Shown here: positions 1 to 64,000 of the stretch, one piece after another
Layout of the letters: each line of letters opens with the position of its first letter
Position numbering within the stretch: the first letter of the stretch is position 1
Assembly: GCA_043798995.1 (NCBI GenBank)
Contig: JAZDOD010000009.1
Coordinates: 14,015 to 78,014 of the forward strand
Source of the DNA: a bacterium
Lineage (GTDB): Bacteria > Patescibacteriota > Patescibacteriia > JAACEG01 > JAGUWE01
Length of the DNA stretch: 64,000 nucleotides
Reading direction: 5' to 3'
Program-made: the position numbers and the translations under genes
Notes under the pieces: model-generated
What the model was told of the DNA's origin: nothing
Database searches by the model: none
What the model saw: only the letters and a program-made list of their open reading frames with translations

Positions 1-840
1 AATAATTTGCTGCGATTAAATTTATCAGTTAATTTGCCAACAGAATGAAAAGCAATTAAAGAAATAAATAAAGAAATGGTTTGGATAAAACCAATTGTTT
101 GATATTGTGGAATAATAATAAAAATAAAGAGAGGCCACATAATAATATTGATAAAGTCTTGAAAATTAAAAAAGCCATTAGCGATTAAATCAGGATAAAC
201 CCCTTTAATTTTTACTAAACTAAAATTGATTTTTCTAATTTTTGATGCCTCGGGAGTGGAGAGAAGCAGGGCAATAGCCGGAATTATTATTAAAATTGCT
301 AATAAAAAAGCCCAATTGAAGCCATACTTAGTAATAATGATTCCTCCCAAGAGCGGTCCGGCTGCTGAAAAAACAGCAGAATAGCTATTAATTCGCCCGA
401 TAATTTTCCCGCGGGTTTCATTCGGAGCAATTTTTGAAAAATGTACGTGGTAAGGCAGATATAAAAAAGCCCAGATTGCGCCATAGAAGATAACGCTTCC
501 CCAAAAACCAACGGAAAAGTAATCTATTTTTTGCAAAAAGAAAAAATAGATTACTTGAAAAACAAAGGCAATGGCGATAATTTTTTTAGCGCCAAAGGAA
601 CTGGAAAGATGGGCAGCCAGAGGCAAAAATAACAAACGCCCCAACTGGCTGAGGGCAAAAAATAATAAAATTAAACTAAGAGGAAATCCTTTTTTAAATA
701 AGTAAAGGGGTATAAAAATCTGGACAAAAGAAAGAGCAAAATTATAAAGAGCAACGCTAAAATAAAAAATTTTCAGTTCTTCTTTGGGAGTAAAAAATTT
801 TAACGAATTTGAAAGCGAAAAAAGACCTAAACTTTTCATG
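1..840 (-). CDS. MFS-type transporter, 3'-partial (runs off window start)
   Basis: I hand-translated the minus strand from the ATG at 838-840: MKSLGLFSLSNSLKFF...GRLLFLPLAAHLSSSFGAKK. This has the MFS motif-A pattern and multiple TM helices, and the frame stays open to position 1. It is missing from the ORF track because it is truncated by the window edge. Confidence 0.55.
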
Positions 841-1014
841 TTTCTAATTATTAGTTTTTAAAAATTGATTTTTAATTTTTTTAATTCTTTATCGTTCATA
901 TGATAAACTATATCACAAATTCTATTAAAATTCAGTTGTTGTGGAAAAGTAATTTGCTGTTTTGAGGGGGGGGTGGTAGAATAGGAGTAGGTGCTATAAA
1001 TTGTTTAGAAATTT

Positions 1015-1425
1015 ATGAAAAAAATACTTTGGACAATTATTATATTAACGGAAGCTATTTATTTTATTCTTTATATTCCACTTTCTTTAGATACAAATAT
1101 GTGGCTACCCGAAGAAAGATATAATACTATTTTTAGTCTTTTCATACTACTTCCGTTATTAAATTTTTTACCTTTTGGAATTTTATTGATCATAGCTAAA
1201 AAATTTTTAAAAGAAAGTTCTTCGAGAAAATATCATCAGCGAAAGATGGGTATAATTGGTGCAGGAATCACCGGGTTTATTATAAATCTATTTATAAATA
1301 TCAGTGTTGCTAATAGTAATTCTTCAACAGCAGCCATAGCCTTATTTCTTCTTCCGTTTTATACACTTGCAATAATGCCGATTGGATATTTTATCGGAAG
1401 CACTATTGCTAAAAATAGAAAGTAA
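1015..1425 (+). CDS. small polytopic membrane protein, hypothetical
   Basis: 136-aa ORF that is highly hydrophobic with several predicted TM segments. I recognise no family. Confidence 0.4.
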   Translation: MKKILWTIIILTEAIYFILYIPLSLDTNMWLPEERYNTIFSLFILLPLLNFLPFGILLIIAKKFLKESSSRKYHQRKMGIIGAGITGFIINLFINISVANSNSSTAAIALFLLPFYTLAIMPIGYFIGSTIAKNRK

Positions 1426-1524
1426 TGATTAAAAGATTTTAAACAGGCCTTATATTATTTTCAACCCTACCAAACTTAGGCTCTGGTGGGTTTTTGATTT
1501 ATATCACGATTTATACAGTTCACC

Positions 1525-1600
1525 ATTATCCTGAGTGATAGCGAAGAATCTCTTTTGAGGATTTTAATTATAGATTCTTTACTGCGTTCAGAATGACGAA
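1525..1600. repeat. degenerate sibling copy of the palindromic element found in-frame at 1797-1904
   Basis: Shares the motifs gagtgatagcgaag, ctttact and aatgacga with the 1797-1904 element. Lies just downstream of the ligase-like gene stop at 1623. Confidence 0.35.
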
Positions 1601-1622
1601 AAAACAAAGATTAAATTAATTC

Positions 1623-3122
1623 TTATTCTTCAGCATTCTTTAATACCAACGCCAAAATCAACCAAAAAAGAAGCACCCCAAAATGGTTACTCCAAAGCCA
1701 GTGGTCAAAGAACATCATTGCCAGAAAAGCGATTAAAATGGATAGATATGGTAAGGTTGAAAAATTTAGTCCCAGGTTGTAAGGCGTACGCCCTTTGTCA
1801 TTGCGAGGAGTGATAGCGACGAAGCAATGTCGTAGAAATTGGCTTAATGAGCGGGATTGCCACGCCCCACCCTTTACTCGGAAAGGGCGGGGCTCGCAAT
1901 GACGATTCTGGTCTGTCAAAATAAAGAATATAGAATAAAGAATTAAGAATAAAAAGATAATCAGGCCCACAATGCCCAATTCCGACCAAATAAGTAAATA
2001 AACATTATGCACCGGCTGGTAAAATCTGGCCGGAAAATTTTTATTAACTTCTTGATAAACCGCCAAAGTGTAATTGCTCATACCAACGCCGGCCCAGAAG
2101 TGTTTTTCTCTTAAATTTTGGGATTGTTTTTGATAAGTGGCTCTTTCCGCCAATGATTGCTGTTCTAATTTTTGCTTGCCCTGAAAGCGGCTTAAAAACG
2201 GCTCTTGGTAAATCGAAAACAAGCTGGCAAAAATCAGTGCGCTTATAAGAGCTAATTTTAAAAGACAAAACAGATTGGTTTTGTCTTTTTGTTTTAGAAA
2301 GTAAAGTAAAAACAAAAAACCGGTCAAAGCCAATCCTAACCAGCCGTTTCTTGAAAAAGAAAAAATCAATCCGATGAGAATAATGACATAGAAAATTAAA
2401 CCAATCAAAATTCGCCCGCCAATTTTTTTAAAAATTTTTTCTTGGTTATCTTCGAAAATTTTTTCTAACTTTTTATAAAGGGAAAGATAATAGCCGATTG
2501 CCAAGACCGCAGCTGCCATTAAAAAACCGCCCAAGATATTGGGATGCGGCAGTCCGCCATAAGCGCGCAGCCACCTTCTTTCATCGGTTTGAACCACCGA
2601 GGTGCCGGCTTGGCTCATATCATGATAACCTAAGCCCAGCCATTTAAATGAAAAAGTTTGCTGGGTGATAAATTGCCAAGAAGCCAAAAGAGCTTGGATC
2701 ACGCCGCCTAAAATAAAACTTAGCGCCAAATAATTAAAATTAAGATTAAGATTTAAAACCAGCCAAAACAAAGCTATGGCCTCAGCAATTTTGACCGTCC
2801 AATAAAGCGCCAATAATTTATCAGCTGCCCAAAAAGAAGACGAAGCAGTCCAGAGAATAAAAAGAACACTCAAAAGAAAAAGTGGCAATCTTTTTTTATT
2901 TAACTTTCCTTTGGGCAGTTGGCGATTTAAAAAAGCTAAAACAAGCCAAAGAATAAAAATTAAAACTAAAAGCAAATCAACCGCGTATAAATTAATTTTA
3001 CCGTATTCCCAAACTTGGTTATTCAGTTTCGGTTCGCGCAAAATCAAAGTTGTCTGCCAGGGCAGAAGAAAAACAAAAAGATAAAAAAGATACTCAATTA
3101 ATTTTTCAAGGTTTTTTTTCAT
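1623..3122 (-). CDS. O-antigen ligase/polymerase-like (Wzy_C family) polytopic membrane protein, carrying an in-frame repeat insertion
   Basis: 499 aa with >10 TM helices and an SRNGWLGLAL motif typical of the Wzy_C/O-antigen ligase domain. A hydrophilic segment (QNRHCEPRPFRVKGGAWQSRSLSQFLRHCFVAITPRNDKGRTPY) is out of character and is encoded by the palindromic element at 1797-1904. Confidence 0.6.
   Translation of the reverse strand: MKKNLEKLIEYLFYLFVFLLPWQTTLILREPKLNNQVWEYGKINLYAVDLLLVLIFILWLVLAFLNRQLPKGKLNKKRLPLFLLSVLFILWTASSSFWAADKLLALYWTVKIAEAIALFWLVLNLNLNFNYLALSFILGGVIQALLASWQFITQQTFSFKWLGLGYHDMSQAGTSVVQTDERRWLRAYGGLPHPNILGGFLMAAAVLAIGYYLSLYKKLEKIFEDNQEKIFKKIGGRILIGLIFYVIILIGLIFSFSRNGWLGLALTGFLFLLYFLKQKDKTNLFCLLKLALISALIFASLFSIYQEPFLSRFQGKQKLEQQSLAERATYQKQSQNLREKHFWAGVGMSNYTLAVYQEVNKNFPARFYQPVHNVYLLIWSELGIVGLIIFLFLILYSIFFILTDQNRHCEPRPFRVKGGAWQSRSLSQFLRHCFVAITPRNDKGRTPYNLGLNFSTLPYLSILIAFLAMMFFDHWLWSNHFGVLLFWLILALVLKNAEE
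1797..1904. repeat. small palindromic (MITE/RPE-like) element inserted in-frame in a coding sequence
   Basis: Terminal inverted repeats of 11 bp, gtcattgcgag (1797-1807) and ctcgcaatgac (1893-1903). Internal near-palindrome ccccaccctttactcggaaagggcgggg. Local GC is far above the genome background. The host gene reading frame is maintained through it. Confidence 0.5.
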
Positions 3123-3137
3123 AAATTAATTAAAGTT

Positions 3138-3272
3138 GCTCGGAAAGTAGTTTTTAGAAGACGTTCGCTCGCCCGGCGTGCTCGCTCACTCAGGTCCTCG
3201 GCTCGCTCTTCCGCCTTTGGCGGAAACCATGCCCGCTCGCCTGTGGATGCTTCTAAAAATTACTTTCCTCGC
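3138..3272. mobile_element. MITE-like element with ~23-bp terminal inverted repeats
   Basis: Left end gctcggaaagtagtttttagaag (3138-3160) versus right end cttctaaaaattactttcctcgc (3250-3272) gives 20/23 as inverted repeats. The core is GC-rich with repeated gctcgc motifs. It is intergenic between two minus-strand genes. Confidence 0.45.
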
Positions 3273-3282
3273 TTTTTAATTG

Positions 3283-4227
3283 TTATTCAAATAAAGCCAC
3301 TTTTTTCAAAAAAAGTTCTTTATATTCCAGGCGGCGGTCGCGAGGATGGAATTTTAAAATTTGATCATTAACTATAACCCGGCCGTTAAGGTTGGCAATA
3401 TTTTTAAGATAGGCGGGGAGTATTTTCATTTCAAAAAATTTAGCCAAAGTTTCTAAAAAATCAAAAATACCCCAGTTGAGAAAATTTAAAAAATTAAATT
3501 GCGCGCTTTTTATTTTTCTTTTTAAGTTTGGCAAAGGTGTCGATAAGTTGGGCAGTTTACTTTTTGACCACCGGCTGGCTTGGGAAAATTTTTGATATAT
3601 TTCAACTCGGGCATAAAGAGGATAGATTTGATTTAGCCAAAACTGAAAATGAATATCATCGGGGTAAGCAATTTTTTCTAAATTCAAAACCTCCTCGCTG
3701 ATAAAAAAACTTAGACAAATCTTATTTTTGGTATTATTGGGTTTGGGCCTTAAATTTAGAAATTTAATAACAGCTACGCTCAAGAGTCTGGTCAGCCAGA
3801 GACGATTTTTTTTACCAATTATAAAAAAATCAATGTCCGAATTGTCGCGACTATTGGCAAAAGCCAAAGAATTGCAAATCGCTATCATTTCAACGAAAGG
3901 AACAAATTTAAAAATTTTAGCTATTTTTAAGGCGCGGCGGTATTTTTTTTCGGCTGAGCCATAGCGCCAAAATCGCGTTTCAATGATTTTTTTCCGGCCG
4001 GAAAAAAAATAAAAGCCGTTTTTTCCATCAATCAGCTTTTTTAGCTTCTTATTATTTTCTAATTCAGCTAATACTTCGGAGGCCAAGAATTTTTTTTCCG
4101 GCGGAGTTTCAAAATAAAGATTCTGCCAGATTTCTTCAAGTGTCAAGGGATAATCAAAAATATCAAAATAAGCCACGGCAGAATAAATGGCTTTGGCAAG
4201 TTCGTTATTTTTTTGCTTTTCGTTCAT
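3283..4227 (-). CDS. hypothetical protein (weak nucleotidyltransferase-like NSDIDFFII motif)
   Basis: 314-aa ORF. NSRDNSDIDFFII resembles the hG[GS]...D.D motif of pol-beta-type nucleotidyltransferases only loosely. The stop of the rmuC-like gene overlaps its start by 4 bp. Confidence 0.45.
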   Translation of the reverse strand: MNEKQKNNELAKAIYSAVAYFDIFDYPLTLEEIWQNLYFETPPEKKFLASEVLAELENNKKLKKLIDGKNGFYFFSGRKKIIETRFWRYGSAEKKYRRALKIAKIFKFVPFVEMIAICNSLAFANSRDNSDIDFFIIGKKNRLWLTRLLSVAVIKFLNLRPKPNNTKNKICLSFFISEEVLNLEKIAYPDDIHFQFWLNQIYPLYARVEIYQKFSQASRWSKSKLPNLSTPLPNLKRKIKSAQFNFLNFLNWGIFDFLETLAKFFEMKILPAYLKNIANLNGRVIVNDQILKFHPRDRRLEYKELFLKKVALFE

Positions 4228-5279
4228 TCGCTTTTTGGTTTTTCTAATGATAGTGGTTCAATTTGTTTTTCACCGCCGGCGATTTTGACAACGTCCTTGT
4301 CAATTTTGGCAAATTCTTTATAAGCAGTATTATAAGAATTAACGGTGGTAGACAAATTATTACCTAATTTTTTCAGGTATTCATCGTAGTTAAGCAAGTG
4401 TTTGCCCAAAATTTCAATCCGTTTTCTAATTTCCTTGGCCGATTCTTCAATTTGCAGCGCTCGCAGCCCCTGGAGCACGGTCTGCAGATAGGCAAAGAAA
4501 GAAGTTGGTGAAACAATGATGACACGTTTTTCCTGAAAAGCATATTCAAGCAAATCCCGGGTTGAAACTTTAACTGCCCCAACCTGGTTGACTAGCAAAT
4601 CATAATAAATTGCTTCAGCCGGAATAAACATAAAAGCAAAATCCATCGTGTCTTTTTCCGGCCGGATGTATTTGGCAGTTTCATCAATGCGAGCTTTTAA
4701 ATCCTGTTTGAAAAGTTTTTCTAATTTTTCTCTTTCTGATTCATTCTTTTCCGCCACAATTTTGTTGTAGTTGTCCAAAGAAAATTTGGCATCAATGGGA
4801 ATAATTTTCTTTTGGATAAAAATGGCAGCGTCAACAATTAAATCCGCGCCATTTTCGTCTTTGCCCAAATTATATTGAAGTTTGTAAGTATTGGGCGGCA
4901 GAACATTTTTCAACAGTGTCTCAAGATAAAACTCGCCCAAGATGCCGCGCTGCTTCGGATTTTTTAAAATATCCTGCAAGCTCTGCAGTTGTTCGGTAAA
5001 ACTCATCACCTGCTTGTTGGTTTCTTCAAGTTTGGCCAGTTTTTCACTTAGTTCGCGGTAAATCTGATGGGTGATATTAGATTGAGCGTGAATTACTTGA
5101 TGAGATTCGCTTAACTTGCCGTCAACCGCTTTGGTTAATTCATTAAGCTGATTTTGGAGCATTAAAATGCCTTGGTCGCCTTTTTCCCGCTCTAAAATGC
5201 TTTTAAATTTTTGGTTTACGATATATAAAAAAAGGCCAAAACAGGCAAGAAAAATAATGATAATAAAAAATATTTCCAT
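4224..5279 (-). CDS. rmuC: DNA recombination protein RmuC-like
   Basis: N-terminal TM segment, then a long coiled coil, then a conserved C-terminal core (IPIDAKFSLDNY...DFAFMFIPAEAIYYDLL) typical of RmuC/DUF195. The start is set at the internal Met (MEIFFIII). The 22 codons upstream in the track ORF are the translated palindromic repeat R1. Confidence 0.65.
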   Translation of the reverse strand: MEIFFIIIIFLACFGLFLYIVNQKFKSILEREKGDQGILMLQNQLNELTKAVDGKLSESHQVIHAQSNITHQIYRELSEKLAKLEETNKQVMSFTEQLQSLQDILKNPKQRGILGEFYLETLLKNVLPPNTYKLQYNLGKDENGADLIVDAAIFIQKKIIPIDAKFSLDNYNKIVAEKNESEREKLEKLFKQDLKARIDETAKYIRPEKDTMDFAFMFIPAEAIYYDLLVNQVGAVKVSTRDLLEYAFQEKRVIIVSPTSFFAYLQTVLQGLRALQIEESAKEIRKRIEILGKHLLNYDEYLKKLGNNLSTTVNSYNTAYKEFAKIDKDVVKIAGGEKQIEPLSLEKPKSE

Positions 5280-5294
5280 AAAGTTAAAGATTAA

Positions 5295-5398
5295 CCCCTC
5301 CTTTTTAAAAGGAGGGTTAGGGAGGATTTTAAAAATCTCCCTCAATCCCTCTTTTACAAAGAGGGAGGAGAAAATTCTCCTTTAACAAAGGGGATTTT
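5295..5398. repeat. cluster of tandem hairpins, copy R1 of the CCCTCCTTTTAAAAGGAGGG-TTAGGGNGGATTTT family
   Basis: Contains cccctcctttttaaaaggaggg, ttagggaggattttaaaaatctccc and tccctcttttacaaagaggga. Related copies occur at 11019, 11843, 45804 and 49278. Confidence 0.5.
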
Positions 5399-5433
5399 CA
5401 GAGAGTATTTTTAGTATAGCAAATGAGTTGCTC

Positions 5434-5462
5434 TTGACAAGTTATCTTTGGCGAGTTAAACT
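5434..5462 (+). promoter_or_regulatory. sigma70-like promoter (TTGACA-17-TAAACT) upstream of the LysM/M23 gene
   Basis: Read directly from the sequence. -35 TTGACA at 5434-5439, 17-nt spacer, -10 TAAACT at 5457-5462. Confidence 0.35.
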
Positions 5463-5586
5463 TTTTATTGGTTGCTCTACTTGAGAAAAGAATAGGCGTT
5501 TAGTTGGCTTGTTGCTTTGAATAATAATTAACTCAAAATATATTAGTAGATCAATCAAAAAAATAGCGTTAAAAATTCTAATTTGG

Positions 5587-6909
5587 TTGGCAAAAGGGTT
5601 AATCTTGCTTAAAAAGTTGTTAACCCTCTTTTTTATTTGTTTGATTAAGATTTTAGCGGCTTTAGGCAAGTTTTTTTACTCTTTTGGCGGCCGTTATTTT
5701 CTTCTTCGCCTTTATCGGATTTATTCATATTTAAAACAGGAATTTAAAAAAGGCCTTGCGCCCCTTCGGAATAAATTATATTATTATTTAGGCAATCGCC
5801 ACTTAATTCATTTTATAATTATTACTCTGGCGGTTTTTGTTGTTACTTCAAACATCAAAGCCCATGAAAACAGGAACGCCGATGTACAGGCGATTGAAAA
5901 GGAAAGTTTGATTCCCGAATTAATTCCCAAGAGTCCGGAAGAAGGGGGGGGATATGACGTAAGCGAGGAAGAAATAGTGATTGAAAATATCAGCCAGAGA
6001 AATGTTTGTCATTACTTAGATTACGAGGATGTAGCTAAGGCCACGCCACAATTAAATGATACCAGTCAGCCGGTCGAAGATTGGACGCAAGTTTCTCTTA
6101 AAGAAGATACGTTGCTTAAGCCCAATATTGTGACCACGGCGCCGGAAGATTATTATCCTTATACCCGAACTTCAATTGAGTCTTACGTTATCAAAAGCGG
6201 CGACACTGTTAGTTCAATTGCTAAAAAATTTGGCGTTTCAGCAGAAACTATTCTTTGGGAAAATAATTTATCGCTTAACAGCACGCTTAAAATCGGCCAA
6301 AAATTAACTATTTTGCCAACAAGCGGCCTTACTTATAAAGTTAAAAAAGGCGATACGGTTGATAAAATCGCCCGTAATTTTAAAGTTGATGCCGATAGAA
6401 TTTTGGCTTATAACAATATTTCAGCTGCCAGCAGCTTGCAGGTAGGCGAGACAATTGTTGTTCCGGATGCCAAGAAGGTTTTTATTCAAACAAAATCACC
6501 CTCGCCCTTAAATGTTCTTAAAGAATATTATGAAGCGCCGGCGGCGCGAACTGCCTTAGGTTTTGTCTGGCCAACTGCCTGCCGGCGCATTACCCAGTAT
6601 TATTCTTGGCGTCATCACGCTATTGATATTGCCTGCGGCCTTAATGTGCCGATTTATGCCGTTGAAGACGGTGTAGTTGAATCAGCTTGCTGGGCAACTG
6701 GCTATGGCAAAAGAATTATTATTCGTCACACCAATGGCATGCGGACGCTTTATGGCCACTTTAACCAATTAAATGTCAGCACCGGGCAGACAGTCAAGAA
6801 GGGCCAGGTTATTGGCCTTATGGGTTCTACCGGCCGTTCCACCGGCCCCCATGTTCATTTTGAAGTTATGGCCGGCGCGGCTAAGCAAAATCCGCTTAGG
6901 TATTATTAA
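5587..6909 (+). CDS. LysM-domain M23-family metallopeptidase (cell-wall endopeptidase)
   Basis: Two LysM repeats (YVIKSGDTVSSIAKKFGV..., YKVKKGDTVDKIARNFKV...). C-terminal M23 core (HHAIDIA...GYGKRIIIRHTNGMRTLYGHF...GSTGRSTGPHVHFEV). N-terminal TM anchor. The track ORF starts at a TTG codon and the true start is uncertain. A G8 tract lies in the coding sequence at 5944-5951. Confidence 0.8.
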   Translation: MAKGLILLKKLLTLFFICLIKILAALGKFFYSFGGRYFLLRLYRIYSYLKQEFKKGLAPLRNKLYYYLGNRHLIHFIIITLAVFVVTSNIKAHENRNADVQAIEKESLIPELIPKSPEEGGGYDVSEEEIVIENISQRNVCHYLDYEDVAKATPQLNDTSQPVEDWTQVSLKEDTLLKPNIVTTAPEDYYPYTRTSIESYVIKSGDTVSSIAKKFGVSAETILWENNLSLNSTLKIGQKLTILPTSGLTYKVKKGDTVDKIARNFKVDADRILAYNNISAASSLQVGETIVVPDAKKVFIQTKSPSPLNVLKEYYEAPAARTALGFVWPTACRRITQYYSWRHHAIDIACGLNVPIYAVEDGVVESACWATGYGKRIIIRHTNGMRTLYGHFNQLNVSTGQTVKKGQVIGLMGSTGRSTGPHVHFEVMAGAAKQNPLRYY

Positions 6910-6999
6910 TAAAAATTTTTTATTGTTTGAATTTTATGATAAAATATGAATAATTAGCTAAAAGATAAATTCTCGTTCTTTTAAAAAGGAGGGGTAACG

Positions 7000-7158
7000 A
7001 TGTTTATGGGATTTTTTTTCTTCTTTTTAGGTATTTTTTCCTTTTCCCAGGATCCTAATTTGCATTTTTATACCATTTTCTTCTTCCTTTTGGCAATTAT
7101 GTTTTTCCTAAACAGAGAAGATCACCACAGCGCTTCCGCCGCCGATGACGAATTTTAG
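7000..7158 (+). CDS. small hydrophobic peptide (52 aa) with an acidic C-tail, hypothetical
   Basis: Strong SD aaaaaggagggg 6 nt upstream of the ATG. Sequence MFMGFFFFFLGIFSFSQDPNLHFYTIFFFLLAIMFFLNREDHHSASAADDEF. Followed by a terminator hairpin. Below the 60-aa cutoff of the ORF track. Confidence 0.3.
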   Translation: MFMGFFFFFLGIFSFSQDPNLHFYTIFFFLLAIMFFLNREDHHSASAADDEF

Positions 7159-7217
7159 ATGATATTGATGAAGCTACGCGTAAAGTCAACGATTCTTAAT
7201 CTTTCAACCTAAGCTCC

Positions 7218-7250
7218 AAGATAACCTCAAGGAGCTTTTTTAATAGTTTT
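7218..7250 (+). terminator. rho-independent terminator (AAGCTCC...GGAGCTT followed by TTTT)
   Basis: Stem agctcc/ggagct followed by a T-run, seen in the sequence. Confidence 0.4.
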
Positions 7251-7263
7251 TTACTTTTAAATT

Positions 7264-8787
7264 TTACTCCACTTTCGGGCGGTATTGCAAGGCCTCGGCC
7301 AGGTGAGGAAGCTCAATGGTTTCTGATTCGGCTAAATCGGCAATGGTGCGGGAAAGTTTGAGGAGGCGGAAATAAGAGCGGGCCGAAAGATGAAGCTGGC
7401 TGACCGCGTTTCTTAAAAGTTCGCGGGCCGGCATGCCGATTTGGCAGAATTCTTTGACCAGCTGCGAAGACATTTCCGCATTGGTCAGAATTTTTAATTT
7501 TTTAAATCTTTTGGCCTGAAGCCGTCGGGCGTGTTCAATTCTTTTTCTGACAGCGGTTGATTTTTCGGCTTGGGAGTCATCATCTAATTTTTCAAATTTA
7601 ATTTTCGGCACCTCAATATGAAGATCAATGCGATCTAAAAGCGGGCCCGAAACTCTTTTTTGATATTTGATAATCTGTGAAGCCGAGCAGATACACTGAC
7701 GGTCCGGATCAGAGTAATAACCGCAGGGGCAGGGGTTTTGCGCCGCCACTAAGATAAATTTGGCCGGAAATTGCAAAGTGCCGGCGGCGCGGGAAACCGT
7801 AATAATGCCATCTTCCAAGGGTTGGCGCAGATTTTCCAAAACTGAATGAGGAAATTCCGCAAATTCATCCAGAAATAAAACTCCGCGGTGAGCCAAACTG
7901 ATTTCTCCGGGCTTGGGCCAGGTGCCGCCGCCGACCAAAGACACGCCCGAAGCGGTGTGATGCGGCGAACGAAAAGGCCGCATTGTAATGAGCGGTTGAT
8001 TTTCCGGCAAAAGCCCGCTGACGCTATAGATTTTTGTCACTTCCAAAGCTTCTTCCAATGTCAGTTGCGGCAGAATTGAAGGCAGAGCTTTGGCCAAAAG
8101 AGTTTTACCGGTGCCGGGCGGTCCGCTCATTAGAATATTATGCGCTCCGGCCGCGGCGATTTCCAAAGCTCGTTTGGCATGCTCCTGGCCCTTGATATGA
8201 GCTAAATCAATTTCAAAATTTAATCCCGGTTCATTAGATAGCAGTGTTTTTTCCCTGGCTTCAATTAATTCTTTAGTATTTAAATGGTTAATTAGCTGAT
8301 TTAAATTTTCTACCGGATAAACATTTAAACCTTCAATCAGGGTTGCTTCGTTGGCATTATCGCGGGGCAAAAAAAGATTTTTAATTTTTTTCTCTTGGCA
8401 AAGCAAAGCCGCTAATAAAACGCCATTGACCGGCCGCAATGTGCCGTCAAGCGAAAGCTCGCCAATAAAAACAGAATCATGAATTAGTTCCGATTCATTG
8501 TTTATTTGGCCTGAAGCCAGAAGAAGCGAAACTGCCAAAGGCAAGTCATAAGCCGGCCCTTCTTTTTTTAAATCAGCCGGCGCTAAATTAACCGTGATGC
8601 GCGTTCGCGGAAAAGCTAAGTCGCTATTTTTGATGGCCGAACGGACGCGTTCGCGCGATTCCTGAACCGAAGTGTCGGGCAGGCCCACCACCACAAAACT
8701 GCCGAGCCCGGCCGAAATATCGGCCTCAACCTCAACTAAAGCGCACTCAAGTCCGACCGGAGCAGCCGAAAATATTTTTGAGGACAT
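7264..8787 (-). CDS. comM: YifB/ComM family Mg-chelatase-like AAA+ ATPase
   Basis: 507 aa. N-terminal Lon-like domain (MSSKIFSAAPVGLECALVEVEADIS). Walker A GPPGTGKT, Walker B, and a C-terminal ChlI-like region. Full-length match to the family pattern. Confidence 0.85.
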   Translation of the reverse strand: MSSKIFSAAPVGLECALVEVEADISAGLGSFVVVGLPDTSVQESRERVRSAIKNSDLAFPRTRITVNLAPADLKKEGPAYDLPLAVSLLLASGQINNESELIHDSVFIGELSLDGTLRPVNGVLLAALLCQEKKIKNLFLPRDNANEATLIEGLNVYPVENLNQLINHLNTKELIEAREKTLLSNEPGLNFEIDLAHIKGQEHAKRALEIAAAGAHNILMSGPPGTGKTLLAKALPSILPQLTLEEALEVTKIYSVSGLLPENQPLITMRPFRSPHHTASGVSLVGGGTWPKPGEISLAHRGVLFLDEFAEFPHSVLENLRQPLEDGIITVSRAAGTLQFPAKFILVAAQNPCPCGYYSDPDRQCICSASQIIKYQKRVSGPLLDRIDLHIEVPKIKFEKLDDDSQAEKSTAVRKRIEHARRLQAKRFKKLKILTNAEMSSQLVKEFCQIGMPARELLRNAVSQLHLSARSYFRLLKLSRTIADLAESETIELPHLAEALQYRPKVE

Positions 8788-8814
8788 AATCTTTAAATTT
8801 CTAATTTCTAATTC

Positions 8815-9228
8815 CTAATTTCTAAAAAGTAGATATTGAATAGTGATAAGTCCCAAGCTTAAATAATTAACCAAACCGATGGAACCATAAGGGGCTTGGA
8901 TTTTAAGGTTAGCCAAAAATTCACGAATAAAAGAATGGTCAAAATTTTTTTTGTCACCAAAAGGATAACCGCGTAGCTTCTGCATCAAAGTTGTCAGTGG
9001 ACAGACGATGCGGTATTTTTTCATATAAGGCATCATCGCCGCGCCCCAGCCCATCTGGATGAGCATAAAGATAAAGATAAACCAGAAATGGAAAGTCACG
9101 CGGCCAGGCCAGAGAAATTTTGGCACAAAAAAAAGCCCGAACCAGATAATAACTATGGCGAGGTGAATAAGGTAAAGAAAATTAATAGTGACTTTTTTCC
9201 AAGTCGGCATATTATAGGATTTTATCAC
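8815..9228 (-). CDS. hypothetical membrane protein
   Basis: 137 aa with three or four TM helices. I cannot assign a family. Confidence 0.45.
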   Translation of the reverse strand: MIKSYNMPTWKKVTINFLYLIHLAIVIIWFGLFFVPKFLWPGRVTFHFWFIFIFMLIQMGWGAAMMPYMKKYRIVCPLTTLMQKLRGYPFGDKKNFDHSFIREFLANLKIQAPYGSIGLVNYLSLGLITIQYLLFRN

Positions 9229-9436
9229 GAAGAAACACCTTTAACAAATTTAAAATTTAAAGCACAAAGCGTAAAACTATATCTCTAAACTAAAAACTAC
9301 CCTTAAATTTTTTTTATTAAATTATTACGAGTTAATGAGTTTAGCGGGTTAAATTAAAATTAACTCGCCCAACCCGCCAACCCGCTAAATAAATTAATAG
9401 ATTAATAAAGTAGTTTTTACTTTTTAGTTTTAAGCT

Positions 9437-9907
9437 TTAAGTTCGGGTTAAATTTATTTTGTTAATTTTTTTTGTTTTGATTTGTGAAAATAAAATTAAT
9501 AATGCCCCAACGGTGATATAGACATCAGCTATGTTGAAAACAGAGAAAAACGGGACATCAATAAAATCAATCACATAGCCAAAATAAAGCCGATCTAATA
9601 AATTGCTGAAAGCTCCGGCTAAAATTAGGGTGAGCGTGAAAACTAAAAAAACATTTTTTTCGCGATAAGACTTTAAAAGAAAATAAACCGCAATCAAGAT
9701 TGCCGCGCCGATTAAAAAATACTGCCAAAAAAGAGGCAGTTTTAAACCCAAAGCTAAATTAGTATTTTTGCCGAATTTTAATTCCAAAAAGCCGGGCCAA
9801 ATTAAATAACCCCGTTTGGCGGGGTTAAATAAGAAAAAAAGTTTGGTTAGGCGATCAAGAGCAAATAAAGCAAGGATTAACAAATTAAGATAAATTATTT
9901 TTTTCAT
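9437..9907 (-). CDS. lspA: lipoprotein signal peptidase (signal peptidase II)
   Basis: 156 aa with four TM segments, an NTNLALG motif (resembles N.GAAF) and FNIADVYITVGA (the catalytic Asp region of LspA). Confidence 0.6.
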   Translation of the reverse strand: MKKIIYLNLLILALFALDRLTKLFFLFNPAKRGYLIWPGFLELKFGKNTNLALGLKLPLFWQYFLIGAAILIAVYFLLKSYREKNVFLVFTLTLILAGAFSNLLDRLYFGYVIDFIDVPFFSVFNIADVYITVGALLILFSQIKTKKINKINLTRT

Positions 9908-9915
9908 TTTTTTAT

Positions 9916-10299
9916 CTACATTTCACCTTTCAATTTTTTCTTGCAAGCGACGCAAGCTGAAGAAACCGGCCTGACAAGGAGGCGCTGGGCATCAATGGGT
10001 TTATGACAATATTTACAGATGCCATAAGTGCCGTTTTTAATCCTTTTAAGCGCTTCATTAATATCGCGCAGAGAATCCTCCAGATTTTTTTCCAAAGGCA
10101 AATTATCAGAAAAAGTTGCCACTTCAGCCACATTTTCATCTTCTTTGTCGCCGAATTCCGGGAAAACCGTGCTGTATTTATCTTTGGTATGTTTATCCGG
10201 CTTGGTAAATTGTTTCAATTCTTCCTCTATTGTCTTTTTTCTTTCTAAAAGTTTTTTCTCAATTTGTTTAGAAGTTTTTTTATCCATAGTCATTGTCAT
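9916..10299 (-). CDS. DksA/TraR-family C4 zinc-finger protein
   Basis: N-terminal coiled coil and a C-terminal CKYCHKPIDAQRL...ACVACKK four-Cys finger. Confidence 0.7.
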   Translation of the reverse strand: MTMTMDKKTSKQIEKKLLERKKTIEEELKQFTKPDKHTKDKYSTVFPEFGDKEDENVAEVATFSDNLPLEKNLEDSLRDINEALKRIKNGTYGICKYCHKPIDAQRLLVRPVSSACVACKKKLKGEM

Positions 10300-10375
10300 T
10301 GAAAATAAAAATTCGGACTATCCGAATAATTTGTATTCTAATTCTATTATAAACTTTAGAGCAACCTTTTGTCAA

Positions 10376-10437
10376 CCCCCACACCTAATAAGCGCATTTA
10401 AATTATTGACTTTTTCAGTGCTTATTAGGTGTGGGGG
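10376..10437. repeat. large hairpin with 20-bp near-perfect stem
   Basis: cccccacacctaataagcgc (10376-10395) pairs with gtgcttattaggtgtggggg (10418-10437) at 19/20, around a 22-nt loop. A gtcaaccccc direct repeat flanks both sides. Confidence 0.5.
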
Positions 10438-10980
10438 TCAACCCCCGTAGCAAATCCCAACGAGGATTTTTCTAAAGGTGGTCTATATAATTTTTCCAAC
10501 TAAAAGAGGCGCAACTAGCGCCCCTTAATATACAAAACAATGTTATTTATTGGGCTGTTGCGCCTCAGGCCATTGAAACCACTTGGACCCGCCGGTGGCA
10601 GGCAATCAAGACCTTATTTCAAAGACCGGATAGCGCAATTCCGACTTTATGCGCGTTCTTCTACCACCTAGTGGTAAGATCTCTATCCTAAGGATAAAAA
10701 TTTACCGTTTTTCACCTTTTGTAGGTGTTTTTTGTTTTTGTTTATGGTGGTTTAGGTCGGTTCTAAGCCAAATGAGGTAGTAAAAGAAACAGAAATTAAG
10801 CCAAAAATCGCTTTTTGCTTCATTTCTCTATGTAAAAGGGCTTTTTATCTATACTAATTTAATTATACCAGCTTTTAGCCCCTCTGTCAATTCAGTTATT
10901 AACAGGATTTAAAGCTAAAATTTATTCCCATGTCTTAAAATTAAAGGAAAGGATGTGGGAAAATAAGTGTTTATTAAAGG

Positions 10981-11001
10981 TTATCCACAGATTTATCCAC
11001 A
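10981..11001 (+). promoter_or_regulatory. two tandem perfect DnaA boxes (TTATCCACA x2)
   Basis: ttatccacag-at-ttatccaca matches the DnaA-box consensus TTATNCACA exactly, twice, 3 nt apart. Further boxes occur at 11830 (TTATCCACT, 1 mismatch) and 42886 (perfect). Confidence 0.4.
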
Positions 11002-11018
11002 GATTAAATCTCCTTTAA

Positions 11019-11086
11019 TCCCTCTTTTTCAAAGAGGGAACTTTTATTCCCTCCTTTTAAAAAGGAGGGTTAGGGTGGATTTTTGA
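11019..11086. repeat. palindromic hairpin cluster, copy R2
   Basis: tccctctttttcaaagaggga + ccctccttttaaaaaggaggg + ttagggtggattttt, immediately 3' of the minus-strand gene ending at 11103. Probably acts as its terminator. Confidence 0.5.
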
Positions 11087-11102
11087 AATTACTCATCCGA
11101 AA

Positions 11103-11762
11103 TTATTCAATAAATTTGAAAGTGGGGAGGATTTGGTCAATTTCTTCTTTAAAAGAATCGGGATATGTCATTTGATAACTTGTATTATTGACATTAACAA
11201 TAATAAAAGTTAATGGTTTATTATTTGGATATTCCTCCCTTATATTTTTACAATCACCTTCGGTGTATCCATATGGCAGATAATATTTCATTCCCTTTGT
11301 GTTACCGACATTAATACTTTGACTGAAATTATTACTAAGACATAATATGTGATCTAAGTAACTTTGCTCAACAGAGGATTGCTTATTTATACGCAAACCG
11401 TCCGATTGAGTTATTTTATAGATCCCTAATTCTTGGGTTTGTTGAATTTCGTATTTTTTATAGATTTTCGGATACCTAAACTCAAAGCCATAGTCCTCGT
11501 TGCGATAAGTTTGCCAAGTAGAAGTTTCATCTACTTCTTCAAGTTTTAATTGATTTATCTGTGTTTGCAAATCAGTAATTTGTTGGTTTAATTGCTGTAA
11601 TTCTTGCCGATTTTTGTTAATTTCGTTTTTAGCTTCTTCTAATAAAAAATTTTGCCACCAATAAACCCCACTACCAGTTATTAGAGCGGTAAAAATTATA
11701 GCAACAGCTATCAGCCAAATGTTTTTTGAATTTTGGGTTGGTTCGTTAATTTGTTGGTTCAT
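11103..11762 (-). CDS. hypothetical secreted/anchored protein with N-terminal TM and coiled coil
   Basis: 219 aa. N-terminal TM (IWLIAVAIIFTALITGSGVYWW), Q/L-rich coiled coil, then a globular C-terminus. No family recognised. Confidence 0.5.
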   Translation of the reverse strand: MNQQINEPTQNSKNIWLIAVAIIFTALITGSGVYWWQNFLLEEAKNEINKNRQELQQLNQQITDLQTQINQLKLEEVDETSTWQTYRNEDYGFEFRYPKIYKKYEIQQTQELGIYKITQSDGLRINKQSSVEQSYLDHILCLSNNFSQSINVGNTKGMKYYLPYGYTEGDCKNIREEYPNNKPLTFIIVNVNNTSYQMTYPDSFKEEIDQILPTFKFIE

Positions 11763-11842
11763 AATATTTTGTTAATTAAAAAAATTTATATTTTAATCCT
11801 ACCACACCCCCACCCCAAACCGCAAATTATTTATCCACTTTT

Positions 11843-11900
11843 AAAAATCTCCCCCAACCCCTCTTTAACAAAGAGGGGAGGACAAATAAATCCCTCTTAG
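11843..11900. repeat. palindromic hairpin cluster, copy R3
   Basis: aaaaatctccccc, cccctctttaacaaagagggg. An adjacent inverted repeat aatgacaaag...ttgtcatt lies at 11925-11965. Confidence 0.4.
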
Positions 11901-11985
11901 TCTTTCTTTACAACCGGAATGACAAAGATTTTTTTAATTTTAAATTGTCATTTTTATTTTTGATATTTGATTTTTGATTTTGTTA

Positions 11986-13746
11986 TTACACCTCAATCAC
12001 CACCGGCAAAATCATTGGCCGGCGCTGGGTTTTGGAGTATAAGAACTGGCCGATGGAATCGCGGAGCGTGCTTCTGATATAGGCCCAGTTAATCGGAGTT
12101 TCTTTAGTTTTCTGGGCAATAATTTGCTTGACCTTGCGTTTGGTCTGGGCCAAAAGCTCGCCCGATTCTTTCATATAAACAAAGCCGCGCGAAATTATAT
12201 CCGGATCTTGGATTATTTTGCCGGTTTTGCTGTCAATAATGACAATAATAGTAAACATACCGTCTTTGGACATCATCTGGCGATCGCGCAACACTACCTG
12301 CCCGACATCACCGATGCCCAAGCCGTCAACCATAATGTAATTGGTCGGGGCGCGCTTGTCGGTCAGCCGGATATTTTTGGCCGTTACTTCTACTATCTGG
12401 CCATTATCCGGAATGACAATGTTTTTTTCCGGCACGCCGACTGTCTGGGCTAATTCGGCATGGAGCTTTAACATATAATAATTGCCGTGGATAGGAATAA
12501 AAAAAGTAGGCCGGACTAAATTAATCATCATTTTTAAATCCTCAACCTGGGCATGGCCGCCGGCGTGGACATCCATCATCTGGTAATGAATAATTTTGGC
12601 GCCGTGGCGGCTTAAAGTATCTTTAACATGCTGGACGGTGCGTTCATTGCCCGGAATAACCGAGGAAGAAAAGATAACCGTATCGCCGGCTTTAATGCGG
12701 ATAAAGCGATGCTCTTTATTAACAATGCGCATCAAGACGGCCCGGTCTTCGCCCTGGGCGCCGGTGCAGAGCACTAAAATTTTATTGTCCGGCCAGTCGC
12801 GGAGTCGTTCAATATTAATAAAGGTGTCTTTTTTAACCTTAAGATAGCCCAAGTTGCGGGCGATTTCCACATTGGTTTTCATGCTATAACCGTCAACCAC
12901 GACTTTACGATGGTATTTTTCAGCCAGATAAATCAATTCCTGGAGGCGCGAAATTAAAGAAGAGAAAGTCGCGGCAATGATGCGGCCCTCGGCATTTTTG
13001 AAAATATCATCCAAAGTATCCTGAATGGTTTTCTCCGAAATTGAATAGCCGGGTGTATCAGCATCGGTTGAATCGGACATTAAAAGAAGCACGCCGCGGG
13101 CGCCAAGCTGGGCCAGATGAGCAATGTCAGCCGGTTCGTCGCCCACCGGGCTGTGGTCAAATTTAAAGTCGCCGGTATAAATAACGGTGCCGACCGGCGT
13201 ATGCAAAGCTATGCCCAAACTATCCGGAATATTGTGATTGAGGCGAAAAAATTCAGCTTCAAAGCAGCCAAGGCGCACACGATCTTTCTTTTTAACTATA
13301 TTAAGATTAAGATGAGTACCGTTGGGATAATCTTCCTGGCGTTTTTTAATAATAGCCGCCGTCAGCGCCGCGGTATAAATCGGCGGATTGCCGATTTTCG
13401 GCATAATATGGGGGATAGCGCCGATATGATCATAGTGGCCGTGGGTGATAATGACGCCGCGGATGTTTTTGGTTTTTTCCTGAAGATAGGCGGCGTTGGG
13501 AATAATATAATCAATGCCCGGCATATCTTCTTCCGGAAACTGCAAACCCATATCAATAACTATAATATCCGAGTCATACTCAAAAACGGTCATATTTCGA
13601 CCCACTTCCTCCAAACCGCCTAAAGGAATAATTTTTAAAGTATCCTCTGCCGGATGGCTTAAACCCCGATCGATCCTTTGGATTCTGCGAGGCGAACGGT
13701 AATAAGACCTGCGAGTTGTTGATTTTTTGTGTAAAGTTTCAATCAT
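11986..13746 (-). CDS. rnj: ribonuclease J (metallo-beta-lactamase / beta-CASP RNase)
   Basis: 586 aa. HGHYDHIG metallo-beta-lactamase motif, beta-CASP region and RNase J C-terminal domain. N-terminal R/S-rich extension. Confidence 0.85.
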   Translation of the reverse strand: MIETLHKKSTTRRSYYRSPRRIQRIDRGLSHPAEDTLKIIPLGGLEEVGRNMTVFEYDSDIIVIDMGLQFPEEDMPGIDYIIPNAAYLQEKTKNIRGVIITHGHYDHIGAIPHIMPKIGNPPIYTAALTAAIIKKRQEDYPNGTHLNLNIVKKKDRVRLGCFEAEFFRLNHNIPDSLGIALHTPVGTVIYTGDFKFDHSPVGDEPADIAHLAQLGARGVLLLMSDSTDADTPGYSISEKTIQDTLDDIFKNAEGRIIAATFSSLISRLQELIYLAEKYHRKVVVDGYSMKTNVEIARNLGYLKVKKDTFINIERLRDWPDNKILVLCTGAQGEDRAVLMRIVNKEHRFIRIKAGDTVIFSSSVIPGNERTVQHVKDTLSRHGAKIIHYQMMDVHAGGHAQVEDLKMMINLVRPTFFIPIHGNYYMLKLHAELAQTVGVPEKNIVIPDNGQIVEVTAKNIRLTDKRAPTNYIMVDGLGIGDVGQVVLRDRQMMSKDGMFTIIVIIDSKTGKIIQDPDIISRGFVYMKESGELLAQTKRKVKQIIAQKTKETPINWAYIRSTLRDSIGQFLYSKTQRRPMILPVVIEV

Positions 13747-13834
13747 AAAGTATTAAATTAATTTTTAATTTTTAAATAAATTTCAATTTTTAATGTCAAA
13801 TTAATAAATATTTGCCTTGCACTAAATTTATTTG

Positions 13835-13916
13835 TGCCGATGGTGGGAGTTGAACCCACAAGCCTTGCGGCATACGGCTCTGAACCGTACGTGTTTGCCA
13901 ATTTCACCACATCGGC
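13835..13916 (-). tRNA. tRNA-Leu (anticodon CAG), class II with long variable arm
   Basis: Folded by hand from the reverse complement. Acceptor GCCGATG/CATCGGC plus discriminator A. Anticodon loop UUCAGAG. Variable stem-loop GCC-GCAA-GGC. T arm GTGGG-TTCAACT-CCCAC. Confidence 0.8.
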
Positions 13917-14018
13917 GCGGGCCAGGTCTACCAGGCCTGCCCCGTACCTTTCCGCCAGCCGGCGGATCTGGTGCGGGGTTCCACCACTCGCCCAAAATTA
14001 AAAACAAGAAAAAAGTTG
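13917..14018 (-). other. GC-rich (~60%) structured spacer between the two tRNA-Leu genes, possible small ncRNA or processing element
   Basis: Three hairpins can be drawn: UGGUG-N8-CACCA, CCGCC-GGCU-GGCGG, and a GGCC-rich stem. The GC content stands out from background, as for structured RNAs in low-GC genomes. No family assigned. Confidence 0.2.
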
Positions 14019-14103
14019 TGCCGGGGACAGGATTTGAACCTGCACAGAGTTGCCCCCACTGCCACCTCAAGGCAGCGTGTCTACCAGATTCCACCACCCC
14101 GGC
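14019..14103 (-). tRNA. tRNA-Leu (anticodon GAG), class II with long variable arm
   Basis: Acceptor GCCGGGG/CCCCGGC plus A. Anticodon stem-loop CTGCC-TTGAGGT-GGCAG. Long variable arm. T arm GCAGG-TTCAAAT-CCTGT. Confidence 0.8.
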
Positions 14104-14222
14104 TAATGAAAATTAAAAATAAAATATCAAAAATCAAAAACACAAATTAAAAAATTTTTAATTTTGTTTTGTAATTTTGACTTTTGCCTTTTAAATTTTG
14201 GATTAAGCTTCAAATGTAAAAA

Positions 14223-14252
14223 TAAGGAGAGTTATTTAGAAGTCTCCCCTGA
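14223..14252 (-). terminator. rho-independent terminator downstream of rplS
   Basis: Minus strand reads GGGGAGAC...CTCTCC followed by UUAUUUUU. Confidence 0.4.
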
Positions 14253-14277
14253 TTTTATGTGATAGAAGAGAGTTTAA

Positions 14278-14625
14278 CTAAGAGATCTTTTCCTCTTTGA
14301 GTCGTTTAGGATTATCTCTTAAGAAGTAAAGTTTAGCACGTCTTGTTTTAAATTTTTTAACAAGTTCTATTTTAGTAATTGAAGGTAAATGCAAAGGGAA
14401 GATTTTTTCCACGCCCACGCCATAAGATTCCTTGCGGACAATCACGGTTTCCGAAAGGCCGCTGCCGCGGCGGGACAGAACCAGGCCCTCAAAGGCCTGA
14501 ATGCGCTCTTTTAATTCGCCTTTGGGGCTGAGTTCTTTAATTTTTTGATGGATTTTAACCAGCATGCCCGGCTGAATTTCAGTGGGTTTAATTATTTTTT
14601 TTTCCTTAGTTTTTACTTTAATCAT
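14278..14625 (-). CDS. rplS: 50S ribosomal protein L19
   Basis: 115 aa. [36 protein letters not shown] and RRAKLYFLR align with the L19 consensus along the whole length. Confidence 0.9.
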
Positions 14626-14702
14626 AAAATAAAGAATTACATTATTAACTATTATAGCGCATTATTGAGATTTTGTCAACGATTTGTATAATTAGAATAA
14701 AA

Positions 14703-14735
14703 AAAGCAGGTTTTTAGGCCTGCCGTTTTTGCTGT
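14703..14735 (-). terminator. rho-independent terminator (minus strand GCAGGCCUAAAAACCUGC + U7)
   Basis: Perfect stem followed by a U-tract on the minus strand. A near-identical copy lies at 14984-15012. Confidence 0.5.
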
Positions 14736-14742
14736 TTAATTC

Positions 14743-14910
14743 TCAGATTTTACTATTTTTTATTTCTCTCAATATTCTTTCTCCTCTTCTTTTTTCTTGT
14801 TCTTTAGATATACATTCATCCACATAAACTTTATGGAAAATAGCAGTTTGTAACTTATCACTCCAACAAACATCATATTCAATCCCATCTTCGTCAAATA
14901 ATTTAACCAT
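14743..14910 (-). CDS. small hypothetical protein (55 aa)
   Basis: MVKLFDEDGIEYDVCWSDKLQTAIFHKVYVDECISKEQEKRRGERILREIKNSKI. Preceded by a G9 homopolymer (plus-strand C9 at 14913-14921) and followed by a terminator. Below the ORF-track size cutoff. Confidence 0.3.
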   Translation of the reverse strand: MVKLFDEDGIEYDVCWSDKLQTAIFHKVYVDECISKEQEKRRGERILREIKNSKI

Positions 14911-14983
14911 CGCCCCCCCCCTTTTTTAAAAAAAATTACCATTTGCTTTTATTTTAAATCTTTGCAAAAAATTTTGCAAGAAA

Positions 14984-15012
14984 AAAGCAGGTTTTTGGGG
15001 CCTGCTTTGCTG
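14984..15012 (-). terminator. rho-independent terminator (second copy)
   Basis: Minus strand reads GCAGGCCCCAAAAACCUGC followed by UUUUUU. Confidence 0.45.
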
Positions 15013-15026
15013 ATTAAAAATTTTAC

Positions 15027-15221
15027 TTAAATTGCCATAACCTTTTTTATAAGGTCTTCCGCTGTCATTTTTCTCAACTCTCCTGTTGAAAAACTAAGGG
15101 TTTTATTGGGTGATGAACAAACCGAGCAACCATCTTGTGAATTTTCATCACGTATAAGATGTGCTTCTGATATCTCCAGGAGCGCTCCCTTTAAACGGAT
15201 TATCACTAAGTTAGATATCAT
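15027..15221 (-). CDS. small hypothetical protein (64 aa)
   Basis: Start chosen at the internal Met MISNLVIIRLKG..., which has a strong SD (GGAGGGG) 4 nt upstream. The upstream part of the track ORF overlaps the neighbouring gene out of frame. Confidence 0.35.
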   Translation of the reverse strand: MISNLVIIRLKGALLEISEAHLIRDENSQDGCSVCSSPNKTLSFSTGELRKMTAEDLIKKVMAI

Positions 15222-15237
15222 AGAACCCCTCCTTTTT

Positions 15238-15681
15238 TTAAAGGATATGCAAAGAATTTTTTGCTCGGATACGATTCCACTCCTCATTACCCATAATAAT
15301 AATGGGTAATCCCCAATATTTTTTTGCGTGTTTTGCAAAATATTCCCTTGCCTCCAACTCTGTGATTGTCCTCCCGTTCTCTGCCGATAGATACATATGA
15401 ACATGCAGATAAAACTCCGGGATAAGTACGCAAGGGCCGAGACCATGATTCTTGCCCCATTCTACCTCAAGCCAGTCAGGAATCGGTTTGCCATACCACC
15501 AAGGCACCACTTTTATTAATCCTCGCGCTGCACCCAGATTAATTCCTATGAAATATTCGCCACAATGGGGGCAGATGCTGTCTCGATGATAAACTTTTGG
15601 ACACAGATCAAAGTATCCATAACACTTTAAACACTGAACTCTTTTCACGCCGCCAAAATTACACTTATCTAAAGAACACAT
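15238..15681 (-). CDS. Cys-rich (double zinc-ribbon) hypothetical protein
   Basis: N-terminus C-x4-C...C-x2-C...C...C-x2-C (CSLDKCNFGGVKRVQCLKCYGYFDLCPKVYHRDSICPHCGEYF). C-terminal domain of unknown family. SD GGGAGGT. Codon usage is GC-shifted relative to its neighbours. Confidence 0.45.
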   Translation of the reverse strand: MCSLDKCNFGGVKRVQCLKCYGYFDLCPKVYHRDSICPHCGEYFIGINLGAARGLIKVVPWWYGKPIPDWLEVEWGKNHGLGPCVLIPEFYLHVHMYLSAENGRTITELEAREYFAKHAKKYWGLPIIIMGNEEWNRIRAKNSLHIL

Positions 15682-15694
15682 CCTTTACCTCCCT

Positions 15695-15907
15695 TTAAAT
15701 TTGATATCTTAGATCAAGATACTTGATTAAAGATTCTTCTGTCGGTTTTCCGTTGCCGATTTTATAAGCGCCTATATAAAGTTCCTCCAACTTGACACCG
15801 TGTCTTTTTGCCACGCAACAGCATAATTGATATGCGCGTTTAGAGATTTTAAATTTTATTAAGATGCCTTTCCATTCAAAAGAGACTTTAATTTTATTCT
15901 TACCCAT
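15695..15907 (-). CDS. small basic protein, possible ribbon-helix-helix DNA binder
   Basis: 70 aa. FKISKRAYQLCCCVAKRHGVKLEELYIGAYKIG fits a beta-alpha-alpha pattern. SD GGGAGGGT. The assignment is speculative. Confidence 0.35.
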   Translation of the reverse strand: MGKNKIKVSFEWKGILIKFKISKRAYQLCCCVAKRHGVKLEELYIGAYKIGNGKPTEESLIKYLDLRYQI

Positions 15908-16105
15908 TTACCCTCCCTTTCATTGTTTTTAAGTTTTGTCAAAGGGCCATTTTTTTATTCTTAGCAAAGTTTTAAACTTTTGTCAATCTAAAATATTTGC
16001 TTCTATTTCCCTTTTCTTTTATAATAATATATAATGTATATTAAGAAAAATAATAATTAAGAGTTTCTTAGGGACTCAAATTTTTGGTATTGTAAAATAT
16101 AATTT

Positions 16106-17959
16106 ATGCAGAATATAATCAAAAACTTTTTAATCATCTTTGTAACTTTTTTAGCCATATCTTTCGTTTTTAGTTTTTATTTTAATCCTCAAGAACAAAC
16201 CAAAGAAATCAGTTTAAGCGCTTTGGTTGAGCAGATTAATAATGAGCAGGTCAAACAAATAGAAATTTCGGGCAATAATTTAAATGTTACTTTAAACGAC
16301 AATACTAAAGAAAAAGCGGCTAAAGAACCGGAAGAGTCATTAAGTTCAACGCTGAAAAATTACGGCGTAGCGCCGGACAAACTTGTCAAACTTAACATTA
16401 TTAATAAAACCGAGTCGGGTTGGGAATTTTGGCTGGCTAATCTTTTGCCGATTGTTATTCCCTTTTTGCTGATCGCCGGTTTTATTTATTTTATGATGCG
16501 TCAGGCGCAGGGCGCTAACCGCCGGGCTTTGATGTTCGGCCAGTCGCAAGCCCGAGAAGTCAAGCCACAGGACAAAAAAACACAAACAACTTTTAAGGGC
16601 GTGGCTGGCGCTAAAGAAGCCAAAGAAGAGCTTTACGAAATTGTTGAGTTTTTAAAAGATCCGAAGAAATTTACTTCCATCGGCGCTAAAATTCCTAAAG
16701 GAGTTCTGCTTTTGGGGCCGCCCGGAGTTGGCAAGACACTTTTGGCGCGGGCTGTGGCCGGTGAAGCCAATGTGCCGTTTTTTCATATTTCCGGTTCGGA
16801 ATTTGTGGAAATGTTTGTTGGCGTTGGCGCGGCCCGGGCGCGCGATCTTTTCCAGCGGGCCAAAAAGAACGCGCCTTCAATTTTATTTATTGATGAAATT
16901 GATGCCGTCGGCCGTCGGCGAGGGGCAGGCTTGGGCGGTTCGCATGATGAACGGGAGCAAACCTTAAATCAGATTTTGGTTGAAATGGACGGCTTTGATC
17001 CGCATACCAATGTCATTGTCATTGCCGCCACTAACCGGCCGGATGTTTTGGATCCGGCGCTGCTTAGGCCCGGTCGTTTTGACCGCCGCATAGTTTTGGA
17101 CCTGCCGGACATTGCGGATCGCGAAGCAATTCTTAAAGTTCATGCCCAAAACAAACCCTTGGCGCCGGAAGTGAATCTTCGCCGGGTAGCTGAAAGAACG
17201 CCGGGTTTTTCCGGAGCCGATTTGGAAAATTTGTTAAATGAAGCCGCAATTTTAACAGCGCGGCGCAATAAAAAACAAATCAGCCAAGGCGAGATTTTTG
17301 AAAGTATTGAAAAAGTTCTCTTGGGTCCGGAGCGCAAAAGCCATATTTTATCCAAGCGCGAAAAAGAAATCATAGCAGTTCATGAAGCCGGGCATGCTTT
17401 GGTGGCGCATGAATTGCCTAACGCCGATCCGGTCCATAAAGTTTCGATTATTTCCCGTGGCCGGGCCGCTGGCTATACCTTAAAATTACCCTTAGAAGAC
17501 AAACATTTTCATACCAAAGCTGAATTTTTGGATGATTTGGCCGTGTTTTTAGCCGGCTATGCTGCGGAAAGAGAAATTTTTAAGGAAATTACTACCGGCG
17601 CAGCCAATGATTTAAAACAAGCCACGCAATTAGCCAAGAGATTAGTAACGGATTTTGGCATGAGCCAAAATATGCCGCCGCGGACTTTTGGCGAAAGGGA
17701 AGAATTGATTTTTTTGGGTCGGGAAATTACCGAACAGCGCGATTACAGCGAAAAAATCGCCGAACAAATTGATCAGGAAATCTCCCAGTTTATTAACATT
17801 GCCCTCACAACCGCCACCTCAGTTATCAAAAAGAAAAAAGGGAAACTGCTTGAAATTAAAAATTTATTAATGGAAAAAGAAACTCTTGAGCAGGAAGAAT
17901 TTGAATCTATCTTTAAAAAGAAAGAGAAGAAAGTTGAAGTTCAAATTAATATAAAATAA
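16106..17959 (+). CDS. ftsH: ATP-dependent zinc metalloprotease FtsH
   Basis: N-terminal TM pair. AAA core ([23 protein letters not shown], Walker B, SRH). HEAGHAL zinc-binding motif. C-terminal helical domain. Confidence 0.92.
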
Positions 17960-18014
17960 ATTAAACTTAATTTTGTTTTCTAGAAAATTAGAAACAAAAT
18001 AAAGGAGGAAATTT

Positions 18015-19043
18015 ATGACAAAAGAAAAACCTCTCTATCGCCAAACTCTAAGAGAGGCGCTGACTATTATTTGGCGGAATAAATTTTTGTGGTTCTTTGG
18101 GTTATTTGCCGCCATGGCGGGTAGTGTTGAGTACAATTTTTTAATTGAAGGTTTTTCACGTTCGTCGGGTGACAAACCATTGACCTTGGGATTTCTGGAT
18201 GTGGTCCAAGATGTGGCCAATACGGGCATTTTTCGTTTTGAAACTTTGGGTAATTTAAAACGGATTATGATTGAAAATCCGTTTTCTTTCTTTATGTCAG
18301 TTTTTATTTTTTTAGTTTTCCTGGGCATTGCCGCTTTTGTTATTTGGTTAATCGTTGTTTCTCAGGCAAGCCTGATTAGCGCCACCAGAAAGATTGAGCA
18401 AGGCGAGGTAGCCGATCTTCGCGAGGAGATAGAAAAAAACAGAAGGTCTTTTTGGCCTTTATTTATCCTTAATTTTATTAATAAATTTTTAACCGGGCTC
18501 CTTTTGGTTTTAGTTGGGGTAGTGGTTTTTGTTTCGGCAATTAAAGCTACGGTGATGACCCTGCTTTTATTTATTTTAGTTTTTGTTGTTTTTATTTCCC
18601 TTTCTTTGATTATTGCCTTTATCACTAAATACGCTATCTGTTTTGTGGTTTTAAAAAAGCAGGGTTGGTTTGAATCAATTAAATCAGCGGTTAATTTGTT
18701 TTTTGCCAATTGGGTTATAAGTTTAGAGATGGCTTTGATTTTGTTTGCGATTGATTTTGTTTTTGTCTTATTTTTTGCTATATCAACCCTTGTTTTAATG
18801 TTAGCTGTAGCAATGTTAATGATTTTAGCTGCCTTTTTAAGTCTTAAGATGACTTTTTGGGGAGTGGTAATTTTACCGGTCATTTTATTGATCATTTTAT
18901 TTTTAATTATCACCAGTGGTTTAACTGCTTTTCAATACTCTTCCTGGACCTTGCTTTTTATGAGGTTAGCCGGTAAAAAAACCGTTGTCAGCAAACTTGC
19001 TCGCTTAGCTTCCAATCTATCAAATAAAGTGATGGGCAGTTGA
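18015..19043 (+). CDS. polytopic membrane protein, hypothetical
   Basis: 342 aa with about eight TM helices. No conserved motif recognised. Confidence 0.45.
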   Translation: MTKEKPLYRQTLREALTIIWRNKFLWFFGLFAAMAGSVEYNFLIEGFSRSSGDKPLTLGFLDVVQDVANTGIFRFETLGNLKRIMIENPFSFFMSVFIFLVFLGIAAFVIWLIVVSQASLISATRKIEQGEVADLREEIEKNRRSFWPLFILNFINKFLTGLLLVLVGVVVFVSAIKATVMTLLLFILVFVVFISLSLIIAFITKYAICFVVLKKQGWFESIKSAVNLFFANWVISLEMALILFAIDFVFVLFFAISTLVLMLAVAMLMILAAFLSLKMTFWGVVILPVILLIILFLIITSGLTAFQYSSWTLLFMRLAGKKTVVSKLARLASNLSNKVMGS

Positions 19044-19086
19044 TTAACTAAATTAAAAATTAATTTCGTTTTAAGTTTATTTAATT

Positions 19087-20775
19087 ATGTCGGATGATAG
19101 GATTAAAATTAAAATTTCCTCTGATGAAACTGCTCAAAAATTAACGCAGAAAATTTCTGAAATTGATTACAAAAAACACGAAGATTTAGTAAAGGAAAAA
19201 GCTAAAAAATTGGGTTTCCCTTATATTAATTTAAAGGGCTTTCCAATTAATTCTGAAGCTTTAATTTTAATTGAGGAGGCAGAGGCGCGTCAATTTAAGA
19301 CAGTTTGTTTTTTTTATGATGAAATAAAAATGAATATCGCCATAGTTGACCCGGCTTTGACAGGACTGGAAGAATTTTTAAAAAAATTAAAAGCCGCCCA
19401 CCGGGCCGAGCAAAAGATTTTTTTAATTTCTGAAACGAGCCTAAAATTCACTTTGAGTTTGTATGCTAATCTGCCGGCGCCGAAAAAGATGGCCAAAGGG
19501 TTAGAAATTAAAGAACAGGATCTTAAAAAATACCAGAAAGATTTTACCAACCTCAGTCAGTTAAATGAAATGATTCAGCAGGCCAATATGACTGAAATTC
19601 TGACTTTAATAGTGGCTTCAGCTGTTCAACTTGAAGCTTCTGATATTCACGTTGAAGCCGAGGAGAAAGAAATAAAAATAAGATTTCGTCTGGACGGCGT
19701 ACTGCATAGCGTTGCCAATTTGCCGACCAAAACTTGGCCTCAGGTCGTAGCGCGAATTAAATTAATCTCCGGCTTAAAAATTAATATTGATGATAAACCG
19801 CAGGACGGACGCTTTACTATTTTTATGGCTCGCGATCGGCTGGATGTCAGAGTCTCGGTTTTTCCAACTGCTTATGGCGAGTCTGTAGTTTTGAGACTTC
19901 TGCTTTATTCGCGCGCCGGTTTGAGTTTTGATAGTTTAGGCCTGCGGCCAGAAGTTTACCAGCTTTTGGAATCAGAGCTTAATCGGCCAAACGGCATGCT
20001 CTTGACCACCGGGCCGACCGGCTCCGGCAAAACCACAACTTTATATGCCATTTTGGTGGAACTAAATCAACCTGATACCAAACTTATTACCATTGAAGAT
20101 CCGATAGAGTATCAATTGACCGGCATTACTCAAAGTCAGATTGATGAAAAAAGGGGCCATACTTTTGCCAAAGCCCTGCGCGCCGTGGTGCGCCAAGACC
20201 CGGATATTATTATGATTGGTGAAATTAGAGATTTGGAAACAGGGGAAGCGGCTGTTCAGGCAGCTTTGACCGGCCATTTTGTTTTATCAACCGTGCATAC
20301 CAACAGCGCCGCCGCTGCCGTCCCGAGATTAATTTCTTTAGGAGTTAAACCTTTTTTATTAGCGCCGGCTCTCAATGTGGCAATGGGCCAAAGATTACTC
20401 CGAAAAATTTGCTCTTCTTGCAAAGAAGAAACAAAACTTTCAGCCGAGGAAGCGGAAAAAGTTAAAAAACTTCTGGAAACCTTGCCCGAAAACTACAAAG
20501 GCCGATATCCGTCAGATCCGGCCAAGATAAAATTTTTAAAAGGCAAAGGCTGCGACAAATGTCAGAGCATTGGTTTTAAAGGCCGAATTGGCATTTTTGA
20601 AATTATGCGGATTAATAATGAAATTAGAGAATTGATTTTAGCCAAAGACATACCCGAACACAAAATTTTTGAAGTCGCTTTTAAAGACGGCATGCTGACT
20701 ATGGCCCAGGACGGCGTCTTAAAAGCTGCCGAAGGCATTACTTCAATTGATGAAATTTTCCGCGTGGCAGAATAA
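19087..20775 (+). CDS. pilB: type IV pilus / type II secretion assembly ATPase (PilB/GspE family)
   Basis: Walker A GPTGSGKTTTLYA. Asp box ITIEDPIEYQL. His box. C-terminal tetracysteine motif CSSC...CDKC. N-terminal GSPII-like domain. Confidence 0.8.
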   Translation: MSDDRIKIKISSDETAQKLTQKISEIDYKKHEDLVKEKAKKLGFPYINLKGFPINSEALILIEEAEARQFKTVCFFYDEIKMNIAIVDPALTGLEEFLKKLKAAHRAEQKIFLISETSLKFTLSLYANLPAPKKMAKGLEIKEQDLKKYQKDFTNLSQLNEMIQQANMTEILTLIVASAVQLEASDIHVEAEEKEIKIRFRLDGVLHSVANLPTKTWPQVVARIKLISGLKINIDDKPQDGRFTIFMARDRLDVRVSVFPTAYGESVVLRLLLYSRAGLSFDSLGLRPEVYQLLESELNRPNGMLLTTGPTGSGKTTTLYAILVELNQPDTKLITIEDPIEYQLTGITQSQIDEKRGHTFAKALRAVVRQDPDIIMIGEIRDLETGEAAVQAALTGHFVLSTVHTNSAAAAVPRLISLGVKPFLLAPALNVAMGQRLLRKICSSCKEETKLSAEEAEKVKKLLETLPENYKGRYPSDPAKIKFLKGKGCDKCQSIGFKGRIGIFEIMRINNEIRELILAKDIPEHKIFEVAFKDGMLTMAQDGVLKAAEGITSIDEIFRVAE

Positions 20776-21190
20776 TTTCCCGGCCCTCACCATTTTTAAG
20801 AATTTTTATTTTAATAAAAATAGTTTTTTCAGGCAGAATTGATTTTATCTTGTCCGCCCACTCGATAATTGTTAGGGTATTTTTGGCGCCCAAAAAATCA
20901 AGGACGCCTAAGGCGATAAAATCTTTTGCTTTTTTCAGCCGGTAAGCATCAAGGTGATAAATGATTTTTATTTTTTTATTTTTAGTTTTGTAGGTTTTAA
21001 GCAAAATAAAGGTCGGGCTGGTAACTTTTTTTCTGACCCCCAAAGTCAAAGCCAGGGATTTGGTAAAAAAAGTTTTGCCGGCGCCAAGCTCGCCGATCAA
21101 AGCTAAAATCTCGCCGCCTTTTAGGCCGGCAGCCACTTTTTGAGCAAACAATTCAGTTTGTTTCGGACTTTTGGAAATAATTTTTCGCAT
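20738..21190 (-). CDS. tsaE: tRNA t6A37 threonylcarbamoyladenosine biosynthesis ATPase TsaE
   Basis: GELGAGKT P-loop, SPTFILLKTY and HLDAYRL motifs. Convergently overlaps the pilB 3' end by 38 bp. Confidence 0.7.
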   Translation of the reverse strand: MRKIISKSPKQTELFAQKVAAGLKGGEILALIGELGAGKTFFTKSLALTLGVRKKVTSPTFILLKTYKTKNKKIKIIYHLDAYRLKKAKDFIALGVLDFLGAKNTLTIIEWADKIKSILPEKTIFIKIKILKNGEGREIILPRGKFHQLK

Positions 21191-21229
21191 ACTTTATTAA
21201 TCTTAACAAAAAATTTAAATTTTAAAAAC

Positions 21230-22267
21230 ATGGCAGAAAAAAATAAAGCTTTATTAATCAATATTTCAACCTGGTCGGTTGTTAAAGTTGTTTTGATTCT
21301 TTTAGCCGCTTATCTTTTGTTTTTGCTAAACGAAGTGATTTTAATTTTTTATGTGGCTTTGATTTTTGCGGCTGTGATTGACCCTTGGGCTGATTTGGTT
21401 GAAAAATATAAGTTGCCGCGCGGTTTGGCGGTGATCGTGGTTTATATTTTGCTTTTTGGCATTTTAAACTTGTCAATCATTCTTTTAATCGGTCCTTTGA
21501 CCGCCCAGTTTAAAGAATTGGTTGACAGCTTTCCTGTCATTTGGCAAAAGATAAGCCAAATCCTTTTTTATTTCAGAAGTTATTCAATTGAACATGGCTT
21601 TTACCAGCAATTTGAGGAAGCTGTCCGCGGCGTCAATTTAAATTTAGGCGCCGGCGCTGGCGGCATAATTACTTTCACCCAAAACATCTTTCAGGGATTT
21701 TTTTCCTTTTTTCTGGTTTTAATTTTAACTTTCTTTTTGGTCAGCAGCCGTGGTTTCTTTAGGGAATTTTTAAAATCGATTATGCCAGAGGCGCATCATG
21801 CGTCTTTGAATTTGATTTTTGAAGGGATTCAGACCAAAATCGGCGGCTGGGTTCGAGGGCAGATTTTACTTTGTTTTATAATTTTTGTTTTTGTTTATGC
21901 AGGACTGCTTCTTCTGGGAGTAAAATATTCCTTGGTTTTGGCGCTTTTTGCCGGTGTGACTGAATTTATTCCTTATTTAGGTCCTTTCATCGGCGCAATC
22001 CCGGCCGTTATCATTGCTTTTTTCCAGTCACCGGTTCTGGCCTTTTGGGTGATTATTTTATACACGATTGTCCAGCAGTTTGAAAATAATATTTTAGTTC
22101 CCAAAGTGATGCAAAAAGCTGTCGGACTCAATCCTATTTACAGTATTTTAGCTTTGCTTATTGGCGCTAAAATCGCCGGTGTTGTCGGTTTAATTTTAGC
22201 CATTCCTACCGCTACAATCATTAGCGTCATAGCCCAGGAGTTAGTTGATAGAAATAACAAATCATGA
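21230..22267 (+). CDS. AI-2E family transporter (PerM/YhhT-like), paralog 1
   Basis: Eight TM helices and the conserved FIPYLGPFIGAIPAVIIAFFQSP segment. The start is moved to ATG 21230 because the longer track ORF overlaps tsaE. Confidence 0.65.
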   Translation: MAEKNKALLINISTWSVVKVVLILLAAYLLFLLNEVILIFYVALIFAAVIDPWADLVEKYKLPRGLAVIVVYILLFGILNLSIILLIGPLTAQFKELVDSFPVIWQKISQILFYFRSYSIEHGFYQQFEEAVRGVNLNLGAGAGGIITFTQNIFQGFFSFFLVLILTFFLVSSRGFFREFLKSIMPEAHHASLNLIFEGIQTKIGGWVRGQILLCFIIFVFVYAGLLLLGVKYSLVLALFAGVTEFIPYLGPFIGAIPAVIIAFFQSPVLAFWVIILYTIVQQFENNILVPKVMQKAVGLNPIYSILALLIGAKIAGVVGLILAIPTATIISVIAQELVDRNNKS

Positions 22268-23298
22268 GCCAAAAATTAAAAAATGAAATTACAATTAATT
22301 TACCCGTCTCTTTTATAATCAAGGTGGTGGCAATTTTATTTTTGGTTTACTTCCTTTATCTTGTTAAATTAGTTGTTTTCATTTTTTTTCTGGCCTTTGT
22401 TTTGGCAACCGCCATTGAGCCGACGGTTGATTTTTTAGAAAAAAAGCAAATTCCGCGCAGCTTGGGCGTCGTGATTATTTATTTATTTTTATTGGCGCTT
22501 TTTACCTTTTTCATTTATTTAATTTTAAGTCCGGTAGTGGCGCAACTGGGTTTACTTGCCAATAATTTTCCTTTACTTTGGCAAAAATTTGTTTATCTTT
22601 TTACCCAACTTAAATTTTATCTGACACAAACCGGCCTGACTCCCCAGATGCAGAATTTTTTGCTTTATTTAGAAAATTTTTTATCAGCCCAAATTTTTAA
22701 TTTATTAGTTCTTTTAAAAAATATTTTTCAGATTATCTTTTATTTTTTCGTGGTTTTAATCCTGACTTTCCTTATTGTTATTGATAAAAATTTCTGGCAG
22801 CGTTTTTTTGCCTCATTTTTTCCTAGGAATTATCAGCCTTATTTATTAAATTTAATTTCCTCAGTCAAAAAGAAAATTGGCGATTGGCTGCGGGGCCAGC
22901 TTAGCCTTTGTTTTATTATTTTCGTTTTGGTTTATGCGGGATTGTCGCTTTTAGGCGTAAAATACGCCCTACTTCTGGCGCTTTTTTCCGGTCTGGCTGA
23001 ATTTATTCCCCTGATCGGACCCTTAATCGGAGAATTGCCGGCGGTTTTTTTGACCTTTTTTCAGTCGCCGACTTTAGCTTTGTGGGTAGTAATTTTTTAT
23101 TTTGTCGTTCAGCAATTTGATGCTAATATTTTAGCTCCCAAAATTATGGGCCGGGCCCTTGGTTTGAGCCCGGTAGTTATAATTTTAGCAATTTTAGCCG
23201 GTGCTACTTTAGGCGGAGTTTTGGGAATTATTTCGGCTGTGCCGGCCGTGGCGATTTTTAACCTTATAATTAAAGATTTTTTTAGCCGAAGCGAATAA
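22264..23298 (+). CDS. AI-2E family transporter, paralog 2 (tandem duplicate)
   Basis: Same architecture with FIPLIGPLIGELPAVFLTFFQSP. Its start overlaps the stop of paralog 1 by 4 bp. Confidence 0.65.
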   Translation: MSQKLKNEITINLPVSFIIKVVAILFLVYFLYLVKLVVFIFFLAFVLATAIEPTVDFLEKKQIPRSLGVVIIYLFLLALFTFFIYLILSPVVAQLGLLANNFPLLWQKFVYLFTQLKFYLTQTGLTPQMQNFLLYLENFLSAQIFNLLVLLKNIFQIIFYFFVVLILTFLIVIDKNFWQRFFASFFPRNYQPYLLNLISSVKKKIGDWLRGQLSLCFIIFVLVYAGLSLLGVKYALLLALFSGLAEFIPLIGPLIGELPAVFLTFFQSPTLALWVVIFYFVVQQFDANILAPKIMGRALGLSPVVIILAILAGATLGGVLGIISAVPAVAIFNLIIKDFFSRSE

Positions 23299-23302
23299 AT
23301 CT

Positions 23303-23881
23303 ATGATTTCTTATCTTCAGGGCGAAATTATTTTTCAGGACGATAAATCAATTATTGTTAAAACTGATAACCTTGGCTATCAGGTTTTTGTCACCGAACG
23401 GTTTTTGGAAAAATTAAAACAAGAAAAAATAGAAAATATCGAGCTTTATACTTACCTTAATGTTCGCGAAGAAAGTTTAGAACTTTTTGGCTTTATCAAC
23501 TTAGAGGAATTAAATTTTTTTAAAATGTTACTAGGAGTTAACGGGGTAGGGCCAAGAGTGGCACTTCACATTTTAAGTTTAGCTAATTTGTCTGAGATTA
23601 AACAAGCCATTGTTAATAACAGGGCGGAATTTTTAACCAAAGTTTCAGGCGTGGGCAAAAAGACAGCCGAAAGAGTAGTAATGGAGCTTCGTTATAAAAT
23701 TGATGACATTAAAATAGGTAAGGATGTTAAACTATCAACCGAAGATGAGGAAGTTATAGATGCTTTACTAGGATTAGGTTATAGAATTTCTGATGCCCGC
23801 GAAGCGCTGAGAAAGATACCTAAGGATTTAAAAAATAGCCAAGAAAAATTAAGAGCCGCCTTAAAATTTTTAGGCAAATGA
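23303..23881 (+). CDS. ruvA: Holliday junction branch-migration complex subunit RuvA
   Basis: MISYLQGEI...OB-fold N-terminus, the HhH pair LLGVNGVGPRVALHILS, and a C-terminal domain III. Confidence 0.8.
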   Translation: MISYLQGEIIFQDDKSIIVKTDNLGYQVFVTERFLEKLKQEKIENIELYTYLNVREESLELFGFINLEELNFFKMLLGVNGVGPRVALHILSLANLSEIKQAIVNNRAEFLTKVSGVGKKTAERVVMELRYKIDDIKIGKDVKLSTEDEEVIDALLGLGYRISDAREALRKIPKDLKNSQEKLRAALKFLGK

Positions 23882-23884
23882 TTT

Positions 23885-25246
23885 ATGAGGCAAAAAATAA
23901 TTGATATTTTATTAATAAAAATCAAAAAAATAATACCCCTTGGGGTATTTAATTTTTTAAGTCCGCTTTATCATCAGACACTAGCTTATTTGTCTGCTTT
24001 CTTTTATGGCTGGCCGGCCGAGAAAATGATTGTTATCGGCGTCACCGGCACTAACGGCAAATCAACCACTGTCAATTTGATTGCCGCAATTTTAGAAAAA
24101 GCCGGTTTTAAGGTCGGGGCAACTTCAACGGTGAATTTTAAGATTGGCGAAAAAGTCTGGCTTAATGATACCAAAATGACAATGCCGGGCAGGTTCCAAT
24201 TGCAAAAAATGCTTAGCCAGATGGTTAAAACCGGCTGCCGGTACGGCGTGATTGAAACTTCTTCGCAGGGCCTTGCCCAGTTTCGCCATTTGGGAATTAA
24301 TTATGATTTGGCAGTTTTTACTAATTTAACGCCCGAACATTTGGAAGCTCACGGTGGTTTTGAAAATTATAAAGCGGCTAAAGGCGAATTGTTTTCTCGC
24401 TTAAATAAATCCCGGCGAAAGAAAATTAATAGTGAAAAGATTGAAAAAATAATTGTTGCCAATCTTGATGATGATTACGCCTCTTATTTTCTTAATTTTC
24501 CGGCAGAAAGAAAAATCGGCTATACGCTTAAAAAAAATTCTTTTGATAATATAGAAATTATCAAAGGAGAAAAAGTAAATTTTACCTCTTCGGGCTCAAT
24601 GTTTGAAGTCAAAGGCGAGATTTTTAAAATTAATTTACTTGGCCAGTTTAATATTTATAATACTCTGGCTGCTTTAGCAGTCACTTATTCACAAGGCATT
24701 GATTTAAAAATTGCTAAAGAGGCGCTAAACCAAATTCAGGGCGTGCCCGGGCGTTTGGAAAAAATTGACGAAGGCCAATCATTTGCGGTCATTGTTGATT
24801 ACGCGCCAGAGCCAGCTTCTCTAAATAAAGTTTACGAAGTGATTAAAACTTTTCCTTACCAACGGATTATTCACATTTTGGGCTCAACCGGCGGCGGCCG
24901 TGATGTGGCTCGCCGTCCGATTCTTGGCCGAATCGCCGCTCAAAACGCCGATATCGTGATTGTTACCAACGAAGATCCTTACGACGACGATCCTCAAGAG
25001 ATTATTAATCAAATAGCTGAAGGCGCTGAAAAATTAGGCCAAGTTTTAGAAAATAATCTTTTTAAAATTTTAGATCGCCGCGAGGCAATCAAATTTGCCC
25101 TGACCTTGGCAAGTGAAGGCGATTTAGTTTTAATCACCGGCAAAGGCGCCGAGCAGGCCATGGTGGTTAAAGACAATCAAAAAATTCCCTGGGATGACAG
25201 AGTGGTGGTTAGAGAAGAGTTAAAAAGATTAATTGTAGGGGCTTGA
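23885..25246 (+). CDS. Mur ligase family protein (MurE/MurF-like UDP-N-acetylmuramoyl-peptide ligase)
   Basis: GVTGTNGKSTT P-loop, ETSSQGL, DLAVFTNLTPEHLEAHGG, and a C-terminal domain ending GKGAEQAMVV. The specific substrate is not assignable from sequence. Confidence 0.6.
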   Translation: MRQKIIDILLIKIKKIIPLGVFNFLSPLYHQTLAYLSAFFYGWPAEKMIVIGVTGTNGKSTTVNLIAAILEKAGFKVGATSTVNFKIGEKVWLNDTKMTMPGRFQLQKMLSQMVKTGCRYGVIETSSQGLAQFRHLGINYDLAVFTNLTPEHLEAHGGFENYKAAKGELFSRLNKSRRKKINSEKIEKIIVANLDDDYASYFLNFPAERKIGYTLKKNSFDNIEIIKGEKVNFTSSGSMFEVKGEIFKINLLGQFNIYNTLAALAVTYSQGIDLKIAKEALNQIQGVPGRLEKIDEGQSFAVIVDYAPEPASLNKVYEVIKTFPYQRIIHILGSTGGGRDVARRPILGRIAAQNADIVIVTNEDPYDDDPQEIINQIAEGAEKLGQVLENNLFKILDRREAIKFALTLASEGDLVLITGKGAEQAMVVKDNQKIPWDDRVVVREELKRLIVGA

Positions 25247-25270
25247 CAGATTTTTTTTGTTTGCTATTAT
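25243..25270 (+). promoter_or_regulatory. sigma70-like promoter TTGACA-16-TATTAT upstream of rpoB
   Basis: -35 at 25243-25248 and -10 at 25265-25270. Confidence 0.4.
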
Positions 25271-25426
25271 TTAAGGTAATCCAATTTTCAAATTTTTATG
25301 GAGATTTCCCCGCTATACAAAACCTTTAAGGTAGTGGGTTTAATTCAATAGACAAAAAAATTACCTAAAAACTCGCCTTCCGGGGAAGGTGAAGTATTTT
25401 TTTGTGTTTAGTTAATTTTTTAAACC

Positions 25427-28400
25427 ATGAACAGACGAAAAAATTTTTCTAACATTAATATTGCGCCGTTGCCAAATTTAATTGAAAGCCAAGTTAAGTC
25501 TTACAACTGGTTTATAAAAGAAGGCGTTAAGGAATTATTTAATGAAATTTCTCCGATTAAAGATTCAATCGGCCGCAGTTTTGAACTTTATTTCGCCGAT
25601 TATTATTTTGATGAGCCGAAGTTTGACGAAGTTACTTCCCGTATTAAAAATATTACTTATGAGGCGCCGCTTCGGGTTAAAGTCAAGTTAACCAATAAAA
25701 AAGAAGGCTCTGTTAAAAAACAGGAAATCTATTTAGGCGATATTCCGATGATGACTAAGCGCGGCACTTTTATAATCAATGGCATTGAAAGAGCCTGCGT
25801 CTCGCAGTTAATCAGATCATCGGGAGTATTTTTCACTTCCCAGATTGTTAAAGGTAAGCGTTATTATGGCGCTAAGGTTATTCCCAACCGAGGGGCTTGG
25901 CTGGAAATTGAAACAGATGGTAATAATATAATCTGGGTTAAAATTGACCGGAAAAGAAAAGTAGCTATTACTTCGCTTCTTCGGGCTTTTGGCTTTGGCG
26001 TTGATGACGAAATAAAATCTTTATTTAAGGATGCGGATATTCATCCTGATATTAAATATATAGAAGAAACAATTGCCAAAGATAATGCCAAATCAGAAGC
26101 TGAAGGGCTTAAAGAAATTTACAAGCGTATCCGTCCCGGTGATTTAGCTACTGCCGATAACGCCAAGCAGCTGATTCACGCTATGTTTTTTAATTTTGAT
26201 CGTTATGATTTGGGGCGCGTCGGCCGTTATAAAATTAACAAACGCTTTGCTTTTAATATTCCCAATACCGAAGAAAATCGCATTTTACGCCGCGAAGATT
26301 TGGTGGCCATTATTAAAGAAATTATCAAATTAAATATTAACCAAACTGAAGCCGATGATATTGATCATTTAGGCAATCGCCGCGTCCGAACCGTTGGCGA
26401 ATTGGTTCAGAACCGTTTCCGCATCGGACTGGCCAGAATGGAAAGAATTATCAAAGACCGGATGAGTACCTTGGATCCGCAGGGCATGACTCCGGCCAAA
26501 CTGGTTAATGCCCGGCCGGTCATCGCCGTGGTTAAAGAATTTTTCATGTCCAGTCAGCTCTCGCAATTTATGGATCAAACTAATCCTTTAGCTGAACTGG
26601 AACACAAAAGACGGCTCTCGGCTATGGGTCCGGGCGGTCTTTCGCGTGAGCGAGCCGGTTTTGAAGTCCGTGACGTTCATCGCACTCATTATGGCCGCAT
26701 TTGCCCGATTGCCACTCCCGAAGGGCCAAACATCGGTTTAGTCGGCCATTTAGCGAGTTATGCCAAAATTAATGATTTTGGTTTTATTGAGACGCCTTAT
26801 CGCAAAGTTATTCATGATATTGATAATAAAGCCGAATTAACAGTGAACAAAATTGCCCGAACTGACATTACGGTCAAAGAAGCAGGTAAAAAGAAAATTT
26901 TAGTCAAAGACGGTGAAGAAATTACTCCCAAACTTGCCCGTGAACTGGAAAAACACAAAGATTTAAAAGCCATTCTCATTAAATCAATGGTAACTAACGA
27001 AATTATTTATTTAGATGCTTTTGAAGAAGAACGTCATATTACCACGGCTGCCACTACGCCTGTTGATGAAAAGGGCTTTTTTTATAAGGAAAAAGCTGAA
27101 ATTCGAAGATATGGTGATCCGGAAATTGATTTGGTTGAAAAAATAGATTATATGGATGTGGCGCCGAATCAGATTGTCAGTATTGCCACTTCTTTGATTC
27201 CTTTTTTGGAACACGACGATGCTATCCGGGCCTTGATGGGTTCTAATATGCAGCGCCAGTCCGTCCCCTGTATTAAAACGCAGTCACCGATTGTCGGTAC
27301 CGGGGTTGAGGAAAAAGCCGCCAAGGACTCGGGTCACTTATTAGTCTGTGAAGCTGACGGCAAGGTAGTTGAGGCAGATGCTTCTAAAATAATTATTCAG
27401 GAAGAAAAAGGCAATTTGCATACTTATTATTTAAATAAATTTGTCCGATCCAATGCTTCAACTTGCATTAATCAGCATCCTTTGGTCAATGTCGGCGATA
27501 AAGTTAAAAAAGGCGATGCTTTGACCGATGGTTCAGCCATTCAGGGCTCTGAATTGGCTTTGGGTCAAAATGTTTTGGTCGCTTTTATGAGTTGGGAAGG
27601 TTTTAATTATGAGGATGCAATTTTAATTTCCGAGCGAGTGGTCCATGATGACCTTTATACTTCTATCCATATTGAAAATTACACCATTGATGTCCGTGAT
27701 ACTAAATTAGGCCCGGAAGTAGTTACACGCGATATTCCCAATGTTGGCGAAGAAAAATTAAAAAATCTGGATGAAGAAGGCATTGTCCACGTCGGGGCTG
27801 AAGTCTCTTCCGGTGATATTCTAGTCGGTAAAATTACGCCTAAGGGGGAAACCGAGCTTTCAGCCGAAGAAAAATTATTACGTGCTATTTTTGGAGAAAA
27901 AGCCAAAGATGTCCGAGACAGCTCTCTTTACCTGGAGCATGGCGAACACGGCAAAGTAGTCGGCATTCAGATTTTTTCCCGCGAAGAGGGCGATAAATTA
28001 TCGCCGGGCGTCATTAAAACTATCCAAGTATCAGTTGCTAATTTAAGGAAAGTCCAGGTTGGCGACAAAATGGCCGGTCGCCATGGCAACAAAGGCGTAA
28101 TTTCTAAAATTATGCCGCAGGAAGAAATGCCTTATTTGGCCGATGGTACGCCGATTGATATTATTTTAAGTCCGTTAGGAGTTATTTCGCGCATGAATCT
28201 AGGGCAGATTTTGGAAACTCATTTGGGCTTGGCCGCTCATAAATTAGGTTACAAAGTTGCCAGTCCATCTTTAAGCGGCGCGACCGAAGAACAAATCCGC
28301 GAGGAACTCAGGGAAGCCGGTTTTCGCGAAGATGGCAAGATGATTTTATATGATGGCCGCAGCGGGGAGCCGTTTGATAAGCCGGTAGTCGTCGGCTATA

Positions 28401-28798
28401 TCTATATAATGAAACTGAATCATATGGTTGAAGATAAAATCCACCAGCGCTCAATCGGTCCTTATTCTTTAATTACTCAGCAGCCTTTGGGCGGTAAAGC
28501 CCAGTTCGGCGGTCAGCGTTTTGGCGAGATGGAAGTCTGGGCTTTGGAAGGTTATGGCGCCGCTCATATTTTGCAGGAAATGCTGACGATTAAATCTGAT
28601 GATGTCACCGGTCGCAGCAAAACTTATGAATCAATTATTAAAGGTGAATCAATTAATAAGTTAAATGTGCCGGAATCATTTAATGTTTTAATCAGGGAGC
28701 TTAAAGGTTTGTGTTTGGATGTTGAATTGATTAAGGAGAAAGAAAGCGAAGAGAAAGAAACAAAGAAAACACAGTCAAAAAATTTCCAAGATAAATAA
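25427..28798 (+). CDS. rpoB: DNA-directed RNA polymerase subunit beta
   Basis: 1123 aa. Conserved regions throughout, including GEMEVWALE, NMQRQ, and HGNKGV in the fork/active-site region. Confidence 0.95.
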   Translation: MNRRKNFSNINIAPLPNLIESQVKSYNWFIKEGVKELFNEISPIKDSIGRSFELYFADYYFDEPKFDEVTSRIKNITYEAPLRVKVKLTNKKEGSVKKQEIYLGDIPMMTKRGTFIINGIERACVSQLIRSSGVFFTSQIVKGKRYYGAKVIPNRGAWLEIETDGNNIIWVKIDRKRKVAITSLLRAFGFGVDDEIKSLFKDADIHPDIKYIEETIAKDNAKSEAEGLKEIYKRIRPGDLATADNAKQLIHAMFFNFDRYDLGRVGRYKINKRFAFNIPNTEENRILRREDLVAIIKEIIKLNINQTEADDIDHLGNRRVRTVGELVQNRFRIGLARMERIIKDRMSTLDPQGMTPAKLVNARPVIAVVKEFFMSSQLSQFMDQTNPLAELEHKRRLSAMGPGGLSRERAGFEVRDVHRTHYGRICPIATPEGPNIGLVGHLASYAKINDFGFIETPYRKVIHDIDNKAELTVNKIARTDITVKEAGKKKILVKDGEEITPKLARELEKHKDLKAILIKSMVTNEIIYLDAFEEERHITTAATTPVDEKGFFYKEKAEIRRYGDPEIDLVEKIDYMDVAPNQIVSIATSLIPFLEHDDAIRALMGSNMQRQSVPCIKTQSPIVGTGVEEKAAKDSGHLLVCEADGKVVEADASKIIIQEEKGNLHTYYLNKFVRSNASTCINQHPLVNVGDKVKKGDALTDGSAIQGSELALGQNVLVAFMSWEGFNYEDAILISERVVHDDLYTSIHIENYTIDVRDTKLGPEVVTRDIPNVGEEKLKNLDEEGIVHVGAEVSSGDILVGKITPKGETELSAEEKLLRAIFGEKAKDVRDSSLYLEHGEHGKVVGIQIFSREEGDKLSPGVIKTIQVSVANLRKVQVGDKMAGRHGNKGVISKIMPQEEMPYLADGTPIDIILSPLGVISRMNLGQILETHLGLAAHKLGYKVASPSLSGATEEQIREELREAGFREDGKMILYDGRSGEPFDKPVVVGYIYIMKLNHMVEDKIHQRSIGPYSLITQQPLGGKAQFGGQRFGEMEVWALEGYGAAHILQEMLTIKSDDVTGRSKTYESIIKGESINKLNVPESFNVLIRELKGLCLDVELIKEKESEEKETKKTQSKNFQDK

Positions 28799-28823
28799 TA
28801 TAAATTTTTAGTTTTAAAATATT

Positions 28824-31800
28824 ATGCAAACACAAGATTCAGCCAAAACTTTTGATTTTGATTCCATTCGTCTGAAATTGGCGTCCCCCAAGGTGATTCA
28901 CGGCTGGTCGCACGGCGAAGTTTTAAAACCGGAAACTATTAATTACCGTACCCAGAAACCAGAAAAAGATGGTCTTTTTTGCGAAAGAATTTTTGGTCCC
29001 AGTAAAGATTGGGAATGTTACTGCAGTAAATATAAAAAAATTCGCTATAAGGGCATTGTCTGCGATAAGTGCGGCGTTGAAGTCACTCGTTCAATCGTCA
29101 GACGCGAGAGAATGGGGCATATTGATTTGGCAACCCCGGTCGCTCATATTTGGTTTTTAAGAAGCGTGCCTTCAAAAGTCGGCATGATTTTAGATTTATC
29201 GCCGCAAGCCCTGGAGAAAGTTATTTATTTTGCTAATTTTATTGTTACTAAAGTTGAAGAACCGCTTAAAAATGAGGTCTGGGAACAGGCCAAAAACGAA
29301 TATAAAACCAAAAAGAAAAATATTGAAAAAGAATGTCAGAGACGCTCCAATGAAATCAAAAACGGCAAGTTTAGTGACGAGGAAAAAGAAAAGAGTTTGG
29401 CCGGATTAACCCTGCACAAAGAAAAAGAAATAAAAGAACTGGAGGATTTGCTGGAAACCGCAGAAAAGGAAATTAAAGAATTAAAAGTCAAAAAAATAAT
29501 TCCGGAAAATGTTTATCAGGATTTATCTTTGAAATACGGTCATATTTTTGAAGCTTCGATCGGAGCCGAAGCCGTCCGTTTCCTTTTAGAGCAAATTGAT
29601 TTAGATAAACTAATCAAAGAATTAGAAAAGGAAACAGAGGGTAGCCGAGGCGGCAAAAAAGAAAAAAATATCAGACGGCTCAAACTTCTTAAAAGTTTAA
29701 AAAATAATCAGCTAAGGCCGGAATGGATGATTCTGACAACCGTTCCGGTTATACCGCCCGACCTTCGGCCGATGGTAGCTTTGGATGGCGGTCGTTTTGC
29801 CACCTCTGACTTAAATGATTTATATCGCCGAGTTATCAATCGCAACAATCGCCTTAAACAATTATTAAACCTTAATGCGCCCGAAGTTATCATCCGCAAT
29901 GAAAAAAGAATGCTCCAGGAAGCGGTTGATGCTTTAATTGATAACAGCGCCCGTCACGGCAAAACAGTTATTGCTTCAACCGGTCAGAGAAGGATGCTTA
30001 AATCACTGGCCGATATTTTAAAAGGCAAGCAGGGCCGTTTCCGCCAAAATCTTTTGGGTAAACGCGTTGATTATTCCGGCCGCAGTGTCATTGTCGTTGG
30101 CCCCTTTTTAAAACTTAATGAATGCGGTCTGCCAAAACAGATGGCTTTGGAATTATTTAAGCCATTTGTTATCAGTAAATTAATTAAATACGGTTATATT
30201 CACAACGTCAGAAGCGGCGCCCGTTTTATTGAAAGCGGCCGGCCCGAGGTCTGGGATATTTTAGAAGAAGTTATTAAAGATGCCTTTGTCTTACTCAATC
30301 GCGCGCCAACGCTTCATCGCTTGGGTATCCAGGCTTTCCGTCCAATTCTGATTGAAGGCAAAGCAATTCAGATTCATCCCTTGGTTTGCCCGGCTTTCAA
30401 TGCTGACTTTGACGGCGACCAGATGGCCGTTCATGTGCCTTTGACCGAAGAGGCGCAAACCGAGGCGCGGGAAATAATGCAGTCATCCAAAAATTTACTT
30501 AAGCCCGCCACCGGCGACCCAGTAGTAACTCCCAATCAGGATATTGTCTGGGGTTGTTATTATCTGACCAGCTTAGAAGAAAAAGAGAAAAGACTAAAAC
30601 CAAAAATTTTTAGCTCCAAACAGGAAGCAGTTTTGGTTTATGATTTGGGCCAAATTTATTTGAGAGAACCGATTAAAGTGCGGTTTGAAAAAGGCGAAAT
30701 TGTTGACACCAGTGTCGGCCGTATTATTTTTAATAAGATTGTTCCCAAAGGACTGGGTTATGTTAATGAAGCCATGGTTTCTAAATCTCTTAAAGCTTTG
30801 GTTAAGAAATGTCTGGATAATTACGGCCGGGAAAAAACCGTTGAATTTCTGGATCAGTTAAAAGCATTGGGTTTTAGTTATTTAACTAAATCAGGTTTTT
30901 CCTGGGGAATGGGCGATTTACCGAATTTGCCGGAAAAACAGAAGATTCTCAGGGAAGCTGAGAAATATCTGGAAGAAATCCAGAATCAATACGAAATGGG
31001 ACTTCTGACCAATACCGAACGCCACAGCAAAGTAATTGAAACTTGGGCTGATGTGAAAAACAAAATTGTTAAAATAGGCAAAGACCTGCTTGACCCCAAA
31101 GGCGCTCTTTATTCTATTATTGAATCAGGCGCCCGTGGTTCTTGGAGCCAGCTAACTCAGGTTATTGGCATGAAAGGATTAGTGAGCAATCCGGCCGGTG
31201 AAATTATTGAACTGCCTATTAAAAACAGTTTTAAAGAAGGTTTTGATGTTTTGGAATATTTTATTTCTACCCACGGTTCAAGAAAGGGTTTATCCGACAC
31301 GGCGCTTAGAACTTCTAATGCCGGTTATCTCACCCGCCGTTTAGTTGACGTAGCCCAAGACGTTTTTATTATTAATGAAGATTGCCACGATAAAGAAGGA
31401 GTTCTTATAACTAAAGAGGAAAGCGAAGAAATCGGCGAGGGTCTAATTAACAGAATTATCGGTCATTTTGTGCTTGAAGATATAATTGACCCCAAGACAA
31501 AAAAAATTATTGCCAAAAAAGGAGAATTAGTGACCGAAGACAAGCGCGGATCTTTAGAAACAATTGATCCTAAGAAAGTAAAAATCCGTTCGGTTTTAAG
31601 CTGCAAAAATACGCGCGGACTTTGCCGTAAGTGCTACGGCAATGACTTGGGCTATAACCGTCTCGTTGATTTTGGCGTCGCCACTGGCATTATTGCGGCC
31701 CAAAGTATCGGTGAGCCGGGAACGCAACTGACAATGAGAACCTTTCATACCGGCGGCGTGGCCGAAAAAGATATAACCCAGGGTTTGCCGCGAGTTGAGG

Positions 31801-32738
31801 AGCTTTTTGAAGCCCGCAGTCCTAAGCGAAAAGCAATCTTAGCCGATGTTTCAGGACCAGCTTTCATTGAGCAGCATCAGCGCTCAATCAAAGATTCCAA
31901 GGGCCGAATCATTATTGAAAATGTACCCGGCCAGAGAGTAATCAAAATTGAATTTCAGGACGTTGAAGAAGATAAATATGATTTAATAATACCGATTAAA
32001 TCAGCCGAAGGGCAGCCAAAAACTGTGGAGCCAAAAATAAAAGTTAAAGACGGTCACCGGGTTGACAAAGGCGCTGAATTGGGCGCCAGTAATTTGGGAG
32101 TTAAGATTAAAGCCAAACGGGCCGGGGTGGTTAAAATTAATAATGAAAAGAAGCAAATCAAAGTTTTAGTTGAAGCAACTAAAGTGCGCGAATATATTGT
32201 CCCGCAGGGAATTAATATTTTAATCAAATCAGGGCAGATGGTAGAAAAAGGCGCGCAACTAACCGATGGCAGCCTTGATCTTCAGCAGCTTTATGCTTTG
32301 CGCGGCAAAACCGAAACCCAAAAATATATTATTAAAGAAATTCAGTATATTTATTCTTCCCAGGGGCAGAAACTTAACGACAAACACATTGAAATTATTG
32401 CCCGGCAGATGTTTTCCAAGGTTTATGTTAAAGATGCCGGCGACACCGATCTTTTGCCCGGTAAAATCATTGACATTTCGGAATTAGAAGAAGCTAATCA
32501 AAAAATCGATCCTAAAGAAGGCAAACCGGCCAAAGTGGAAGAACTGCTCTTGGGTATTACTAAAGTTTCTCTTTCAACCCCGAGTTTCTTAGCCGCCGCC
32601 TCATTCCAAGAAACCTCCCGCATTTTAATTGATGCCGCCATCAGCGGCAAGATTGACCGCCTGGAAGGTCTTAAGGAAAACGTCATTATCGGCCGGCTTA
32701 TCCCGGTCGGCACTGGTTTCAGAAAGAAAAAAGGCTAA
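28824..32738 (+). CDS. rpoC: DNA-directed RNA polymerase subunit beta'
   Basis: 1304 aa. Zn-binding CxxC cluster (CSKYKKIRYKGIVCDKCGVEV), catalytic NADFDGDQMAVHVP, trigger loop and bridge helix. Confidence 0.95.
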   Translation: MQTQDSAKTFDFDSIRLKLASPKVIHGWSHGEVLKPETINYRTQKPEKDGLFCERIFGPSKDWECYCSKYKKIRYKGIVCDKCGVEVTRSIVRRERMGHIDLATPVAHIWFLRSVPSKVGMILDLSPQALEKVIYFANFIVTKVEEPLKNEVWEQAKNEYKTKKKNIEKECQRRSNEIKNGKFSDEEKEKSLAGLTLHKEKEIKELEDLLETAEKEIKELKVKKIIPENVYQDLSLKYGHIFEASIGAEAVRFLLEQIDLDKLIKELEKETEGSRGGKKEKNIRRLKLLKSLKNNQLRPEWMILTTVPVIPPDLRPMVALDGGRFATSDLNDLYRRVINRNNRLKQLLNLNAPEVIIRNEKRMLQEAVDALIDNSARHGKTVIASTGQRRMLKSLADILKGKQGRFRQNLLGKRVDYSGRSVIVVGPFLKLNECGLPKQMALELFKPFVISKLIKYGYIHNVRSGARFIESGRPEVWDILEEVIKDAFVLLNRAPTLHRLGIQAFRPILIEGKAIQIHPLVCPAFNADFDGDQMAVHVPLTEEAQTEAREIMQSSKNLLKPATGDPVVTPNQDIVWGCYYLTSLEEKEKRLKPKIFSSKQEAVLVYDLGQIYLREPIKVRFEKGEIVDTSVGRIIFNKIVPKGLGYVNEAMVSKSLKALVKKCLDNYGREKTVEFLDQLKALGFSYLTKSGFSWGMGDLPNLPEKQKILREAEKYLEEIQNQYEMGLLTNTERHSKVIETWADVKNKIVKIGKDLLDPKGALYSIIESGARGSWSQLTQVIGMKGLVSNPAGEIIELPIKNSFKEGFDVLEYFISTHGSRKGLSDTALRTSNAGYLTRRLVDVAQDVFIINEDCHDKEGVLITKEESEEIGEGLINRIIGHFVLEDIIDPKTKKIIAKKGELVTEDKRGSLETIDPKKVKIRSVLSCKNTRGLCRKCYGNDLGYNRLVDFGVATGIIAAQSIGEPGTQLTMRTFHTGGVAEKDITQGLPRVEELFEARSPKRKAILADVSGPAFIEQHQRSIKDSKGRIIIENVPGQRVIKIEFQDVEEDKYDLIIPIKSAEGQPKTVEPKIKVKDGHRVDKGAELGASNLGVKIKAKRAGVVKINNEKKQIKVLVEATKVREYIVPQGINILIKSGQMVEKGAQLTDGSLDLQQLYALRGKTETQKYIIKEIQYIYSSQGQKLNDKHIEIIARQMFSKVYVKDAGDTDLLPGKIIDISELEEANQKIDPKEGKPAKVEELLLGITKVSLSTPSFLAAASFQETSRILIDAAISGKIDRLEGLKENVIIGRLIPVGTGFRKKKG

Positions 32739-32770
32739 ATAAAATTTAGGATCTTTATAATATCAATCAG

Positions 32771-32805
32771 CCAAAACGCCCGTTTTTAAAACGGGCGTTT
32801 TGGCT
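32771..32805. terminator. perfect 35-bp palindrome, bidirectional rho-independent terminator after rpoC
   Basis: GCCAAAACGCCCGTTTTTAAAACGGGCGTTTTGGC followed by TTT. Confidence 0.6.
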
Positions 32806-32813
32806 TTGGGGCA

Positions 32814-32842
32814 TTGACAGTAAGCGGCTTTAGGTATATAAT
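32814..32842 (+). promoter_or_regulatory. near-consensus sigma70 promoter TTGACA-17-TATAAT for the DGR target gene, followed by palindromic operator-like sites
   Basis: -35 at 32814-32819 and -10 at 32837-32842. Immediately downstream lie ATTGACaatagaaaaGTCAAT and ATTCCGCcttgGCGGAAT inverted repeats. Confidence 0.45.
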
Positions 32843-32914
32843 GGTTTATTGACAATAGAAAAGTCAATATTCCGCCTTGCGGAATTAATGCTCTTTTTAA
32901 AAGGGAGGATCGCC

Positions 32915-33625
32915 ATGATTAGCGATAAGACCTTAAATAACGCAGAGTTAGAGTTGACGCAAAAGTTGCAAATGCATTTTCCGAGAGGAGTCATTTCTCC
33001 GGATGTGCTAAAGCAATGGAATACCTGTCAGAAAGAAGCTATTACAGCACGCCTAGTCGAAGCATTTAGCAAGGGACCGGAAATTGTTTCTTCCGCAACT
33101 GAGCATCTGCTTGAATTTCTAGGCACCATAATCATTCCAGATAATCCTGAAAAATTCGTCGTCAAGAAAAAATTCATCGTGGATACCGGCAAGAAAGCTC
33201 CGATAAAAATTTCCTATCTTGGATCGAACCTGCAAGAGTGGTTTCTTAACAAGGTCGAGGGACCAAGTGAAAAAACCGTTCTTCGCAAAGACCGATTACG
33301 GAAAGCGTCGATTGACATGCCCATTATCGCCGAACTTGGCGGCCACAACAAAGTAGCCACGACTTGGTTTGCCATCTGGCACCTAATGATCCCGAACCAG
33401 CTCGACAAGAATTTGTGGCATGTCTTCTATATGGAAGATGAAATCCGTTTCCCGGAAGACAAAACCATCGCTTTCACCAACGCGAAAAGCGAAAAAGGTG
33501 TGCTTCGCGCGGTGTACGTGTTCTGGCTCGACGGCGGCTGGGACCTGACGGCGCACTCCGTCCTGTCTCCGTACTGGTGGTCTGAGGGCCGTCGGTTCTT
33601 CTCCCGCAATTCCTCTGAAACTTAG
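32915..33625 (+). CDS. DGR target (variable) protein; C-terminal ~38 aa encoded by the variable repeat
   Basis: Start at ATG 32915 (MISDKTLNN), which has a GGGAGG SD. GC is ~47%, against a ~35% background, and codon usage is distinct (ccg/gcg/ctg/atc). The C-terminus GVLRAVYVFWLDGGWDLTAHSVLSPYWWSEGRRFFSRN is encoded by VR. No signal peptide is recognisable. Confidence 0.6.
   Translation: MISDKTLNNAELELTQKLQMHFPRGVISPDVLKQWNTCQKEAITARLVEAFSKGPEIVSSATEHLLEFLGTIIIPDNPEKFVVKKKFIVDTGKKAPIKISYLGSNLQEWFLNKVEGPSEKTVLRKDRLRKASIDMPIIAELGGHNKVATTWFAIWHLMIPNQLDKNLWHVFYMEDEIRFPEDKTIAFTNAKSEKGVLRAVYVFWLDGGWDLTAHSVLSPYWWSEGRRFFSRNSSET
33497..33609 (+). repeat. DGR variable repeat (VR)
   Basis: 113 bp homologous to 33991-34103. 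It differs at 22 positions, every one of which is an A in the TR copy. The last ~17 bp (ttcttctcccgcaa) are identical and A-poor, a candidate initiation-of-mutagenic-homing (IMH) boundary. A downstream hairpin GACCCTCT...AGAGGGTC lies at 33657-33703. Confidence 0.8.
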
Positions 33626-33990
33626 AATATATGGCTCTTTGATCCTTTAACACTCTGACCCTCTTGAATTTTTTGCAGAATCTTGCAGAAATTTGAGAGG
33701 GTCTTTTATTTTTGCTATACTATTTTTAGAATCATGCGCTACACGGCGGTTACGACTTCCGTGTTATGATTTCAGGAAATTTTTCACGAGAGTCGCGCCG
33801 GATAAGTCTTGCGCGAGAGTGTGAAAAATATTTCTTCAAAAAATTAAAATGAATTGGTGCAGGAAACCGGCGGATTTTTAGGTCCCGAATAAAATTCAGC
33901 CCCGAGAGTATTCATCCCATTAGAAATTCATAACTTCTAATGGGATTCAAGGGGCAGTGGCACAGATAGTTTTCTGCTCGAGAACGAGCC

Positions 33991-34103
33991 GGTGTGCTTC
34001 GCGCAGTAAACGTGAAATGGAACGACGACGGCTGGAACCTGAAAGCGAACTCCGTCCTGAATCCGAACAGGTGGAATGAGGGCAATCAGTTCTTCTCCCG
34101 CAA
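33991..34103 (+). repeat. DGR template repeat (TR)
   Basis: Contains 31 adenines, 22 of which are substituted in VR. Rich in AAC/AAT codons in the VR reading frame (N V K W N D D G W N L K A N S V L N P N R W N E G N Q). Followed by a hairpin CTCCTGCtagtctCGCAGGAG. Confidence 0.8.
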
Positions 34104-34107
34104 CTCA

Positions 34108-34527
34108 TTATTTTTCTCCTGCTAGTCTCGCAGGAGTTTTACTTAGTAAGCCCTTTTTCCATCCGCCAAGCATTCTTCCTATTTCTTCAAGCTTTTTGGA
34201 AAGCTCGATGTATTTTTCATTCGGAATAAGCTTGCTTTCCCAGGCGACTTGGACAAAGAATTTCAGGACATCAAGTTTTGATATAGTTTTTCCCAATAAG
34301 ATGAATTTCTGATCAGGCGGAAGGTAGGAGGCAGTAAAACTTAATTCAAGAATTTCAAGAAATGTCCAATCGATTTTTCTTCCAATCCCAAAACGCTCGG
34401 CTCTTCCCAAATTCCGCTGAAGCGCCAGCCAATATTGATAAGAATCCTTAATCTTATGAATTACAACGGGCAAGCCTCGGGGGGGGGCGTTAAAAGTCAT
34501 CTTACTATGAAAATTCAATTGAGCCAT
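34108..34527 (-). CDS. avd: DGR accessory variability determinant (Avd)-like four-helix-bundle protein (23S rRNA intervening-sequence protein family)
   Basis: LPVVIHKIKDSYQYWLALQRNLGRAERFGIGRKI and the C-terminus LIPNEKYIELSKKLEEIGRMLGGW match the Avd family pattern. It is on the strand opposite to TR and RT. Its coding sequence contains a C9 homopolymer (plus-strand G9 at 34489-34497). Confidence 0.65.
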   Translation of the reverse strand: MAQLNFHSKMTFNAPPRGLPVVIHKIKDSYQYWLALQRNLGRAERFGIGRKIDWTFLEILELSFTASYLPPDQKFILLGKTISKLDVLKFFVQVAWESKLIPNEKYIELSKKLEEIGRMLGGWKKGLLSKTPARLAGEK

Positions 34528-35020
34528 AATTTTTCCGAAATAATTCGCGTTGAAAATTTATTAGAAGCTTGGAAAGAGTTTGAAAAAGGCAAGAAAAGCA
34601 GAAAAGATGTGCAAGTTTTTTCATTGCGGTTAATGGATAATATTTTTTTGCTTCACAACGATCTTTTTCATCATACTTACAAACACGGAGAATATCAAGC
34701 TTTCAAAATCAATGATCCAAAACCCAGAGATATTCACAAAGCCACAGTTCGCGATCGGCTTCTGCATCATGCGATTTACAGAATACTTTAAAACTTCGGC
34801 TTCGGGAGTTGATTTTTTGGGCTTCATCAATTTTTATAATCATAGAATTTTGCGGACGAAAACAAAAAGGAGGATGTTTAAGAAGATTAGAATCAATAGA
34901 GAAAAATTGGCCAAAGGTCTTATCAGCAAGGAATCGTTCAATCAATTGCTGCAATCATATTATGGGATTCTCAAACATTGTCACGGTTATAAGTTAAAAT
35001 TAAAGATTGATGAATTGTAG
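34507..35020 (+). pseudogene. DGR reverse transcriptase remnant: internal deletion plus frameshift, catalytic motifs 3-7 missing
   Basis: Frame A runs 34507-34791: MKIQLSHNFSEIIRVENLLEAWKEFEKGKKSRKDVQVFSLRLMDNIFLLHNDLFHHTYKHGEYQAFKINDPKPRDIHKATVRDRLLHHAIYRIL. This is the RT N-terminus through motifs 1-2, then a stop. A different frame (34712-35020) encodes the RT C-terminus: VDFLGFINFYNHRILRTKTKRRMFKKI...SFNQLLQSYYGILKHCHGYKLK. Only ~170 codons are present in total and there is no YxDD motif. Confidence 0.6.
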
Positions 35021-35088
35021 TTTGAATCAAGATTGAGCCCTTTTTTCTTTAGACAAAATGGTTTTTTTATGGTATAATTAAGTTAAAT

Positions 35089-37287
35089 ATGGGCAGAAAC
35101 AATAATTCTAAAAAGGGTTATTTCAGTCACTATCGCGAACCGCTTAAATCAGAAGTCAAAAAGGGAATTGTGACTGTTTTTATTTTTGTTTTGGCATTGG
35201 TGAGTCTTCTTAGTTTTTTTGATCAATCTGGCCAGGCCGGCCGTTATTTATTGCGGCTACTTTATATTTTTTTTGGCAAAGGCGCTGCCATAGCGCCGGT
35301 CCTATTGCTTATTACCGGACTCTTGGTGCTTTTAAAAGAAAAACTTCAGATCCTTTGGGTTTATTGGCTGGGACTCATTCTTTTTGCTTTGACTTTTTTT
35401 GGCCTGTTTCATTTATGGATTCCGCCGGAAAATGCTTTGACCGAAGCTTTGGCCGGCCACGGCGGCGGTTTGGTCGGTCTTATCTTGAGCTATCCCTTGG
35501 GCCGATTTTTTGGTTTTTGGGCTTCCCTCATTATTTTTTTGGCGCTTTTAATCACTTCGGTTTTAATTCTACTTAACCTTTCTTTGGCTAAGCTTTTTCA
35601 GGGCGTTAGTTTTTTTAAATTTATTTTTAATAAAGTCAACCAATTAGTTTTCGGTCTCACTAATAAGATTTTTGATTTTGTAGGTAAAAGAAAAAAGCCG
35701 CAAGAATCTTTAAATTATGAAGAAGCAGCTTTTGAAAGTAAAGACATTAAAGAACTGGAAGAAGAAGTTGCTGAAGAGAAAAAAGAACAGCAATTATCCT
35801 TTGAGGATATTAAATCACCCAAAGCCAAGCGAAGCAGTAAAAAAATTGACTTGCCTTTATCGCTTTTGGAAAGCCGGGACAGCCAACCGACCAGCGGCGA
35901 TATCAATGCTAACACTAATATTATTAAAAGGACTTTGGAAAACTTTGGCATTGAAGTGGAAATGGGCAAAGTCAGCGTTGGCCCGACCGTGACTCAATAT
36001 ACTCTGAAGCCGGCCGATGGCGTCAAACTTTCCCAAATTGTCACGTTACATAATGACCTGGCCTTGGCTTTAGCCGCCCATCCAATCAGAATTGAAGCGC
36101 CGATTCCGGGCAAATCCCTGGTCGGCATTGAAGTACCTAATCAATCAGTGGCCGTGGTGCGGCTTAAGGAGATTTTGGACTCGGATCGTTTCCGGCGCCG
36201 CCAGTCAAATTTAATGATTTCTTTAGGCAAGGATGTGGCCGGCGAAGTCTGGCTGGCCAATTTAAGAAAAATGCCCCATCTTTTAATTGCCGGCGCCACC
36301 GGCTCGGGCAAAACCATTGCCATTAACTCAATTATTGTCAGCCTGATTTTTCAGAATTCGCCGGATGACCTTAAATTTATTTTAATTGATCCCAAGAGGG
36401 TAGAACTGCCGGTTTATAATAGTATTCCTTATTTAATTACGCCGGTTATTACCGATGTTAAGAAAACAGTCAATGCCTTAAAATGGGCGGTGGCGGAAAT
36501 GGAAAGAAGGTTTGAGGTTTTAGCTAAATTTGTCAAACGCGATATTCAATCTTACAACGCTTCAACCGAACAAAAAATACCTTACATTGTAATCGTTATT
36601 GATGAGCTGGCTGATTTAATGGCCACCGCCGGGCCGGAAATAGAAGCTTTAATTATCCGTTTGGCTCAGATGTCTCGGGCAGTCGGCATTCATTTGGTTT
36701 TAGCCACTCAACGGCCATCGGTCAATGTGATTACGGGCTTGATTAAAGCCAATATCACCAGCCGCATTGCTTTTGCCGTTGCTTCCTTAGTTGACTCAAG
36801 AACAATTTTAGATACCGGCGGCGCCGAGAAATTATTAGGCCGCGGTGATATGCTTTTTATTTCCTCAGAAATTTCCAAGCCTAAAAGAATTCAGGGCGCT
36901 TATGTTTCCGACAAGGAAATTAAAGGTATTGTCAGCTATCTTAAAGAAAAAGGCGAGCCCGAATATCTGCCCGAAGTGGTTGAGAAGACAAAAGAAGGCA
37001 GTCTTCTTTACAATTTTAGCGGCAGCGACGATGAACTTTTAGAAGAAGCGAAAAGAGTTGTTGTGCAGGCGGGTAAAGCCTCAGCTTCACTACTGCAAAG
37101 AAGATTGCGCATTGGTTATGCCCGGGCGGCGAGACTTTTAGATTTATTAGAAGAACAAGGCGTGGTTGGTCCTTTGGACGGAGCCAGGCCGCGCGAAGTC
37201 TTGATTCCGAGAGAGGACTTGGCTAAAATAGGAGAAAGCGATGAGGAAGAAGGGTTTCCCGAAGAAGAGGAAGAAGAAATAAAATAA
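35089..37287 (+). CDS. ftsK: DNA translocase FtsK/SpoIIIE
   Basis: N-terminal four TM helices, a linker, then the alpha/beta motor (GATGSGKT Walker A, VIVIDELADLM Walker B) and a gamma wHTH domain (LLQRRLRIGYARAARLLD). Confidence 0.9.
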   Translation: MGRNNNSKKGYFSHYREPLKSEVKKGIVTVFIFVLALVSLLSFFDQSGQAGRYLLRLLYIFFGKGAAIAPVLLLITGLLVLLKEKLQILWVYWLGLILFALTFFGLFHLWIPPENALTEALAGHGGGLVGLILSYPLGRFFGFWASLIIFLALLITSVLILLNLSLAKLFQGVSFFKFIFNKVNQLVFGLTNKIFDFVGKRKKPQESLNYEEAAFESKDIKELEEEVAEEKKEQQLSFEDIKSPKAKRSSKKIDLPLSLLESRDSQPTSGDINANTNIIKRTLENFGIEVEMGKVSVGPTVTQYTLKPADGVKLSQIVTLHNDLALALAAHPIRIEAPIPGKSLVGIEVPNQSVAVVRLKEILDSDRFRRRQSNLMISLGKDVAGEVWLANLRKMPHLLIAGATGSGKTIAINSIIVSLIFQNSPDDLKFILIDPKRVELPVYNSIPYLITPVITDVKKTVNALKWAVAEMERRFEVLAKFVKRDIQSYNASTEQKIPYIVIVIDELADLMATAGPEIEALIIRLAQMSRAVGIHLVLATQRPSVNVITGLIKANITSRIAFAVASLVDSRTILDTGGAEKLLGRGDMLFISSEISKPKRIQGAYVSDKEIKGIVSYLKEKGEPEYLPEVVEKTKEGSLLYNFSGSDDELLEEAKRVVVQAGKASASLLQRRLRIGYARAARLLDLLEEQGVVGPLDGARPREVLIPREDLAKIGESDEEEGFPEEEEEEIK

Positions 37288-37294
37288 TTTAAAT

Positions 37295-38020
37295 ATGACA
37301 AGTTTTAGAACCAAAAAAATTTTGGAAAATCTAACCTTAGGAGAAAGATTGGCCAGTTTAAGAAAAGCTAAAGCCATTAATTTGGCAACTTTAGCTAAAA
37401 AAACCGGCATCAGCCAAAAATATTTATTGGCTTTAGAAGAAGGCAGATATCAGAAATTGCCCAGCCGGCTTTATGCTAAAAATTATCTTAAAAGCTATTT
37501 AGCATCTCTGGCAGTTGATCGACCCGAAGATTATTTAAAATTATTTGAAAGCGAGCAATCAATTTATCAGAAAACTAACAGTTATTCAGATTCGCCTAAA
37601 AACGCATCTTCTTTTAATTGGCAGAAAATTTTAAAGCAAATTGAGATTACGCCCCAGAAAATAAAATTGGCTCTTATCGGCTTAACTATTTTGGTTTGTT
37701 TCAGTTATTTGGGCTGGGAGACAAAAAAATTTTTTAGCCCCCCCCGTTTGGTAATTGAGATGCCGGAAAATAATTTAATAACCAACAAACAATTGATTGA
37801 AGTTAAGGGCCGGACTGAAAAAGAGGCAAATCTGGCCATTAACGGCCAGGAAATTTTTGTTGCCAGTGATGGCTCTTTTTCAGACAAAATTTTTCTTCAG
37901 GACGGTCTTAATATCATCAAAATTTCAGCTAAAAAAAGATATTCCAAAGACAATACTATTTTTCGCAAAGTTTTAGTCATCGGCAGCGATGAGAAAAAAC
38001 AAGAAGTTTCAACAAAATAA
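37295..38020 (+). CDS. RodZ-like protein (XRE-type HTH + TM + C-terminal DUF4115-like domain)
   Basis: HTH LGERLASLRKAKAINLATLAKKTGISQKYLLALEEG. One TM helix. C-terminal beta-rich domain. A C7 tract lies in the coding sequence at 37738-37744. Confidence 0.45.
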   Translation: MTSFRTKKILENLTLGERLASLRKAKAINLATLAKKTGISQKYLLALEEGRYQKLPSRLYAKNYLKSYLASLAVDRPEDYLKLFESEQSIYQKTNSYSDSPKNASSFNWQKILKQIEITPQKIKLALIGLTILVCFSYLGWETKKFFSPPRLVIEMPENNLITNKQLIEVKGRTEKEANLAINGQEIFVASDGSFSDKIFLQDGLNIIKISAKKRYSKDNTIFRKVLVIGSDEKKQEVSTK

Positions 38021-38051
38021 TTTTTTATTAATTTAATTAAATAAAATTTAT

Positions 38052-39071
38052 ATGCCAAAAGACATAAAAAAAGAGAGTAAAAGTCAGGAGCCCAAAAGAG
38101 AAATTGCCGAAGCCATCAGCCAGATTAGGCAACGTTTTGGCGAGGGCTCAATTATGAGATTAGGAGAAGCCAAATCAATGAAAGTTGATGCCATTCCAAC
38201 CGGTTGCCTTTCTTTGGATATTGCTTTAGGAGTCGGTGGACTGCCGCGGGGTAGAGTGGTGGAAATTTTTGGACCCGAGGCCTCGGGTAAAACAACACTG
38301 GCCCAGCATGTCGTCGCCGAGGTGCAAAAAATGGGCGGGATAGCGGCTTTTATTGATGCTGAACATGCCTTAGATCCTGATTACGCCAAGAGAATTGGAG
38401 TCAATATTAATGATTTATTAATTTCCCAGCCGGATACCGGGGAACAAGCGCTGGATATTGTTGAGACCTTAGTGCGTTCCAATGGTGTGGATGTTATTGT
38501 AATTGATTCAGTGGCGGCGCTGACTCCCAAGGCAGAAATTGAAGGCGATATGGGAGATCACTTTATCGGACTGCAGGCTCGCCTGATGAGCCAGGCGCTT
38601 AGAAAACTAACAGCCATTATTGGTAAATCTCGCACTGTGGTCATTTTTATTAACCAGCTTAGAATGAAAATCGGTGTTTTTTTTGGCAATCCAGAGACCA
38701 CCACCGGCGGAGTTGCCTTAAAATTTTATTCCTCGGTTCGTATTGAGGTTCGCCGCAGCGCTCAAATCAAAAAAGGAGAACAAATTATTGGCAACCGGGT
38801 TCGGGCCAAAGTGGTGAAAAATAAAGTAGCTGCGCCATTTAAGAACACTGAATTTGATATTATGTATAACGAAGGCATTTCTCTTTCGGGTGATGTTTTA
38901 GATACAGCCACTAATCTTGGCGTTATAACTAAAGCCGGCAATACCTACAATTATGGTGAAATAAAACTCGGCGTTGGTCGCGAAGCAGCCAAGCAATATT
39001 TACGAGAAAACCCTAAACTCATCCAGGAAATCAAAGCCGCTACCTGGCAGGCGGTGAAGAAAGAGGAATAA
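38052..39071 (+). CDS. recA: recombinase RecA
   Basis: [11 protein letters not shown] Walker [12 protein letters not shown]1/L2 loops. Full-length match. Confidence 0.95.
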
Positions 39072-39183
39072 AAAAATAGAAATTATTTCGCATAATATAC
39101 AATATCAAGTATATTATATGCAAACACTTCACATAAAAACTACTTAGGCGACATTATCTATACAAACATTAAAAGAAGAATGT

Positions 39184-39510
39184 ATGTGGCAAATAATTGG
39201 CTGGATAATTTGGGGCTTATTAGCTTTTTTTGCTATTTCATGGGCATTTGGTTGCCGAACATATGCTAAATCGGGGCAAGGATTTCAATTGGCAACAGGT
39301 GTTCAAACTTTCTATTTTTGGATTATTGCCTTTCTTTTTTTAGTATTTGAGTGGAATAAACTTCACATACTTTGGGTAACTCCGATTGCGTTTTTCACAG
39401 CAAATTTATTGGTTCATGGAGGAATTCCTATTTTGTCACCTCTTGTATTATTTTCCACAAGAATATTTTTATCCATTATTCTTATTGGAGTTAGAAAACA
39501 TAATTCATAG
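39184..39510 (+). CDS. small membrane protein, hypothetical
   Basis: 108 aa with three or four TM helices. First gene of the accessory array. Confidence 0.4.
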   Translation: MWQIIGWIIWGLLAFFAISWAFGCRTYAKSGQGFQLATGVQTFYFWIIAFLFLVFEWNKLHILWVTPIAFFTANLLVHGGIPILSPLVLFSTRIFLSIILIGVRKHNS

Positions 39511-39534
39511 ACAACGTCACCCAACAGTTTATAT

Positions 39535-39554
39535 GGGGTGAGGCATTTGATATT
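39535..39554. repeat. left arm of the 20-bp perfect inverted repeat bracketing gene 39560..39883
   Basis: ggggtgaggcatttgatatt. Its reverse complement occurs at 39881-39900 (19/20). It ends 5 nt before the ATG. Confidence 0.6.
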
Positions 39555-39559
39555 TTTTT

Positions 39560-39883
39560 ATGAATAAGAAAATTCAAACAATTACGATTGTAAAAATTAT
39601 TGCTATTATAATGCTCTTTTGGGCGTTGGCTGATAATCCGTACGGATATTATCAAATTTTGCGTTGGGTTATATGCGGACTAACTGGATATTCGGCTTAT
39701 CTCGCCTATGAGCAAGGTAAAATTGCTTGGGCTTGGATTTTGGGAATTACGGCAATACTTTTTAATCCAATAGCACCTATTTACCTTGATCGTGAAACTT
39801 GGTCAGTATTGGATATAATCGCCGCCACAATAATTTTTACAAGTATATTTAAAATGGAAGTAGTTGCGAAAAAAGAGGAATAA
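39560..39883 (+). CDS. small membrane protein, hypothetical (IR-bracketed cassette gene)
   Basis: 107 aa with three TM helices. Precisely flanked by the 20-bp inverted repeats. Confidence 0.4.
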   Translation: MNKKIQTITIVKIIAIIMLFWALADNPYGYYQILRWVICGLTGYSAYLAYEQGKIAWAWILGITAILFNPIAPIYLDRETWSVLDIIAATIIFTSIFKMEVVAKKEE

Positions 39884-39900
39884 TATCAAATGCCTCACCC
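39881..39900. repeat. right arm of the 20-bp inverted repeat; begins at the stop codon of 39560..39883
   Basis: aatatcaaatgcctcaccc(a). Followed by the motif ctcacccaaattt, which recurs at 42111-42123 after another gene stop. Confidence 0.6.
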
Positions 39901-39982
39901 AAATTTTTGCTCCGTTTCACTTTGCAAAAACTTCAGATACACAGATACGTTTAGCTGAAATAAATTTAATTTTTATTTTTTT

Positions 39983-41239
39983 ATGTCAAATAAATTCAAT
40001 CCATTTAAGCCAAATAGTCCTGTGTTTACGGGAATGTTTGCAGGTAGAGAAAAAGAAATTAACGGTATAGCCAGATCATTATTCCAAACAAAAAATGGAA
40101 ATCCGAACCACATTTTACTTGTTGGTGAACGAGGTATCGGCAAAACATCTCTTTTGTCTTTAGCTAATAATTTTGCAAAAAATGAAATAATATGGGATGA
40201 ACAAAATTATAATTTTTTAACCATCCAAATTAATCTTTCAGAAAAAATGACTATGGCCGATTTGGCTGTATCCTTAAAAATTAAAGTCGAAAGAGAATTA
40301 GAAAAAATAAATCCAGAGATTACATTAATAAAAAAATGCTGGGATCATATTCTTAAAATCGAAGCAGGTGGAATTAAGTATAGAGGTTCCGATAATATGC
40401 AAGATGAAGAACCACAAATTTGTGAAAAATTTACGCATTCTCTAGTTGATACTGTTAAAAAATTAACTCAAGATACTGCAGCGAGCGAAGTTGGTATAAC
40501 CCAAAAAAAAGATGGGATGGTAATTTTAATAGATGAGGCCGACAGAGCAAATAAGTCTCTAAATTTAGGATCATTTTTAAAAAACTTAACGGAAGCTCTA
40601 AGTGTTGAAAATTGTAATAAAATATTATTTATACTTGCTGGACTACCCAATATACGTAAAATCCTTCTAGAAAGTCACGAATCATCATTGAGATTATTTC
40701 AAGAATATGAATTGCCTCCACTCTCAAAAAATGAGACAGATGAAGTAATAACGAGAGGCATTAAAGAAGGAAATGAAGCATCTAATTCAAAAATTACAAT
40801 AGGCCGCAAAGCTTTGGATTTAATTTATATATATTCAGAGGGTTATCCTCATTTTGTACAACAAATTGGGTATTCTTGTTTTGAGGTAAATTCTGATGAA
40901 GAAATTGACGAAGAAGATATTAAAAAAGGCTTTTTTATGAAAGGAGGCGCCTTAGACCTAATTGGTAATAGGGGTTACAAAAAGTTATATTATTCAGACA
41001 TAAACGTTGATTCGCAAAGAGAAATTCTTGATATTATGGCCGATAATTGGAATGATTGGGTATCGCGAGACAATATAATTAAAAAATTTTCAGGAAAAAA
41101 AACCGCACTTAATAATGGGTTAAGAGCATTAAAAGAAAAAAGTATTATTTTAATAAAAGAAGGTGAGAGGGGAAAATATAGATTACAATGGGCGAGTTTT
41201 GCTTTTTGGATAAAGAATCATAAAAAAATACAAAAATAA
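39983..41239 (+). CDS. AAA-type ATPase (archaeal-ATPase / ORC-Cdc6-like P-loop NTPase) with C-terminal winged-helix-like domain
   Basis: Walker A GERGIGKTSLL. Walker B MVILIDEADR. The C-terminus RDNIIKKFSGKKTALNNGLRALKEKSIILIKEGERGKYRL looks like a wHTH. The exact family is not assignable. Confidence 0.5.
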   Translation: MSNKFNPFKPNSPVFTGMFAGREKEINGIARSLFQTKNGNPNHILLVGERGIGKTSLLSLANNFAKNEIIWDEQNYNFLTIQINLSEKMTMADLAVSLKIKVERELEKINPEITLIKKCWDHILKIEAGGIKYRGSDNMQDEEPQICEKFTHSLVDTVKKLTQDTAASEVGITQKKDGMVILIDEADRANKSLNLGSFLKNLTEALSVENCNKILFILAGLPNIRKILLESHESSLRLFQEYELPPLSKNETDEVITRGIKEGNEASNSKITIGRKALDLIYIYSEGYPHFVQQIGYSCFEVNSDEEIDEEDIKKGFFMKGGALDLIGNRGYKKLYYSDINVDSQREILDIMADNWNDWVSRDNIIKKFSGKKTALNNGLRALKEKSIILIKEGERGKYRLQWASFAFWIKNHKKIQK

Positions 41240-41254
41240 AAATTAAATTAACAT

Positions 41255-41345
41255 CAGCTAACAGCGTGTATCGGGTTCGGTCTTCTCCGAAAGCCTCCGC
41301 CAAATTTGCCTCCGCTACGCTACGCAAACTTTAGATATTCCTAAA
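41255..41345. repeat. post-stop junction element, copy C of the TAACAGCG...AACGTTA family
   Basis: Starts gctaacagcgtg and ends ctaaacgttaagg. Internal direct repeat cctccgcc/cctccgct. Immediately follows the stop at 41239. Confidence 0.35.
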
Positions 41346-41385
41346 CGTTAAGGTGAAATTTAATTTTTAATTTAATAAAATTGAT

Positions 41386-41817
41386 ATGGACTCAAACAAA
41401 TTGCCTCGTAACATTATTTTAGTTAGCATCTTAATAATCGCCGTATCCATTGGTTATTATTATTTAATTTTTCTGCCTCAAAAAGAACGTAATAGAATAG
41501 AAGCCGAAAATCAAAAACGCGTTGAATCTATTAAAAATGATTGCATTGACAGAGTTTTAAAAGAAATGAAAAACGAACATCCTAAAATGGAAACTGAGGA
41601 AATCACTAGTTTTCGAATTGCTAGTGATCGAGGTTGTTTTATTGAGGCGGGTTGCATGAAAGGTGTTCAAGATAATTATTTTAAAGCTAAATTTGATGAG
41701 TGTAATAATGAATATTATAATACTTGTTTAGCAGGACTTAAAAACAAAGTAGATGAAATGATTGAGGCAGAAAAATTAAAAAGAATCAATGAATGTATAA
41801 ATCTATATTCAAATTAA
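41386..41817 (+). CDS. hypothetical membrane-anchored Cys-rich protein
   Basis: N-terminal TM anchor and a C-terminal domain with six Cys residues (CIDRV...CFIEAGC...CNNEYYNTC...CIN). Confidence 0.4.
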   Translation: MDSNKLPRNIILVSILIIAVSIGYYYLIFLPQKERNRIEAENQKRVESIKNDCIDRVLKEMKNEHPKMETEEITSFRIASDRGCFIEAGCMKGVQDNYFKAKFDECNNEYYNTCLAGLKNKVDEMIEAEKLKRINECINLYSN

Positions 41818-41820
41818 AAA

Positions 41821-41860
41821 TATAACTTCACTTAACACGGTTTATCCGATTCGCTCGCTA
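41821..41860. repeat. post-stop junction element, copy A (ATAACACGGTTTATCCGATTCGC)
   Basis: cacttaacacggtttatccgattcgctcgc, 4 nt after the stop at 41817. A near-identical copy B lies at 43600-43645. Confidence 0.45.
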
Positions 41861-41881
41861 AAAATATTAATTCGAAAATTT

Positions 41882-42076
41882 ATGGACAATAAACAATTAA
41901 CTAAGGATGATCTATTTAGGTGGCTATCAAATAAAATTGGTGGCGCGTCTATGGACGTTATTTTAGAAACTTTTTTAAAATTTAGTGATAGAGAATCATT
42001 ATTTTGTTTTGTAAAAGAGCTTGAAAATGAAGGGCTTATTTACAAATATAATGGTGAATTTTGGATAAAAAAATAA
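41882..42076 (+). CDS. small hypothetical protein (64 aa, winged-helix-like)
   Basis: MDNKQLTKDDLFRWLSNKIGGASMDVILETFLKF...GLIYKYNGEFWIKK. No family assignable. Confidence 0.35.
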   Translation: MDNKQLTKDDLFRWLSNKIGGASMDVILETFLKFSDRESLFCFVKELENEGLIYKYNGEFWIKK

Positions 42077-42195
42077 ATGCCTATTTTATATTCATAAATA
42101 TTTTTAGCTCGCTCACCCAAATTTGGTAGTAGTGAGCACTGGCGCGTAAATTATACCACTGCCAAATTTCGGCTATCCCAAGCCATTAGCCGCTA

Positions 42196-42831
42196 TTGCC
42201 TTTAAAGAGGATAAAAAATATGGGATTATTTTCACTTGATTATCAAAACATGCCAGGCCAGTGTATCTATGCCAAAGGTGGCTTGAAGTTCCGTGCCGAC
42301 GAAGATGCACTACGCCACTACTTTGCCCCAATTTTGCCTTATGTGTCTCTAAACGATCTTATCGGCGAAAGTGTTTTCTGGTCTATGCTACCATCAACAG
42401 TGGCTATCTGGACATTTCCTTTTCTTCTTCATAGTCAAGGAATCCTATTTGCTATAATCGCCACACTAGCCCTCTATTTAGTTGCGGAAATAGGTCATAT
42501 GGCTTTCTATATAAAGCCGCTCAATTACGTAGTTTTCATTTTAGGAAATCAGTTCCTCTCGTTGGTCGTTTATATTATCTGGGCAGTAATACTCATTCTC
42601 TCTGGTTCTATAGTTGGAGCTATAATTTTGGGGGTGTGGTTTTTGTTTTTTGCGCTTGGTCTTAGTCAAATAATATTTCTTTTGCCAATAATTCCCTTCC
42701 TTACAAAACTTTTTTCCTTACCACCATCTGATCAGGTGTTAAAAAACGTTGGCTGGCATTGTGCTAGAAAATTTGGAATTGACCCAACTAAATGGAAGAT
42801 GTATGACCAAAAAACAGGCAACGGCGGCTAA
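42196..42831 (+). CDS. hypothetical membrane protein
   Basis: 211 aa with about five TM helices. Confidence 0.4.
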   Translation: MPLKRIKNMGLFSLDYQNMPGQCIYAKGGLKFRADEDALRHYFAPILPYVSLNDLIGESVFWSMLPSTVAIWTFPFLLHSQGILFAIIATLALYLVAEIGHMAFYIKPLNYVVFILGNQFLSLVVYIIWAVILILSGSIVGAIILGVWFLFFALGLSQIIFLLPIIPFLTKLFSLPPSDQVLKNVGWHCARKFGIDPTKWKMYDQKTGNGG

Positions 42832-42900
42832 CAGCGGATAAAAGGGAAATTAAAGATTTCCCCAAATTGCCTTCGGCAACTTCTTTTATCCACAAAACGT
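42826..42900. repeat. post-stop junction element, copy D, imperfect ~70-bp palindrome containing a perfect DnaA box
   Basis: gctaacagcggataaaag...cttcttttatccacaaaacgtta. The arms ggataaaag and cttttatcc pair, and there is an internal hairpin gggaaat...atttccc. It overlaps the stop at 42831. Confidence 0.4.
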
Positions 42901-42924
42901 TATATGAAATAATAAAAAAATTTA

Positions 42925-43596
42925 TTGCTTATGAATGACTTTAATGATATTGTCGAGAGACATAGAAAAAGAGGCGAAGAAATTGTAGAAAAGTTTAAAC
43001 AGGACTCAGAAAGGAGGGAAGCCAAAATGGCTAAAGGCGTAGAGCGACTTGAGGATTTATCAATGCAGAATTTCGCCTCTTGGCGAGATTATCTATACAA
43101 ATACTTCAGCGTTATCTTATTACTTATCGGAGCCACAGGAGTTTTGCAATCGGAAAAGTTTAATGACCCATGGTTTAAAGCAGGTATATTCACAACTCTG
43201 GTTGGAGTCTTCATTGGCTATGTTTTTATCAATATATATTTCTATATAGAAAGAAAGTGGCTCCAAGCGCAAAATATCATTGGCTTAGAAGGAACTTACT
43301 CTTTACATGAACACCCCAAAGCAAAAACGGGCGATATCCGAGAAGCAATTATCCTCCATCAGCTAGATTATATAGAACAGATCAAGAAAAGATTAGAGGA
43401 AGCTAAAGCGAATAATGACAAAAAAATGATAAGACATTACAAAAAGGTTATTAGGATTAATAAGCGATTAAACTTTTCCATCAAATTTACTGGGGAGCAG
43501 TTTGGTATAATAGAACACATTTGGATATCAGGGACAATACTAAGCTTATTCCTAACGATCTCTGGTATAGCAATTGTTTTCTTAAACATTCGATAA
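42925..43596 (+). CDS. hypothetical membrane protein with N-terminal coiled-coil segment
   Basis: 223 aa with four TM helices. Confidence 0.4.
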   Translation: MLMNDFNDIVERHRKRGEEIVEKFKQDSERREAKMAKGVERLEDLSMQNFASWRDYLYKYFSVILLLIGATGVLQSEKFNDPWFKAGIFTTLVGVFIGYVFINIYFYIERKWLQAQNIIGLEGTYSLHEHPKAKTGDIREAIILHQLDYIEQIKKRLEEAKANNDKKMIRHYKKVIRINKRLNFSIKFTGEQFGIIEHIWISGTILSLFLTISGIAIVFLNIR

Positions 43597-43599
43597 AAT

Positions 43600-43645
43600 T
43601 TTTGATTACATCCAATAACACGGTTTATTCGATTCGCGTTTGTTA
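43600..43645. repeat. post-stop junction element, copy B (ATAACACGGTTTATTCGATTCGCG), ends in GTTAAAT
   Basis: ccaataacacggtttattcgattcgcgtttgttaaat, which is 22/23 identical to copy A over the core. Starts 4 nt after the stop at 43596. Confidence 0.45.
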
Positions 43646-43966
43646 AATAAATTATTTTTTAATAATTACAGTCCTATGAATTTAGTAAGCACTAACCTCA
43701 AAAAAATCATTTTAGTAACTAGTGTAATATTAATGGTTGGAACAGTTAGTACAAGGGCATTGTTTCTACGAGAAGGGAATATTATAATTGGTTCCCTGTT
43801 CTCAATAGGATTTGGACTTTTAATCTCTCTTGGAGTATTGATTACTATACAAAAAATATTTTTCAATAAAAATATTAAAAAATGCTCTTTTTGTTCTGAA
43901 GAAATTTTAGCTGATGCAATCAAATGTAGATATTGCGGTGAATTTTTAAATAAAAAAATAAAATGA
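43640..43966 (+). CDS. membrane protein with C-terminal zinc ribbon
   Basis: Two TM helices, then CSFCSEEILADAIKCRYCGEF. Confidence 0.4.
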   Translation: MLNKLFFNNYSPMNLVSTNLKKIILVTSVILMVGTVSTRALFLREGNIIIGSLFSIGFGLLISLGVLITIQKIFFNKNIKKCSFCSEEILADAIKCRYCGEFLNKKIK

Positions 43967-44130
43967 AAGACTATATTTTTTATCCATTACTTACAGCCAT
44001 TTTCTGGATTCTTATGTCTTTATTTGTATATAAAGACGATTCGACTCAAGAAAAAACTAAGATGGCAATTGGCGCCGGTGTTATCGGTTTGATTATGGGC
44101 ATTTTTTTCTATTTTTTTGGATTTTACTAA
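43963..44130 (+). CDS. small TM protein (55 aa), start overlaps upstream stop (ATGA)
   Basis: MKDYIFYPLLTAIFWILMSLFVYKDDSTQEKTKMAIGAGVIGLIMGIFFYFFGFY. Below the ORF-track size cutoff. Confidence 0.3.
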   Translation: MKDYIFYPLLTAIFWILMSLFVYKDDSTQEKTKMAIGAGVIGLIMGIFFYFFGFY

Positions 44131-44382
44131 TTTCATTCAAAAATAAAAATATTTAGTAAACGCTCATCCAAATGCGCTTTCGCTAAAGCTCCAGCGCTCC
44201 AGGTGTTATACAAAAAAGTTCAACCAAAAAAGACGGAAAATATAGCCGTCTTTTTAAAATGTCATCCTGATCCGCCAGTCGGCGGATTCAGGATTTCTTA
44301 ATTAATATATCAAAATGTCGAGATAAGTTCGTCCCAAAGAGATTCTGAAACAAGTTCAGAATGACAAATTAATTATTTAAAC

Positions 44383-44431
44383 TTGACAGGATATTTTACT
44401 TATGTTAGTATTGTAATACAATGTATTACAA
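44383..44431 (+). promoter_or_regulatory. promoter TTGACA-17-TAGTAT with adjacent perfect palindromic operator TTGTAATACAatgTATTACAA
   Basis: -35 at 44383-44388 and -10 at 44406-44411. A 10+10-bp perfect inverted repeat at 44411-44431 lies 17 nt before the antitoxin start. This layout is typical of RHH-antitoxin autoregulation. Confidence 0.45.
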
Positions 44432-44447
44432 TTAATCAAAAAAAAAT

Positions 44448-44663
44448 ATGCGTGAAATAATCAATATTTCCCTGCCTTCTCCGCTGGTCAAAACCGTTAA
44501 AAAAGCGGTTAAAGAAGGCGATTATATGAGTGTTAGCGAATTTTTTCGTGATTTACTGCGGGACTGGCAGAAAGGTAAATTATTAAGCGAGCTCAACGAA
44601 AGCCGCGAAGAAATTAGATCCGGCAAGGGCAAAACCTTAAAATCCTTAAAGGATTTAAGATAG
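44448..44663 (+). CDS. ribbon-helix-helix (ParD/CopG-like) antitoxin
   Basis: 71 aa. INISLPSPLVKTVKKAVKEGDYMSVSEFFRDLLRDWQ has a beta-alpha-alpha pattern. It lies 8 nt upstream of a RelE/ParE-family toxin gene. Confidence 0.6.
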   Translation: MREIINISLPSPLVKTVKKAVKEGDYMSVSEFFRDLLRDWQKGKLLSELNESREEIRSGKGKTLKSLKDLR

Positions 44664-44671
44664 TTTTCTGT

Positions 44672-44932
44672 ATGAATATTGTTTATAGCTCAAAATTTGC
44701 GCGTGAATACAGAAAATTACCTAACAATATAAAAACCATTGCCGAGCAACAAGAAAAAATATTTCGCAAAAATCCTTTTGACCAAAAACTAAAAACTCAC
44801 AAACTAAAAGGCAGGTTGAAAGGATTTTTATCTTTTTCTATTGGTTATCAGTACCGAATAATTTTTGAATTCGGAAAAGATAAAAAAACCGTCTATTTTC
44901 ATTTTGTTGGTAACCATGGTATTTATCAATAA
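44672..44932 (+). CDS. RelE/ParE-family toxin (type II TA)
   Basis: 86 aa. KTHKLKGRLKGFLSFSIGYQYRIIFEF...KKTVYFHFVGNHGIY matches the RelE/ParE/YafQ pattern (KL.G....E.RIG.YR.I..I..D..V.I..IGHR..IY). Confidence 0.7.
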   Translation: MNIVYSSKFAREYRKLPNNIKTIAEQQEKIFRKNPFDQKLKTHKLKGRLKGFLSFSIGYQYRIIFEFGKDKKTVYFHFVGNHGIYQ

Positions 44933-45227
44933 CAAATCAATAACCACATTAAGTATAACCAAAAAAGACGGATTACATTTTCCGTCTTTTTTGATGTCAC
45001 CCTGAACTTGTTTCAGGGTCTCTTTTAGGACTTCCATAGATGCTGAAATAAATTCAGCATGACAGATAAAAAATTGTTCGAGATTGCTACTCCGCCAGAG
45101 GCGGATCGCAATGACATTTTAGTTTAAGTTTTAAAATTAGTTCATTAAAAATTATTTAAAAATTGTCCACCGGAGGCGGATCCGCCTTGGGCGGAAAAAT
45201 TTAAAATTTAAAATTAAAAATTTTAAA

Positions 45228-45791
45228 TTACACTCTCTCCACATACAACCCCGTATCGGTATTAACGCGGAGAATGTCTCCTTCTTTGACAAAAAGCGGG
45301 GCGTTAACAATAAGGCCGGTTTCTAAAGTGACTTGTTTGGTAGCGCTGCCTTGGGCAGTATCCCCGCGCACGGCTGGCGGAGAAGAAATAACCTTGTAAT
45401 CAATTTTTTTTGGTAGTTCAATATTTACCGGCTGGTTATTAAAATACAAAACTATAACTTCTATGCCTTCTTTTAAAAATTTAACCCGTTCATTTAATTG
45501 TTCGGCGCTGAAATTAAACTGCTCAAAAGTTTCGTTATCCATAAAAAAATAACCTTGAGCGTCTTGATAAAGAAAATTAGCTTTGTGTTTTTCTAAGTCG
45601 GCTTCCTCAACTTTATCGCCCGGCTTGAAATTAATTTCCAAGACCTTGCCGCTTAAGAGATTTTTCAGTTTTGTCTGCATCACCGGTTTTCTTTGCTGGC
45701 AACGCATAAAATGAGCCTCTACCACTTGGTAGGGCTCATTGTTTATTTTTAAACATAATCCTTGCTTGATGTCGTTAAGCGAAGAAATCAT
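45228..45791 (-). CDS. efp: elongation factor P
   Basis: 187 aa starting MISSLNDIKQGLCLK. KOW-like N-terminus and two OB domains. The start is trimmed from the longer track ORF, whose extension translates repeat R4. Confidence 0.85.
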   Translation of the reverse strand: MISSLNDIKQGLCLKINNEPYQVVEAHFMRCQQRKPVMQTKLKNLLSGKVLEINFKPGDKVEEADLEKHKANFLYQDAQGYFFMDNETFEQFNFSAEQLNERVKFLKEGIEVIVLYFNNQPVNIELPKKIDYKVISSPPAVRGDTAQGSATKQVTLETGLIVNAPLFVKEGDILRVNTDTGLYVERV

Positions 45792-45803
45792 ATGGTTCGT
45801 TTT

Positions 45804-45840
45804 CCCCTCCTTTGAAAAAGGAGGGTTAGGGGGATTTTTA
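45804..45840. repeat. palindromic hairpin element, copy R4
   Basis: cccctcctttgaaaaaggagggttagggggatttt. It fills the efp-rpsR intergenic space. Confidence 0.5.
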
Positions 45841-46071
45841 CTATCTTTTAAGAAAGGGTATAAGCGCCATAATGCGGGCGCGTTTAATGGCTTCGGCCAT
45901 TTTTCTTTGATGTTTGGCGCAGAGGCCGCTTTTTCGCCGCGGTCTGATTTTGGCATAAGAAGACAAAAATCGTCGCAATATTTGCGCATCTTTGTAATCA
46001 ACTCTTTGTTCAGCATTAAGGCAAAAATAACAATTTTTTCTTTGTCTGATTATAGTATTTTTTTTAAGCAT
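45841..46071 (-). CDS. rpsR: 30S ribosomal protein S18
   Basis: 76 aa. YFCLNAEQRVDYKDAQILRRFLSSYAKIRPRRKSGLCAKHQRKMAEAIKRAR matches the S18 pattern. Confidence 0.9.
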   Translation of the reverse strand: MLKKNTIIRQRKNCYFCLNAEQRVDYKDAQILRRFLSSYAKIRPRRKSGLCAKHQRKMAEAIKRARIMALIPFLKR

Positions 46072-46080
46072 AAATTAATT

Positions 46081-46536
46081 TTAAAATGGTATTGTTTCAA
46101 CGTTAATTTCTTCGTCTGAATTACCTCCAAAAACCGATGGTTCTTCAGGTATTTGAGATGGAGCCGGACTTGGATTTTGATTGGCAGTAAAATTAGCGCC
46201 TTGAGAAGGGGCTCTATCCAGCATAATCATATTTTCCGTGATAATTTCAGTCCGATTTCTTTTTGCCCCGTCCTGGCCAACCCAGTCCCTGGTTTGGAGC
46301 CGGCCTTCAATATAAACCTTACGCCCTTTGGTTAAAAATTGGCGGCAGATTTCAGCCAACTTTCCCCAGGCCACTATATTGTGATACTCAACAGATTCTT
46401 GGCGCTGGCCCGAGGCATTGGTCCAGATGCGGTTAGTCGCCACGGAGAAAGTTACAACATTTTGCCCAGAATTCGTGGTTCGCATTTCCGGATCTCGGGT
46501 TAAATTGCCAATAATCATGACTTTATTTAGATTCAT
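46081..46536 (-). CDS. ssb: single-stranded DNA-binding protein
   Basis: OB fold MNLNKVMIIGNLTRDPEMR...VVTFSVA. Acidic C-terminal tail ending DEEINVETIPF. Classic position between rpsF and rpsR. Confidence 0.9.
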   Translation of the reverse strand: MNLNKVMIIGNLTRDPEMRTTNSGQNVVTFSVATNRIWTNASGQRQESVEYHNIVAWGKLAEICRQFLTKGRKVYIEGRLQTRDWVGQDGAKRNRTEIITENMIMLDRAPSQGANFTANQNPSPAPSQIPEEPSVFGGNSDEEINVETIPF

Positions 46537-46587
46537 AGGTTTTAAAAATTTTTAAAATTATTTTTAAGTTTTCTATATTTTATCGCT

Positions 46588-47031
46588 TTAAAGAATTTTT
46601 TCTTGAAGAATTTCATCCAATCTTTGGTCTAAATTGTCTAGTGTAATTTTACTTTTTTCCGGGGTTTCTTTTTTGGTTGGTTTTTCTTCTTTTAGTTCAA
46701 GGGGTTTTCTAACTTTTTTAACTTTCCTTGCTTTAATTGCTTTAACCGGTTCAATTTTAACCATCAAGTAGCGAAGCACCTCCTCGGCTAAAGTCAAGTA
46801 ATTATTAATTTCACGAACATTTTCTCTTTCAGCTGCCAATTCTCGTAAAATATAATGGCCATAATGAATCTGTTTAATTGGATAAGCCAATCTTTTTTCC
46901 CCAAAATTTTCACTTTTTAGAATTTGGCAACCCTTTTGTTTAAGCCAATTATCAATTTTTTCAGCGATTGATTTAATTTCCACTTCCGAATATTTATTGG
47001 AAATAATGTAAAGTAATTCGTAATTTTGCAT
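46588..47031 (-). CDS. rpsF: 30S ribosomal protein S6
   Basis: MQNYELLYII...EKRLAYPIKQIHYGHYIL with a C-terminal K/E-rich extension. Confidence 0.85.
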   Translation of the reverse strand: MQNYELLYIISNKYSEVEIKSIAEKIDNWLKQKGCQILKSENFGEKRLAYPIKQIHYGHYILRELAAERENVREINNYLTLAEEVLRYLMVKIEPVKAIKARKVKKVRKPLELKEEKPTKKETPEKSKITLDNLDQRLDEILQEKIL

Positions 47032-47116
47032 AGTAAGATAAATACTTTCCTTATTTAAGATTTTAAGATAAAATTATTCTAACATAATTAGTTAAAAAAA
47101 TCAAGGCACCTTCTTT

Positions 47117-48340
47117 ATGCCTCAATACTTCTTTATTTTAGGGAAAAATAAAAATTTGTCAATAGCCGAAATTGCCGGTAAATTTGCCAATGGGGCTGAC
47201 TTTGTAAGCGCAGAATTAGCTGACGGCGCTTTGATGGTTGAGTCAAAAAAAGAGTTAAACCCCACCATAATGTTAAATGAGCTGGGTGGCACAGTCAAAA
47301 TCGGAGAGGTTTTAAAATCAATTGATAATTTAGGATGTATCAACGCTAAGGAAATAATCGCCCTTCTTTCTTTTAAAGACAAGAAAAAGGTTTTTTTTGG
47401 CTTTAGCTCTTATGGTTTTCTAAATAATACTAAATTAGCTAAACAAATCCAAAAATTAGCATTGATTCTTAAAAAAGAATTAAAAGCGCGAGGTTTTACC
47501 TCGCGCTGGGTAACTTCAAAAGAGCTACAGCTTTCGTCAGTAATAGTTAAGAAAAATCGGCTTTTAGAGCAGGGCGCTGAAATTATTTTTATTCAAGCCA
47601 GAAACATGCTTTATTTAGGTAAAACATTAGCGGTTCAGGAATTTGCCGATTACAGTTTTCGCGACTATGGCCGGCCAGCGCGCGATAGCGCCTCTGGAAT
47701 GTTACCGCCAAAACTGGCTAAAATTATGGTTAATTTAGCCTGGGCTGAAAAGTCAGATGCAATTTTAGATCCTTTTTGCGGTTCGGGCACGATTTTATCT
47801 GAAGCCGCGTTTTTAGGCTATCAAAATCTAATCGGCGTTGACATTAGCCAAAAAGCAATTTCCGACAGCCGAGATAATTTAGAATGGCTTGAACGGAATT
47901 TTAAATTTAAAATTTTAAATTTAAAATTATTGAATATTGATGTAAGAATCATTTCGCAAAAAATAGCAGCCAATTCAATCGATGTAATCGTTACCGAACC
48001 TTATCTTGGACCAACTAAACTATTAAAAAGCGAAGAAGAAGTAAAAAAAGTTATCGCTGAATTAAGCGAATTATATCTTAAATCTTTTGGGGAATTTAAA
48101 AAAGTTTTAAAACCTCAAGCTAAAATTGTCATTATCTTGCCGATTTTAAAAATTAAAAATAAACTTTTTCAGCTTCCAATTTTAGATGAGATTAAAAAAT
48201 ATGGTTTTAAAACTGAATCATTTTTGCCTTCATTTTGGCCACCGGATTTAGTTCAAACTACTGCCCGCGGCTCAATCATTTACAGCCGTCCGGATCAGTA
48301 TGTTTTAAGGGAGATTTTTATATTTTCGTCCAAAGATTGA
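47117..48340 (+). CDS. putative RNA methyltransferase (UPF0020/THUMP-associated class I SAM MTase)
   Basis: LDPFCGSGTILSEAAFLGY...GVDIS (SAM-binding motif I of the N6-adenine/N2-guanine RNA MTase family) and the DPPY-like TEPYLG. Confidence 0.55.
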   Translation: MPQYFFILGKNKNLSIAEIAGKFANGADFVSAELADGALMVESKKELNPTIMLNELGGTVKIGEVLKSIDNLGCINAKEIIALLSFKDKKKVFFGFSSYGFLNNTKLAKQIQKLALILKKELKARGFTSRWVTSKELQLSSVIVKKNRLLEQGAEIIFIQARNMLYLGKTLAVQEFADYSFRDYGRPARDSASGMLPPKLAKIMVNLAWAEKSDAILDPFCGSGTILSEAAFLGYQNLIGVDISQKAISDSRDNLEWLERNFKFKILNLKLLNIDVRIISQKIAANSIDVIVTEPYLGPTKLLKSEEEVKKVIAELSELYLKSFGEFKKVLKPQAKIVIILPILKIKNKLFQLPILDEIKKYGFKTESFLPSFWPPDLVQTTARGSIIYSRPDQYVLREIFIFSSKD

Positions 48341-48435
48341 CACATTCAACATTTTATGTTACAATAAGCTGTTATTGGTCTTTACAACTAAATAGCGTAT
48401 TAACCAAAATCCATTTTAAAAGGAGGGTATTAAAA

Positions 48436-49212
48436 GTGAGAAGAGTTGAAATTGTAAGTATTATGATTAATGGCGAGCCGGCAAAAATTCAAGCTGGCGG
48501 AGTTGTTGGCAACTTTACGCCAAACTCTAGAGTGGAGGTAAAACTTCGCTCAAGAGTCAAAACCGCTATTGTGGTGAGTCGCGACGGCGCCGGCAATTAT
48601 GTTTCACGGCGTATCAATGAGGGCGGAGAGTTCTTTCTACGGGCGGTGGCTAATGAACATTTGTTCTTATGGCCAATAAATCTGGTTCAGTTTGTCTGGA
48701 CCTACCACGGCTTAGTCAAGGTGATGAGCGTTGCTGTTATCCGGCGCAATAAAGCCATAAAGATTATCGAGACGATAATCTTCGAAGCTCCTTTAAAAAC
48801 AGAAAATGGCACAATTTTTATTGCCGGTGGGAAAACCTGGTCAGACCTTTTCAGGCTGGCCCAGAAAGAAAATCTTTTGTCTACCGGAGAGATTCGTTGT
48901 ACCTATGTGTCTCAACCGCGGATTCCCGCCGCAGGACTTACTCCCAACACAGGTGTCATCTACTGGTGGAACCCAACACTGCGGGGCAACGTGGATAAAC
49001 ATGGTCATGGCGGAAATGGCTATGGCCAAGTTCTTATTGATTTAAGGGGAAAAGCAACCTTAGCCAGTATAGTAGCCAGTAATTTTACCGGCCAAATTCC
49101 CGAGAAGCTGAACCCAGGAACTATCATTCAATTCGACAGGATAATACCTGTCTATCACTACGAAGGTCATAATCCGCGACTCTCCGGCATTCGCTTAGTA
49201 AAGACCCAGTAA
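48436..49212 (+). CDS. hypothetical protein, compositionally atypical (GC-rich codons)
   Basis: GTG start with SD aaaggaggg. A promoter TTGACA-17-TACAAT at 48337-48365 overlaps the upstream stop. GC is ~48% against a ~35% background. No family recognised. The upstream part of the track ORF (from 48235) overlaps the methyltransferase and is rejected. Confidence 0.45.
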   Translation: MRRVEIVSIMINGEPAKIQAGGVVGNFTPNSRVEVKLRSRVKTAIVVSRDGAGNYVSRRINEGGEFFLRAVANEHLFLWPINLVQFVWTYHGLVKVMSVAVIRRNKAIKIIETIIFEAPLKTENGTIFIAGGKTWSDLFRLAQKENLLSTGEIRCTYVSQPRIPAAGLTPNTGVIYWWNPTLRGNVDKHGHGGNGYGQVLIDLRGKATLASIVASNFTGQIPEKLNPGTIIQFDRIIPVYHYEGHNPRLSGIRLVKTQ

Positions 49213-49277
49213 CTTTCACGAGGCGCGTAAGTCAAAAAAGACCCAAACGCCTCTCTTTTTTAACTTCAATATATTTT

Positions 49278-49348
49278 CCCCCTTTGTAAAAGGGGGATTA
49301 AGGGGGATTTATAAATCCACCCCAACCCTCCTTTATTAAAGGAGGGGG
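49278..49348. repeat. palindromic hairpin cluster, copy R5
   Basis: ccccctttgtaaaaggggg + gggggatttataaatccacccc + ccctcctttattaaaggaggggg. Confidence 0.5.
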
Positions 49349-49407
49349 AAAACAGATCGAATTACAAATATTTTAAAATAGTTTAAAAATTTAGTATAAT
49401 TAAACTA

Positions 49408-50448
49408 ATGTCAGATCAAATCAAAAAAATCCTACTTCCTAAAAATCCGCATTTGGATCCGCTGGCGGCTTGTTATTTATTGTTTAAATACGGCGAAGAA
49501 AAATTTTCCGGTATAAGTTCTGCCACCTTAGAAACCTGGCCTTATGCTGAAGATCCTTCTCGAGATGAGATTGCTCGCTGGCAGGAAGAAGGAGTTTTAA
49601 CTTTGGATGTCGGCGGCGGACTTTTTGACCATCATCAGACTAAAAAAGACGTAACCTCAACTTTTTTGGCGGCCGAATATTTAGGTCTTGCCGAACGTCC
49701 GGAGATCCAGGAGTTAATCCGTTATGTTCAGGAAGATGATTTATATGGCCTTCATAATCGCTGGGGCGATTTGGCCCAGATTATCAAATGTTTTAATAAA
49801 GCCGGCCACCAACTGACTGACATTGTCAATTTTGTTTTTAATATTTTAGAAGCGCTTCAAGCCAAGGAAGAAATTTGGCACGCCGATGTTAAGGAGGAGT
49901 TTGAAGCCAAAGCGCAGATTAAAAAAATCAAACGCGGCAAAAATAAAGTTAAAATTGCTATAATTGAATCCGACAATCTCTATGTTGCCGCTTACGGCCG
50001 AGAAAATTATAATTTAGCCATGGTCATCCAGAAAAATTCCAAAGGGCATGTCTTTATTTTCACCAATAAAATTTATAAAATTAATTTAACTGATTTAGCG
50101 GGCGCGGTGCGATTGCGCGAACTGGAAGAACTTAATCTTTATAATCCGCAAAAGCACCGAATTAAAAATTTGAAATTTCCCGGCAAACACGCTGAGGTGC
50201 CGGGCTGGTTTTATCATAAATCGCTTAATACTCTGATGAACGGCTCGTTTTCCTTGTCTGAAACCAAACCCACCAAATTGGCTTTTTCTGAAATCATTGA
50301 TTTGACTTTATTTGCGGTTGGCAGCGATTTTCCCGAGCAGTGTCTAAAAGCCAAAGAAAATTTGATTCAAATTTGCCAATCTTGTAAATACAATAGGTTT
50401 GAATTTTATAAATGCAATAAAAAAAGAGAGGGGCTAAAAACCAATTAA
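49408..50448 (+). CDS. hypothetical protein (possible DHH-like phosphoesterase; C-terminal Cys cluster)
   Basis: NPHLDPLAACYLL and GGGLFDHHQ loosely resemble DHH-family motifs I and III. C-terminus CQSCKYNRFEFYKC. Weak assignment. Confidence 0.35.
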   Translation: MSDQIKKILLPKNPHLDPLAACYLLFKYGEEKFSGISSATLETWPYAEDPSRDEIARWQEEGVLTLDVGGGLFDHHQTKKDVTSTFLAAEYLGLAERPEIQELIRYVQEDDLYGLHNRWGDLAQIIKCFNKAGHQLTDIVNFVFNILEALQAKEEIWHADVKEEFEAKAQIKKIKRGKNKVKIAIIESDNLYVAAYGRENYNLAMVIQKNSKGHVFIFTNKIYKINLTDLAGAVRLRELEELNLYNPQKHRIKNLKFPGKHAEVPGWFYHKSLNTLMNGSFSLSETKPTKLAFSEIIDLTLFAVGSDFPEQCLKAKENLIQICQSCKYNRFEFYKCNKKREGLKTN

Positions 50449-50528
50449 TTTTAAAGACAATAGCTAGTTGGGTTATTAAAATCAAAAAAGCGGACTCATC
50501 CGCTTTTTTGATTTAAAATGAGGATTTA

Positions 50529-50876
50529 TTACTTCTTAATACTTTCTACGATTTTGGCAAAAATTTTTGGTTCGTGTTCGGCTAAATCGGCCAAAATTTT
50601 TCGATCCAAAATAATTTCCGCTTTTTTAAGAAGATTGATTAATTTTGAGTAACTTAAACCAGATTCCCGCGAAGCAGCGTTGATTTTAATCTGCCAAAGG
50701 CGGCGAAATTCTCTCTTTTTGCCACGGCGATCGCGAAAAGCATGAACCCCGGCCTTGGCAGCAGCTACTTTAGCTAACTTCGGCAGATTTTTTCTGCCCC
50801 ATTTATAACCTTTAACGCGCTTGAGCAGCCGCTTTCTTTTTCTTAGATGAGTTTTTCCTCTTTTGACTCTAGGCAT
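50529..50876 (-). CDS. rplT: 50S ribosomal protein L20
   Basis: MPRVKRGKTHLRKRKRLLKRVKGY...AFRDRRGKKREFRRLWQIKINAASR is a full-length L20 match. Confidence 0.9.
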   Translation of the reverse strand: MPRVKRGKTHLRKRKRLLKRVKGYKWGRKNLPKLAKVAAAKAGVHAFRDRRGKKREFRRLWQIKINAASRESGLSYSKLINLLKKAEIILDRKILADLAEHEPKIFAKIVESIKK

Positions 50877-50920
50877 GTTTCAAATTTAAAATTAAAAATT
50901 TAAAATTAAAAATTGATTCA

Positions 50921-51112
50921 TCATTTTCCCATTAAACGTCGGATAATTTTAGTGTTTGTTTTAGACATTTCCACATCTTTTCGCTTGCGGCGAGTAACGG
51001 TGCCGGATTCCCGGGCGTTGAAGTGATCTTGGCCGGCTTTGCGTTTTATGATTTTGCCTTTCTTTATTTTAAATCTTTTGACCGTTGCTTTGTGAGTTTT
51101 TAATTTCGGCAT
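50921..51112 (-). CDS. rpmI: 50S ribosomal protein L35
   Basis: MPKLKTHKATVKRFKIKKGKIIKRKAGQDHFNA. The start is trimmed to the internal Met, giving a 63-aa protein of typical L35 size. Confidence 0.85.
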   Translation of the reverse strand: MPKLKTHKATVKRFKIKKGKIIKRKAGQDHFNARESGTVTRRKRKDVEMSKTNTKIIRRLMGK

Positions 51113-51202
51113 AAGTTTTTTTATTATCAAGCGAGCGAGACCCACCAAAGTTTTTGAAAAAAATTTAGGCGAGCGAGCGAGCGCCGATATCAAAGGGTTT
51201 TA

Positions 51203-51754
51203 TTATTTCGGAGCGATGATGGCGCTTAATTGTCCACCTTGTTTAACTGTTGGTTGTTCAATTCTGATTTCCTTATTTTCTTTTATTAAATTAATAAAAT
51301 TATTGATAATGCCTTCAGCTAAATCAGCGTGCTGTCTTTCTCTGCCTTTTAGCATCAAACTTATATTGACCTTGTCGCCGTCGTTAAGAAAAGTGACGGC
51401 TTGATTTTTGCGGAATTCTAAATCGTGTTTGCCAATGCGAAGCGATAATTTGATGCCTTTAATCTCAATTTTTTTTTGTCTGGCTTTTTGTTTTTGCTGT
51501 TCTTTTTCCTGTTCGTATTTGAATTTGCCAAAATCCATAATTTTGGCAACCGGCGGGGTTTCTTTGGGGGAAATTTCAACTAAAGCCAAGCCCTTTTCCC
51601 GGGCCATTCTGATAGCTTCTTGAGTATTAGTGGTGCCTATGTAATTGCCGTTTTCATCAATCAGCTTTACTTCTTGGGCAAAAATTCTTTCATTAATTTT
51701 GTATCTCAATTGCTGTTGAAAGTATCTTTTTGGTCTTTTATAAGAGTAGCGCAT
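51203..51754 (-). CDS. infC: translation initiation factor IF-3
   Basis: N-domain EVKLIDENGNYIGTTNTQEAIRMAREKGLALVEI and C-domain KGIKLSLRIGKHDLEFR...DKVNISLMLKGRE. The true start may be a non-AUG codon, as is typical for infC. Confidence 0.85.
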   Translation of the reverse strand: MRYSYKRPKRYFQQQLRYKINERIFAQEVKLIDENGNYIGTTNTQEAIRMAREKGLALVEISPKETPPVAKIMDFGKFKYEQEKEQQKQKARQKKIEIKGIKLSLRIGKHDLEFRKNQAVTFLNDGDKVNISLMLKGRERQHADLAEGIINNFINLIKENKEIRIEQPTVKQGGQLSAIIAPK

Positions 51755-51758
51755 TGGT

Positions 51759-52016
51759 TTACTTTTTATTTAAATAATTTTTTAATCTTTGTTTTAAAAA
51801 TCTTTTTCTTATGCCACTTTTTAGATATTTTTCTCTTTGTTTTGCGTCTTTTTTATTTAGACAGGCTTCGTAGTAAATTAGTTTTAAAGGCCTTCTAAAT
51901 TTTGTTGATAAATTAAGTCCTTTATTATGCTGCGTAACTCTGTTTTTTAAGTCATCCGTATAACCAGTGTAAAAGTTATTATCTTTTGAACTTTGGAGAA
52001 CGTAAGTATAGTACAT
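51759..52016 (-). CDS. GIY-YIG nuclease superfamily small protein (UPF0213-like)
   Basis: MYYTYVLQSSKDNNFYTGYTDDLKNRVTQHN contains the GIY-(N10)-YIG core. Confidence 0.65.
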   Translation of the reverse strand: MYYTYVLQSSKDNNFYTGYTDDLKNRVTQHNKGLNLSTKFRRPLKLIYYEACLNKKDAKQREKYLKSGIRKRFLKQRLKNYLNKK

Positions 52017-52132
52017 AATTTTAGGGTGGACCCCGTAAGAAGTCAGCCCAACGCTACTTTAATAGAAACTGAGAATTTAAAAATCAATAGGGCACTTTTT
52101 ATATAAAGATACATTTGTCTGACTTCTTACGG

Positions 52133-52533
52133 GGTGGAGATGAGGGGAGTTGCACCCCTGTCTAAAGATTCTCGTTTAAAAACTTCTACAAATTTAGTCC
52201 TATTTTTTTCTCGGCTTAAAATAAAAAATAAGACAAAAACTTTTAAGCCAGAGTCTTATTTGTGGTTCGATAAATTAGCAAAGACCGCTCTAATTTATCT
52301 AGTCTAATAATTATGACACCGAAACTACCTATTAGACATCAGTAGCCCCAGTGGGCCGTTTCAATTAAGCAACAGCCATTGCCAAAGAAGGAGTGGCAAT
52401 TGCTTGCGCAATCGCAGTCCTTACTTTGTTAACAAGTGTTTTTGCACTTATAATTTGTCAGCGGTTTAAAGAGCAACTAACAGCTCCATTTGCCGTTTTT
52501 AAAAAGAACCTCTGGCGAAGCTTAGGCATCCCC
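52133..52533 (-). ncRNA. ssrA: tmRNA (SsrA) candidate, directly downstream of smpB
   Basis: 5' end GGGGAUGCCUAAGCUUCGCCAGAGG resembles the tmRNA start GGGGcUGauUcuGgaUUCGaCgGG. 3' end AGGGG-UGCAACU-CCCCU-CAUCUCC-A-CC gives a T-arm plus acceptor strand pairing with the 5' GGGGAUG (one G-U). An in-frame tag-like ORF ends ...SLAMAVA-UAA. A 16-bp perfect inverted repeat (52029-52044 / 52120-52135) lies immediately 3'. Confidence 0.6.
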
Positions 52534-52548
52534 AGATAAAAATTAGAA

Positions 52549-53001
52549 TTAAATTCTTTCTTTCATTTTTCTTTGTAACTGTCTTTCAATTTCTCTTTTC
52601 TTAATGCTTTCCCGTTTGTCATAAAGCTTTTTGCCGCGAGCTAAAGCGATTTCAATCTTAATTAAGGCATTTTTAGTATACACTGAAAGAGGGATAATTG
52701 TCAAGCCAGAAGCCCCGGTTTTGCCGTGAAGATAACTTATTTCTTTCTGGCGAAGAAGCAGTTTTCTTGTCCGGGTCGGGCTGTAATCTTTTTGCACGCC
52801 GGCGGCCGGTTTATAGGGGTTAATATGAGCATTGACTAAAAAGGGTTCATTTTTAATAAAACTGACATAAGAACCCCGCAGGTTGATTTGGCCAAGCTTG
52901 GCGGCTTTGACTTCCGGGCCGGAAAGTTTAAGACCGGCTTCAAATTTTTCCAAAATTTCGTAGTGAAAGGCGGCTTCTTTATTGTGAGCAAGAGTCGGCA
53001 T
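52549..53001 (-). CDS. smpB: SsrA-binding protein SmpB
   Basis: AFHYEILEKFEAGLKLSGPEVKA and TGASGLTIIPLSVY are a full-length SmpB match. Confidence 0.9.
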   Translation of the reverse strand: MPTLAHNKEAAFHYEILEKFEAGLKLSGPEVKAAKLGQINLRGSYVSFIKNEPFLVNAHINPYKPAAGVQKDYSPTRTRKLLLRQKEISYLHGKTGASGLTIIPLSVYTKNALIKIEIALARGKKLYDKRESIKKREIERQLQRKMKERI

Positions 53002-53063
53002 AAAAGTTTAAAGTTTTTTAAATTTTAACTATTAAATAGGTTTAAGTCAAATAAAACTTAGCT

Positions 53064-53191
53064 TTGACAAAGAGATTAATTCTTGATAAATTTACCCCGT
53101 AACCTCCTCTAAAAAGATTTATCAATTTATCAAGAGATAGTTTTTATCAATTTTGTTTTACCTTCTTTAGTAGATAGAGGAGGTTACGGGG
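53064..53191 (+). promoter_or_regulatory. ileS leader: promoter TTGACA-17-TAAATT followed by a perfect 17-bp-stem hairpin
   Basis: -35 at 53064-53069. Stem arms ccccgtaacctcctcta (53095-53111) and tagaggaggttacgggg (53175-53191). A nested TTGATAAATT/AATTTATCAA inverted repeat sits in the loop. ATG at 53214. Confidence 0.4.
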
Positions 53192-53213
53192 TTTAAGCTA
53201 TAAAAATTATTTT

Positions 53214-56147
53214 ATGTCCGAGAAATCTAAATTTGCCCAGAAGGAAGAAGAGATACTTGCTTTCTGGGAGCAAAACAAAATTTTTGAAAAAACGCTAACC
53301 AAAAAATCGCCCAAGGGTGATTATGTTTTTTATGATGGCCCGCCGTTTGCCACCGGCCTGCCCCATTACGGCCATATCGTGGCCTCTTTAATGAAAGATG
53401 CGATACCGCGTTTTCGGACAATGCAGGGCTATCACGTTGAACGTCGCTGGGGCTGGGATTGTCATGGCCTGCCGGTTGAAAATTTAGCCGAGAAAGAATT
53501 AAACCTTAAAACTAAAAAAGAAATTGAAGCGCGCGGTATTGATAAATTTAATGCTTATTGCCACAGTATTGTGCTTCGTTACGCTAAAGAGTGGCAGGGC
53601 ATAGTCAAACGTTTAGCCCGCTGGGTTGATATGGAGCGCGACTACAAAACTATGGAACCGAATTATATGGAATCAATCTGGTGGGTTTTCAAAAGTTTAT
53701 TTGACAAAGGTTTGATTTATGAAGATTACCGCGTCACGCCTTATTGCCCGCGTTGCGGCACCCCGCTTTCCAATTTTGAGCTTAATCAGCCCGGCGCTTA
53801 TCGCGAAGTTTCCGACCAATCAGTTTATGTGAAATTTCCCGTCAAAGGACAGGGCAACACCTATTTTTTAGTTTGGACCACCACGCCGTGGACATTACCC
53901 GCTAATACTGCTTTAGCTATTGGCAAAGATATCGATTATGTTTTAATAAAACTCAATCCGCCAGCCGGCAGACAAAACTCAAAACTGATTCTTGCTAAAA
54001 AAAGATTAGAAGTAATAAAAGATGAATACGAAATCATTAAGACAATCAAAGGCAAAGATTTGGTTGGTTTAGAATACGAACCTTTATATCCGATGAAATT
54101 AGATAAAACTGGCTACAAAGTTGTAGCCGCGGATTTTGTTTCAACCGAAGATGGCACTGGCATTGTTCATATTGCCCCGGCTTTTGGCGAAGACGATATG
54201 AATTTAGGCAAAGCCGAGAATTTGCCAACGGTTATTACCGTTGATTTGGAAGGAAAGGTGATTAAAAATTTGGGCATTCCCGGCGAGGGTGAATTTGTCA
54301 AAATTGCCGACGAAGATATTAAGACAAATTTTAAAAATCGTGATTTATTATTTAAAGAAGAAAAAATTGTTCACAGTTATCCTTTTTGCTGGCGTTGCGA
54401 ATCGCCACTTCTGTATTATCCGATTCATAGCTGGTATGTAGCGGTGACGAAAATTAAAGACAAGGTTGTTGCCAACAATCAGAAAATCAATTGGGTGCCG
54501 GCTCACTTAAAAGAAGGGCGTTTTGGCAAATGGCTTTCGGAAATTCGCGACTGGGCGATTTCGCGCAATCGTTTTTGGGGCTCTCCAATTCCAATTTGGA
54601 GATGCCAAACTGGTAAAAATCAAAAATCCCCGCCAGAGGCGGGTCCGCCTTTGGAGGAAAAAGTCAAAAGTCAAAAGTCCTGCGTTAACATTAAAGTTAT
54701 TGGTTCAATTCGGGAATTAGAAGAATTAAGCGGGCAAAAAATTAATGATTTACATAAACATATTATTGATAAAATTATTTTTAAGTGTAAAAAATGCGGC
54801 GGGGAAATGAAAAGAGTGCCCGAAGTGCTTGATTGCTGGTTTGAATCCGGTTCTATGCCTTATGCCCAGTTTCATTATCCTTTCGCTAATAAAGAAAAAT
54901 TCTTAAACAATTTTCCGGCCCAGTTTATTGCCGAAGGCATTGACCAGACCCGCGGCTGGTTTTATACCCTCTTGGTTTTATCATCGGCCTTATTTAATAA
55001 GCCCGCGGCTAAAAATATTCTAGTCAATGGCATTGTTTTGTCTGAAGACGGCCAAAAGATGAGTAAATCCAAAGGTAATTTTCCTGACCCGCAACTCGTT
55101 TTTGATAAATACGGAGTTGATGCTTTGCGCTACTACCTTTTTTCTTCGCCGGTAATGGCGGCTGAAAATCTTAATTTTTCAGAAAAAGGCGTGGATGAAG
55201 CTTTAAAAAAAGTGGTAATACTTTTAGGCAATGTTTTGAATTTTTATTTGCTTTACGCGCCGAAAGAAAAGGCCCCAACTATAAAAGATAAAAAATCAAA
55301 CAATATTTTAGATCGCTGGATTTTAGCGCGGCTCAACCAATTAATCAGCGAAGAGACTCAGGCCTTAGAAAGTTATGATTTGCCGCGAGCTTGCCGGCCC
55401 CTAGCAGAATTCATCAATGATTTATCAACTTGGTATTTAAGAAGAAGCCGGGCTCGTTTTAAAGATGAAACCACTAAAAAAGAAGCTATTAATACCCTAA
55501 GATATACATTAAATATATTAAGTAAACTTTTAACTCCTTTTCTGCCTTTTATGGCCGAGGAAGTTTTTCAAACTGTCACCGGATATAATTTTAAAGCTTG
55601 CAGTAAATCAGTTCATTTGGCAGATTGGCCTAAGACGGAAAAAGCAGATCAAAAAATTATTGCAGAGATGGAGCCGGCCAAAAAAATTGTTGAGCAAGCT
55701 TTGTCAGCCAGAGCCAGGGCCGGAATTAAAATCCGCCAGCCGCTTAATTTTTATTCAACCGATTTGGTGAAAAAATTGTCCAAAGAAATTATTGAAATTA
55801 TCAAAGAAGAATTAAACATTAAGGAATTGCGTTTCGGCAAAGAAGAATTGGATATTAAAATTGATGATAAATTAAAAGAAGAAGGTTTGGTTCGCGATTT
55901 AACGCGCCTCATTAACAATTTAAGAAAAGAAGCCGGCCTCACCATTAATAACAGAGTCATAATTTATTTTGAATCGACTGATGAGCTGCTTAAAAAAATT
56001 ATTGCTAATAATAAAAAAGAACTTCTTGAAAATACTTTAAGCCAGGATTTTAAAGAAGAAAAAATTAATGAACAATCGTTTTATTTACTGGAAGCAAAAA
56101 TAGACGGGCAGGTTATTAAGTTAGGAATAAAAAGACAGTGGGATTAA
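53214..56147 (+). CDS. ileS: isoleucine--tRNA ligase, with an in-frame repeat-derived insertion in the zinc knuckle
   Basis: HIGH motif PHYGHIVAS. KMSKS. CP1 editing domain. Zn-binding Cys pairs. The extra segment TGKNQKSPPEAGPPLEEKVKSQKS between WRCQ and C is encoded by the 54605-54682 element. Confidence 0.92.
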   Translation: MSEKSKFAQKEEEILAFWEQNKIFEKTLTKKSPKGDYVFYDGPPFATGLPHYGHIVASLMKDAIPRFRTMQGYHVERRWGWDCHGLPVENLAEKELNLKTKKEIEARGIDKFNAYCHSIVLRYAKEWQGIVKRLARWVDMERDYKTMEPNYMESIWWVFKSLFDKGLIYEDYRVTPYCPRCGTPLSNFELNQPGAYREVSDQSVYVKFPVKGQGNTYFLVWTTTPWTLPANTALAIGKDIDYVLIKLNPPAGRQNSKLILAKKRLEVIKDEYEIIKTIKGKDLVGLEYEPLYPMKLDKTGYKVVAADFVSTEDGTGIVHIAPAFGEDDMNLGKAENLPTVITVDLEGKVIKNLGIPGEGEFVKIADEDIKTNFKNRDLLFKEEKIVHSYPFCWRCESPLLYYPIHSWYVAVTKIKDKVVANNQKINWVPAHLKEGRFGKWLSEIRDWAISRNRFWGSPIPIWRCQTGKNQKSPPEAGPPLEEKVKSQKSCVNIKVIGSIRELEELSGQKINDLHKHIIDKIIFKCKKCGGEMKRVPEVLDCWFESGSMPYAQFHYPFANKEKFLNNFPAQFIAEGIDQTRGWFYTLLVLSSALFNKPAAKNILVNGIVLSEDGQKMSKSKGNFPDPQLVFDKYGVDALRYYLFSSPVMAAENLNFSEKGVDEALKKVVILLGNVLNFYLLYAPKEKAPTIKDKKSNNILDRWILARLNQLISEETQALESYDLPRACRPLAEFINDLSTWYLRRSRARFKDETTKKEAINTLRYTLNILSKLLTPFLPFMAEEVFQTVTGYNFKACSKSVHLADWPKTEKADQKIIAEMEPAKKIVEQALSARARAGIKIRQPLNFYSTDLVKKLSKEIIEIIKEELNIKELRFGKEELDIKIDDKLKEEGLVRDLTRLINNLRKEAGLTINNRVIIYFESTDELLKKIIANNKKELLENTLSQDFKEEKINEQSFYLLEAKIDGQVIKLGIKRQWD
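54605..54682. repeat. GC-rich palindromic element embedded in-frame in ileS (paralog of the intergenic copy at 45165-45198)
   Basis: ccgccagaggcgggtccgcctttggagg flanked by aaaaatcaaaaat and gtcaaaagtcaaaag, versus intergenic ccaccggaggcggatccgccttgggcgg at 45168-45195. Related ccgccagaggcgg at 45099-45111. Confidence 0.45.
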
Positions 56148-56194
56148 AAATTGTCATTTTTTAGCAAGATCAATTTTTAATAATAAAATTCACA

Positions 56195-57934
56195 ATGTAT
56201 CAAATTAATTCAAAAATTACTGACAAATTTACAAAAGAGGCCATTGGCCAGATTTTTAAGATGCTTCGGCTTTTTGTCGGCAAAAACGATTTAGTTAATC
56301 TCGCGATTGATTATCCGCCCGAGCTAAAATTCGGTGATTTTACCTTGCCTTGTTTTGCTTTAGCTAAAAGTTTTAAAAAAGCGCCTGAGGCAGTTGCTTC
56401 AGAGTTAAAAGAAAAAATAAAGCCCGCTGGTTTAATTAAGAGAATTAAAAATGTCGGGCCCTATCTTAATTTTTTTGTTGATAAAAATAAAAAATCCAAA
56501 CTGATTTTAAATCAAATTATGAAAGAAAAAGAATCTTATGGCCAAGCGAAAATCGGGCAGGGTAAAAAAATAATGATTGAATATATTTCGCCCAATACTA
56601 ATAAGCCATTGCATTTAGGGCATGTCAGAAATGCGCTGCTGGGGACGAGTTTGGTTAATCTTTTGGGCTCAACCGGTCACAAAATAATCAGGACTTGTCT
56701 AATCAACGATCGAGGCAATCAAATCTCTCAATCAATGGCGGCTTATGAGGTCTATGGCCAAGGGAAATTGCCGGATAAAAAACCGGATCATTTTGTCGGT
56801 GATTTTTATGTTCGTTATCATCAAGAAGTCAAAGAAAATCCGGCTTTAGCAAAGCGAGCCAAAGAAATGCTTTTGGCCTGGGAAAAAGGCGATAAAGAAG
56901 TCAGGCATCTTTGGCAAAAAATGAACGGCTGGTTTTATCAGGGTTTTAAAGAAACGCTAAAAAATTTAGGCATTAGTTTTGATAAATTTTATTACGAAAG
57001 CCAAGTTTATCTTAAGGGCAAAAAAATCATCTCTGATAATTTGAAAAAAGGAATCTTTCAAAAACAAGACGGCGCCGTAGTTGCGCCTTTAGAAAAATAC
57101 AATTTGCCGGCTAAAGTTTTGATTAAATCTGACGGCACCGCAGTTTACACCACCACTGATATTTATCTGGCCTTCCAAAAATTTAAAGATTATAAATTAA
57201 CCCAAAGCATTTATTTGGTTGGTTCAGAACAGGATTTGCTTTTTCGTCAGCTTTTTAAAATTTTAGAGCTGATTGGTTTTAAAAAAGTTAAACAAATGTT
57301 ACATTTAAGTTATGGAATTGTAAATCTGCCCGAAGGTAAAATGAAATCTAGGGAGGGCAAAGTGGTTGACGCCGATAATTTGCTGGCTGAATTGGAAAAA
57401 TTATCTAGGGAAGAAATTATCAAAAGATATTCATCAATTTCAGAAAAAGAAAAGAAGAATCGCAGCCAAAAAATTGCCCGAGCCGCGCTTAAATATTTTA
57501 TTTTAGAAATTAATCCCAAAAGCGAAGTTTGTTTTGAGCCGAAAAAATCCTTGTCCTTTACCGGCCGCACCGGACCATATCTTCTTTATACTTACGCCCG
57601 CCTCAAGGCAATTTTAAGAAAAGCCAAAAAAGAAAATAAAGCAAAAAAAATTGATTTTTCCGGCTTAGAAAATCCAATCGAGCAGATGTTAGTTAATCTG
57701 CTTGGCCGTTTTCCGGCCGTGATTGTTGAAGCCGCTTTGGTTTATGACCCCTCAATTTTAGCCAAATATCTTTATAGTTTAGCCGATCAAACTAACAGCT
57801 TTTATCACGATTTGCCCGTACTTCAGGCAGAAGAAAAATTAAGATTAGCCCGCTTAAAAATGATTGAAGCAGTCAGCATCGTTTTAAAAGAAGGTTTGGC
57901 AATTTTAGGCATTGAAACAGTGGAAGAAATGTAG
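56195..57934 (+). CDS. argS: arginine--tRNA ligase
   Basis: SPNTNKPLHLGHVRNALLG (HIGH-class motif of ArgS), the Arg-binding catalytic core, and a C-terminal DALR anticodon-binding domain. Confidence 0.85.
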   Translation: MYQINSKITDKFTKEAIGQIFKMLRLFVGKNDLVNLAIDYPPELKFGDFTLPCFALAKSFKKAPEAVASELKEKIKPAGLIKRIKNVGPYLNFFVDKNKKSKLILNQIMKEKESYGQAKIGQGKKIMIEYISPNTNKPLHLGHVRNALLGTSLVNLLGSTGHKIIRTCLINDRGNQISQSMAAYEVYGQGKLPDKKPDHFVGDFYVRYHQEVKENPALAKRAKEMLLAWEKGDKEVRHLWQKMNGWFYQGFKETLKNLGISFDKFYYESQVYLKGKKIISDNLKKGIFQKQDGAVVAPLEKYNLPAKVLIKSDGTAVYTTTDIYLAFQKFKDYKLTQSIYLVGSEQDLLFRQLFKILELIGFKKVKQMLHLSYGIVNLPEGKMKSREGKVVDADNLLAELEKLSREEIIKRYSSISEKEKKNRSQKIARAALKYFILEINPKSEVCFEPKKSLSFTGRTGPYLLYTYARLKAILRKAKKENKAKKIDFSGLENPIEQMLVNLLGRFPAVIVEAALVYDPSILAKYLYSLADQTNSFYHDLPVLQAEEKLRLARLKMIEAVSIVLKEGLAILGIETVEEM

Positions 57935-57970
57935 ATTTTTTTATCTAATGAATTATAAATTTTTAAATTT

Positions 57971-59338
57971 ATGACTAAAAAAAATGAAAAAGAAAGCGAG
58001 TTGATGGACAAAATTGTTTCTTTGGCCAAGCGCCGTGGCTTTATTTTCCCCAGCTCTGAAATTTATGGCGGCTTTGCCAGTTGTTATGATTATGGACCGC
58101 TGGGCGTGGAACTAAAAAATAATGTCAAAAATCTTTGGTGGCAAGAAATGACCCGGCTTCAAAATAATATTGTCGGGCTGGACTCAGCTATTTTAATGTC
58201 GCCTAAAATTTGGCAAGCTTCGGGGCACCTGACAGCTGGCTTTGCCGATGAGTTGGTTGAATGTAAGGAGTGTCATAAGCGATTTCGTAAAGATCATTTA
58301 GAAGAAGAGGGTAAGACAAACTGTCCTGATTGCGGCGGAGCGCTAACTGAACCCAAAAAATTTAATTTAATGATGAAAACTTTTGTTGGTCCGGTTGAAG
58401 ACGAGGCCAATATAACTTATCTTCGGGCCGAAACCTGTCAGGGAATCTATGTCAATTTTGCCAATATTTTAGATTCAACTCGCGTTAAGATTCCCTTTGG
58501 CATTGCCCAAATTGGCAAAGCTTTTCGCAATGAAATCACGCCGGGTCATTTTATTTTTAGAACACGCGAGTTTGAACAAATGGAAATGCAGTTTTTTATT
58601 AAGCCCCACGAAGCTGACAAATGGTTTAACTACTGGAAAGAGGCAAGAACGAAATGGTATTTAAATCTTGGTCTTAAAAAAGAAAATATCAGATTTAAAG
58701 AAGTAGCCAAAAAAGATTTAGCCCATTATGCCAAGCGGGCAGTTGATATTGAATATCATTTTCCAGAACCCATGGGCTGGCGGGAAATTGAAGGCATTCA
58801 TAATCGCGGCGATTGGGATTTGTCAAATCATGCCAAGTTTAGCGGCAAGGATTTATCTTATTTTGATGAGGTTAGTAAAGAAAAATTTACCCCCTGGATT
58901 ATTGAAACTTCGGCCGGGGCTGATCGGGCAACCTTGGTCTTTTTGGTTAATGCTTATCAGGCAGTTTTGGGCGGCCGGACTACCACCACTGAATCAACCA
59001 AAGAGGCAGAGGTTGTTTTAAGGTTTGATAAAAGATTGGCGCCGGTTAAAATTGCGGTTTTACCCTTGGTGAAAAATAAAGAAAATGTAGTTAAATTAAC
59101 CCAGAAAATTTTCGAGCTTCTCAAGGCAAAATATTTAACCCATTATGATGAAGCCGGTTCAATTGGCCGGCGCTACCGCCGTCAAGATGAAATCGGCACT
59201 CCTTATTGCCTGACAGTAGATTTTGAAAGTTTGGAAAATCAGGATGTCACCGTCCGCGACCGGGATACGATGAAGCAGGAGAGAGTGAAGGTTGATGAGC
59301 TGGTAAATTATTTCGGAAATAAATTATTAATTAGTTAG
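57971..59338 (+). CDS. glyQS: glycine--tRNA ligase (dimeric alpha2 type)
   Basis: GFIFPSSEIYGGFASCYDYGPLGVELKNN, class II motifs 2 and 3, and a C-terminal anticodon-binding domain. Confidence 0.85.
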   Translation: MTKKNEKESELMDKIVSLAKRRGFIFPSSEIYGGFASCYDYGPLGVELKNNVKNLWWQEMTRLQNNIVGLDSAILMSPKIWQASGHLTAGFADELVECKECHKRFRKDHLEEEGKTNCPDCGGALTEPKKFNLMMKTFVGPVEDEANITYLRAETCQGIYVNFANILDSTRVKIPFGIAQIGKAFRNEITPGHFIFRTREFEQMEMQFFIKPHEADKWFNYWKEARTKWYLNLGLKKENIRFKEVAKKDLAHYAKRAVDIEYHFPEPMGWREIEGIHNRGDWDLSNHAKFSGKDLSYFDEVSKEKFTPWIIETSAGADRATLVFLVNAYQAVLGGRTTTTESTKEAEVVLRFDKRLAPVKIAVLPLVKNKENVVKLTQKIFELLKAKYLTHYDEAGSIGRRYRRQDEIGTPYCLTVDFESLENQDVTVRDRDTMKQERVKVDELVNYFGNKLLIS

Positions 59339-59356
59339 ATATATTTTCCTCAATTT

Positions 59357-60631
59357 ATGGTTTTTATGAAATTTCAAAAAGAAACTTTATCAAATGGTCT
59401 TCGTTTGATTTTGGCGCCGCTTAATAATACCCAGATAGTAACCGTCTTATTTCTGGTTGGCGTTGGTTCAAAATATGAAACGAAAAAAATCAACGGCATT
59501 TCCCATTTTTTGGAACACATGGTTTTTAAGGGAACAAAAAAAAGGCCGACTGCCCTAAAAATTAATGAGGTTGTTGACAAAGTCGGCGGTGAATTCAACG
59601 CTTTTACCTCTAAAGAAGCAACTGGTTTTTATATTAAGATTGATAAGAGATATTTAGATTTGGCTTTGGATGTTATTTCCGATATCTTGCTTAATTCTAA
59701 ATTTGAAAACAAGGAAATTAATAAAGAGCGGGGCGTAATTATTGAGGAAATAAACTTTAAACAAGACACGCCAATCCGACAAGTTGGTGATTTGTTTGAA
59801 AAGCTTCTTTACGGCGACCAGCCGGCCGGGTGGGAAATCATTGGTGAAAAGGAGAATATTTTAAAATTAAACCGCCCCGATATCTTGAATTATTTTAAAG
59901 TTCATTATTTGGCTAATAATTCAATTCTTTGCCTTGCCGGGGCAATTAATGATAGAATAAAGTTAAAGGTGGATAAATATTTTGCTCGTTTTGAAACCGG
60001 TCAATTAAAAAATAAGATTAAAGTTAAAGAAGAACAAATTAAACCCCAAGCCCTGGTTAGTTATAAAAAGACAGATCAAACCCATCTTTGTTTGGGTACA
60101 AGAGCTTATGATTTATTTCATCCCGATCGTTACGCCCTGAAAGTTTTAGGGGTTATCTTGGGCGGTAATATGAGCTCTCGACTTTTTAATTTGGTGCGAG
60201 AAAAATATGGTTTAGCTTATTATATTAGGACAAACACAGAAACCTATACTGATTCTGGTTATTTAGTCACTCAAGCCGGTGTAGATAATAAAAAAGTAAA
60301 ACAAGTGATTAAACTTATTTTAAGTGAATATAAAAAAATAAAAAAAACAAAAGTCAATCAAACTGAGTTAAAAAAAGCCAAGGATTATATTAAAGGCGTT
60401 AGTTTGATAAACTTAGAAACCTCGGATGAAGTTGCTCATTTTTTGGCTACCCAAGAAATTTTAACCAGAAAAATTTTAACTATTGAAGAACAGTTTGCCG
60501 CCATTGATAAAGTGACAACTCGGGATATTGAGCGAGTCGCCCAAGACATTTTTAAGCCGTCTAAATTAAACCTGGCTATCATCGGTCCGTTTGAAAAAAA
60601 AGAAGAATTTGCTAAAATTCTAAGTATATGA
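59357..60631 (+). CDS. M16-family (insulinase-like) zinc peptidase
   Basis: Inverted zinc motif HFLEHMVFKGT and the downstream E. Confidence 0.75.
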   Translation: MVFMKFQKETLSNGLRLILAPLNNTQIVTVLFLVGVGSKYETKKINGISHFLEHMVFKGTKKRPTALKINEVVDKVGGEFNAFTSKEATGFYIKIDKRYLDLALDVISDILLNSKFENKEINKERGVIIEEINFKQDTPIRQVGDLFEKLLYGDQPAGWEIIGEKENILKLNRPDILNYFKVHYLANNSILCLAGAINDRIKLKVDKYFARFETGQLKNKIKVKEEQIKPQALVSYKKTDQTHLCLGTRAYDLFHPDRYALKVLGVILGGNMSSRLFNLVREKYGLAYYIRTNTETYTDSGYLVTQAGVDNKKVKQVIKLILSEYKKIKKTKVNQTELKKAKDYIKGVSLINLETSDEVAHFLATQEILTRKILTIEEQFAAIDKVTTRDIERVAQDIFKPSKLNLAIIGPFEKKEEFAKILSI

Positions 60632-61818
60632 AAATTGGCATTGATTGCCGGACAATTTTAAATCCTTCTTTAGGTGAGCGAGTCGGCGCCGCTCATTATA
60701 CTTATTATTTGATAAAAAATTTGTTGGCAATTGATCGGGAAAATAAATATGTTCTCTTTTTTCCCTCGCTGACCCAGCCGAGTGTGGTGGCCGAATTAGT
60801 CCAAAATTATGAAAATGTCAAAGTTAAATTTTTTCCGCTTTATCGCTATAAAAGATTTTTACCCTTGACTTATTCTCAGCTTTTAGTCTCGGCCGTTTAT
60901 GAAAGTGAAAAATTAGAATTGCTTCATTTGACAGCTGACAGTCTTCCTTATATTTACGGCGGTAAATCAGTAGTCACAGTTCACGATTTGGCAATTTTTA
61001 AATACCCGCAGTGGTTTCCTTCGCAAATTATTTCTAATTTAAATCTTTATACTAAAGTTCTTTTCCCCAAGAGTTTAAAACATTCGGATAAAATTATTGC
61101 TGTTTCCGAAAATACCAAAAAAGATTTGATTGAACTTTTTAAAATTCAGTCTGAAAAAATAAAAGTCATTTATGAAGGCACGGGCCAGCAAAGCGAGGCA
61201 GAAATTCAGAAAAATGTTTTACAAAGAGCCGATTCTATTATTGAACAATTTAAAATTAATCAACCATATCTCTTGTTTTTAGGCACAATTGAGCCAAGAA
61301 AAAATTTGATTTTATTAGTCAGAGCTTTTGGCGAGTTGCTTCGCAGTAGCGACTTTTTCCAAGGGTTTCAATTAGTCATTGCCGGAGTGAAAGGCTATCG
61401 CCATCAAGAGGTTTTTCGCGAAATTAAAAAAGTTAATCAAAACTATAAATTAGGCTTCCCGCCGATAAAATATGTGGGTTATGTTGACAAGACAGCAAAA
61501 TACGCGCTGATGAGCAGATCCGCTTGTTTTGTTTTCCCCACTCTTTATGAAGGTTTCGGCTTGCCAATCGTTGAAGCAATGAGCCTGGGAGCCCCCGTTA
61601 TTACCAGTAAAGTTTCTTCTATTCCGGAAATTACCGAGGAGGCGGCTATTCTAATTGATCCAGCCAGTCAGAAGGAAATGACAGCCGCTATCAGCCGATT
61701 GCTTAAAGATAAGCAGTTGCAAGAGGAGTTGCGGCAAAGTGGTTTTAGGCAAAGCAAAAAATTTTCCTGGCGAAAATGCGCTATAGAAACATTAAAGCTT
61801 TATCAATCGATTCGTTAA
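60628..61818 (+). CDS. GT4-family glycosyltransferase
   Basis: C-terminal EGFGLPIVEAMSLGAPVITS (the E-x7-E region) and GT-B fold length. Confidence 0.75.
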   Translation: MKIGIDCRTILNPSLGERVGAAHYTYYLIKNLLAIDRENKYVLFFPSLTQPSVVAELVQNYENVKVKFFPLYRYKRFLPLTYSQLLVSAVYESEKLELLHLTADSLPYIYGGKSVVTVHDLAIFKYPQWFPSQIISNLNLYTKVLFPKSLKHSDKIIAVSENTKKDLIELFKIQSEKIKVIYEGTGQQSEAEIQKNVLQRADSIIEQFKINQPYLLFLGTIEPRKNLILLVRAFGELLRSSDFFQGFQLVIAGVKGYRHQEVFREIKKVNQNYKLGFPPIKYVGYVDKTAKYALMSRSACFVFPTLYEGFGLPIVEAMSLGAPVITSKVSSIPEITEEAAILIDPASQKEMTAAISRLLKDKQLQEELRQSGFRQSKKFSWRKCAIETLKLYQSIR

Positions 61819-61874
61819 ATTTTATCAAAACAAAAAAGATAGGTTGGTTTCCTGTCTTTTTTTGTTTTTAAAAA

Positions 61875-62348
61875 TTAATAGCTTTTTAAAATCAAAAGAA
61901 AAGTCAGAATCTGGATAATAATTCCGCTTACTAGGTTGACTTTGATGCCTAAAGTATAATGAAGCGATTTATGAAAATCAAAAAAGGACTGAACAATTTT
62001 GTTTTTGGTAAGGACGTTAAGGCCAATAATGAAATCTGGTAAAATACTGCCAATTAAAGCCCAAGAAGCGGAGGTATGAAAAATACAAATTTTATTATTA
62101 TAAAGGAGACTGATAAAAATAATTAAAATGGTATTATCAATTGTGGTGAGAGCCAAGACCTTTCTGACCTTACCCCCTCTTTTGACTCCTTCTAGCAGGC
62201 CCTGATCGCCATGAGGAACGAGATCAAGCAAAAAATGGGAAGCAAAGCCAGCTAAAAACGCCAAAAAAGAATTATTAACATATTCGCCGATCAATACTCC
62301 GGCCGCGGCATGTACGGTTAGGAACATAAAAAATAAGTCAAAATTCAA
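61875..62348 (-). CDS. membrane protein, possible membrane-bound metal-dependent hydrolase (YdjM/DUF457-like)
   Basis: Four TM helices with conserved His (HAAAG, HFLLDLVPHGD). Weak assignment. Confidence 0.35.
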   Translation of the reverse strand: MNFDLFFMFLTVHAAAGVLIGEYVNNSFLAFLAGFASHFLLDLVPHGDQGLLEGVKRGGKVRKVLALTTIDNTILIIFISLLYNNKICIFHTSASWALIGSILPDFIIGLNVLTKNKIVQSFFDFHKSLHYTLGIKVNLVSGIIIQILTFLLILKSY

Positions 62349-62541
62349 AAATCAAAATTCAAAAGTTATTTTAGAAAGTTTTTAGTTTTAAGTTGTGGTC
62401 TTGAGTTTTGCCTGCCCCGCCATTGGCTATGCCGTCAGGCGTTAGCCTCAATCTTTAAATTTAATTATAGTATATCCCAAAATAGCTATTTGGGCAATTT
62501 TTTCTATTGTGAGGGAGAATAAAGTTTGATATAATAAAGCC

Positions 62542-63579
62542 ATGCTAAAAGTTAAAAAAATAAAGGTCCTGTTAGAACCAACTAATTTACCTTTTGAAGC
62601 CAAAGCTGTGCTTAATCCAGCCACTTTTCGTGATGGCAAATATGTCCATCTTTTTTATCGAGCTATTGATAATAATAATTGTTCTTCAATAGGTTATGCC
62701 TTACTTAAAGGTCCGACTAAAATTATTAAACGCTGGCGCCGGCCGATTATCCATCGTAAATTTCCTTACGAAAGCAAAGGCGTTGAGGACCCAAGAATAG
62801 TCAAAATAGATAACTTATTTTATCTTTTTTATACCGCCCACGATGGCAAAAACGCTTTGGCTGCTTATGCCACTAGCAAGAATTTGAAGAAATTTGAAAA
62901 GAAGGGTTTGATCACTCCCCTGATTACTTATGACGAAGCCGAGGATGTTTTTCGTGAAAGTCGCCTTAAGGACAGATATTTCTTTTTTGAATCTTATTAT
63001 AAAGACGTGGCAGGCAAAGATGTGCTTCTTTGGGAAAAAGATGCTTTTCTTTTTCCAAAAAAATTTAACGGCCAGTTTGCCCTGATTCATCGGATTTTAC
63101 CCGATATCCAAGTAATTTATTTTGATAAATTTAGTCAGCTCAAAAATAATAATTTTTGGCGAAGCTATCTTAAAGATTTGGGCAAATATGTGATTTTAGA
63201 GAATAAATTCGGTTATGAATCAAGAAATATCGGGGGCGGCGCTCCGCCGATTGAAACAAAAAAGGGCTGGCTTTTGATTTATCATGCGGTTGAGGATTCA
63301 AATAAGGGCCGTATTTATCACGCTGGCGCGGCGCTGCTTAGTAAAAATAATCCTACCAAAGTCATCGGCCATCTGCCCGAACCGCTTTTTTCACCCGAGC
63401 GTTCTTGGGAAAAACAAGGAGAGGTTAGTAATGTGGTTTTTCCCACCGGCACAGCCATCTTTGGTGGTAATCTCTATATTTATTATGGCGCGGCTGATAA
63501 AAGAATCGCCGTAGCCAGAGTTAATTTGAATGAGCTGTTAAGGGAGTTAACCAAAAAAAGAAAAAAACCGGGTAGATAA
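62542..63579 (+). CDS. GH130 / DUF377-family glycoside hydrolase/phosphorylase (beta-propeller)
   Basis: AVLNPATFRDGKYVHLFYRA, GVEDPRIV...LFYTAHDG and WLLIYHAVE repeats, typical of GH130 five-bladed propellers. Confidence 0.55.
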   Translation: MLKVKKIKVLLEPTNLPFEAKAVLNPATFRDGKYVHLFYRAIDNNNCSSIGYALLKGPTKIIKRWRRPIIHRKFPYESKGVEDPRIVKIDNLFYLFYTAHDGKNALAAYATSKNLKKFEKKGLITPLITYDEAEDVFRESRLKDRYFFFESYYKDVAGKDVLLWEKDAFLFPKKFNGQFALIHRILPDIQVIYFDKFSQLKNNNFWRSYLKDLGKYVILENKFGYESRNIGGGAPPIETKKGWLLIYHAVEDSNKGRIYHAGAALLSKNNPTKVIGHLPEPLFSPERSWEKQGEVSNVVFPTGTAIFGGNLYIYYGAADKRIAVARVNLNELLRELTKKRKKPGR

Positions 63580-63583
63580 ATTT

Positions 63584-64000
63584 ATGTCCCCAGAAAAATT
63601 TAATTTTGAAACGCCTCAAATTCCTGCTGAGAACAAGCAAGACGAGGTTACAAAACGCTATTTGGAAAAAAGAAAAAAAGTGAGGGAAATTTATGATTTT
63701 ACCACCAAAGAAAAACTTTTATTAGCCGATACATACCAGTTAGTTGAGCATTTAAGGAAAAAGGAGTCGCGTTATGCCCATTTAACTACGGTCCAACAGT
63801 CAGAAGATGGCTCCTTTCAAGAAAGAAAATTCTTTAAACTTTTAACATCCCAAGGAGAAAGAAGAGAAAGAGACGAAGAGGCCTTTTTGCGAGAGATTTT
63901 GGTAACAGATTTTTTAGCCAGAAAAACAGATCTCCCTGCTCGCAAAGTTGATTCTTATTACGTTGACCCAAATAAAAAAGATTTTTACGCCGTAATGGAA
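63584..64000 (+). CDS. hypothetical protein, 3'-partial at window end
   Basis: ATG 63584 (MSPEKFNFETPQ...) stays open to the window end. No family assignable. Confidence 0.3.
   Translation, partial: MSPEKFNFETPQIPAENKQDEVTKRYLEKRKKVREIYDFTTKEKLLLADTYQLVEHLRKKESRYAHLTTVQQSEDGSFQERKFFKLLTSQGERRERDEEAFLREILVTDFLARKTDLPARKVDSYYVDPNKKDFYAVME

What the first reader, a model, noticed from the sequence alone, without database searches (positions are those of the whole stretch)
39535..39900. Single small gene bracketed exactly by 20-bp perfect inverted repeats
ggggtgaggcatttgatatt (39535-39554) ends 5 nt before the ATG of the 107-aa membrane-protein gene. Its reverse complement (39881-39900, 19/20) begins at the stop codon. 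There are three options. It may be a one-gene transposable cassette (a MITE carrying an ORF). It may be an invertible or excisable segment with recombinase target sites. Or it may be an mRNA-spanning long-range stem that occludes both the RBS and the 3' end.
Basis: seen in the sequence. Interest (0 to 1): 0.55.

Follow-up and report, generated by a model that had tools for sequence, protein, structure and literature searches.

The report
Gene nested in integron-type recombination hairpin
The inverted repeat around this small membrane-protein gene is most likely the closing stem of an integron-style recombination hairpin (attC-like site) that carries a whole gene in its loop, an arrangement about three times longer than the attC size range quoted in the literature, found here in a cassette array of a Patescibacteria (CPR) genome.

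Summary
The repeat is real: 19 bp perfect (39536-39554 / 39882-39900; 21/22 if extended), running from 5 nt before the ATG into the stop codon of a DUF6804 gene. It is not a transposon end or an inversion site. The gene lies between the two halves of an attC-like site (R'' ACCCAAC 39519-39525, R' GTTTAGC 39949-39955). This site belongs to a co-oriented cassette array (39150-44211) inserted after recA. Strains with 93-97% identical RecA have no cassette or different cassettes there. In about 25 metagenomic loci the same module follows at least 12 unrelated ORFs, and similarity ends at the R' G|TT crossover point. ORF-free sites of the same type carry a short stem-loop exactly where the repeat sits. 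Other sites hold unrelated ORFs bracketed by unrelated repeats. The arms are nearly invariant although synonymous sites differ by 26-57%, and a second conserved stem lies inside the coding sequence. Best reading: the repeat clamps a gene-sized loop so that the recombination site can still fold. An RNA-level role is not excluded. The window copy has decayed outer boxes and no nearby recombinase. In related arrays the adjacent recombinase is Xer-like and lacks the integron-integrase domain.

The parts
39125..39154 (+). Lone L'-R'-like half site after recA (CACTTCACATAA...ACTTAGGCGAC). It marks the left boundary of the cassette array. The GTT is mutated to CTT in the window.
   Evidence: Similarity to the near relative L081 ends at 39154, and L081 has an intact GTTGTGCGAAAT. 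It resembles the site next to the recombinase in L005.
39184..39510 (+). First ORF of the cassette: 108 aa, hydrophobic, no Pfam or NCBIfam family.
   Evidence: It ends 2 nt before the attC-like site.
39519..39525 (+). R'' box ACCCAAC (RYYYAAC type), the outer left box of the attC-like site.
   Evidence: Half-site HMM hit 39512-39542. Box consensus in 21 sites. Coordinates.
39527..39537 (+). L'' box GTTTATATGGG. It is decayed: 7/11 complementary to L'.
   Evidence: The counterpart in relatives, GCGTGTATGAG, is 11/11 complementary across the gene.
39536..39557 (+). Left arm of the inverted repeat (19 bp perfect to 39554), in the position of the terminal-structure (VTS) stem.
   Evidence: ORF-free sites have a short stem at this position.
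39560..39883 (+). DUF6804 gene (107 aa), lying in the loop of the site.
   Evidence: Pfam PF20619, E = 5.5e-30. Median dN/dS 0.089 among embedded copies.
39588..39602 (+). 5' arm of a second, internal stem inside the coding sequence (TTGTAAAAATTATTG).
   Evidence: pair I10. Present in 16/17 embedded copies and in none of 15 non-embedded homologues. Synonymous sites are constrained, p = 3.6e-4.
39828..39842 (+). 3' arm of the internal coding-sequence stem (CAATAATTTTTACAA).
39879..39900 (+). Right arm of the inverted repeat. It overlaps the stop codon.
   Evidence: Invariant in 19 related modules.
39895..39905 (+). Family motif TCACCCAAATT that follows the first stem in this attC family.
   Evidence: Present in ORF-free and ORF-bearing sites alike.
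39904..39930 (+). Second small hairpin (TTTTTGC ... GCAAAAA). It corresponds to a longer hairpin 2 in relatives.
   Evidence: Compensatory changes occur in the relatives' hairpin 2.
39934..39944 (+). L' box CAGATACACAG.
39949..39955 (+). R' box GTTTAGC (GTTRRRY type). It holds the inferred crossover point G|TT and marks the end of the cassette.
   Evidence: Half-site HMM hit 39926-39959. In relatives, similarity ends exactly after ACGTT.
41249..41357 (+). Complete short attC-like site of the next cassette. It is chimeric: its L'' and L' do not match.
41823..42195 (+). Second split site. Its halves flank a 64-aa ORF (41882-42076) bracketed by a 15-nt repeat (41857-41871 / 42094-42108).
42826..42905 (+). 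Complete short attC-like site (GGCTAAC ... GTTATAT).
43606..44211 (+). Third split site (weaker). The 5' half is at 43606-43637, ORFs lie at 43640-44130, and CTCATCCAAAT plus the last R'-like GTTATAC lie at 44163-44211. This is the right end of the array.

Best explanation
The repeat is the closing stem of the variable terminal structure of an attC-type recombination site, that is, a site recognised by its folded shape. The site belongs to the cassette that starts after recA (about 39150) and ends at G|TT (39949). The DUF6804 gene occupies the loop of that hairpin.

Shown here:
- The two site halves (R''-L'' and L'-R') lie on either side of the gene.
- In relatives these halves are perfectly complementary across the gene.
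- The repeat sits where ORF-free sites have a short stem-loop.
- The arrangement recurs with unrelated ORFs and unrelated repeats.
- The arms, and a second stem inside the coding sequence, are held constant while synonymous sites diverge.
- The array differs between near-identical strains, with breakpoints at the R' boxes.

Inferred:
- When the DNA is single-stranded, the 15-19-bp stem (helped by the internal stem) zips up the 326-nt loop. L''/L' and R''/R' can then pair and be bound by a tyrosine recombinase, as at integron attC sites.
- The gene thereby travels with, and is copied along with, the recombination site.

The window copy looks like a decaying member. Its outer boxes are degraded, no recombinase lies within 64 kb, and three clustered substitutions have lengthened the stem from 15 to 19 bp.
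For: 1. Anatomy. The intergenic spacers of 39072-44300 carry co-oriented attC-like half sites. The R'' and R' boxes have invariant AAC and GTT, with consensus R-Y-(C/A)-T-AAC and GTT-A-(T/G)-(G/A)-Y, in 21 sites.
2. Partner halves. In 35 consecutive five->three pairs, 30 have at least 9/11 L''/L' complementarity, using about 10 different L'' sequences. The 23 long pairs average 10.1/11.
3. About 19-25 loci carry the same module. Similarity ends exactly after ACGTT, with at least 10 different continuations. At least 12 unrelated upstream ORFs end 2-18 nt before the module.
4. Structure count on 19 modules: 92.4% of cells are paired, against 31-51% when the partner is slid. Compensatory changes occur in L''/L' (GC to AU in three sequences) and in hairpin 2.
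5. ORF-free sites of the same L''/L' type (L068, L015) have a 6-12-bp stem-loop between GGTT(C) and TC(A/C)CCCAAATT, exactly where the repeat lies. The outer repeat bases GGCATTTG/CAAATGCC resemble the stems GCACTTG/CAAATGC of ORF-free sites.
6. Unrelated ORFs sit in other sites, bracketed by unrelated 12-22-nt repeats running from the ATG to the stop codon (L021 twice, L020, L013, window 41857/42094).
7. Constraint. The gene has median dN/dS 0.089 and pS 0.26-0.57, yet the right arm through CCCAAAT is invariant in 19 sequences. The internal coding stem is in 16/17 embedded copies and 0/15 free copies. Third codon positions vary at 2/12 codons inside it against 68/95 outside, p = 3.6e-4.
8. 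Folding. The bottom strand of the L016 module, folded as DNA, forms the R box, L box, hairpin 2 and the repeat (-85.6 kcal/mol against -55.8 +/- 4.1 for shuffles, z = -7.3).
9. Turnover. L079 has 115 nt between recA and the terminator, where the window has 5150 nt. L080 has one other cassette. L081 similarity ends at 39154.
10. A tyrosine recombinase lies divergent to such arrays in L005, L016/17, L082/83 and L084/85.
Against: - No recombination was observed. Everything here is comparative.
- The window copy itself folds only the repeat and the internal stem; its L''/L' is 7/11 and R''/R' match only at AAC/GTT. In this genome the site may be non-functional.
- The repeat helix shows no double (compensatory) substitutions, only conservation, G.U-type and A.C-type single changes. 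So DNA folding cannot be told from RNA folding.
- The site departs from canonical attC in three ways: it is 437-465 nt long against 57-141 bp (PMC3053210); the spacers are 1 nt and 4 nt; and the extra bases sit on the L' arm of the coding strand.
- The associated recombinase lacks the IntI additional domain.
- Why one gene-bearing site follows at least 12 unrelated ORFs is not explained by simple cassette shuffling.
Confidence: 0.68

Rival explanations
1. The stem works mainly in RNA. In the array transcript the two arms pair and close the DUF6804 coding region into a loop. This could occlude the start region, protect the mRNA ends, or create a double-strand-specific RNase processing site. It would resemble the 5'-3' fold-back of hok-type mRNAs or the processing stems around rRNA.
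For: The RNA fold of 39511-39960 contains the stem in both the MFE and the centroid structure (-116.6 kcal/mol, z = -3.9). The arms abut the ATG and overlap the stop codon, and this holds for other embedded ORFs too. Several single changes are G.U-compatible on the coding strand (12 cells). The window copy kept, and even lengthened, the stem although its recombination boxes decayed. attC stem-loops are known to affect cassette translation (PMC8876359).
Against: The stem sits in the standard position of the attC terminal stem and shares its outer bases with ORF-free sites, which needs no RNA role. A.C-type mismatches, tolerated only as G.T on the opposite strand, are about as frequent per event as G.U-type ones. 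There are no transcript data, no promoter or terminator signal above background, and no Rfam family.
Confidence: 0.17
2. The repeat arms are terminal inverted repeats of a small non-autonomous transposon (a MITE carrying one ORF) that inserted here.
For: An exact bracket of a single gene by a 19-bp repeat. The gene is highly similar (75-91% aa) in very different contigs, which suggests horizontal spread.
Against: There is no further copy of the arm in the window. In a scan of 185,579 species genomes the 19-mer appears only by chance in unrelated coding sequence, or as the right arm next to DUF6804. There are no target-site duplications. Homology among loci extends about 25 nt upstream and 55-115 nt downstream of the arms, to the R'' and R' boxes. 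No locus lacks exactly the repeat-bounded segment.
Confidence: 0.03
3. The repeat arms are sites for a DNA invertase, making the gene an invertible on/off switch.
For: Inverted repeats flanking a gene are the classic layout of invertible segments.
Against: In about 25 loci the gene always has the same orientation relative to the flanking R''-L'' and L'-R' halves. No recombinase gene was found in the window by tblastn with the array-associated recombinase. No promoter lies within or beside the segment above background.
Confidence: 0.02
4. The repeat is a by-product. A pre-existing attC hairpin was split by insertion of the gene, and the arms persist without any present function.
For: The outer arm bases match stems of ORF-free sites. 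The window's site is otherwise decayed.
Against: The arms are invariant or nearly so across copies whose synonymous sites differ by 26-57%. A second stem is maintained inside the coding sequence against synonymous drift. Independent ORFs have their own tight repeats.
Confidence: 0.1

Closest known systems
Integron attC sites (59-base elements) and their variable terminal structure
   Same: Both have RYYYAAC-type and GTTRRRY-type outer boxes and a second pair of complementary boxes whose sequence differs from site to site while pairing is kept. Both have a variable central stem-loop and one site at the 3' end of each cassette. Arrays are co-oriented with the ORFs, and the cassette boundary lies at G|TT (features as described in PMC5027507 and PMC3053210).
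   Different: The span is 437 nt here and about 460 nt in relatives, against 57-141 bp (PMC3053210). A complete protein-coding gene lies in the loop. There is an extra conserved linker TCACCCAAATT and a second hairpin, giving a branched rather than a simple hairpin. The spacers are 1 and 4 nt instead of about 5-6 nt. The unpaired bases lie on the L' arm of the coding strand.
CALIN (cluster of attC sites lacking an integron integrase) and sedentary chromosomal integrons
   Same: The window holds five attC-like sites in 5 kb with no recombinase nearby. Cassette content differs between close strains, and the cassettes are mostly small ORFs of unknown function (definition in PMC4889954).
   Different: In related genomes the adjacent recombinase is XerA/XerC-like, about 280 aa, and lacks about 43 residues of the IntI-specific domain. 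The host is Patescibacteria. I found no paper in the searchable library describing integrons there.
Group IIC-attC introns and IS1111-attC insertion sequences (known occupants of attC sites)
   Same: All are foreign coding sequence located inside an attC site (PMC3001079).
   Different: Those are autonomous mobile elements that encode a reverse transcriptase or a DEDD transposase and have their own ends. Here the occupant is an ordinary small membrane-protein gene with no mobility function, and its bracket is the site's own stem.
Short ORFs within attC that aid translation re-initiation (ORF-11-like)
   Same: Both are open reading frames located within a cassette recombination site (PMC8876359).
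   Different: Those are very short ORFs inside normal-sized sites. Here a 107-aa Pfam family member under purifying selection (dN/dS 0.09) fills a gene-sized loop.
hok-type mRNA fold-back (5'-3' end pairing) of small membrane proteins
   Same: Long-range pairing encloses the coding region of a small hydrophobic protein (from my own knowledge of the hok/sok system; RNA fold).
   Different: No antisense RNA, no toxin evidence and no defined transcript ends. DUF6804 homologues elsewhere lack the stems.

Membership tests
Integron attC site | Outer inverse core RYYYAAC and core GTTRRRY boxes | tested here: met
   Window: ACCCAAC (39519-39525) and GTTTAGC (39949-39955). In 21 family sites AAC and GTT are invariant, and the other positions fit loosely (R 20/21; position 5 of R' is T in 12/21).
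Integron attC site | Second pair of boxes (L''/L') complementary, conserved in structure rather than sequence | tested here: met
   Family: 30 of 35 sites have at least 9/11 complementarity, with about 10 different L'' sequences, and compensatory changes occur across the DUF6804 gene. The window copy itself is only 7/11 (decayed).
Integron attC site | Size 57-141 bp with a short variable central stem-loop | tested here: not met
   437 nt from R'' to R' in the window and 460-466 nt in relatives. The loop holds a 324-nt gene (size range from PMC3053210).
Integron attC site | Unpaired central spacer of about 5-6 nt and extrahelical bases on the L'' arm that mark the recombined (bottom) strand | tested here: not met
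   The spacer is 1 nt (AAC-A-L'') against 4 nt (L'-AAAC-GTT). A TT bulge and occasional extra bases lie on the L' arm of the coding strand. Canonical layout as in PMC5027507.
Integron attC site | Cassette boundary (crossover) at G|TT of R' | tested here: met
   Similarity among about 19 modules stops after ACGTT, with at least 10 different continuations. Strain comparison breaks at the R' boxes 39143-39154 and 44205-44211.
Integron attC site | Match to the IntegronFinder attC covariance model | not testable with these tools
   That model is not in Rfam. The window gave only tmRNA and tRNAs at Rfam gathering scores.
Integron attC site | Recombined as folded single strand by the integrase | not testable with these tools
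   Only predicted folding is available: the L016 bottom strand forms all boxes, z = -7.3.
Complete integron | Adjacent IntI tyrosine recombinase with the IntI-specific additional domain around patch III | tested here: not met
   No recombinase in the window. The recombinase next to related arrays scores 207 bits against the 265 cutoff for TIGR02249, and passes NF040815 XerA-type (250.8 against 220). Aligned to VchIntIA (2a3v), it has 22 residues where the integrase has 65.
CALIN | At least two attC sites in a cluster without a nearby integrase | tested here: met
   Five attC-like sites between 39512 and 44211, all on the + strand, and no recombinase homologue in 64 kb. This holds only if these sites are accepted as attC.
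MITE / TIR transposon | Multiple dispersed copies bounded by the repeat, with target-site duplication | tested here: not met
   Two arms only in the window. The genome-collection scan found no other repeat-bounded copy. The flanks TATAT| and |AAATT are not duplicated.
Invertible DNA switch | Both orientations present in populations; invertase nearby | tested here: not met
   One orientation in about 25 loci. No recombinase in the window.
Group IIC-attC intron / IS1111-attC | Encodes a reverse transcriptase with ribozyme, or a DEDD transposase | tested here: not met
   The only ORF is DUF6804, and there is no Rfam intron hit.

The most novel reading that the evidence does not exclude
Patescibacteria carry an unrecognised integron-like system with three unusual properties. 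First, a Xer-type recombinase without the IntI domain sits next to cassette arrays. Second, the recombination sites are branched hairpins that can hold entire genes in their terminal loop, clamped by gene-specific stems, including stems written into the coding sequence. Third, a gene lodged in the site (here DUF6804) is copied wherever that site is attached, which would explain why it follows at least 12 unrelated ORFs. This would give a direct handle on how cassettes acquire their recombination sites.
Probability: 0.4. Interest if true: 0.85.

Novelty: new variant of a known kind. Interest (0 to 1): 0.72.

Why it matters
Integron cassettes are defined as one ORF followed by a short (57-141 bp) folded recombination site, and standard detection tools are built around sites of that size. 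Several things would follow if whole genes can sit inside the hairpin and the site still works.

- Cassette inventories miss such sites and the genes inside them.
- The limits of shape-specific recombination are much wider than assumed.
- A gene can hitch-hike on the recombination site itself. This bears on the open question of how attC sites become attached to genes.

The finding also points to cassette arrays in CPR bacteria, whose genomes are small. There the arrays sit next to a Xer-like recombinase that lacks the hallmark integron-integrase domain.

Tried and rejected
- Exact look-ups of the window's DUF6804, RecA and 108-aa proteins found nothing on record.
- The genome-collection scan for the 19-mer returned 11 hits. 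Nine are chance matches in unrelated coding sequence (for example two loci, L002 and L007, that share similar flanking coding sequence), consistent with about 4 expected for a 19-mer in 596 Gb. Only L005 and L006 were relevant.
- A naive AAC...GTT plus 9-mer complementarity scan gave as many hits in Markov-shuffled sequence (107-126) as in the window (126) and was dropped.
- The viral-contig scan for the invariant right arm gave no hits.
- I tried to tell RNA from DNA folding by counting G.U-type against A.C-type mismatches in the repeat. There were about 4-5 events against 4, so the result is uninformative.
- The promoter/terminator scan around the gene was at background level.
- Pfam gave no family for the other embedded ORFs.
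- Nested cassette insertion was rejected because the loop holds no inner R''/R' boxes.
- Literature searches found no description of integrons in Patescibacteria/CPR and no paper mentioning DUF6804. A search for ORFs within attC returned only short ORFs of the re-initiation type.

Full report
**1. Observation**

The repeat exists as described, with small corrections. GGGTGAGGCATTTGATATT lies at 39536-39554, and its exact reverse complement at 39882-39900. That is 19 bp perfect, or 21 of 22 when extended to 39557 / 39879. The left arm ends 5 nt before the ATG at 39560, and the right arm begins inside the TAA stop codon (39881-39883). With up to three mismatches these are the only two copies in 64 kb; 0.03 are expected by chance, and none of 100 shuffles gave two. 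The enclosed 107-aa ORF is a DUF6804 protein (PF20619, E = 5.5e-30).

**2. Genomic setting**

- Upstream genes are ftsK, a RodZ-like HTH gene and recA (38052-39071). A run of small + strand ORFs follows, to about 44130.
- RecA's closest named relatives are Patescibacteria (Komeili-, Kerfeld-, Buchanan- and Parcubacteria, 78-82% identity), so the host is a CPR bacterium.
- Rfam finds only a tmRNA and two tRNAs in the window.

**3. What the repeat belongs to**

The intergenic spacers between 39072 and 44300 share a repeated architecture:
- a 5' half: ACATC..(C/T)TAAC-A-[11-nt box]-GGTTC;
- a central stem-loop followed by TCACCCAAATT;
- often a second hairpin;
- a 3' half: AACTT-[11-nt box]-AAAC-GTTAGGCGAAAT.

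The two 11-nt boxes of a site are complementary to each other but differ from site to site. This is the logic of integron attC sites: R'' RYYYAAC, L'', a variable terminal structure, L', R' GTTRRRY (PMC5027507, PMC3053210).

Profile HMMs of the two halves find them co-oriented in the window and in related loci. In 35 consecutive pairs, 30 have at least 9 of 11 complementary bases, using about ten different box sequences. AAC and GTT are invariant in 21 sites.

For the finding itself, the 5' half lies immediately upstream of the left arm: R'' ACCCAAC at 39519-39525 and L'' at 39527-39537. The 3' half lies downstream of the right arm: TCACCCAAATT, a small hairpin at 39904-39930, L' at 39934-39944 and R' GTTTAGC at 39949-39955. 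So the gene sits inside the site, and the repeat is the site's inner stem.

**4. Related loci**

A scan of species genomes for the 19-mer gave nine chance hits and two loci (L005, L006). In those two, the exact right arm follows an 89%-identical DUF6804 gene. A metagenome scan gave 67 loci.

- In about 25 loci with at least 84% protein identity, the whole module is conserved. It reads R''-A-GCGTGTATGAG-GTTC-GGCATTTGATATTAT-CTCT-ATG ... AGAGGAATAATATCAAATGCC-TCACCCAAATT-hairpin 2-AACTT-CTCATACACGC-AAAC-GTT.
- In these loci the L'' and L' boxes are perfectly complementary across the gene.
- Similarity stops exactly after ACGTT, with at least ten different continuations. That is where integron cassettes recombine (G|TT).
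- Upstream, at least 12 unrelated ORFs end 2-18 nt before the module.
- More distant DUF6804 homologues (below about 80% identity) are ordinary genes without these flanks.

On an alignment of 19 modules with the ORF interior removed, the proposed structure has 92.4% of cells paired, against 31-51% when partners are slid. Compensatory changes occur in L''/L' and in hairpin 2. The repeat helix itself is 96.6% paired but shows only single-sided changes.

**5. Why the repeat counts as the terminal stem**

- ORF-free sites with the same L''/L' type exist. L068 has GGCTCT-TTCG-AGAGCC, and L015 has a 12-bp stem with a 20-nt loop. Both lie at exactly the position the repeat occupies in the DUF6804 module.
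- The outer bases of the repeat (GGCATTTG/CAAATGCC) resemble stems of other ORF-free sites (GCACTTG/CAAATGC).
- The arrangement is general. In L021 a 22-nt repeat runs from the ATG to the stop of an unrelated 69-aa ORF, and a repeat of about 18 bp brackets an unrelated 107-aa ORF. L020 and L013 give further cases. In the window, a 15-nt repeat (41857-41871 / 42094-42108) brackets the 64-aa ORF 41882-42076. All lie between an L'' box and TCACCCAAATT, with perfectly matched L''/L' in the relatives. Different genes with different repeat sequences in the same position amount to covariation at the level of the whole stem.

**6. Selection**

- The embedded gene is under purifying selection. Median dN/dS is 0.089 over 104 pairs, and the window copy differs from the others at 26-57% of synonymous sites.
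- Against that background, the right arm through CCCAAAT is invariant in 19 sequences, and the left arm nearly so.
- A second perfect repeat of 13-16 nt lies inside the coding sequence (window 39588-39602 / 39828-39842). It is present in 16 of 17 embedded copies and in none of 15 non-embedded homologues.
- Third codon positions vary at 2 of 12 codons inside that repeat, against 68 of 95 outside (Fisher p = 3.6e-4).
- So nucleic-acid pairing across the gene is being maintained, not just the protein.

**7. Folding**

As single-stranded DNA, the bottom strand of the well-preserved L016 module folds into R box, L box, hairpin 2, the repeat and the internal stem (-85.6 kcal/mol; shuffles -55.8 +/- 4.1; z = -7.3). 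The window copy forms only the repeat, the internal stem and the small hairpin (z = -3.4), because its L''/L' (7/11) and R''/R' are degraded. As RNA, the same stem forms.

**8. Population variation**

- Strains with 93-97% identical RecA differ at this locus.
- L079 has 115 nt between recA and a terminator hairpin that matches window 44223-44254. The window has 5150 nt there.
- L080 has a single, different 92-aa ORF followed by GTTATATG and the same terminator.
- L081 similarity to the window ends at 39154, just after the R'-like box (39143-39149; GTT intact in L081, CTT in the window).
- The variable unit is therefore the cassette array bounded by R' boxes, not the repeat-bounded segment. No locus lacks exactly 39536-39900, and none has it inverted.

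**9. Recombinase**

- The window has no homologue of the array-associated recombinase.
- In L005 and L016/L017 a tyrosine recombinase of about 280 aa lies divergent to the array, with the DUF6804 cassette first in L016.
- Its relatives in Patescibacteria keep core genes on one side (RNase HII, IF2, RbfA). On the other side is a hypervariable, outward-reading region carrying attC-like half sites (L082-L085). In L086 and L087 the contig breaks right there.
- The protein passes NCBIfam NF040815 (XerA-type, named 'site-specific tyrosine recombinase/integron integrase'; 250.8 bits against a cutoff of 220). It fails the integron-integrase model TIGR02249 (207 against 265).
- Aligned to VchIntIA (2a3v), it has 22 residues where the integrase has 65, so it lacks the IntI-specific additional domain. 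Its best solved relative is an XerA/XerC-like protein.

**10. Interpretation**

The best-supported account is that the repeat is the closing stem of the variable terminal structure of an attC-type site whose loop has come to hold a gene. The stem, helped by a stem inside the coding sequence, brings the two half sites together when the strand is single.

Shown:
- the anatomy of the site around the gene;
- complementarity of the half sites across the gene;
- recurrence of the layout with other genes;
- sequence constraint on the arms and the internal stem;
- cassette-level turnover at the R' boxes.

Inferred:
- that the folded site is recombined;
- that the Xer-like enzyme does it;
- that the stem is needed for recombination.

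The window copy looks like a decaying, integrase-less array (CALIN-like). Three clustered substitutions (GAGGTTCGG to GGGTGAGG) lengthened the stem from the usual 15 bp to 19 bp. That pattern would fit template-switch correction of a quasi-palindrome, but this is speculation.

The main rival is an RNA-level role for the same stem, and the two are not exclusive. The available mismatches do not discriminate between them. MITE, invertible-switch and nested-insertion readings are rejected (sections 1, 4, 8).

**11. Comparison with known systems**

It works like an integron attC site and meets these criteria: the boxes, structure-not-sequence conservation, the G|TT boundary, and array organisation. 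It fails the size criterion (437-465 nt against 57-141 bp, PMC3053210) and the canonical spacer and extrahelical-base layout. The associated recombinase fails the IntI criterion.

Known occupants of attC sites are group IIC-attC introns and IS1111-attC elements (PMC3001079), and very short ORFs (PMC8876359). I found no report of an ordinary gene in the loop, nor of integrons in Patescibacteria, in the searchable library. Absence from that library is not proof of novelty.

**12. Unexplained**

Why the same gene-bearing site follows at least 12 unrelated ORFs is open. It parallels the unsolved origin of uniform attC sites in large chromosomal integrons. It may mean that the site, together with its passenger gene, is what gets copied when cassettes are made. 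The R'' box variants also re-assort independently of both flanks (L016 against L027), which hints at exchange at the left box as well.

Noticed in passing
L082 7610-9942; L083 42-1613; L084 4464-9169; L085 583-1531; L086 and L087 first ~130 nt: A Xer-like recombinase of about 280 aa in Patescibacteria keeps conserved core genes (RNase HII, IF2, RbfA) on one side. On the other side is a hypervariable, divergently oriented array with attC-like half sites. Several contigs break exactly there. It looks like an integron platform run by a recombinase without the IntI domain.
   Followed up: partly
window 39072-39154 vs L079 11020-11167, L080 2989-3484, L081 2816-2899: Strains with 93-97% identical RecA have no cassette, one cassette or different cassettes after recA, where the window has about 5 kb. 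The breakpoints fall at R'-like boxes, and the same terminator hairpin closes the locus in each.
   Followed up: yes
window 41249-41357: This complete attC-like site is chimeric. Its L'' (GCGTGTATCGG) is of the DUF6804-module type, but its L' (TTTAGATATTCCT) belongs to another type, so only 5/11 bases pair. This suggests a past deletion or recombination between two sites.
   Followed up: partly
window 44448-44932, with 44224-44255 and 44959-44993: A ribbon-helix-helix antitoxin plus a RelE/YafQ-like toxin pair sits just beyond the array. Two copies of the terminator-like hairpin CCAAAAAAGACGG...CCGTCTTTTT flank it, along with GC-rich palindromes (CCGCC...GGCGG). This may be a separate insertion.
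   Followed up: no
window 39523-39527 and 39945-39951; family sites: The spacers are asymmetric (AAC-A-L'' against L'-AAAC-GTT). A TT bulge and occasional extra bases lie on the L' arm of the coding strand, opposite to the usual placement of extrahelical bases in attC sites. Which strand is recombined is therefore unclear.
   Followed up: partly
L023 2715-2850 and L024 599-730: Two DUF6804 modules lose the right arm after AATAATATCAAAG and continue into unrelated GC-rich sequence. These are rearranged copies lacking the 3' half site.
   Followed up: no
L034 1506-1580: This DUF6804 module has a 3' half (CTGCCTTCGGCAATTTCTTTTATCCGCGAAACGTTATATG) taken from another site type, like window 42860-42905. 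The exchange appears to have occurred at the conserved CACCCAAA motif.
   Followed up: no
window 52132-52533 (-): tmRNA gene (Rfam RF00023, 127 bits). A small ORF at 51759-52016 next to it looks like a GIY-YIG nuclease from its sequence; this was not checked.
   Followed up: no
L005 and L006 record titles: Contigs that carry CPR-type cassette arrays and a Patescibacteria-type recombinase are binned as 'uncultured Gammaproteobacteria' MAGs. This is probably mis-binning of array-bearing contigs.
   Followed up: no

Follow-up and report, generated by a model that had tools for sequence, protein, structure and literature searches.

Toxin-antitoxin (TA) systems such as RelBE, YefM-YoeB, DinJ-YafQ and HP0892/HP0894 of H. 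pylori are two-gene operons in which the antitoxin gene comes first and the second gene encodes a toxin of the RelE superfamily. In RelE/YoeB/YafQ-type systems, moreover, the operator palindrome overlaps the promoter. A gene pair located between recA and efp in a Patescibacteria genome, with a toxin of 86 residues, shares all of these features. It departs from the RelE/YoeB/YafQ type in its antitoxin, a ParD/CopG-like ribbon-helix-helix (RHH) protein instead of one of the YefM/Phd type. In this it resembles ParDE, whose toxin belongs to the same superfamily, but unlike ParE the toxin here has retained a C-terminal His...Tyr of the YafQ/YoeB kind. Sedentary chromosomal integrons, too, typically contain TA cassettes that bring their own promoters (PMC13108822), and the present pair lies at the efp end of a 6.2-kb island of small ORFs. 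The features of the locus, mapped on the 64-kb stretch of DNA that was analysed (the window), are collected in Table 1.

Table 1. Features of the TA locus and its surroundings, in window positions (., no strand assigned)
Feature	Position	Strand	Description
Variable island	39072-45227	.	occupies the gap between convergent recA and efp; contains small ORFs on the + strand, attC-like repeats and the TA pair
Last attC-like element, right part	44150-44211	+	R'-like GTTATAC at 44205-44211, directly upstream of T_A
T_A, bidirectional intrinsic terminator (predicted), copy 1	44216-44258	.	stem-loop 44227-44255: AAAAAGACGG-9 nt-CCGTCTTTTT
h1, composite TGTCA-hairpin	44260-44294	+	inner TCCGCC-N4-GGCGGA; -21.5 kcal/mol; weak match to model R1, 20.8 bits
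h2, TGTCA-hairpin	44336-44366	-	TGTCATTCTGAACTTGTTTCAGAATCTC; 48.5 bits
Sigma-70-like promoter	44383-44411	+	TTGACA 44383-44388, 17-nt spacer, TAGTAT 44406-44411
Palindromic operator (predicted)	44411-44431	.	TTGTAATACA-A-TGTATTACAA, 10+1+10; overlaps -10 box
Antitoxin ORF	44448-44663	+	71 aa, RHH
Toxin ORF	44672-44932	+	86 aa, RelE/YoeB/YafQ fold
T_B, terminator (predicted), copy 2	44951-44993	.	stem-loop 44960-44993, 13-bp stem
h3, TGTCA-hairpin	44995-45025	+	inverted relative to h2; compensatory stem changes
h4, TGTCA-hairpin	45033-45064	-	42.1 bits
h5, composite TGTCA-hairpin	45083-45116	-	inner TCCGCC-N4-GGCGGA; -15.4 kcal/mol
Terminator-like twin hairpins	45166-45197	-	at efp 3' end

The two ORFs are separated by 8 nt, lie on the same strand behind a single promoter and remain paired at every homologous locus. 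The claim of an earlier note on this DNA that the pair has a promoter of its own is supported. Its assignment of the proteins to the RHH and RelE/ParE families also stood up to HMM searches and structure comparison. Residues 5-40 of the antitoxin match Pfam RHH_1 (29.1 bits; cut-off 20.5); the score against the ParD-like TIGR02606 falls under its cut-off, and the nearest solved structure is the ParD/CopG antidote 5ceg. The toxin passes no curated cut-off among all named families scored, reaching 26.9 bits for YafQ_toxin (cut-off 30), 25.4 for RelE_StbE (27.9), 34.8 for TIGR00053 (87) and 19.4 for ParE_toxin (23). Its AlphaFold2 model (pLDDT 87.4) nevertheless retrieves 33 PDB structures with Foldseek at E ≤ 1e-3, nearly all of them YoeB, RelE, YafQ or H. 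pylori YafQ-like proteins, with a best TM-score of 0.81 (YoeB) at sequence identities of at most 25%. Homologues at 78-80% identity carry the NCBI name RelE/StbE family. Residues H43, R62, H82 and Y85, the last two at the C terminus, are invariant across 24 homologues; they may correspond to H50/H87/F91 of YafQ and the Arg of RelE, an assignment drawn partly from a phmmer alignment to HP0892. We did not assign the toxin to ParE, a gyrase poison, because its score against the ParE HMM is below the cut-off and its structural neighbours are almost all ribonucleases. Exact-sequence look-ups with the toxin and a neighbouring 55-aa ORF matched no record.

The promoter agrees with the consensus at 10 of 12 positions, has an additional TG, and keeps its position in 13 homologous loci. 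The palindrome that had been proposed as the operator is present, and its occurrence is beyond chance: the 8-N5-8 core has its sole exact match in the 64 kb here and one other match at 2 mismatches (0.06 expected from shuffles), while the half-sites TTGTAATA/TATTACAA are invariant across all homologous loci. Binding of an antitoxin dimer to this palindrome over the -10 box would allow the operon to regulate itself, and decay of a labile antitoxin would free the toxin, which we expect to be a ribosome-dependent mRNA endonuclease. Together, these features support a genuine pair of RHH antitoxin and RelE-superfamily toxin that has a promoter and an operator to itself and is predicted to be active. 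To judge by sequence and modelled structure, it is an ordinary, self-regulated and functional-looking type II module in a Patescibacteria genome. The pair alone adds little, since Patescibacteria very commonly carry members of this RelE/YafQ-like plus RHH family.

The direct repeats that were described on either side of the pair are homologous, with coordinates that had been off by 2-3 nt: 44216-44270 and 44951-45005 are 71% identical without gaps and agree at 45/57 positions with gaps. Each consists of a terminator hairpin (T_A or T_B, here jointly T) to which the initial half of another, distinct hairpin unit is joined. T_A folds at -11.4 kcal/mol (z -5.5) and has both an A-tract and a U-tract on either strand, and T_B folds at -18.6 kcal/mol on the plus and -19.2 on the minus strand (z -6.1), with a U-tract on both. 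Both thus show the stable stem-loop followed by a U-tract that defines intrinsic terminators, which they are predicted to be. With stems of 10-13 bp, flanking A-/T-tracts and strong folds on both strands, they resemble the bidirectional rho-independent terminators found between convergent genes, but here there are two homologous copies 735 bp apart, and the loop of one lies in the opposite orientation to that of a close relative: the T_B loop reads AAAATGTAAT in the contigs L084 and L085 and, inverted, ATTACATTTT in the window. T_A agrees with the T_B of L084 at 44/56 positions, loop orientation included, and the two copies were therefore more alike before the loop flipped.

The stem design itself (AACCAAAAARGACG-N5-16-CGTCYTTTTT) is matched by more than 120 unrelated metagenome contigs, with the contig L082 as the only relative, and similar AAAAAGACnn...nnGTCTTTTT terminators occur at other Patescibacteria loci. 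The similarity between T_A and T_B is therefore partly constrained by function, and could in principle reflect convergence on a common terminator design rather than common origin. We consider this very unlikely, since the exact match of 16 nt runs beyond the stem (AACC...GGA), an AAGT flank is common to both copies, and the loops of T_A and the L084 T_B are homologous. Moreover, exact copies of the 16-mer AACCAAAAAAGACGGA are confined to the two repeat sites within the window, and with 2 mismatches it is found 4 times against 0.24 expected, a count reached in 0/100 shuffles. The repeats, of ~50-55 nt, thus represent a single predicted intrinsic terminator, bidirectional and specific to the lineage, that is present twice. 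The earlier note had named one finding that would undo its proposal, namely that the repeats are copies of a terminator common throughout the genome and that empty sites do not exist; in our data, there are two copies in 64 kb and a sole further one in 1.3 Mb of related loci, at the orthologous site. Elsewhere in the source genome, outside the 64 kb sampled, T could be commoner. T_A would shield the TA promoter from read-through out of the array, and T_B, following the toxin gene, would end the TA transcript and insulate it from the convergent efp operon.

Outside the window, the module is kept in ~13 homologous loci in at least seven unrelated contexts, which include pyr genes, NUDIX/CTP_transf, PALP and LigT/radical SAM genes and another in L222. 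Toxin homologues number 774, the best 120 of which are 72-91% identical. Across the homologous loci, DNA similarity extends from the -35 box (CTTGACA) exactly to the toxin stop, and the seven other TA contexts compared contain neither flanking repeats nor copies of T. For EF-P, by contrast, no more than five non-self clusters reach 77% identity and the remainder do not exceed 68%, which speaks for horizontal spread of the TA module; a search of genome contigs with EF-P found none closer than 92%, and the 92% contig stops within efp. L082 (EF-P 87% identical) has the order efp, one h unit, one T and an attC-like element, and lacks the TA pair. L084 and L085 (toxin 91%) read toxin, T_B, efp, and the segment corresponding to 44993-45128 (h3-h5) is missing. 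In L214 (antitoxin 93%), the small-ORF array is followed by the TA promoter, without T_A, h1 or h2. These contigs are short (0.6-3.5 kb) and need not come from single genomes, and the TA pair may have been either gained or lost.

Horizontal movement of the TA module is supported by its presence or absence in close relatives and its recurrence in unrelated contexts. Since the relatives separate TA, T and hairpins from one another, the TA pair is horizontally mobile and does not have the repeats as its termini. On these sequence comparisons, no mobile unit ends at the repeats, and the module is sharply bounded by the -35 box and the toxin stop. The proposal of a small mobile or duplicated cassette thus holds for the TA pair and fails for the repeats as its ends. 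The stronger form of this proposal is that a 735-bp unit of T, hairpins and TA is a mobile or site-specifically integrated cassette, with the repeats as recombination sites or a target duplication. The repeats are indeed real and unique to the TA locus in the window, L082 has one repeat and no TA, and exactly this layout would result if a circle with a single T had inserted itself at a T already in place. We nevertheless regard such a unit as decidedly unlikely. Repeats around a small accessory module indicate a mobile cassette only if they travel with the module, and here they do not: the terminal repeats of a transposon, IS or MITE would move with the unit, but in the seven contexts shared sequence reaches no further than the -35 box on one side and the toxin stop on the other, and L214 carries TA without T_A. 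The unit has no terminal inverted repeats, short target duplication, recombinase gene or transposase gene, and a crude regex search for tyrosine-recombinase box II in six frames of the window was empty.

The best explanation, to which we assign a probability of about 0.6, is that a type II TA pair sits at the efp-proximal end of the island, that the repeats are terminator copies, that the hairpins are resident, and that no transposition was involved. Two parallel blocks, T_A-h1-h2 and T_B-h3-h4, are seen at the locus. The block T-h(+)-h(-) may have been doubled through recombination that placed a related strain's TA-T-efp segment beside a resident array-T-h block; alternatively, a tandem duplication of the block may have been followed by insertion of the TA pair. 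Neither course would involve transposition. The TA pair could be lost if T_A recombined with T_B, an outcome that toxin addiction would select against; the adjacent island would therefore be better retained. The search for empty sites that the earlier note advised did yield an allele with one repeat and no TA, that of L082, where T_A has its ortholog in the single terminator between cassette array and efp. This allele is not the product of a simple T_A x T_B deletion, however, because the hairpin orientation does not fit: the L082 hairpin abuts T directly, in the orientation opposite to h3.

The island in which the pair lies fills the gap between recA and efp, which are convergent in 63/63 loci holding both. 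Here the gap measures 6163 nt, compared with a median of 375 nt and less than 300 nt in 30/63 loci. As in Vibrio superintegron-type TA cassettes (PMC13108822), an array of small promoter-less ORFs here includes or adjoins a TA pair that has a promoter to itself, and as in sedentary chromosomal integrons, the ORFs are divided by imperfect inverted repeats, here with TAAC...GTTA cores; a role of the pair in stabilising the array is plausible. These attC-like elements differ from canonical attC in their asymmetric spacers (1-2 and 4-5 nt, against ~5/5-6), and the locus differs from sedentary chromosomal integrons in that the efp side of TA is without an attC-like site, the crude box II search of the window found no integrase and the host is a Patescibacterium.

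The array could be read as integron-like and the TA pair as one of its gene cassettes, with T and the hairpins as degenerate attC. The attC-like repeats of the island lie on the same strand, the last of them (ending at 44211) stops 5 nt before the T_A repeat (44216), L082 shares this attC-like/T junction (GTTAGGC-gAAAAAGTTCAACC-T; alignment A2), and TA homologues in L092 and L214 abut attC-like fragments directly. Against this, an nhmmer profile of the attC-like elements gives no signal at 44213-45227 even at E ≤ 50, which leaves TA without attC at the 3' end of the supposed cassette. T was not taken as an attC site because it is a continuous perfect palindrome that lacks the unpaired spacers and bulges, and has no GTT core 3' of it in the window. 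The box II regex of the window, a weak test, likewise revealed no integrase. A second regex, for TAAC-arm...arm-GTT, was noisier than a reversed-sequence control and was discarded, and full-text literature searches on attC sites or integron integrases in Patescibacteria turned up no relevant paper. We judge a cassette of this kind unlikely.

Separate from the origin of the TA pair, we tentatively suggest, as a possibility short of an even chance, that the island between recA and efp (39.1-45.2 kb) may serve as a cassette platform of integron-like type without an adjacent integrase. It would combine small ORFs with non-canonical attC-like sites (TAAC...GTTA core, covarying L boxes, asymmetric spacers), with the conserved RHH/RelE module as a cargo that recurs and stabilises the array, while the TGTCA hairpins would be a separate, presence/absence-polymorphic element marking the hot spot across the phylum. 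This island context is a more interesting lead than the TA pair: it points to the conserved convergent recA-efp junction in Patescibacteria as a recurrent insertion site, and to attC-like structured repeats in this lineage. If these repeats are true recombination sites, cassette capture would extend to ultra-small, host-dependent bacteria in which gene exchange is poorly known.

The inverted copies reported around the pair, CTGAAACAAGTTCAG (44345-44359) and CTGAACTTGTTTCAG (45002-45016), are present, and each is itself a hairpin. They extend to arms of 31 nt (h2 and h3) that are 87% complementary. Units h1 and h5 had escaped the earlier note, as had the composite make-up of the direct repeats. 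A pattern of TGTCA plus hairpin has three matches in the window, all at the TA locus, against 0 expected. In the stem of this family, compensatory changes occur in 6/8 pairs, and a covariance model finds ~17 good hits in 1.32 Mb (~1 per 80 kb), 11 of which, at 9 loci, fall within the efp-recA gap. An Rfam search of the region at gathering and permissive thresholds gave no match, and a full-text literature search for the hairpin strings nothing relevant. The family adjoins efp even in distant lineages where the site lacks a TA pair, so the view of these palindromes as part of the cassette had to be abandoned. They are structured elements resident between efp and recA and prone to indels, lie outside the TA module, and form a conserved low-copy family found mostly in this gap across Patescibacteria.

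REP elements, which are mobilised by RAYT transposases, and BIMEs offer the closest likeness for these hairpins. The h units share with them a short conserved 5' motif and a stem upheld by compensatory changes, and they too occur in both orientations, in clusters, with presence or absence differing among close relatives. In contrast to the high-copy, dispersed REP, the h units are low-copy in the sampled DNA and centred on one intergenic region, and their motif is TGTCA where that of REP is GTAG. One of them, h3, is identical over 27 nt to positions 10575-10601 of L006.

The gene pair that the earlier note had described, RHH antitoxin and RelE/ParE toxin (TA) with their own promoter and a palindromic operator, could be located in all its features (see table). 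The 8-N5-8 core of the operator has its sole exact match in the window here, and allowing up to two mismatches adds one match, against 0.06 expected from shuffles. The antitoxin would repress its own promoter via this palindrome, and when antitoxin levels fall, the toxin would cleave mRNA on the ribosome.

Features in and around the recA-efp gap (window positions unless a related locus is named)
Feature	Position	Strand	Remark
recA	38052-39071	+	
Island	39072..45227		variable stretch filling the gap
DUF6804 membrane protein	39560-39883		island cargo
STAND/AAA_22-type ATPase	39983-41239		island cargo, 418 aa
attC-like full copies	41239-41365, 42829-42902	+	
attC-like halves	39513-39547, 39885-39968, 41823-41857, 43605-43640, 44150-44211	+	
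attC-like elements in relatives	L082 1500-1607; L037 1539-1645, 2566-2746; L007 667-803; L092 2035-2175		
Direct repeat	44216-44270, 44951-45005		
Terminators T_A, T_B	44216..44258, 44951..44993		bidirectional
TGTCA hairpins h1, h3	44260..44294, 44995..45025	+	
TGTCA hairpins h2, h4, h5	44336..44366, 45033..45064, 45083..45116	-	
Promoter-like site	44383-44388, 44406-44411		TTGACA, 17 nt, TAGTAT
Operator palindrome	44411-44431		TTGTAATACA-A-TGTATTACAA
Antitoxin ORF	44448-44663	+	71 aa
Toxin ORF	44672-44932	+	86 aa
efp	45228-45791	-	

In HMM searches of both proteins, the antitoxin passes the Pfam RHH_1 cut-off (29.1 bits against 20.5), its ParD-like matches being weak, and the toxin matches YafQ, HigB, RelE/StbE, YoeB, and ParE models with every score under the curated cut-off. 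The nearest solved sequence is H. pylori HP0892. An AlphaFold2 model of the toxin (pLDDT 87, input of 24 homologues) can be superposed on YoeB, RelE, and YafQ (best TM-score 0.81), and residues H43, R62, H82, and Y85 are invariant across the family (24 homologues). We conclude that the toxin, partnered by an RHH antitoxin, belongs to the RelE superfamily and is of a predicted mRNA-interferase type. It is unlikely to be a gyrase poison of the ParE type, the structural matches of the model being nearly all ribonuclease toxins. The pair is a further member of an already known kind and, in itself, of modest interest.

The toxin has 774 detectable homologues, the best 120 of which share 72-91% identity, and 253 homologues of the antitoxin reach E<=1e-20, compared with five non-self clusters of at least 77% identity for EF-P of the same genome, the remainder reaching 68% or less. 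TA is therefore shared far beyond what would be expected of a housekeeping gene. The pair adjoins pyrimidine biosynthesis genes in related loci L086-L091, has CTP_transf on one side and NUDIX on the other in L092/L093, lies downstream of a PALP enzyme in L215, beside LigT and radical-SAM genes in L216-L221, and downstream of a small-ORF array in L214, and was also recovered in L222. In every recovered context, DNA similarity to the window extends from (C)TTGACA to the toxin stop, with invariant promoter spacing and operator half-sites (TTGTAATA-N5-TATTACAA), and the flanking repeats are absent from all of these loci. In some populations (L216, L217 (62 aa), and L221 (76 aa)), a truncated homologous toxin stands beside an intact 71-aa antitoxin, which suggests toxin decay.

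The direct repeats flanking TA are indeed homologous: alignment gives 71% identity ungapped and 45/57 identical positions when gaps are allowed. Exact matches to the repeat 16-mer AACCAAAAAAGACGGA are confined to these two sites in the window, and with two mismatches allowed it has four matches (0.24 expected), a number reached in 0/100 shuffles. Each repeat consists of a hairpin, AAAAAGACGG-loop-CCGTCTTTTT, set between an A-tract and a T-tract, with strong folding on either strand (-11.4 kcal/mol, z -5.5 for T_A; -18.6 kcal/mol, z -6.1 for T_B); the final 12 nt (ATGTCAyCCTGA) are the beginning of a separate hairpin unit. As to the possibility raised earlier, that the repeats are copies of a terminator common throughout the genome, the stem is confined to T_A and T_B in the 64-kb window and, in 1.3 Mb of related loci, to the orthologous site in L082; its general design is nonetheless widespread, a metagenome scan having matched it in more than 120 unrelated contigs. 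T_A would halt read-through from the array ahead of the TA promoter, and T_B would end the TA transcript and keep it apart from the efp operon, which converges on it.

The 10-nt loop of T_B reads ATTACATTTT in the window (44973-44982) and AAAATGTAAT, its exact reverse complement, in L084 (377-386), with stem and flanks unchanged in DNA that is 89% identical. The difference is a hairpin-loop inversion. Taken in the L084 orientation, T_B agrees with T_A at 44/56 positions, the loop among them; the two copies hence represent true duplicates, and it is T_B of the window whose loop was inverted.

An allele with a single repeat occurs in L082 (EF-P 87% identical), in which the stretch downstream of efp comprises ~90 nt of AT-rich sequence, a lone h2-like hairpin, a lone T that is complete and palindromic, and then an attC-like element, with TA absent; its T shares with T_A the left flank (attC R')-AAAAAGTTCAACC. 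In L084/L085 (toxin 91%, DNA 89% identity), the order is toxin, T_B, efp, with 13 nt in place of window 44993-45128 (h3-h5). In L214 (antitoxin 93%), six small plus-strand ORFs lead directly to the TA promoter, with T_A, h1, and h2 absent between them, and in L081 (EF-P 88%), h3 and an h5-like unit adjoin efp. These alleles therefore comprise T without TA, TA without T_A, and hairpins gained or lost independently. Assemblies of close relatives break at this locus, L081 exactly inside h3 (3472-3502, contig end) and L001 inside efp, which fits repeats or strain heterogeneity.

TA is flanked by parallel blocks, T_A-h1(+)-h2(-) and T_B-h3(+)-h4(-). Their duplication is best explained by recombination, in which a related strain's TA-T-efp segment would have come to lie downstream of a resident array-T-hairpin block; the alternative is a local tandem duplication. 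Neither history would involve transposition. Of the mobile or duplicated cassette proposed in the earlier note, the mobility of TA and the duplication of the repeat stand, whereas the repeats and palindromes are not cassette ends. The ~50-nt repeats could mediate TA deletion, and addiction to the antitoxin would oppose such loss and thereby help to retain the adjacent island, a role likened to that proposed for TA cassettes of chromosomal integrons (PMC13108822).

The inverted copies of ctgaacttgtttcag are present and extend to 31-nt arms, h2 and h3, that are 87% complementary. They belong to five TGTCA stem-loop units near TA, a family with loop ACTTGwT and flanks TGTCA...TC, some units of which are followed by a U-rich tract. 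Distant Patescibacteria without TA at this site also have such hairpins directly downstream of efp; in L006 they form a convergent pair, and 27 nt of one of the two are identical to h3. An alignment of 12 hairpin sequences, with the caveat that its seeds were chosen for being perfect hairpins, displays compensatory changes at 6/8 stem pairs, and a covariance model finds ~17 good copies in 1.32 Mb, 11 of them in the efp-recA gap of nine loci. From this distribution and covariation, they are conserved, low-copy, indel-prone structured elements of the efp-recA intergenic region, neither TA-specific nor high-copy repeats; they may act as terminators or in RNA stability, or may bind a protein. TCCGCC-N3-4-GGCGGA hairpins occur at window 3210, 13951, 44271, 45091, and 45181 (variant 45166), two being inner stems of composite h1 and h5 and two forming the efp 3' terminator. 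The tetranucleotide GTAG shows a 4.3-fold enrichment directly 5' of perfect hairpins whose stems have 7 bp or more (19 cases; L001-L093, 1.3 Mb from Patescibacteria), resembling the signature of REP extragenic palindromes.

The lead to follow is the island of attC-like elements, which lies at a recA-efp hot spot found phylum-wide. In each of the 63 related loci with both genes, recA and efp adjoin and converge, with a gap of 25 nt to 7.2 kb (median 375 nt; <300 nt in 30 loci), and the junction is therefore a recurrent insertion hot spot across the sampled Patescibacteria; the window, with 6163 nt, has one of the four largest gaps. Besides several small membrane ORFs, the island carries an ATPase and a DUF6804 protein that could be defence-related cargo. 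Between its small plus-strand ORFs lie attC-like inverted repeats, imperfect and with a TAAC...GTTA core and asymmetric spacers (xCTAAC, 1-2 nt, ~11-nt L box, variable loop, complementary L box, 4-5 nt, GTTArrY), found in the window on the plus strand and in the island only. Among seven full copies (window, L082, L037, L007, L092), 91% of cells pair, with compensatory changes at 7/16 pairs. L037 holds two classical ORF-plus-site units, and some island ORFs are flanked by a left and a right half instead of full sites. attC-like fragments abut TA homologues in L092 and L214; no such signal lies from TA to efp, and a crude motif search of the window found no integrase motif.

A 64-aa ORF (41882-42076) is apparently inserted within an attC-like element (window 41845-42113), with GCTCGCT at both junctions and AT-rich inverted sequences, TAAAAATATTAAT and ATAAATATTTTTA, at the insert ends. 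Elsewhere, a hairpin with a stem of 9 bp (CCCTCCTTT-nnn-AAAGGAGGG), as a rule with TTAGGG next, has eight window copies (5296, 5346, 11019, 11049, 11858, 45805, 49277, 49326); one of them, just upstream of the efp start, brings the longest efp ORF to an inflated 262 aa. The window also contains a tmRNA at 52132-52533 (Rfam, 127 bits; no ARAGORN call) and two tRNA-Leu genes (13834-13916 and 14018-14103).

Follow-up and report, generated by a model that had tools for sequence, protein, structure and literature searches.

A 30-nt palindromic core, designated E, lies in frame in the zinc knuckle of the isoleucyl-tRNA synthetase gene (ileS) of the window, the whole 64,000-nucleotide stretch of DNA that was analysed. 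It is likely a passenger, one copy of a dispersed mobile palindrome of very small size that resembles the REP, RPE and SDR repeats, with mobility being inferred. The evidence consists of a clean indel relative to the closest relative, a family of near-identical copies in other bacteria, covariation in the hairpin stems, and a reading-frame bias among the genic copies.

The ileS gene and its zinc knuckle

53214-56147, + strand: ileS, type-2 isoleucyl-tRNA synthetase, 977 aa, host gene (ORF)
54603-54683, + strand: knuckle loop from Cys464 (54603-54605) to Cys490 (54681-54683), C-x25-C
54615-54628, + strand: left heptad arm, AAAAATC x2, in-frame tract shared with the closest relative and inferred to be the older layer
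54629-54658, + strand: E in ileS, 30 nt, CCCGCC-AGA-GGCGGG + TCCGCC-TTT-GGAGGA, encoding (S)PPEAGPPLEE
54659-54679, + strand: right heptad arm, AAAAGTC x3 (TRF period 7, 3.0 copies, 100% matches)
54786-54797, + strand: second knuckle half, C525-KK-C528, invariant cysteines, read from the sequence

The window IleS is related to IleS proteins of Patescibacteria, and it matches the IleRS of 1ILE and 8C8W. The NCBI protein annotated 'MAG: isoleucine--tRNA ligase' is 100% identical to it and belongs to a protein cluster with a single member. The four cysteines C464, C490, C525 and C528, invariant in 80 CPR IleS, align to the CQAC...CAC of T. thermophilus 1ILE, with CQAC at the C464/C490 position. 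They fit the type-2 IleRS zinc knuckle, in which four ligand cysteines (CxxC ... CxxC/CxC) separate the catalytic core from the KMSKS region; zinc binding itself is inferred from sequence alone.

The first half of the knuckle reads C464-QT-GKNQKSPPEAGPPLEEKVKSQKS-C490, where the basal state is C-x1-2-C, and the peptide of the window IleRS spanning E is K.SPPEAGPPLEEK. Among 120 relatives, the length of the C464-C490 loop ranged from 1 to ~32 aa. Across CPR IleS this site is an insertion hot spot for heptads and hairpins, and composites combining the two were also found in the loop of L003, of L125 and of L126. The AlphaFold model had a mean pLDDT of 88.9, and residues 469-485 formed the only segment below 50. 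The insert is thus predicted by the model to extend a disordered surface loop of IleRS, leaving the zinc ligands untouched.

E is built of two 15-nt stem-loops in tandem, in both of which a 6-bp GC stem closes a 3-nt loop, and its family consensus is TCCGCC-NGA-GGCGGA + TCCGCC-TTN-GGCGGA. The ileS copy differs from the consensus at three positions and has already lost one stem pair (GGAGG); its predicted RNA fold has a free energy of -19.3 kcal/mol (z = -3.15). At the Rfam gathering score there was no match at E, with only tmRNA and two tRNAs reaching that score in the window. A terminator-like arrangement is present on the antisense strand only, and the intrinsic-terminator criterion was not met for ileS: A-runs rather than U-runs lie 3' of E on the sense strand, so E does not resemble an ileS terminator. 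Because E comprises ten codons and is free of stops in every frame, it does not break reading frames. Stop-freeness in six frames as a special property of E was rejected, since 30% of composition-matched shuffled 30-mers are also stop-free.

Comparison with the closest relative and other IleS proteins

The IleS protein of the closest relative (L001) is 82% identical to that of the window, and its gene carries an uninterrupted (AAAAATC)x4 tract without E. The MAFFT alignment with this relative over 11 kb (83.7% nucleotide identity) placed one gap of exactly 30 nt at 54629-54658, and the protein alignment contained one 10-aa gap corresponding to PPEAGPPLEE. When E is removed, the right arm falls in phase with the left arm and aligns to the AAAAATC units of the relative. 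No target-site duplication was found at the IleS junctions, the heptad phase being continuous once the 30 nt are taken out. Over the same 11 kb, most indels are hairpin or heptad modules, and the spacers of the relative also hold heptad-plus-hairpin composites.

The E core was absent from all 119 other CPR IleS compared. Relatives at 82% and 54% identity have a heptad-coded KNQKSKIK loop without the core. The insert has two layers, a heptad tract that the relative has and the 30-nt E that it lacks; the clean indel is shown, and the greater age of the tract is inferred. That the event was an insertion in the window lineage and not a deletion in the relative is likewise inferred, by parsimony and with few close relatives. 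The ileS-E allele rests on one assembly without read-level support, and an exact-junction scan of JGI metagenome contigs yielded no independent assembly of it.

The original prediction, made from sequence alone, described a repeat-derived in-frame insert in the IleS knuckle at 54605-54682, and both the sequence and the translation were as described. Its core claim, that an essential aminoacyl-tRNA synthetase had absorbed a dispersed repeat without loss of frame, also held, given the exact 30-nt gap and the absence of the core from the 119 other IleS. The claim that the flanking AAAAATC-type runs belong to the inserted composite failed, as these are part of the heptad tract that the relative has too. 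An alignable segment of comparable length in all related IleS would have refuted the prediction; this was partly met for the whole loop, where many relatives have variable inserts, and not met for the core, which none has.

Other copies within the window

45166-45195, + strand: intergenic E, TCCACC-GGA-GGCGGA + TCCGCC-TTG-GGCGGA, between convergent genes
45196-45229, no strand assigned: (AAAATTT)n heptads directly adjoining the intergenic E (TRF period 7, 4.9 copies)
45091-45105, + strand: single hairpin TCCGCC-AGA-GGCGGA, equal to the consensus first hairpin, nested in the loop of a gagattgc...gcaatgac hairpin (45080-45116)
44271-44286, + strand: single hairpin TCCGCC-AGTC-GGCGGA, nested in an atcctga...ttcaggat hairpin
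13951-13966, + strand: single hairpin TCCGCC-AGCC-GGCGGA, between two tRNA genes
3210-3224, + strand: single hairpin TCCGCC-TTT-GGCGGA, equal to the consensus second hairpin, within a GC-rich intergenic element

Within the window, GAGGCGGRTCCGCCTTKGG was found solely at the ileS and intergenic E sites (chance expectation 0.03), and CCGCCAGAGGCGG with up to two mismatches gave eight matches where 0.45 were expected. The ileS insert aligned to the intergenic region 45150-45215 without gaps at 43 of 55 bases with a score of 50. As a control, 200 block-shuffled queries gave a best-in-window score of 26.3 ± 2.1 with a maximum of 34, and the similarity is thus far above that of the shuffled controls. 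The predicted intergenic twin at 45165-45198 was confirmed, with its core at 45166-45195 followed by the (AAAATTT)n tract; a related core had been placed at 45099-45111, which was the wrong position, the third copy being at 45092-45104.

Each of the two E copies of the window is three positions away from the family consensus and they differ from each other at 6 of 30 positions. Since each is closer to the global consensus than to the other, the 45166 copy was rejected as the direct donor of the ileS E. Downstream of efp, the intergenic copy resembles a terminator when read on the minus strand. The nested hairpin at 44271-44286 folds with -21.5 kcal/mol (z = -5.1), and nesting like that of the 45091-45105 unit recurs in L008 and L044.

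The E family across bacteria

In the genome contigs scanned, the pattern CCNCCNGAGGCGGNTCCGCCTTNGG, with 21 fixed bases, matched at least 120 stretches, which belong to more than 100 genomes (MAGs and SAGs). By our own estimate ~0.3 matches would be expected by chance, and fewer than 6 even if all of the DNA were 65% GC. The hosts are uncultured members of the Patescibacteria, Omnitrophota, Planctomycetota, Verrucomicrobiota, Bacteroidota and other phyla, and the E-carrying assemblies include long-read MAGs and a SAG. Among cultured phages and plasmids, the consensus had no BLAST match. Literature searches on the sequence, on the encoded peptide and on CPR in combination with REP, RAYT or MITE gave nothing relevant.

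Flanking sequences are unrelated among loci, and conservation stops sharply at the edges of the element. The flank logo of 118 copies was T-rich at -3 to -1 and A-rich at +28 to +30. The closing pair covaries (T-A in 92 copies, C-G in 20, other in 6), and compensatory stem variants such as TCAGCC/GGCTGA and TCTGCC/GGCAGA are present. The two loops are distinct and define orientation throughout, with NGA in the first hairpin and TTN in the second. A single 15-bp hairpin with pairing loops was rejected, as loop positions 5 and 22 showed no covariation and the closing pair of hairpin 1 covaries.

The strict E motif occurs in one to four copies per genome, fewer than is usual in classical REP or MITE families; 39 further hairpin units were found in 27 of the 120 E loci. 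Period-7 repeats flank 11% of the E copies versus 1.6% of random positions, with no other period enriched, and ~89% of the copies have no heptad flanks. Heptad flanks as a trait of intergenic copies only were rejected (9/77 genic versus 4/39 non-genic). Lineage-specific subfamilies were considered as a sign of bursts within lineages; only a CCGG variant in Magasanikbacteria stood out, and the others were mixed in taxonomy.

Genic copies and reading frame

The original prediction held the element to be dispersed and intergenic. It is dispersed, but ~66% of the copies elsewhere lie in ORFs of at least 450 nt. The host genes include RpoC, GyrB, LeuRS, PheT, Mfd, RecG and a class-I aminoacyl-tRNA synthetase; E was also found in a tRNA D-loop and in spacers. 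Among 81 genic copies the frame reading SAxGGSAxGG was favoured (SAxGG 69, PPxA 6, RQRR 6; chi-square p = 5e-22). With 69 of 81 copies in a single frame, we infer that the copies are translated and have been filtered by selection.

RecG relatives mostly lack E, and some have it in either orientation or in decayed form. Between the RecG genes of L076 and L044, E is identical at 29 of 30 positions and the flanks are 57-70% identical. This argues for constraint at the nucleotide level or for gene conversion; it is not accounted for if E is only a neutral passenger.

Comparison with known repeat systems

The Rickettsia palindromic elements (RPEs), reportedly described by Ogata et al. 2000 and discussed in PMC3733652 and PMC10969869, resemble E as dispersed palindromes lying in frame in essential genes and translated as a tolerated extra surface segment. 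The RPE criterion of an in-frame insertion with the protein intact is met by the ileS E, with the ORF intact, the four cysteines invariant and the insert modelled as disordered. RPEs are, however, ~100-150 bp long and confined to Rickettsia, whereas E has 30 nt and occurs in many phyla. The CGTC tag at one end reported by Di Nocera et al., compared here under RPE, is lacking in E.

E meets the REP criterion of an imperfect GC-rich palindrome of 20-40 nt. Like REP/REPIN-RAYT repeats (PMC3116915, PMC3733652, PMC8266576), it is a GC-rich stem-loop sequence of that size, is sometimes found within ORFs, shows compensatory stem changes and probably acts as a single-strand hairpin substrate. REPs carry a GTAG or CGTC tag, whereas the flank logo of E shows neither and has TTT/AAA flanks instead. 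They are also mostly extragenic, lineage-specific and high-copy, in contrast to the mostly genic, low-copy E that is near-identical across phyla, and they pair as inverted doublets beside a RAYT gene, whereas the hairpins of E are in tandem with distinct loops; no RAYT was identified in the 64-kb window and the 8-kb loci.

The cyanobacterial small dispersed repeats (SDRs, 21-27 nt; Elhai et al. 2008, Genome Res 18:1484) are reported to be hairpin-forming mobile repeats of less than 30 nt without TIR or TSD. Reportedly, they are often embedded in heptanucleotide tandem arrays or in further repeats (Elhai et al. 2008), and E shows the same heptad-plus-hairpin composites and hairpin-in-hairpin nesting. 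E agrees with these reported SDR traits through the precise 30-nt indel, the period-7 enrichment and the nesting. SDRs were described in Nostoc and Anabaena and have other sequences; they are not known as frequent in-frame inserts of essential genes or as cross-phylum repeats.

E resembles MITEs in being short, non-coding, dispersed and presumably non-autonomous, but MITEs have 70-300 bp with TIRs and target-site duplications, neither of which was seen for E. Uptake sequences (USS/DUS) have 9-12 nt, are lineage-specific and accumulate by substitution. E shares with them the character of a short motif common within genes, with a frame bias reflecting tolerated peptides, but it arrives as a clean 30-nt insertion.

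Alternative explanations

In one alternative, the hairpin pair was copied into ileS by local templated repair or ectopic gene conversion, its source being a different heptad-flanked copy of the genome, for example the one 9.4 kb upstream. Such copying would use homology in the A-rich arms and need no transposition machinery. In its favour, both window copies lie in A/T heptad tracts and their similarity reaches into the arms (43/55), period-7 flanks are enriched in the family, and other CPR IleS loops, as well as spacers of the relative, also hold composites of heptads and hairpins. We consider it unlikely, because the upstream copy is not the donor (6/30 differences), most of the family has no heptad flanks, and the heptads differ among loci, so arm homology would usually be absent. 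Still less probable is a functional insert, either a selected IleRS loop or an RNA or DNA structure (one that, for example, blocks antisense transcription, affects mRNA stability or binds a protein). The RecG conservation, the covariation that keeps the stems, and the terminator-like character of the ileS copy (antisense strand only) and of the intergenic copy downstream of efp speak for it. Against it, one 30-mer is found in spacers, in the D-loop of a tRNA and at unrelated sites of unrelated proteins, decayed copies exist, and in ileS itself the closest relative does without E, the segment is predicted to be disordered and a stem pair has already gone.

An assembly artefact, with the 30 nt arising from repeat mis-assembly in the MAG, is supported by the allele being known from one assembly and by the fact that MAGs can be chimeric at repeats. 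It is nonetheless very doubtful: the insert is shorter than a read, is collinear with IleS on both sides, is in frame and is accompanied by no other disruption, and equivalent in-frame copies are present in more than 100 independent assemblies, including the long-read MAGs and the SAG. Chance resemblance, in which a native, vertically inherited variable loop merely looks like intergenic GC hairpins, can be practically ruled out. In its favour, the family varies strongly in this loop, convergence on simple 5-bp GC stems is possible, and stop-free 30-mers of this composition are common, but the shuffle controls, the GAGGCGGRTCCGCCTTKGG expectation, the CCNCCNGAGGCGGNTCCGCCTTNGG scan and the 43/55 alignment refute it. 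The exact 21-base motif recurs across phyla with unrelated flanks, and the NGA and TTN loops are distinct and orientation-defining everywhere.

Proposed origin and significance

Under the preferred reading of a mobile passenger, E would have inserted after the split from the closest known relative, landing in a pre-existing in-frame (AAAAATC)n tract in the hypervariable loop between the first two knuckle cysteines. The ileS copy would be translated as PPEAGPPLEE, lengthening the surface loop, and would be a selfish or neutral passenger and not an adaptation. The family may have colonised genes and spacers of many uncultured lineages, with selection purging unfavourable frames. Our leading guess is that a trans-acting enzyme mobilises it by transposing the hairpins as single strands, with A/T tracts preferred. 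No TSD, terminal inverted repeat or mobilising gene was identified in the 64-kb window and the 8-kb loci, which were examined without a Y1 transposase profile search. Small GIY-YIG nucleases as mobilisers found no support from enrichment (8/120 E loci versus 1/7 IleS control loci).

A 30-mer near-identical across distant phyla is unexpected for REP-like repeats, which are usually lineage-specific, and it points to horizontal spread of a minimal element or to a widely shared recognising enzyme. If the preferred reading is true, insertions in CPR proteins can originate when very small hairpin and heptad repeats land in loops that tolerate them, and such a loop may even lie between zinc-knuckle cysteines of an essential aminoacyl-tRNA synthetase. 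In proteins from MAGs, peptides like SAKGGSASGG, SARGGSAFGG and PPEADPPLAE would then mark repeat insertions and not native domain features, and could mislead alignments and annotation. In a bolder reading, E is perhaps the smallest horizontally spreading mobile DNA described, near-unchanged across Patescibacteria, PVC, FCB and other uncultured phyla; it would colonise essential genes in frame, re-use sites in both orientations, prefer A/T and heptad landing pads, depend on an unidentified widespread trans-acting enzyme and, with companion hairpin families, account for much of the variation in protein length among CPR genomes as one of its main sources. Taken jointly, these statements are judged less likely than not.

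Further observations

Two striking cases of GIY-YIG nucleases adjoin tRNA copies of E. The ileS gene also holds a second repeat-derived insert:

53955-53972, + strand: AA+TCCGCC-AGCC-GGCAGA, encoding N248-PPAGR253

This insert is a single hairpin flanked by AAAACTC heptads, with the same loop as the intergenic monomer at 13951. The short form of the turn at N248-R253 was present in 78 of 120 IleS relatives.

Heptads and a hairpin core in the zinc-knuckle loop of IleS

The window is from a CPR source (a Patescibacteria MAG). Its IleS (53214-56147, 977 aa) was 100% identical to an NCBI protein, 'MAG: isoleucine--tRNA ligase', encoded on a contig of 135 kb; the hits that followed were all Patescibacteria IleS. 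The residues between Cys464 (54603-54605) and Cys490 (54681-54683) are QT-GKNQKSPPEAGPPLEEKVKSQKS, encoded by A-rich 7-nt tandem repeats (heptads) around a GC-rich core; an intergenic twin is present in the window.

The IleS knuckle-loop composite and its twin
54615-54628, left heptads, AAAAATC x2
54629-54658, GC-rich core
54659-54679, right heptads, AAAAGTC x3
45166-45195, core of the intergenic twin, followed by (AAAATTT)n

The pattern GAGGCGGRTCCGCCTTKGG was found at only these two places in the window (chance expectation 0.03 matches). The two composites agree at 43 of 55 bases, ungapped, with a score of 50, versus best scores of 26.3 ± 2.1 (maximum 34) for block-shuffled queries. By pattern count and shuffle test the similarity exceeds chance, and the in-frame composite and intergenic twin of the original prediction held. 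The third copy it reported exists, but at 45092-45104, seven bases off. Its interpretation, that an essential aminoacyl-tRNA synthetase had absorbed a dispersed repeat, is supported with refinements.

The core, E, consists of two tandem 15-nt stem-loops with the consensus TCCGCC-NGA-GGCGGA then TCCGCC-TTN-GGCGGA. Dimers of this kind occur twice in the window (the IleS copy and the one at 45166), alongside single hairpins.

Single hairpins in the window
3210, 13951, 44271 and 45091, single hairpins, two of the four nested in loops of other hairpin families
53955-53972, fifth single hairpin, within IleS, 18 nt, AA+TCCGCCAGCCGGCAGA, coding for NPPAGR, flanked by AAAACTC heptads

The 53955-53972 insert lies at a turn that has its short form in 78 of 120 relatives, and its loop sequence is identical to that of the intergenic hairpin at 13951-13966. 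The hairpin at 3210 is at the centre of a GC-rich (49%) intergenic element, 3123-3282, with inverted flanks of roughly 20 nt (cggaaagtagtttttagaag / cttctaaaaattactttcc).

The core is absent from the closest relative

The closest IleS relative (P0002, loci L001/L002) is 82% identical, and its DNA at this site is TGC CAA ATT GGC (AAAAATC)x4 AAAAATAT TGT, a pure heptad tract coding for GKNQKSKIKNQKY. In an independent MAFFT alignment of 11 kb of the window with the relative (83.7% nucleotide identity), the relative has one gap, exactly 30 nt long, opposite 54629-54658 (cccgccagaggcgggtccgcctttggagga), and BLASTP gave a single 10-aa gap at this site, PPEAGPPLEE. With the 30 nt taken out, heptad phase is unbroken across the junction. 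Two IleS proteins of 54% identity (P0028 and P0030) have a KNQKSKIK-type loop without the GC core, which was found in 0 of 119 other IleS. Because relatives have the heptad loop without the core, the heptad tract is older or recurrent. The clean 30-nt difference is shown; that it is a later insertion, in the window lineage, is probable, its polarity resting on parsimony.

The loop is a permissive hot spot for inserts. C464, C490, C525 and C528 are invariant among 80 CPR IleS, and knuckle-loop length in relatives ranges from 1-2 aa up to about 32 aa; the first Cys pair of T. thermophilus IleRS (1ILE) is CQAC. In an AlphaFold model built on the 80-sequence CPR alignment (mean pLDDT 88.9, pTM 0.85), the sole segment with pLDDT <50 was the insert, 469-485, between confidently modelled strands. 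In their DNA, the longer loops again consist of heptad tracts, sometimes combined with GC hairpins that belong to other families.

Longer knuckle loops in other IleS genes (contig loci)
L003, AAAAACC x2 + GC core + AAATTCC
L125, AAAAATC/AAAAACC + hairpins
L126, (AAATYCG)n + GC hairpin
L127, heptads alone
L124, CCCCCC/GGGGGG hairpins akin to the CCCTCC family of the window, reading PPLNKGG...PPLHKGG

On the ileS sense strand A-runs follow E, which looks terminator-like on the antisense strand only; the intergenic copy at 45166, downstream of efp, resembles a terminator.

E is a family found across many phyla

One genome per GTDB species was scanned with the pattern CCNCCNGAGGCGGNTCCGCCTTNGG (21 fixed bases), for which we estimate a chance expectation of ~0.3, or <6 even with all DNA at 65% GC. 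It was found in at least 120 stretches, all from MAGs or SAGs. Carriers were many Patescibacteria classes, Omnitrophota, Planctomycetota, Verrucomicrobiota, Kiritimatiellia, Lentisphaerota, Elusimicrobia, Bacteroidota, Ignavibacteriales, Zixibacteria, Margulisiibacteriota, Firestonebacteria, a Desulfotomaculaceae and others. Large contigs among them (1.65 Mb, 868 kb, 403 kb) speak against mis-binning as a complete explanation, although submitter labels may be unreliable in some cases. Genomes have 1-4 strict copies, and 27 of 120 loci hold 39 further hairpin units. BLAST of the consensus found none in cultured phages and plasmids, and E was present in two of 2.9 million viral contigs. One is a 34.8-kb IMG/VR contig (L129), where E at 7335-7359 is read in the SAxGG frame of an ORF of 1323 nt, a putative phage gene assigned without a family search.

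Flanks are unrelated between loci, T-rich on the 5' side and A-rich on the 3' side, and conservation stops at T-CCGCC...GGCGG-A. In hairpin 1 the closing pair covaries (T-A 92, C-G 20, other 6) and no covariation was found between the two loops, so two separate hairpins are maintained rather than one long one. Compensatory stem variants also occur. The family and its structural constraint are shown.

Reading frame and host proteins

Stop-free ORFs of ≥450 nt hold 66% of E copies; for random positions within these loci the figure is 84%. The 81 ORF copies are read as SAxGGSAxGG (69), PPxADPPLAE (6, the frame of the IleS copy) or RQRRIRLWR (6; chi-square p = 5e-22), and within the favoured frame SA[KEQ]GGSASGG outnumbers SA[RG]GGSA[FL]GG by 50 to 19. 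This frame filter is established; it is the pattern expected of selection on the translated peptide, which we regard as its likely cause, translation itself being inferred. The bias argues against removal of E before translation.

By Pfam, hosts include RpoC, GyrB, LeuRS (editing domain), PheT, another class-I aminoacyl-tRNA synthetase, Mfd, a ClpB-like ATPase, ArsA and a type I restriction R subunit. In RecG (loci L076 and L044; proteins P0137, P0150, P0162, P0165, P0171 and P0204), several lineages have E after LHGK[LM]; both orientations occur, as do decayed versions; one copy is at a different site, and most RecG relatives lack E. Comparison of L076 with L044 gives 29/30 identity in E and 57-70% in the flanks. 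This is at odds with a purely neutral passenger and implies that the nucleotide sequence is constrained, that copies are re-homogenised or that insertion has recurred. The L076 RecG was also seen to have a second hairpin-coded insert, VIPTESRDEW...DPSTSLRYARDD.

Heptad-plus-hairpin composites

Period-7 tandem repeats lie ≤40 nt from 11% of E copies versus 1.6% of random positions (Fisher p = 0.0016 at a stricter cut), in similar fractions of genic and non-genic copies, and no other tandem-repeat period was enriched near E. Seven is also the commonest tandem-repeat period within the window. The composite is general and not confined to IleS.

Hairpin/heptad modules make up the majority of indels between window and relative. 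The relative's IleS alone has five in-frame inserts of 24, 12, 15, 15 and 12 nt (L001 3295-3750 versus window 53844-54219), including a CCCCC-TAC-GGGGG hairpin (SPPTGDLP) and TTCCAAA heptads (IPNSKFQIPNS). Its spacers alone have composites of 291 nt and 127 nt (L001 324-615 and 1860-1990), in which inverted heptad arrays (TTATCAA... / ...TTGATTG; TTTCTAA... / ...TTAGAAA) surround GC hairpin modules, a layout like a MITE with heptad arrays as arms. In the window, an (AATTTAA)n tract at 47897-47928, within ORF 47117-48340, reads NFKFKILNLKLLN and could be another in-frame heptad insert.

Mobilisation and known systems

How E moves is inferred only. Its tandem one-strand hairpins with distinct loops resemble, in minimised form, the paired end hairpins of IS200/IS605-type single-strand transposons, and our leading guess is no more than that E may be mobilised as a single-strand hairpin substrate in an IS200/IS605-like manner. 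No target-site duplication was found at the IleS junctions, no terminal inverted repeat in E and no GTAG/CGTC tag in the flanks of family copies, and no neighbouring transposase was identified (no Y1 transposase profile search was made). The rival, homology-driven copying between heptad tracts without transposition, fits the window, where both dimers lie in heptad tracts, but not the ~89% of copies without heptads, and we consider it unlikely. The 45166 copy was rejected as donor of the IleS copy: each differs from the consensus at 3 positions and from the other at 6, and so is nearer the consensus than the other copy.

Rickettsia RPEs are in-frame palindromic repeats in essential genes. REPs within ORFs have been catalogued (PMC3733652), and very small hairpin repeats are reported to be associated with heptamer arrays in cyanobacteria (Elhai 2008). 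E fails the tag criterion for REPs, the size criterion for RPEs and the criteria for REPINs and MITEs; it differs from all of these, and from the cyanobacterial small repeats, in its near-identity across phyla and mostly genic copies. No paper with the E sequence or its encoded peptides was found in the literature searched.

Other repeats and cassettes

The interval from infC to the tmRNA gene (52132-52533, minus strand) holds a small GIY-YIG nuclease ORF (51759-52016, minus strand) that the relative lacks (about 336 nt extra in the window). The 3' end of the tmRNA recurs as a 20-nt inverted copy (52024-52045 and 52118-52140). Each of two unrelated MAGs (L045 590-700, L112 4990-5075) has a partial tRNA copy (Val-GAC, Pro-GGG) that adjoins a GIY-YIG ORF and carries E in its D-loop (AGTT^GG); across that ORF the same tRNA is present intact. 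GIY-YIG genes were not enriched at E loci compared with IleS control loci.

A separate multi-hairpin family (CCCTCC-TTTAAAA-GGAGGG, GGGAGG...CTCCC), of the same kind as in the L124 knuckle loop, occupies window spacers. A two-gene cassette is bracketed by hairpin arrays that resemble each other.

Multi-hairpin family and cassette
5273-5365, 11000-11089, 11839-11877, 45782-45845 and 49254-49348, CCCTCC multi-hairpin family, spacers
44216-45030, two-gene cassette (44448-44663, 44672-44932)
44216-44270 / 44951-45005, direct repeats around the cassette
44336-44366 / 44995-45025, inverted repeats around the cassette

The two genes, which we take to be a toxin-antitoxin pair (no family search), may form a mobile cassette. 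Three copies of a 33-nt direct repeat (41248-41280, 41822-41854 and 43605-43637) lie between genes of a hypothetical-protein island (39983-43966).
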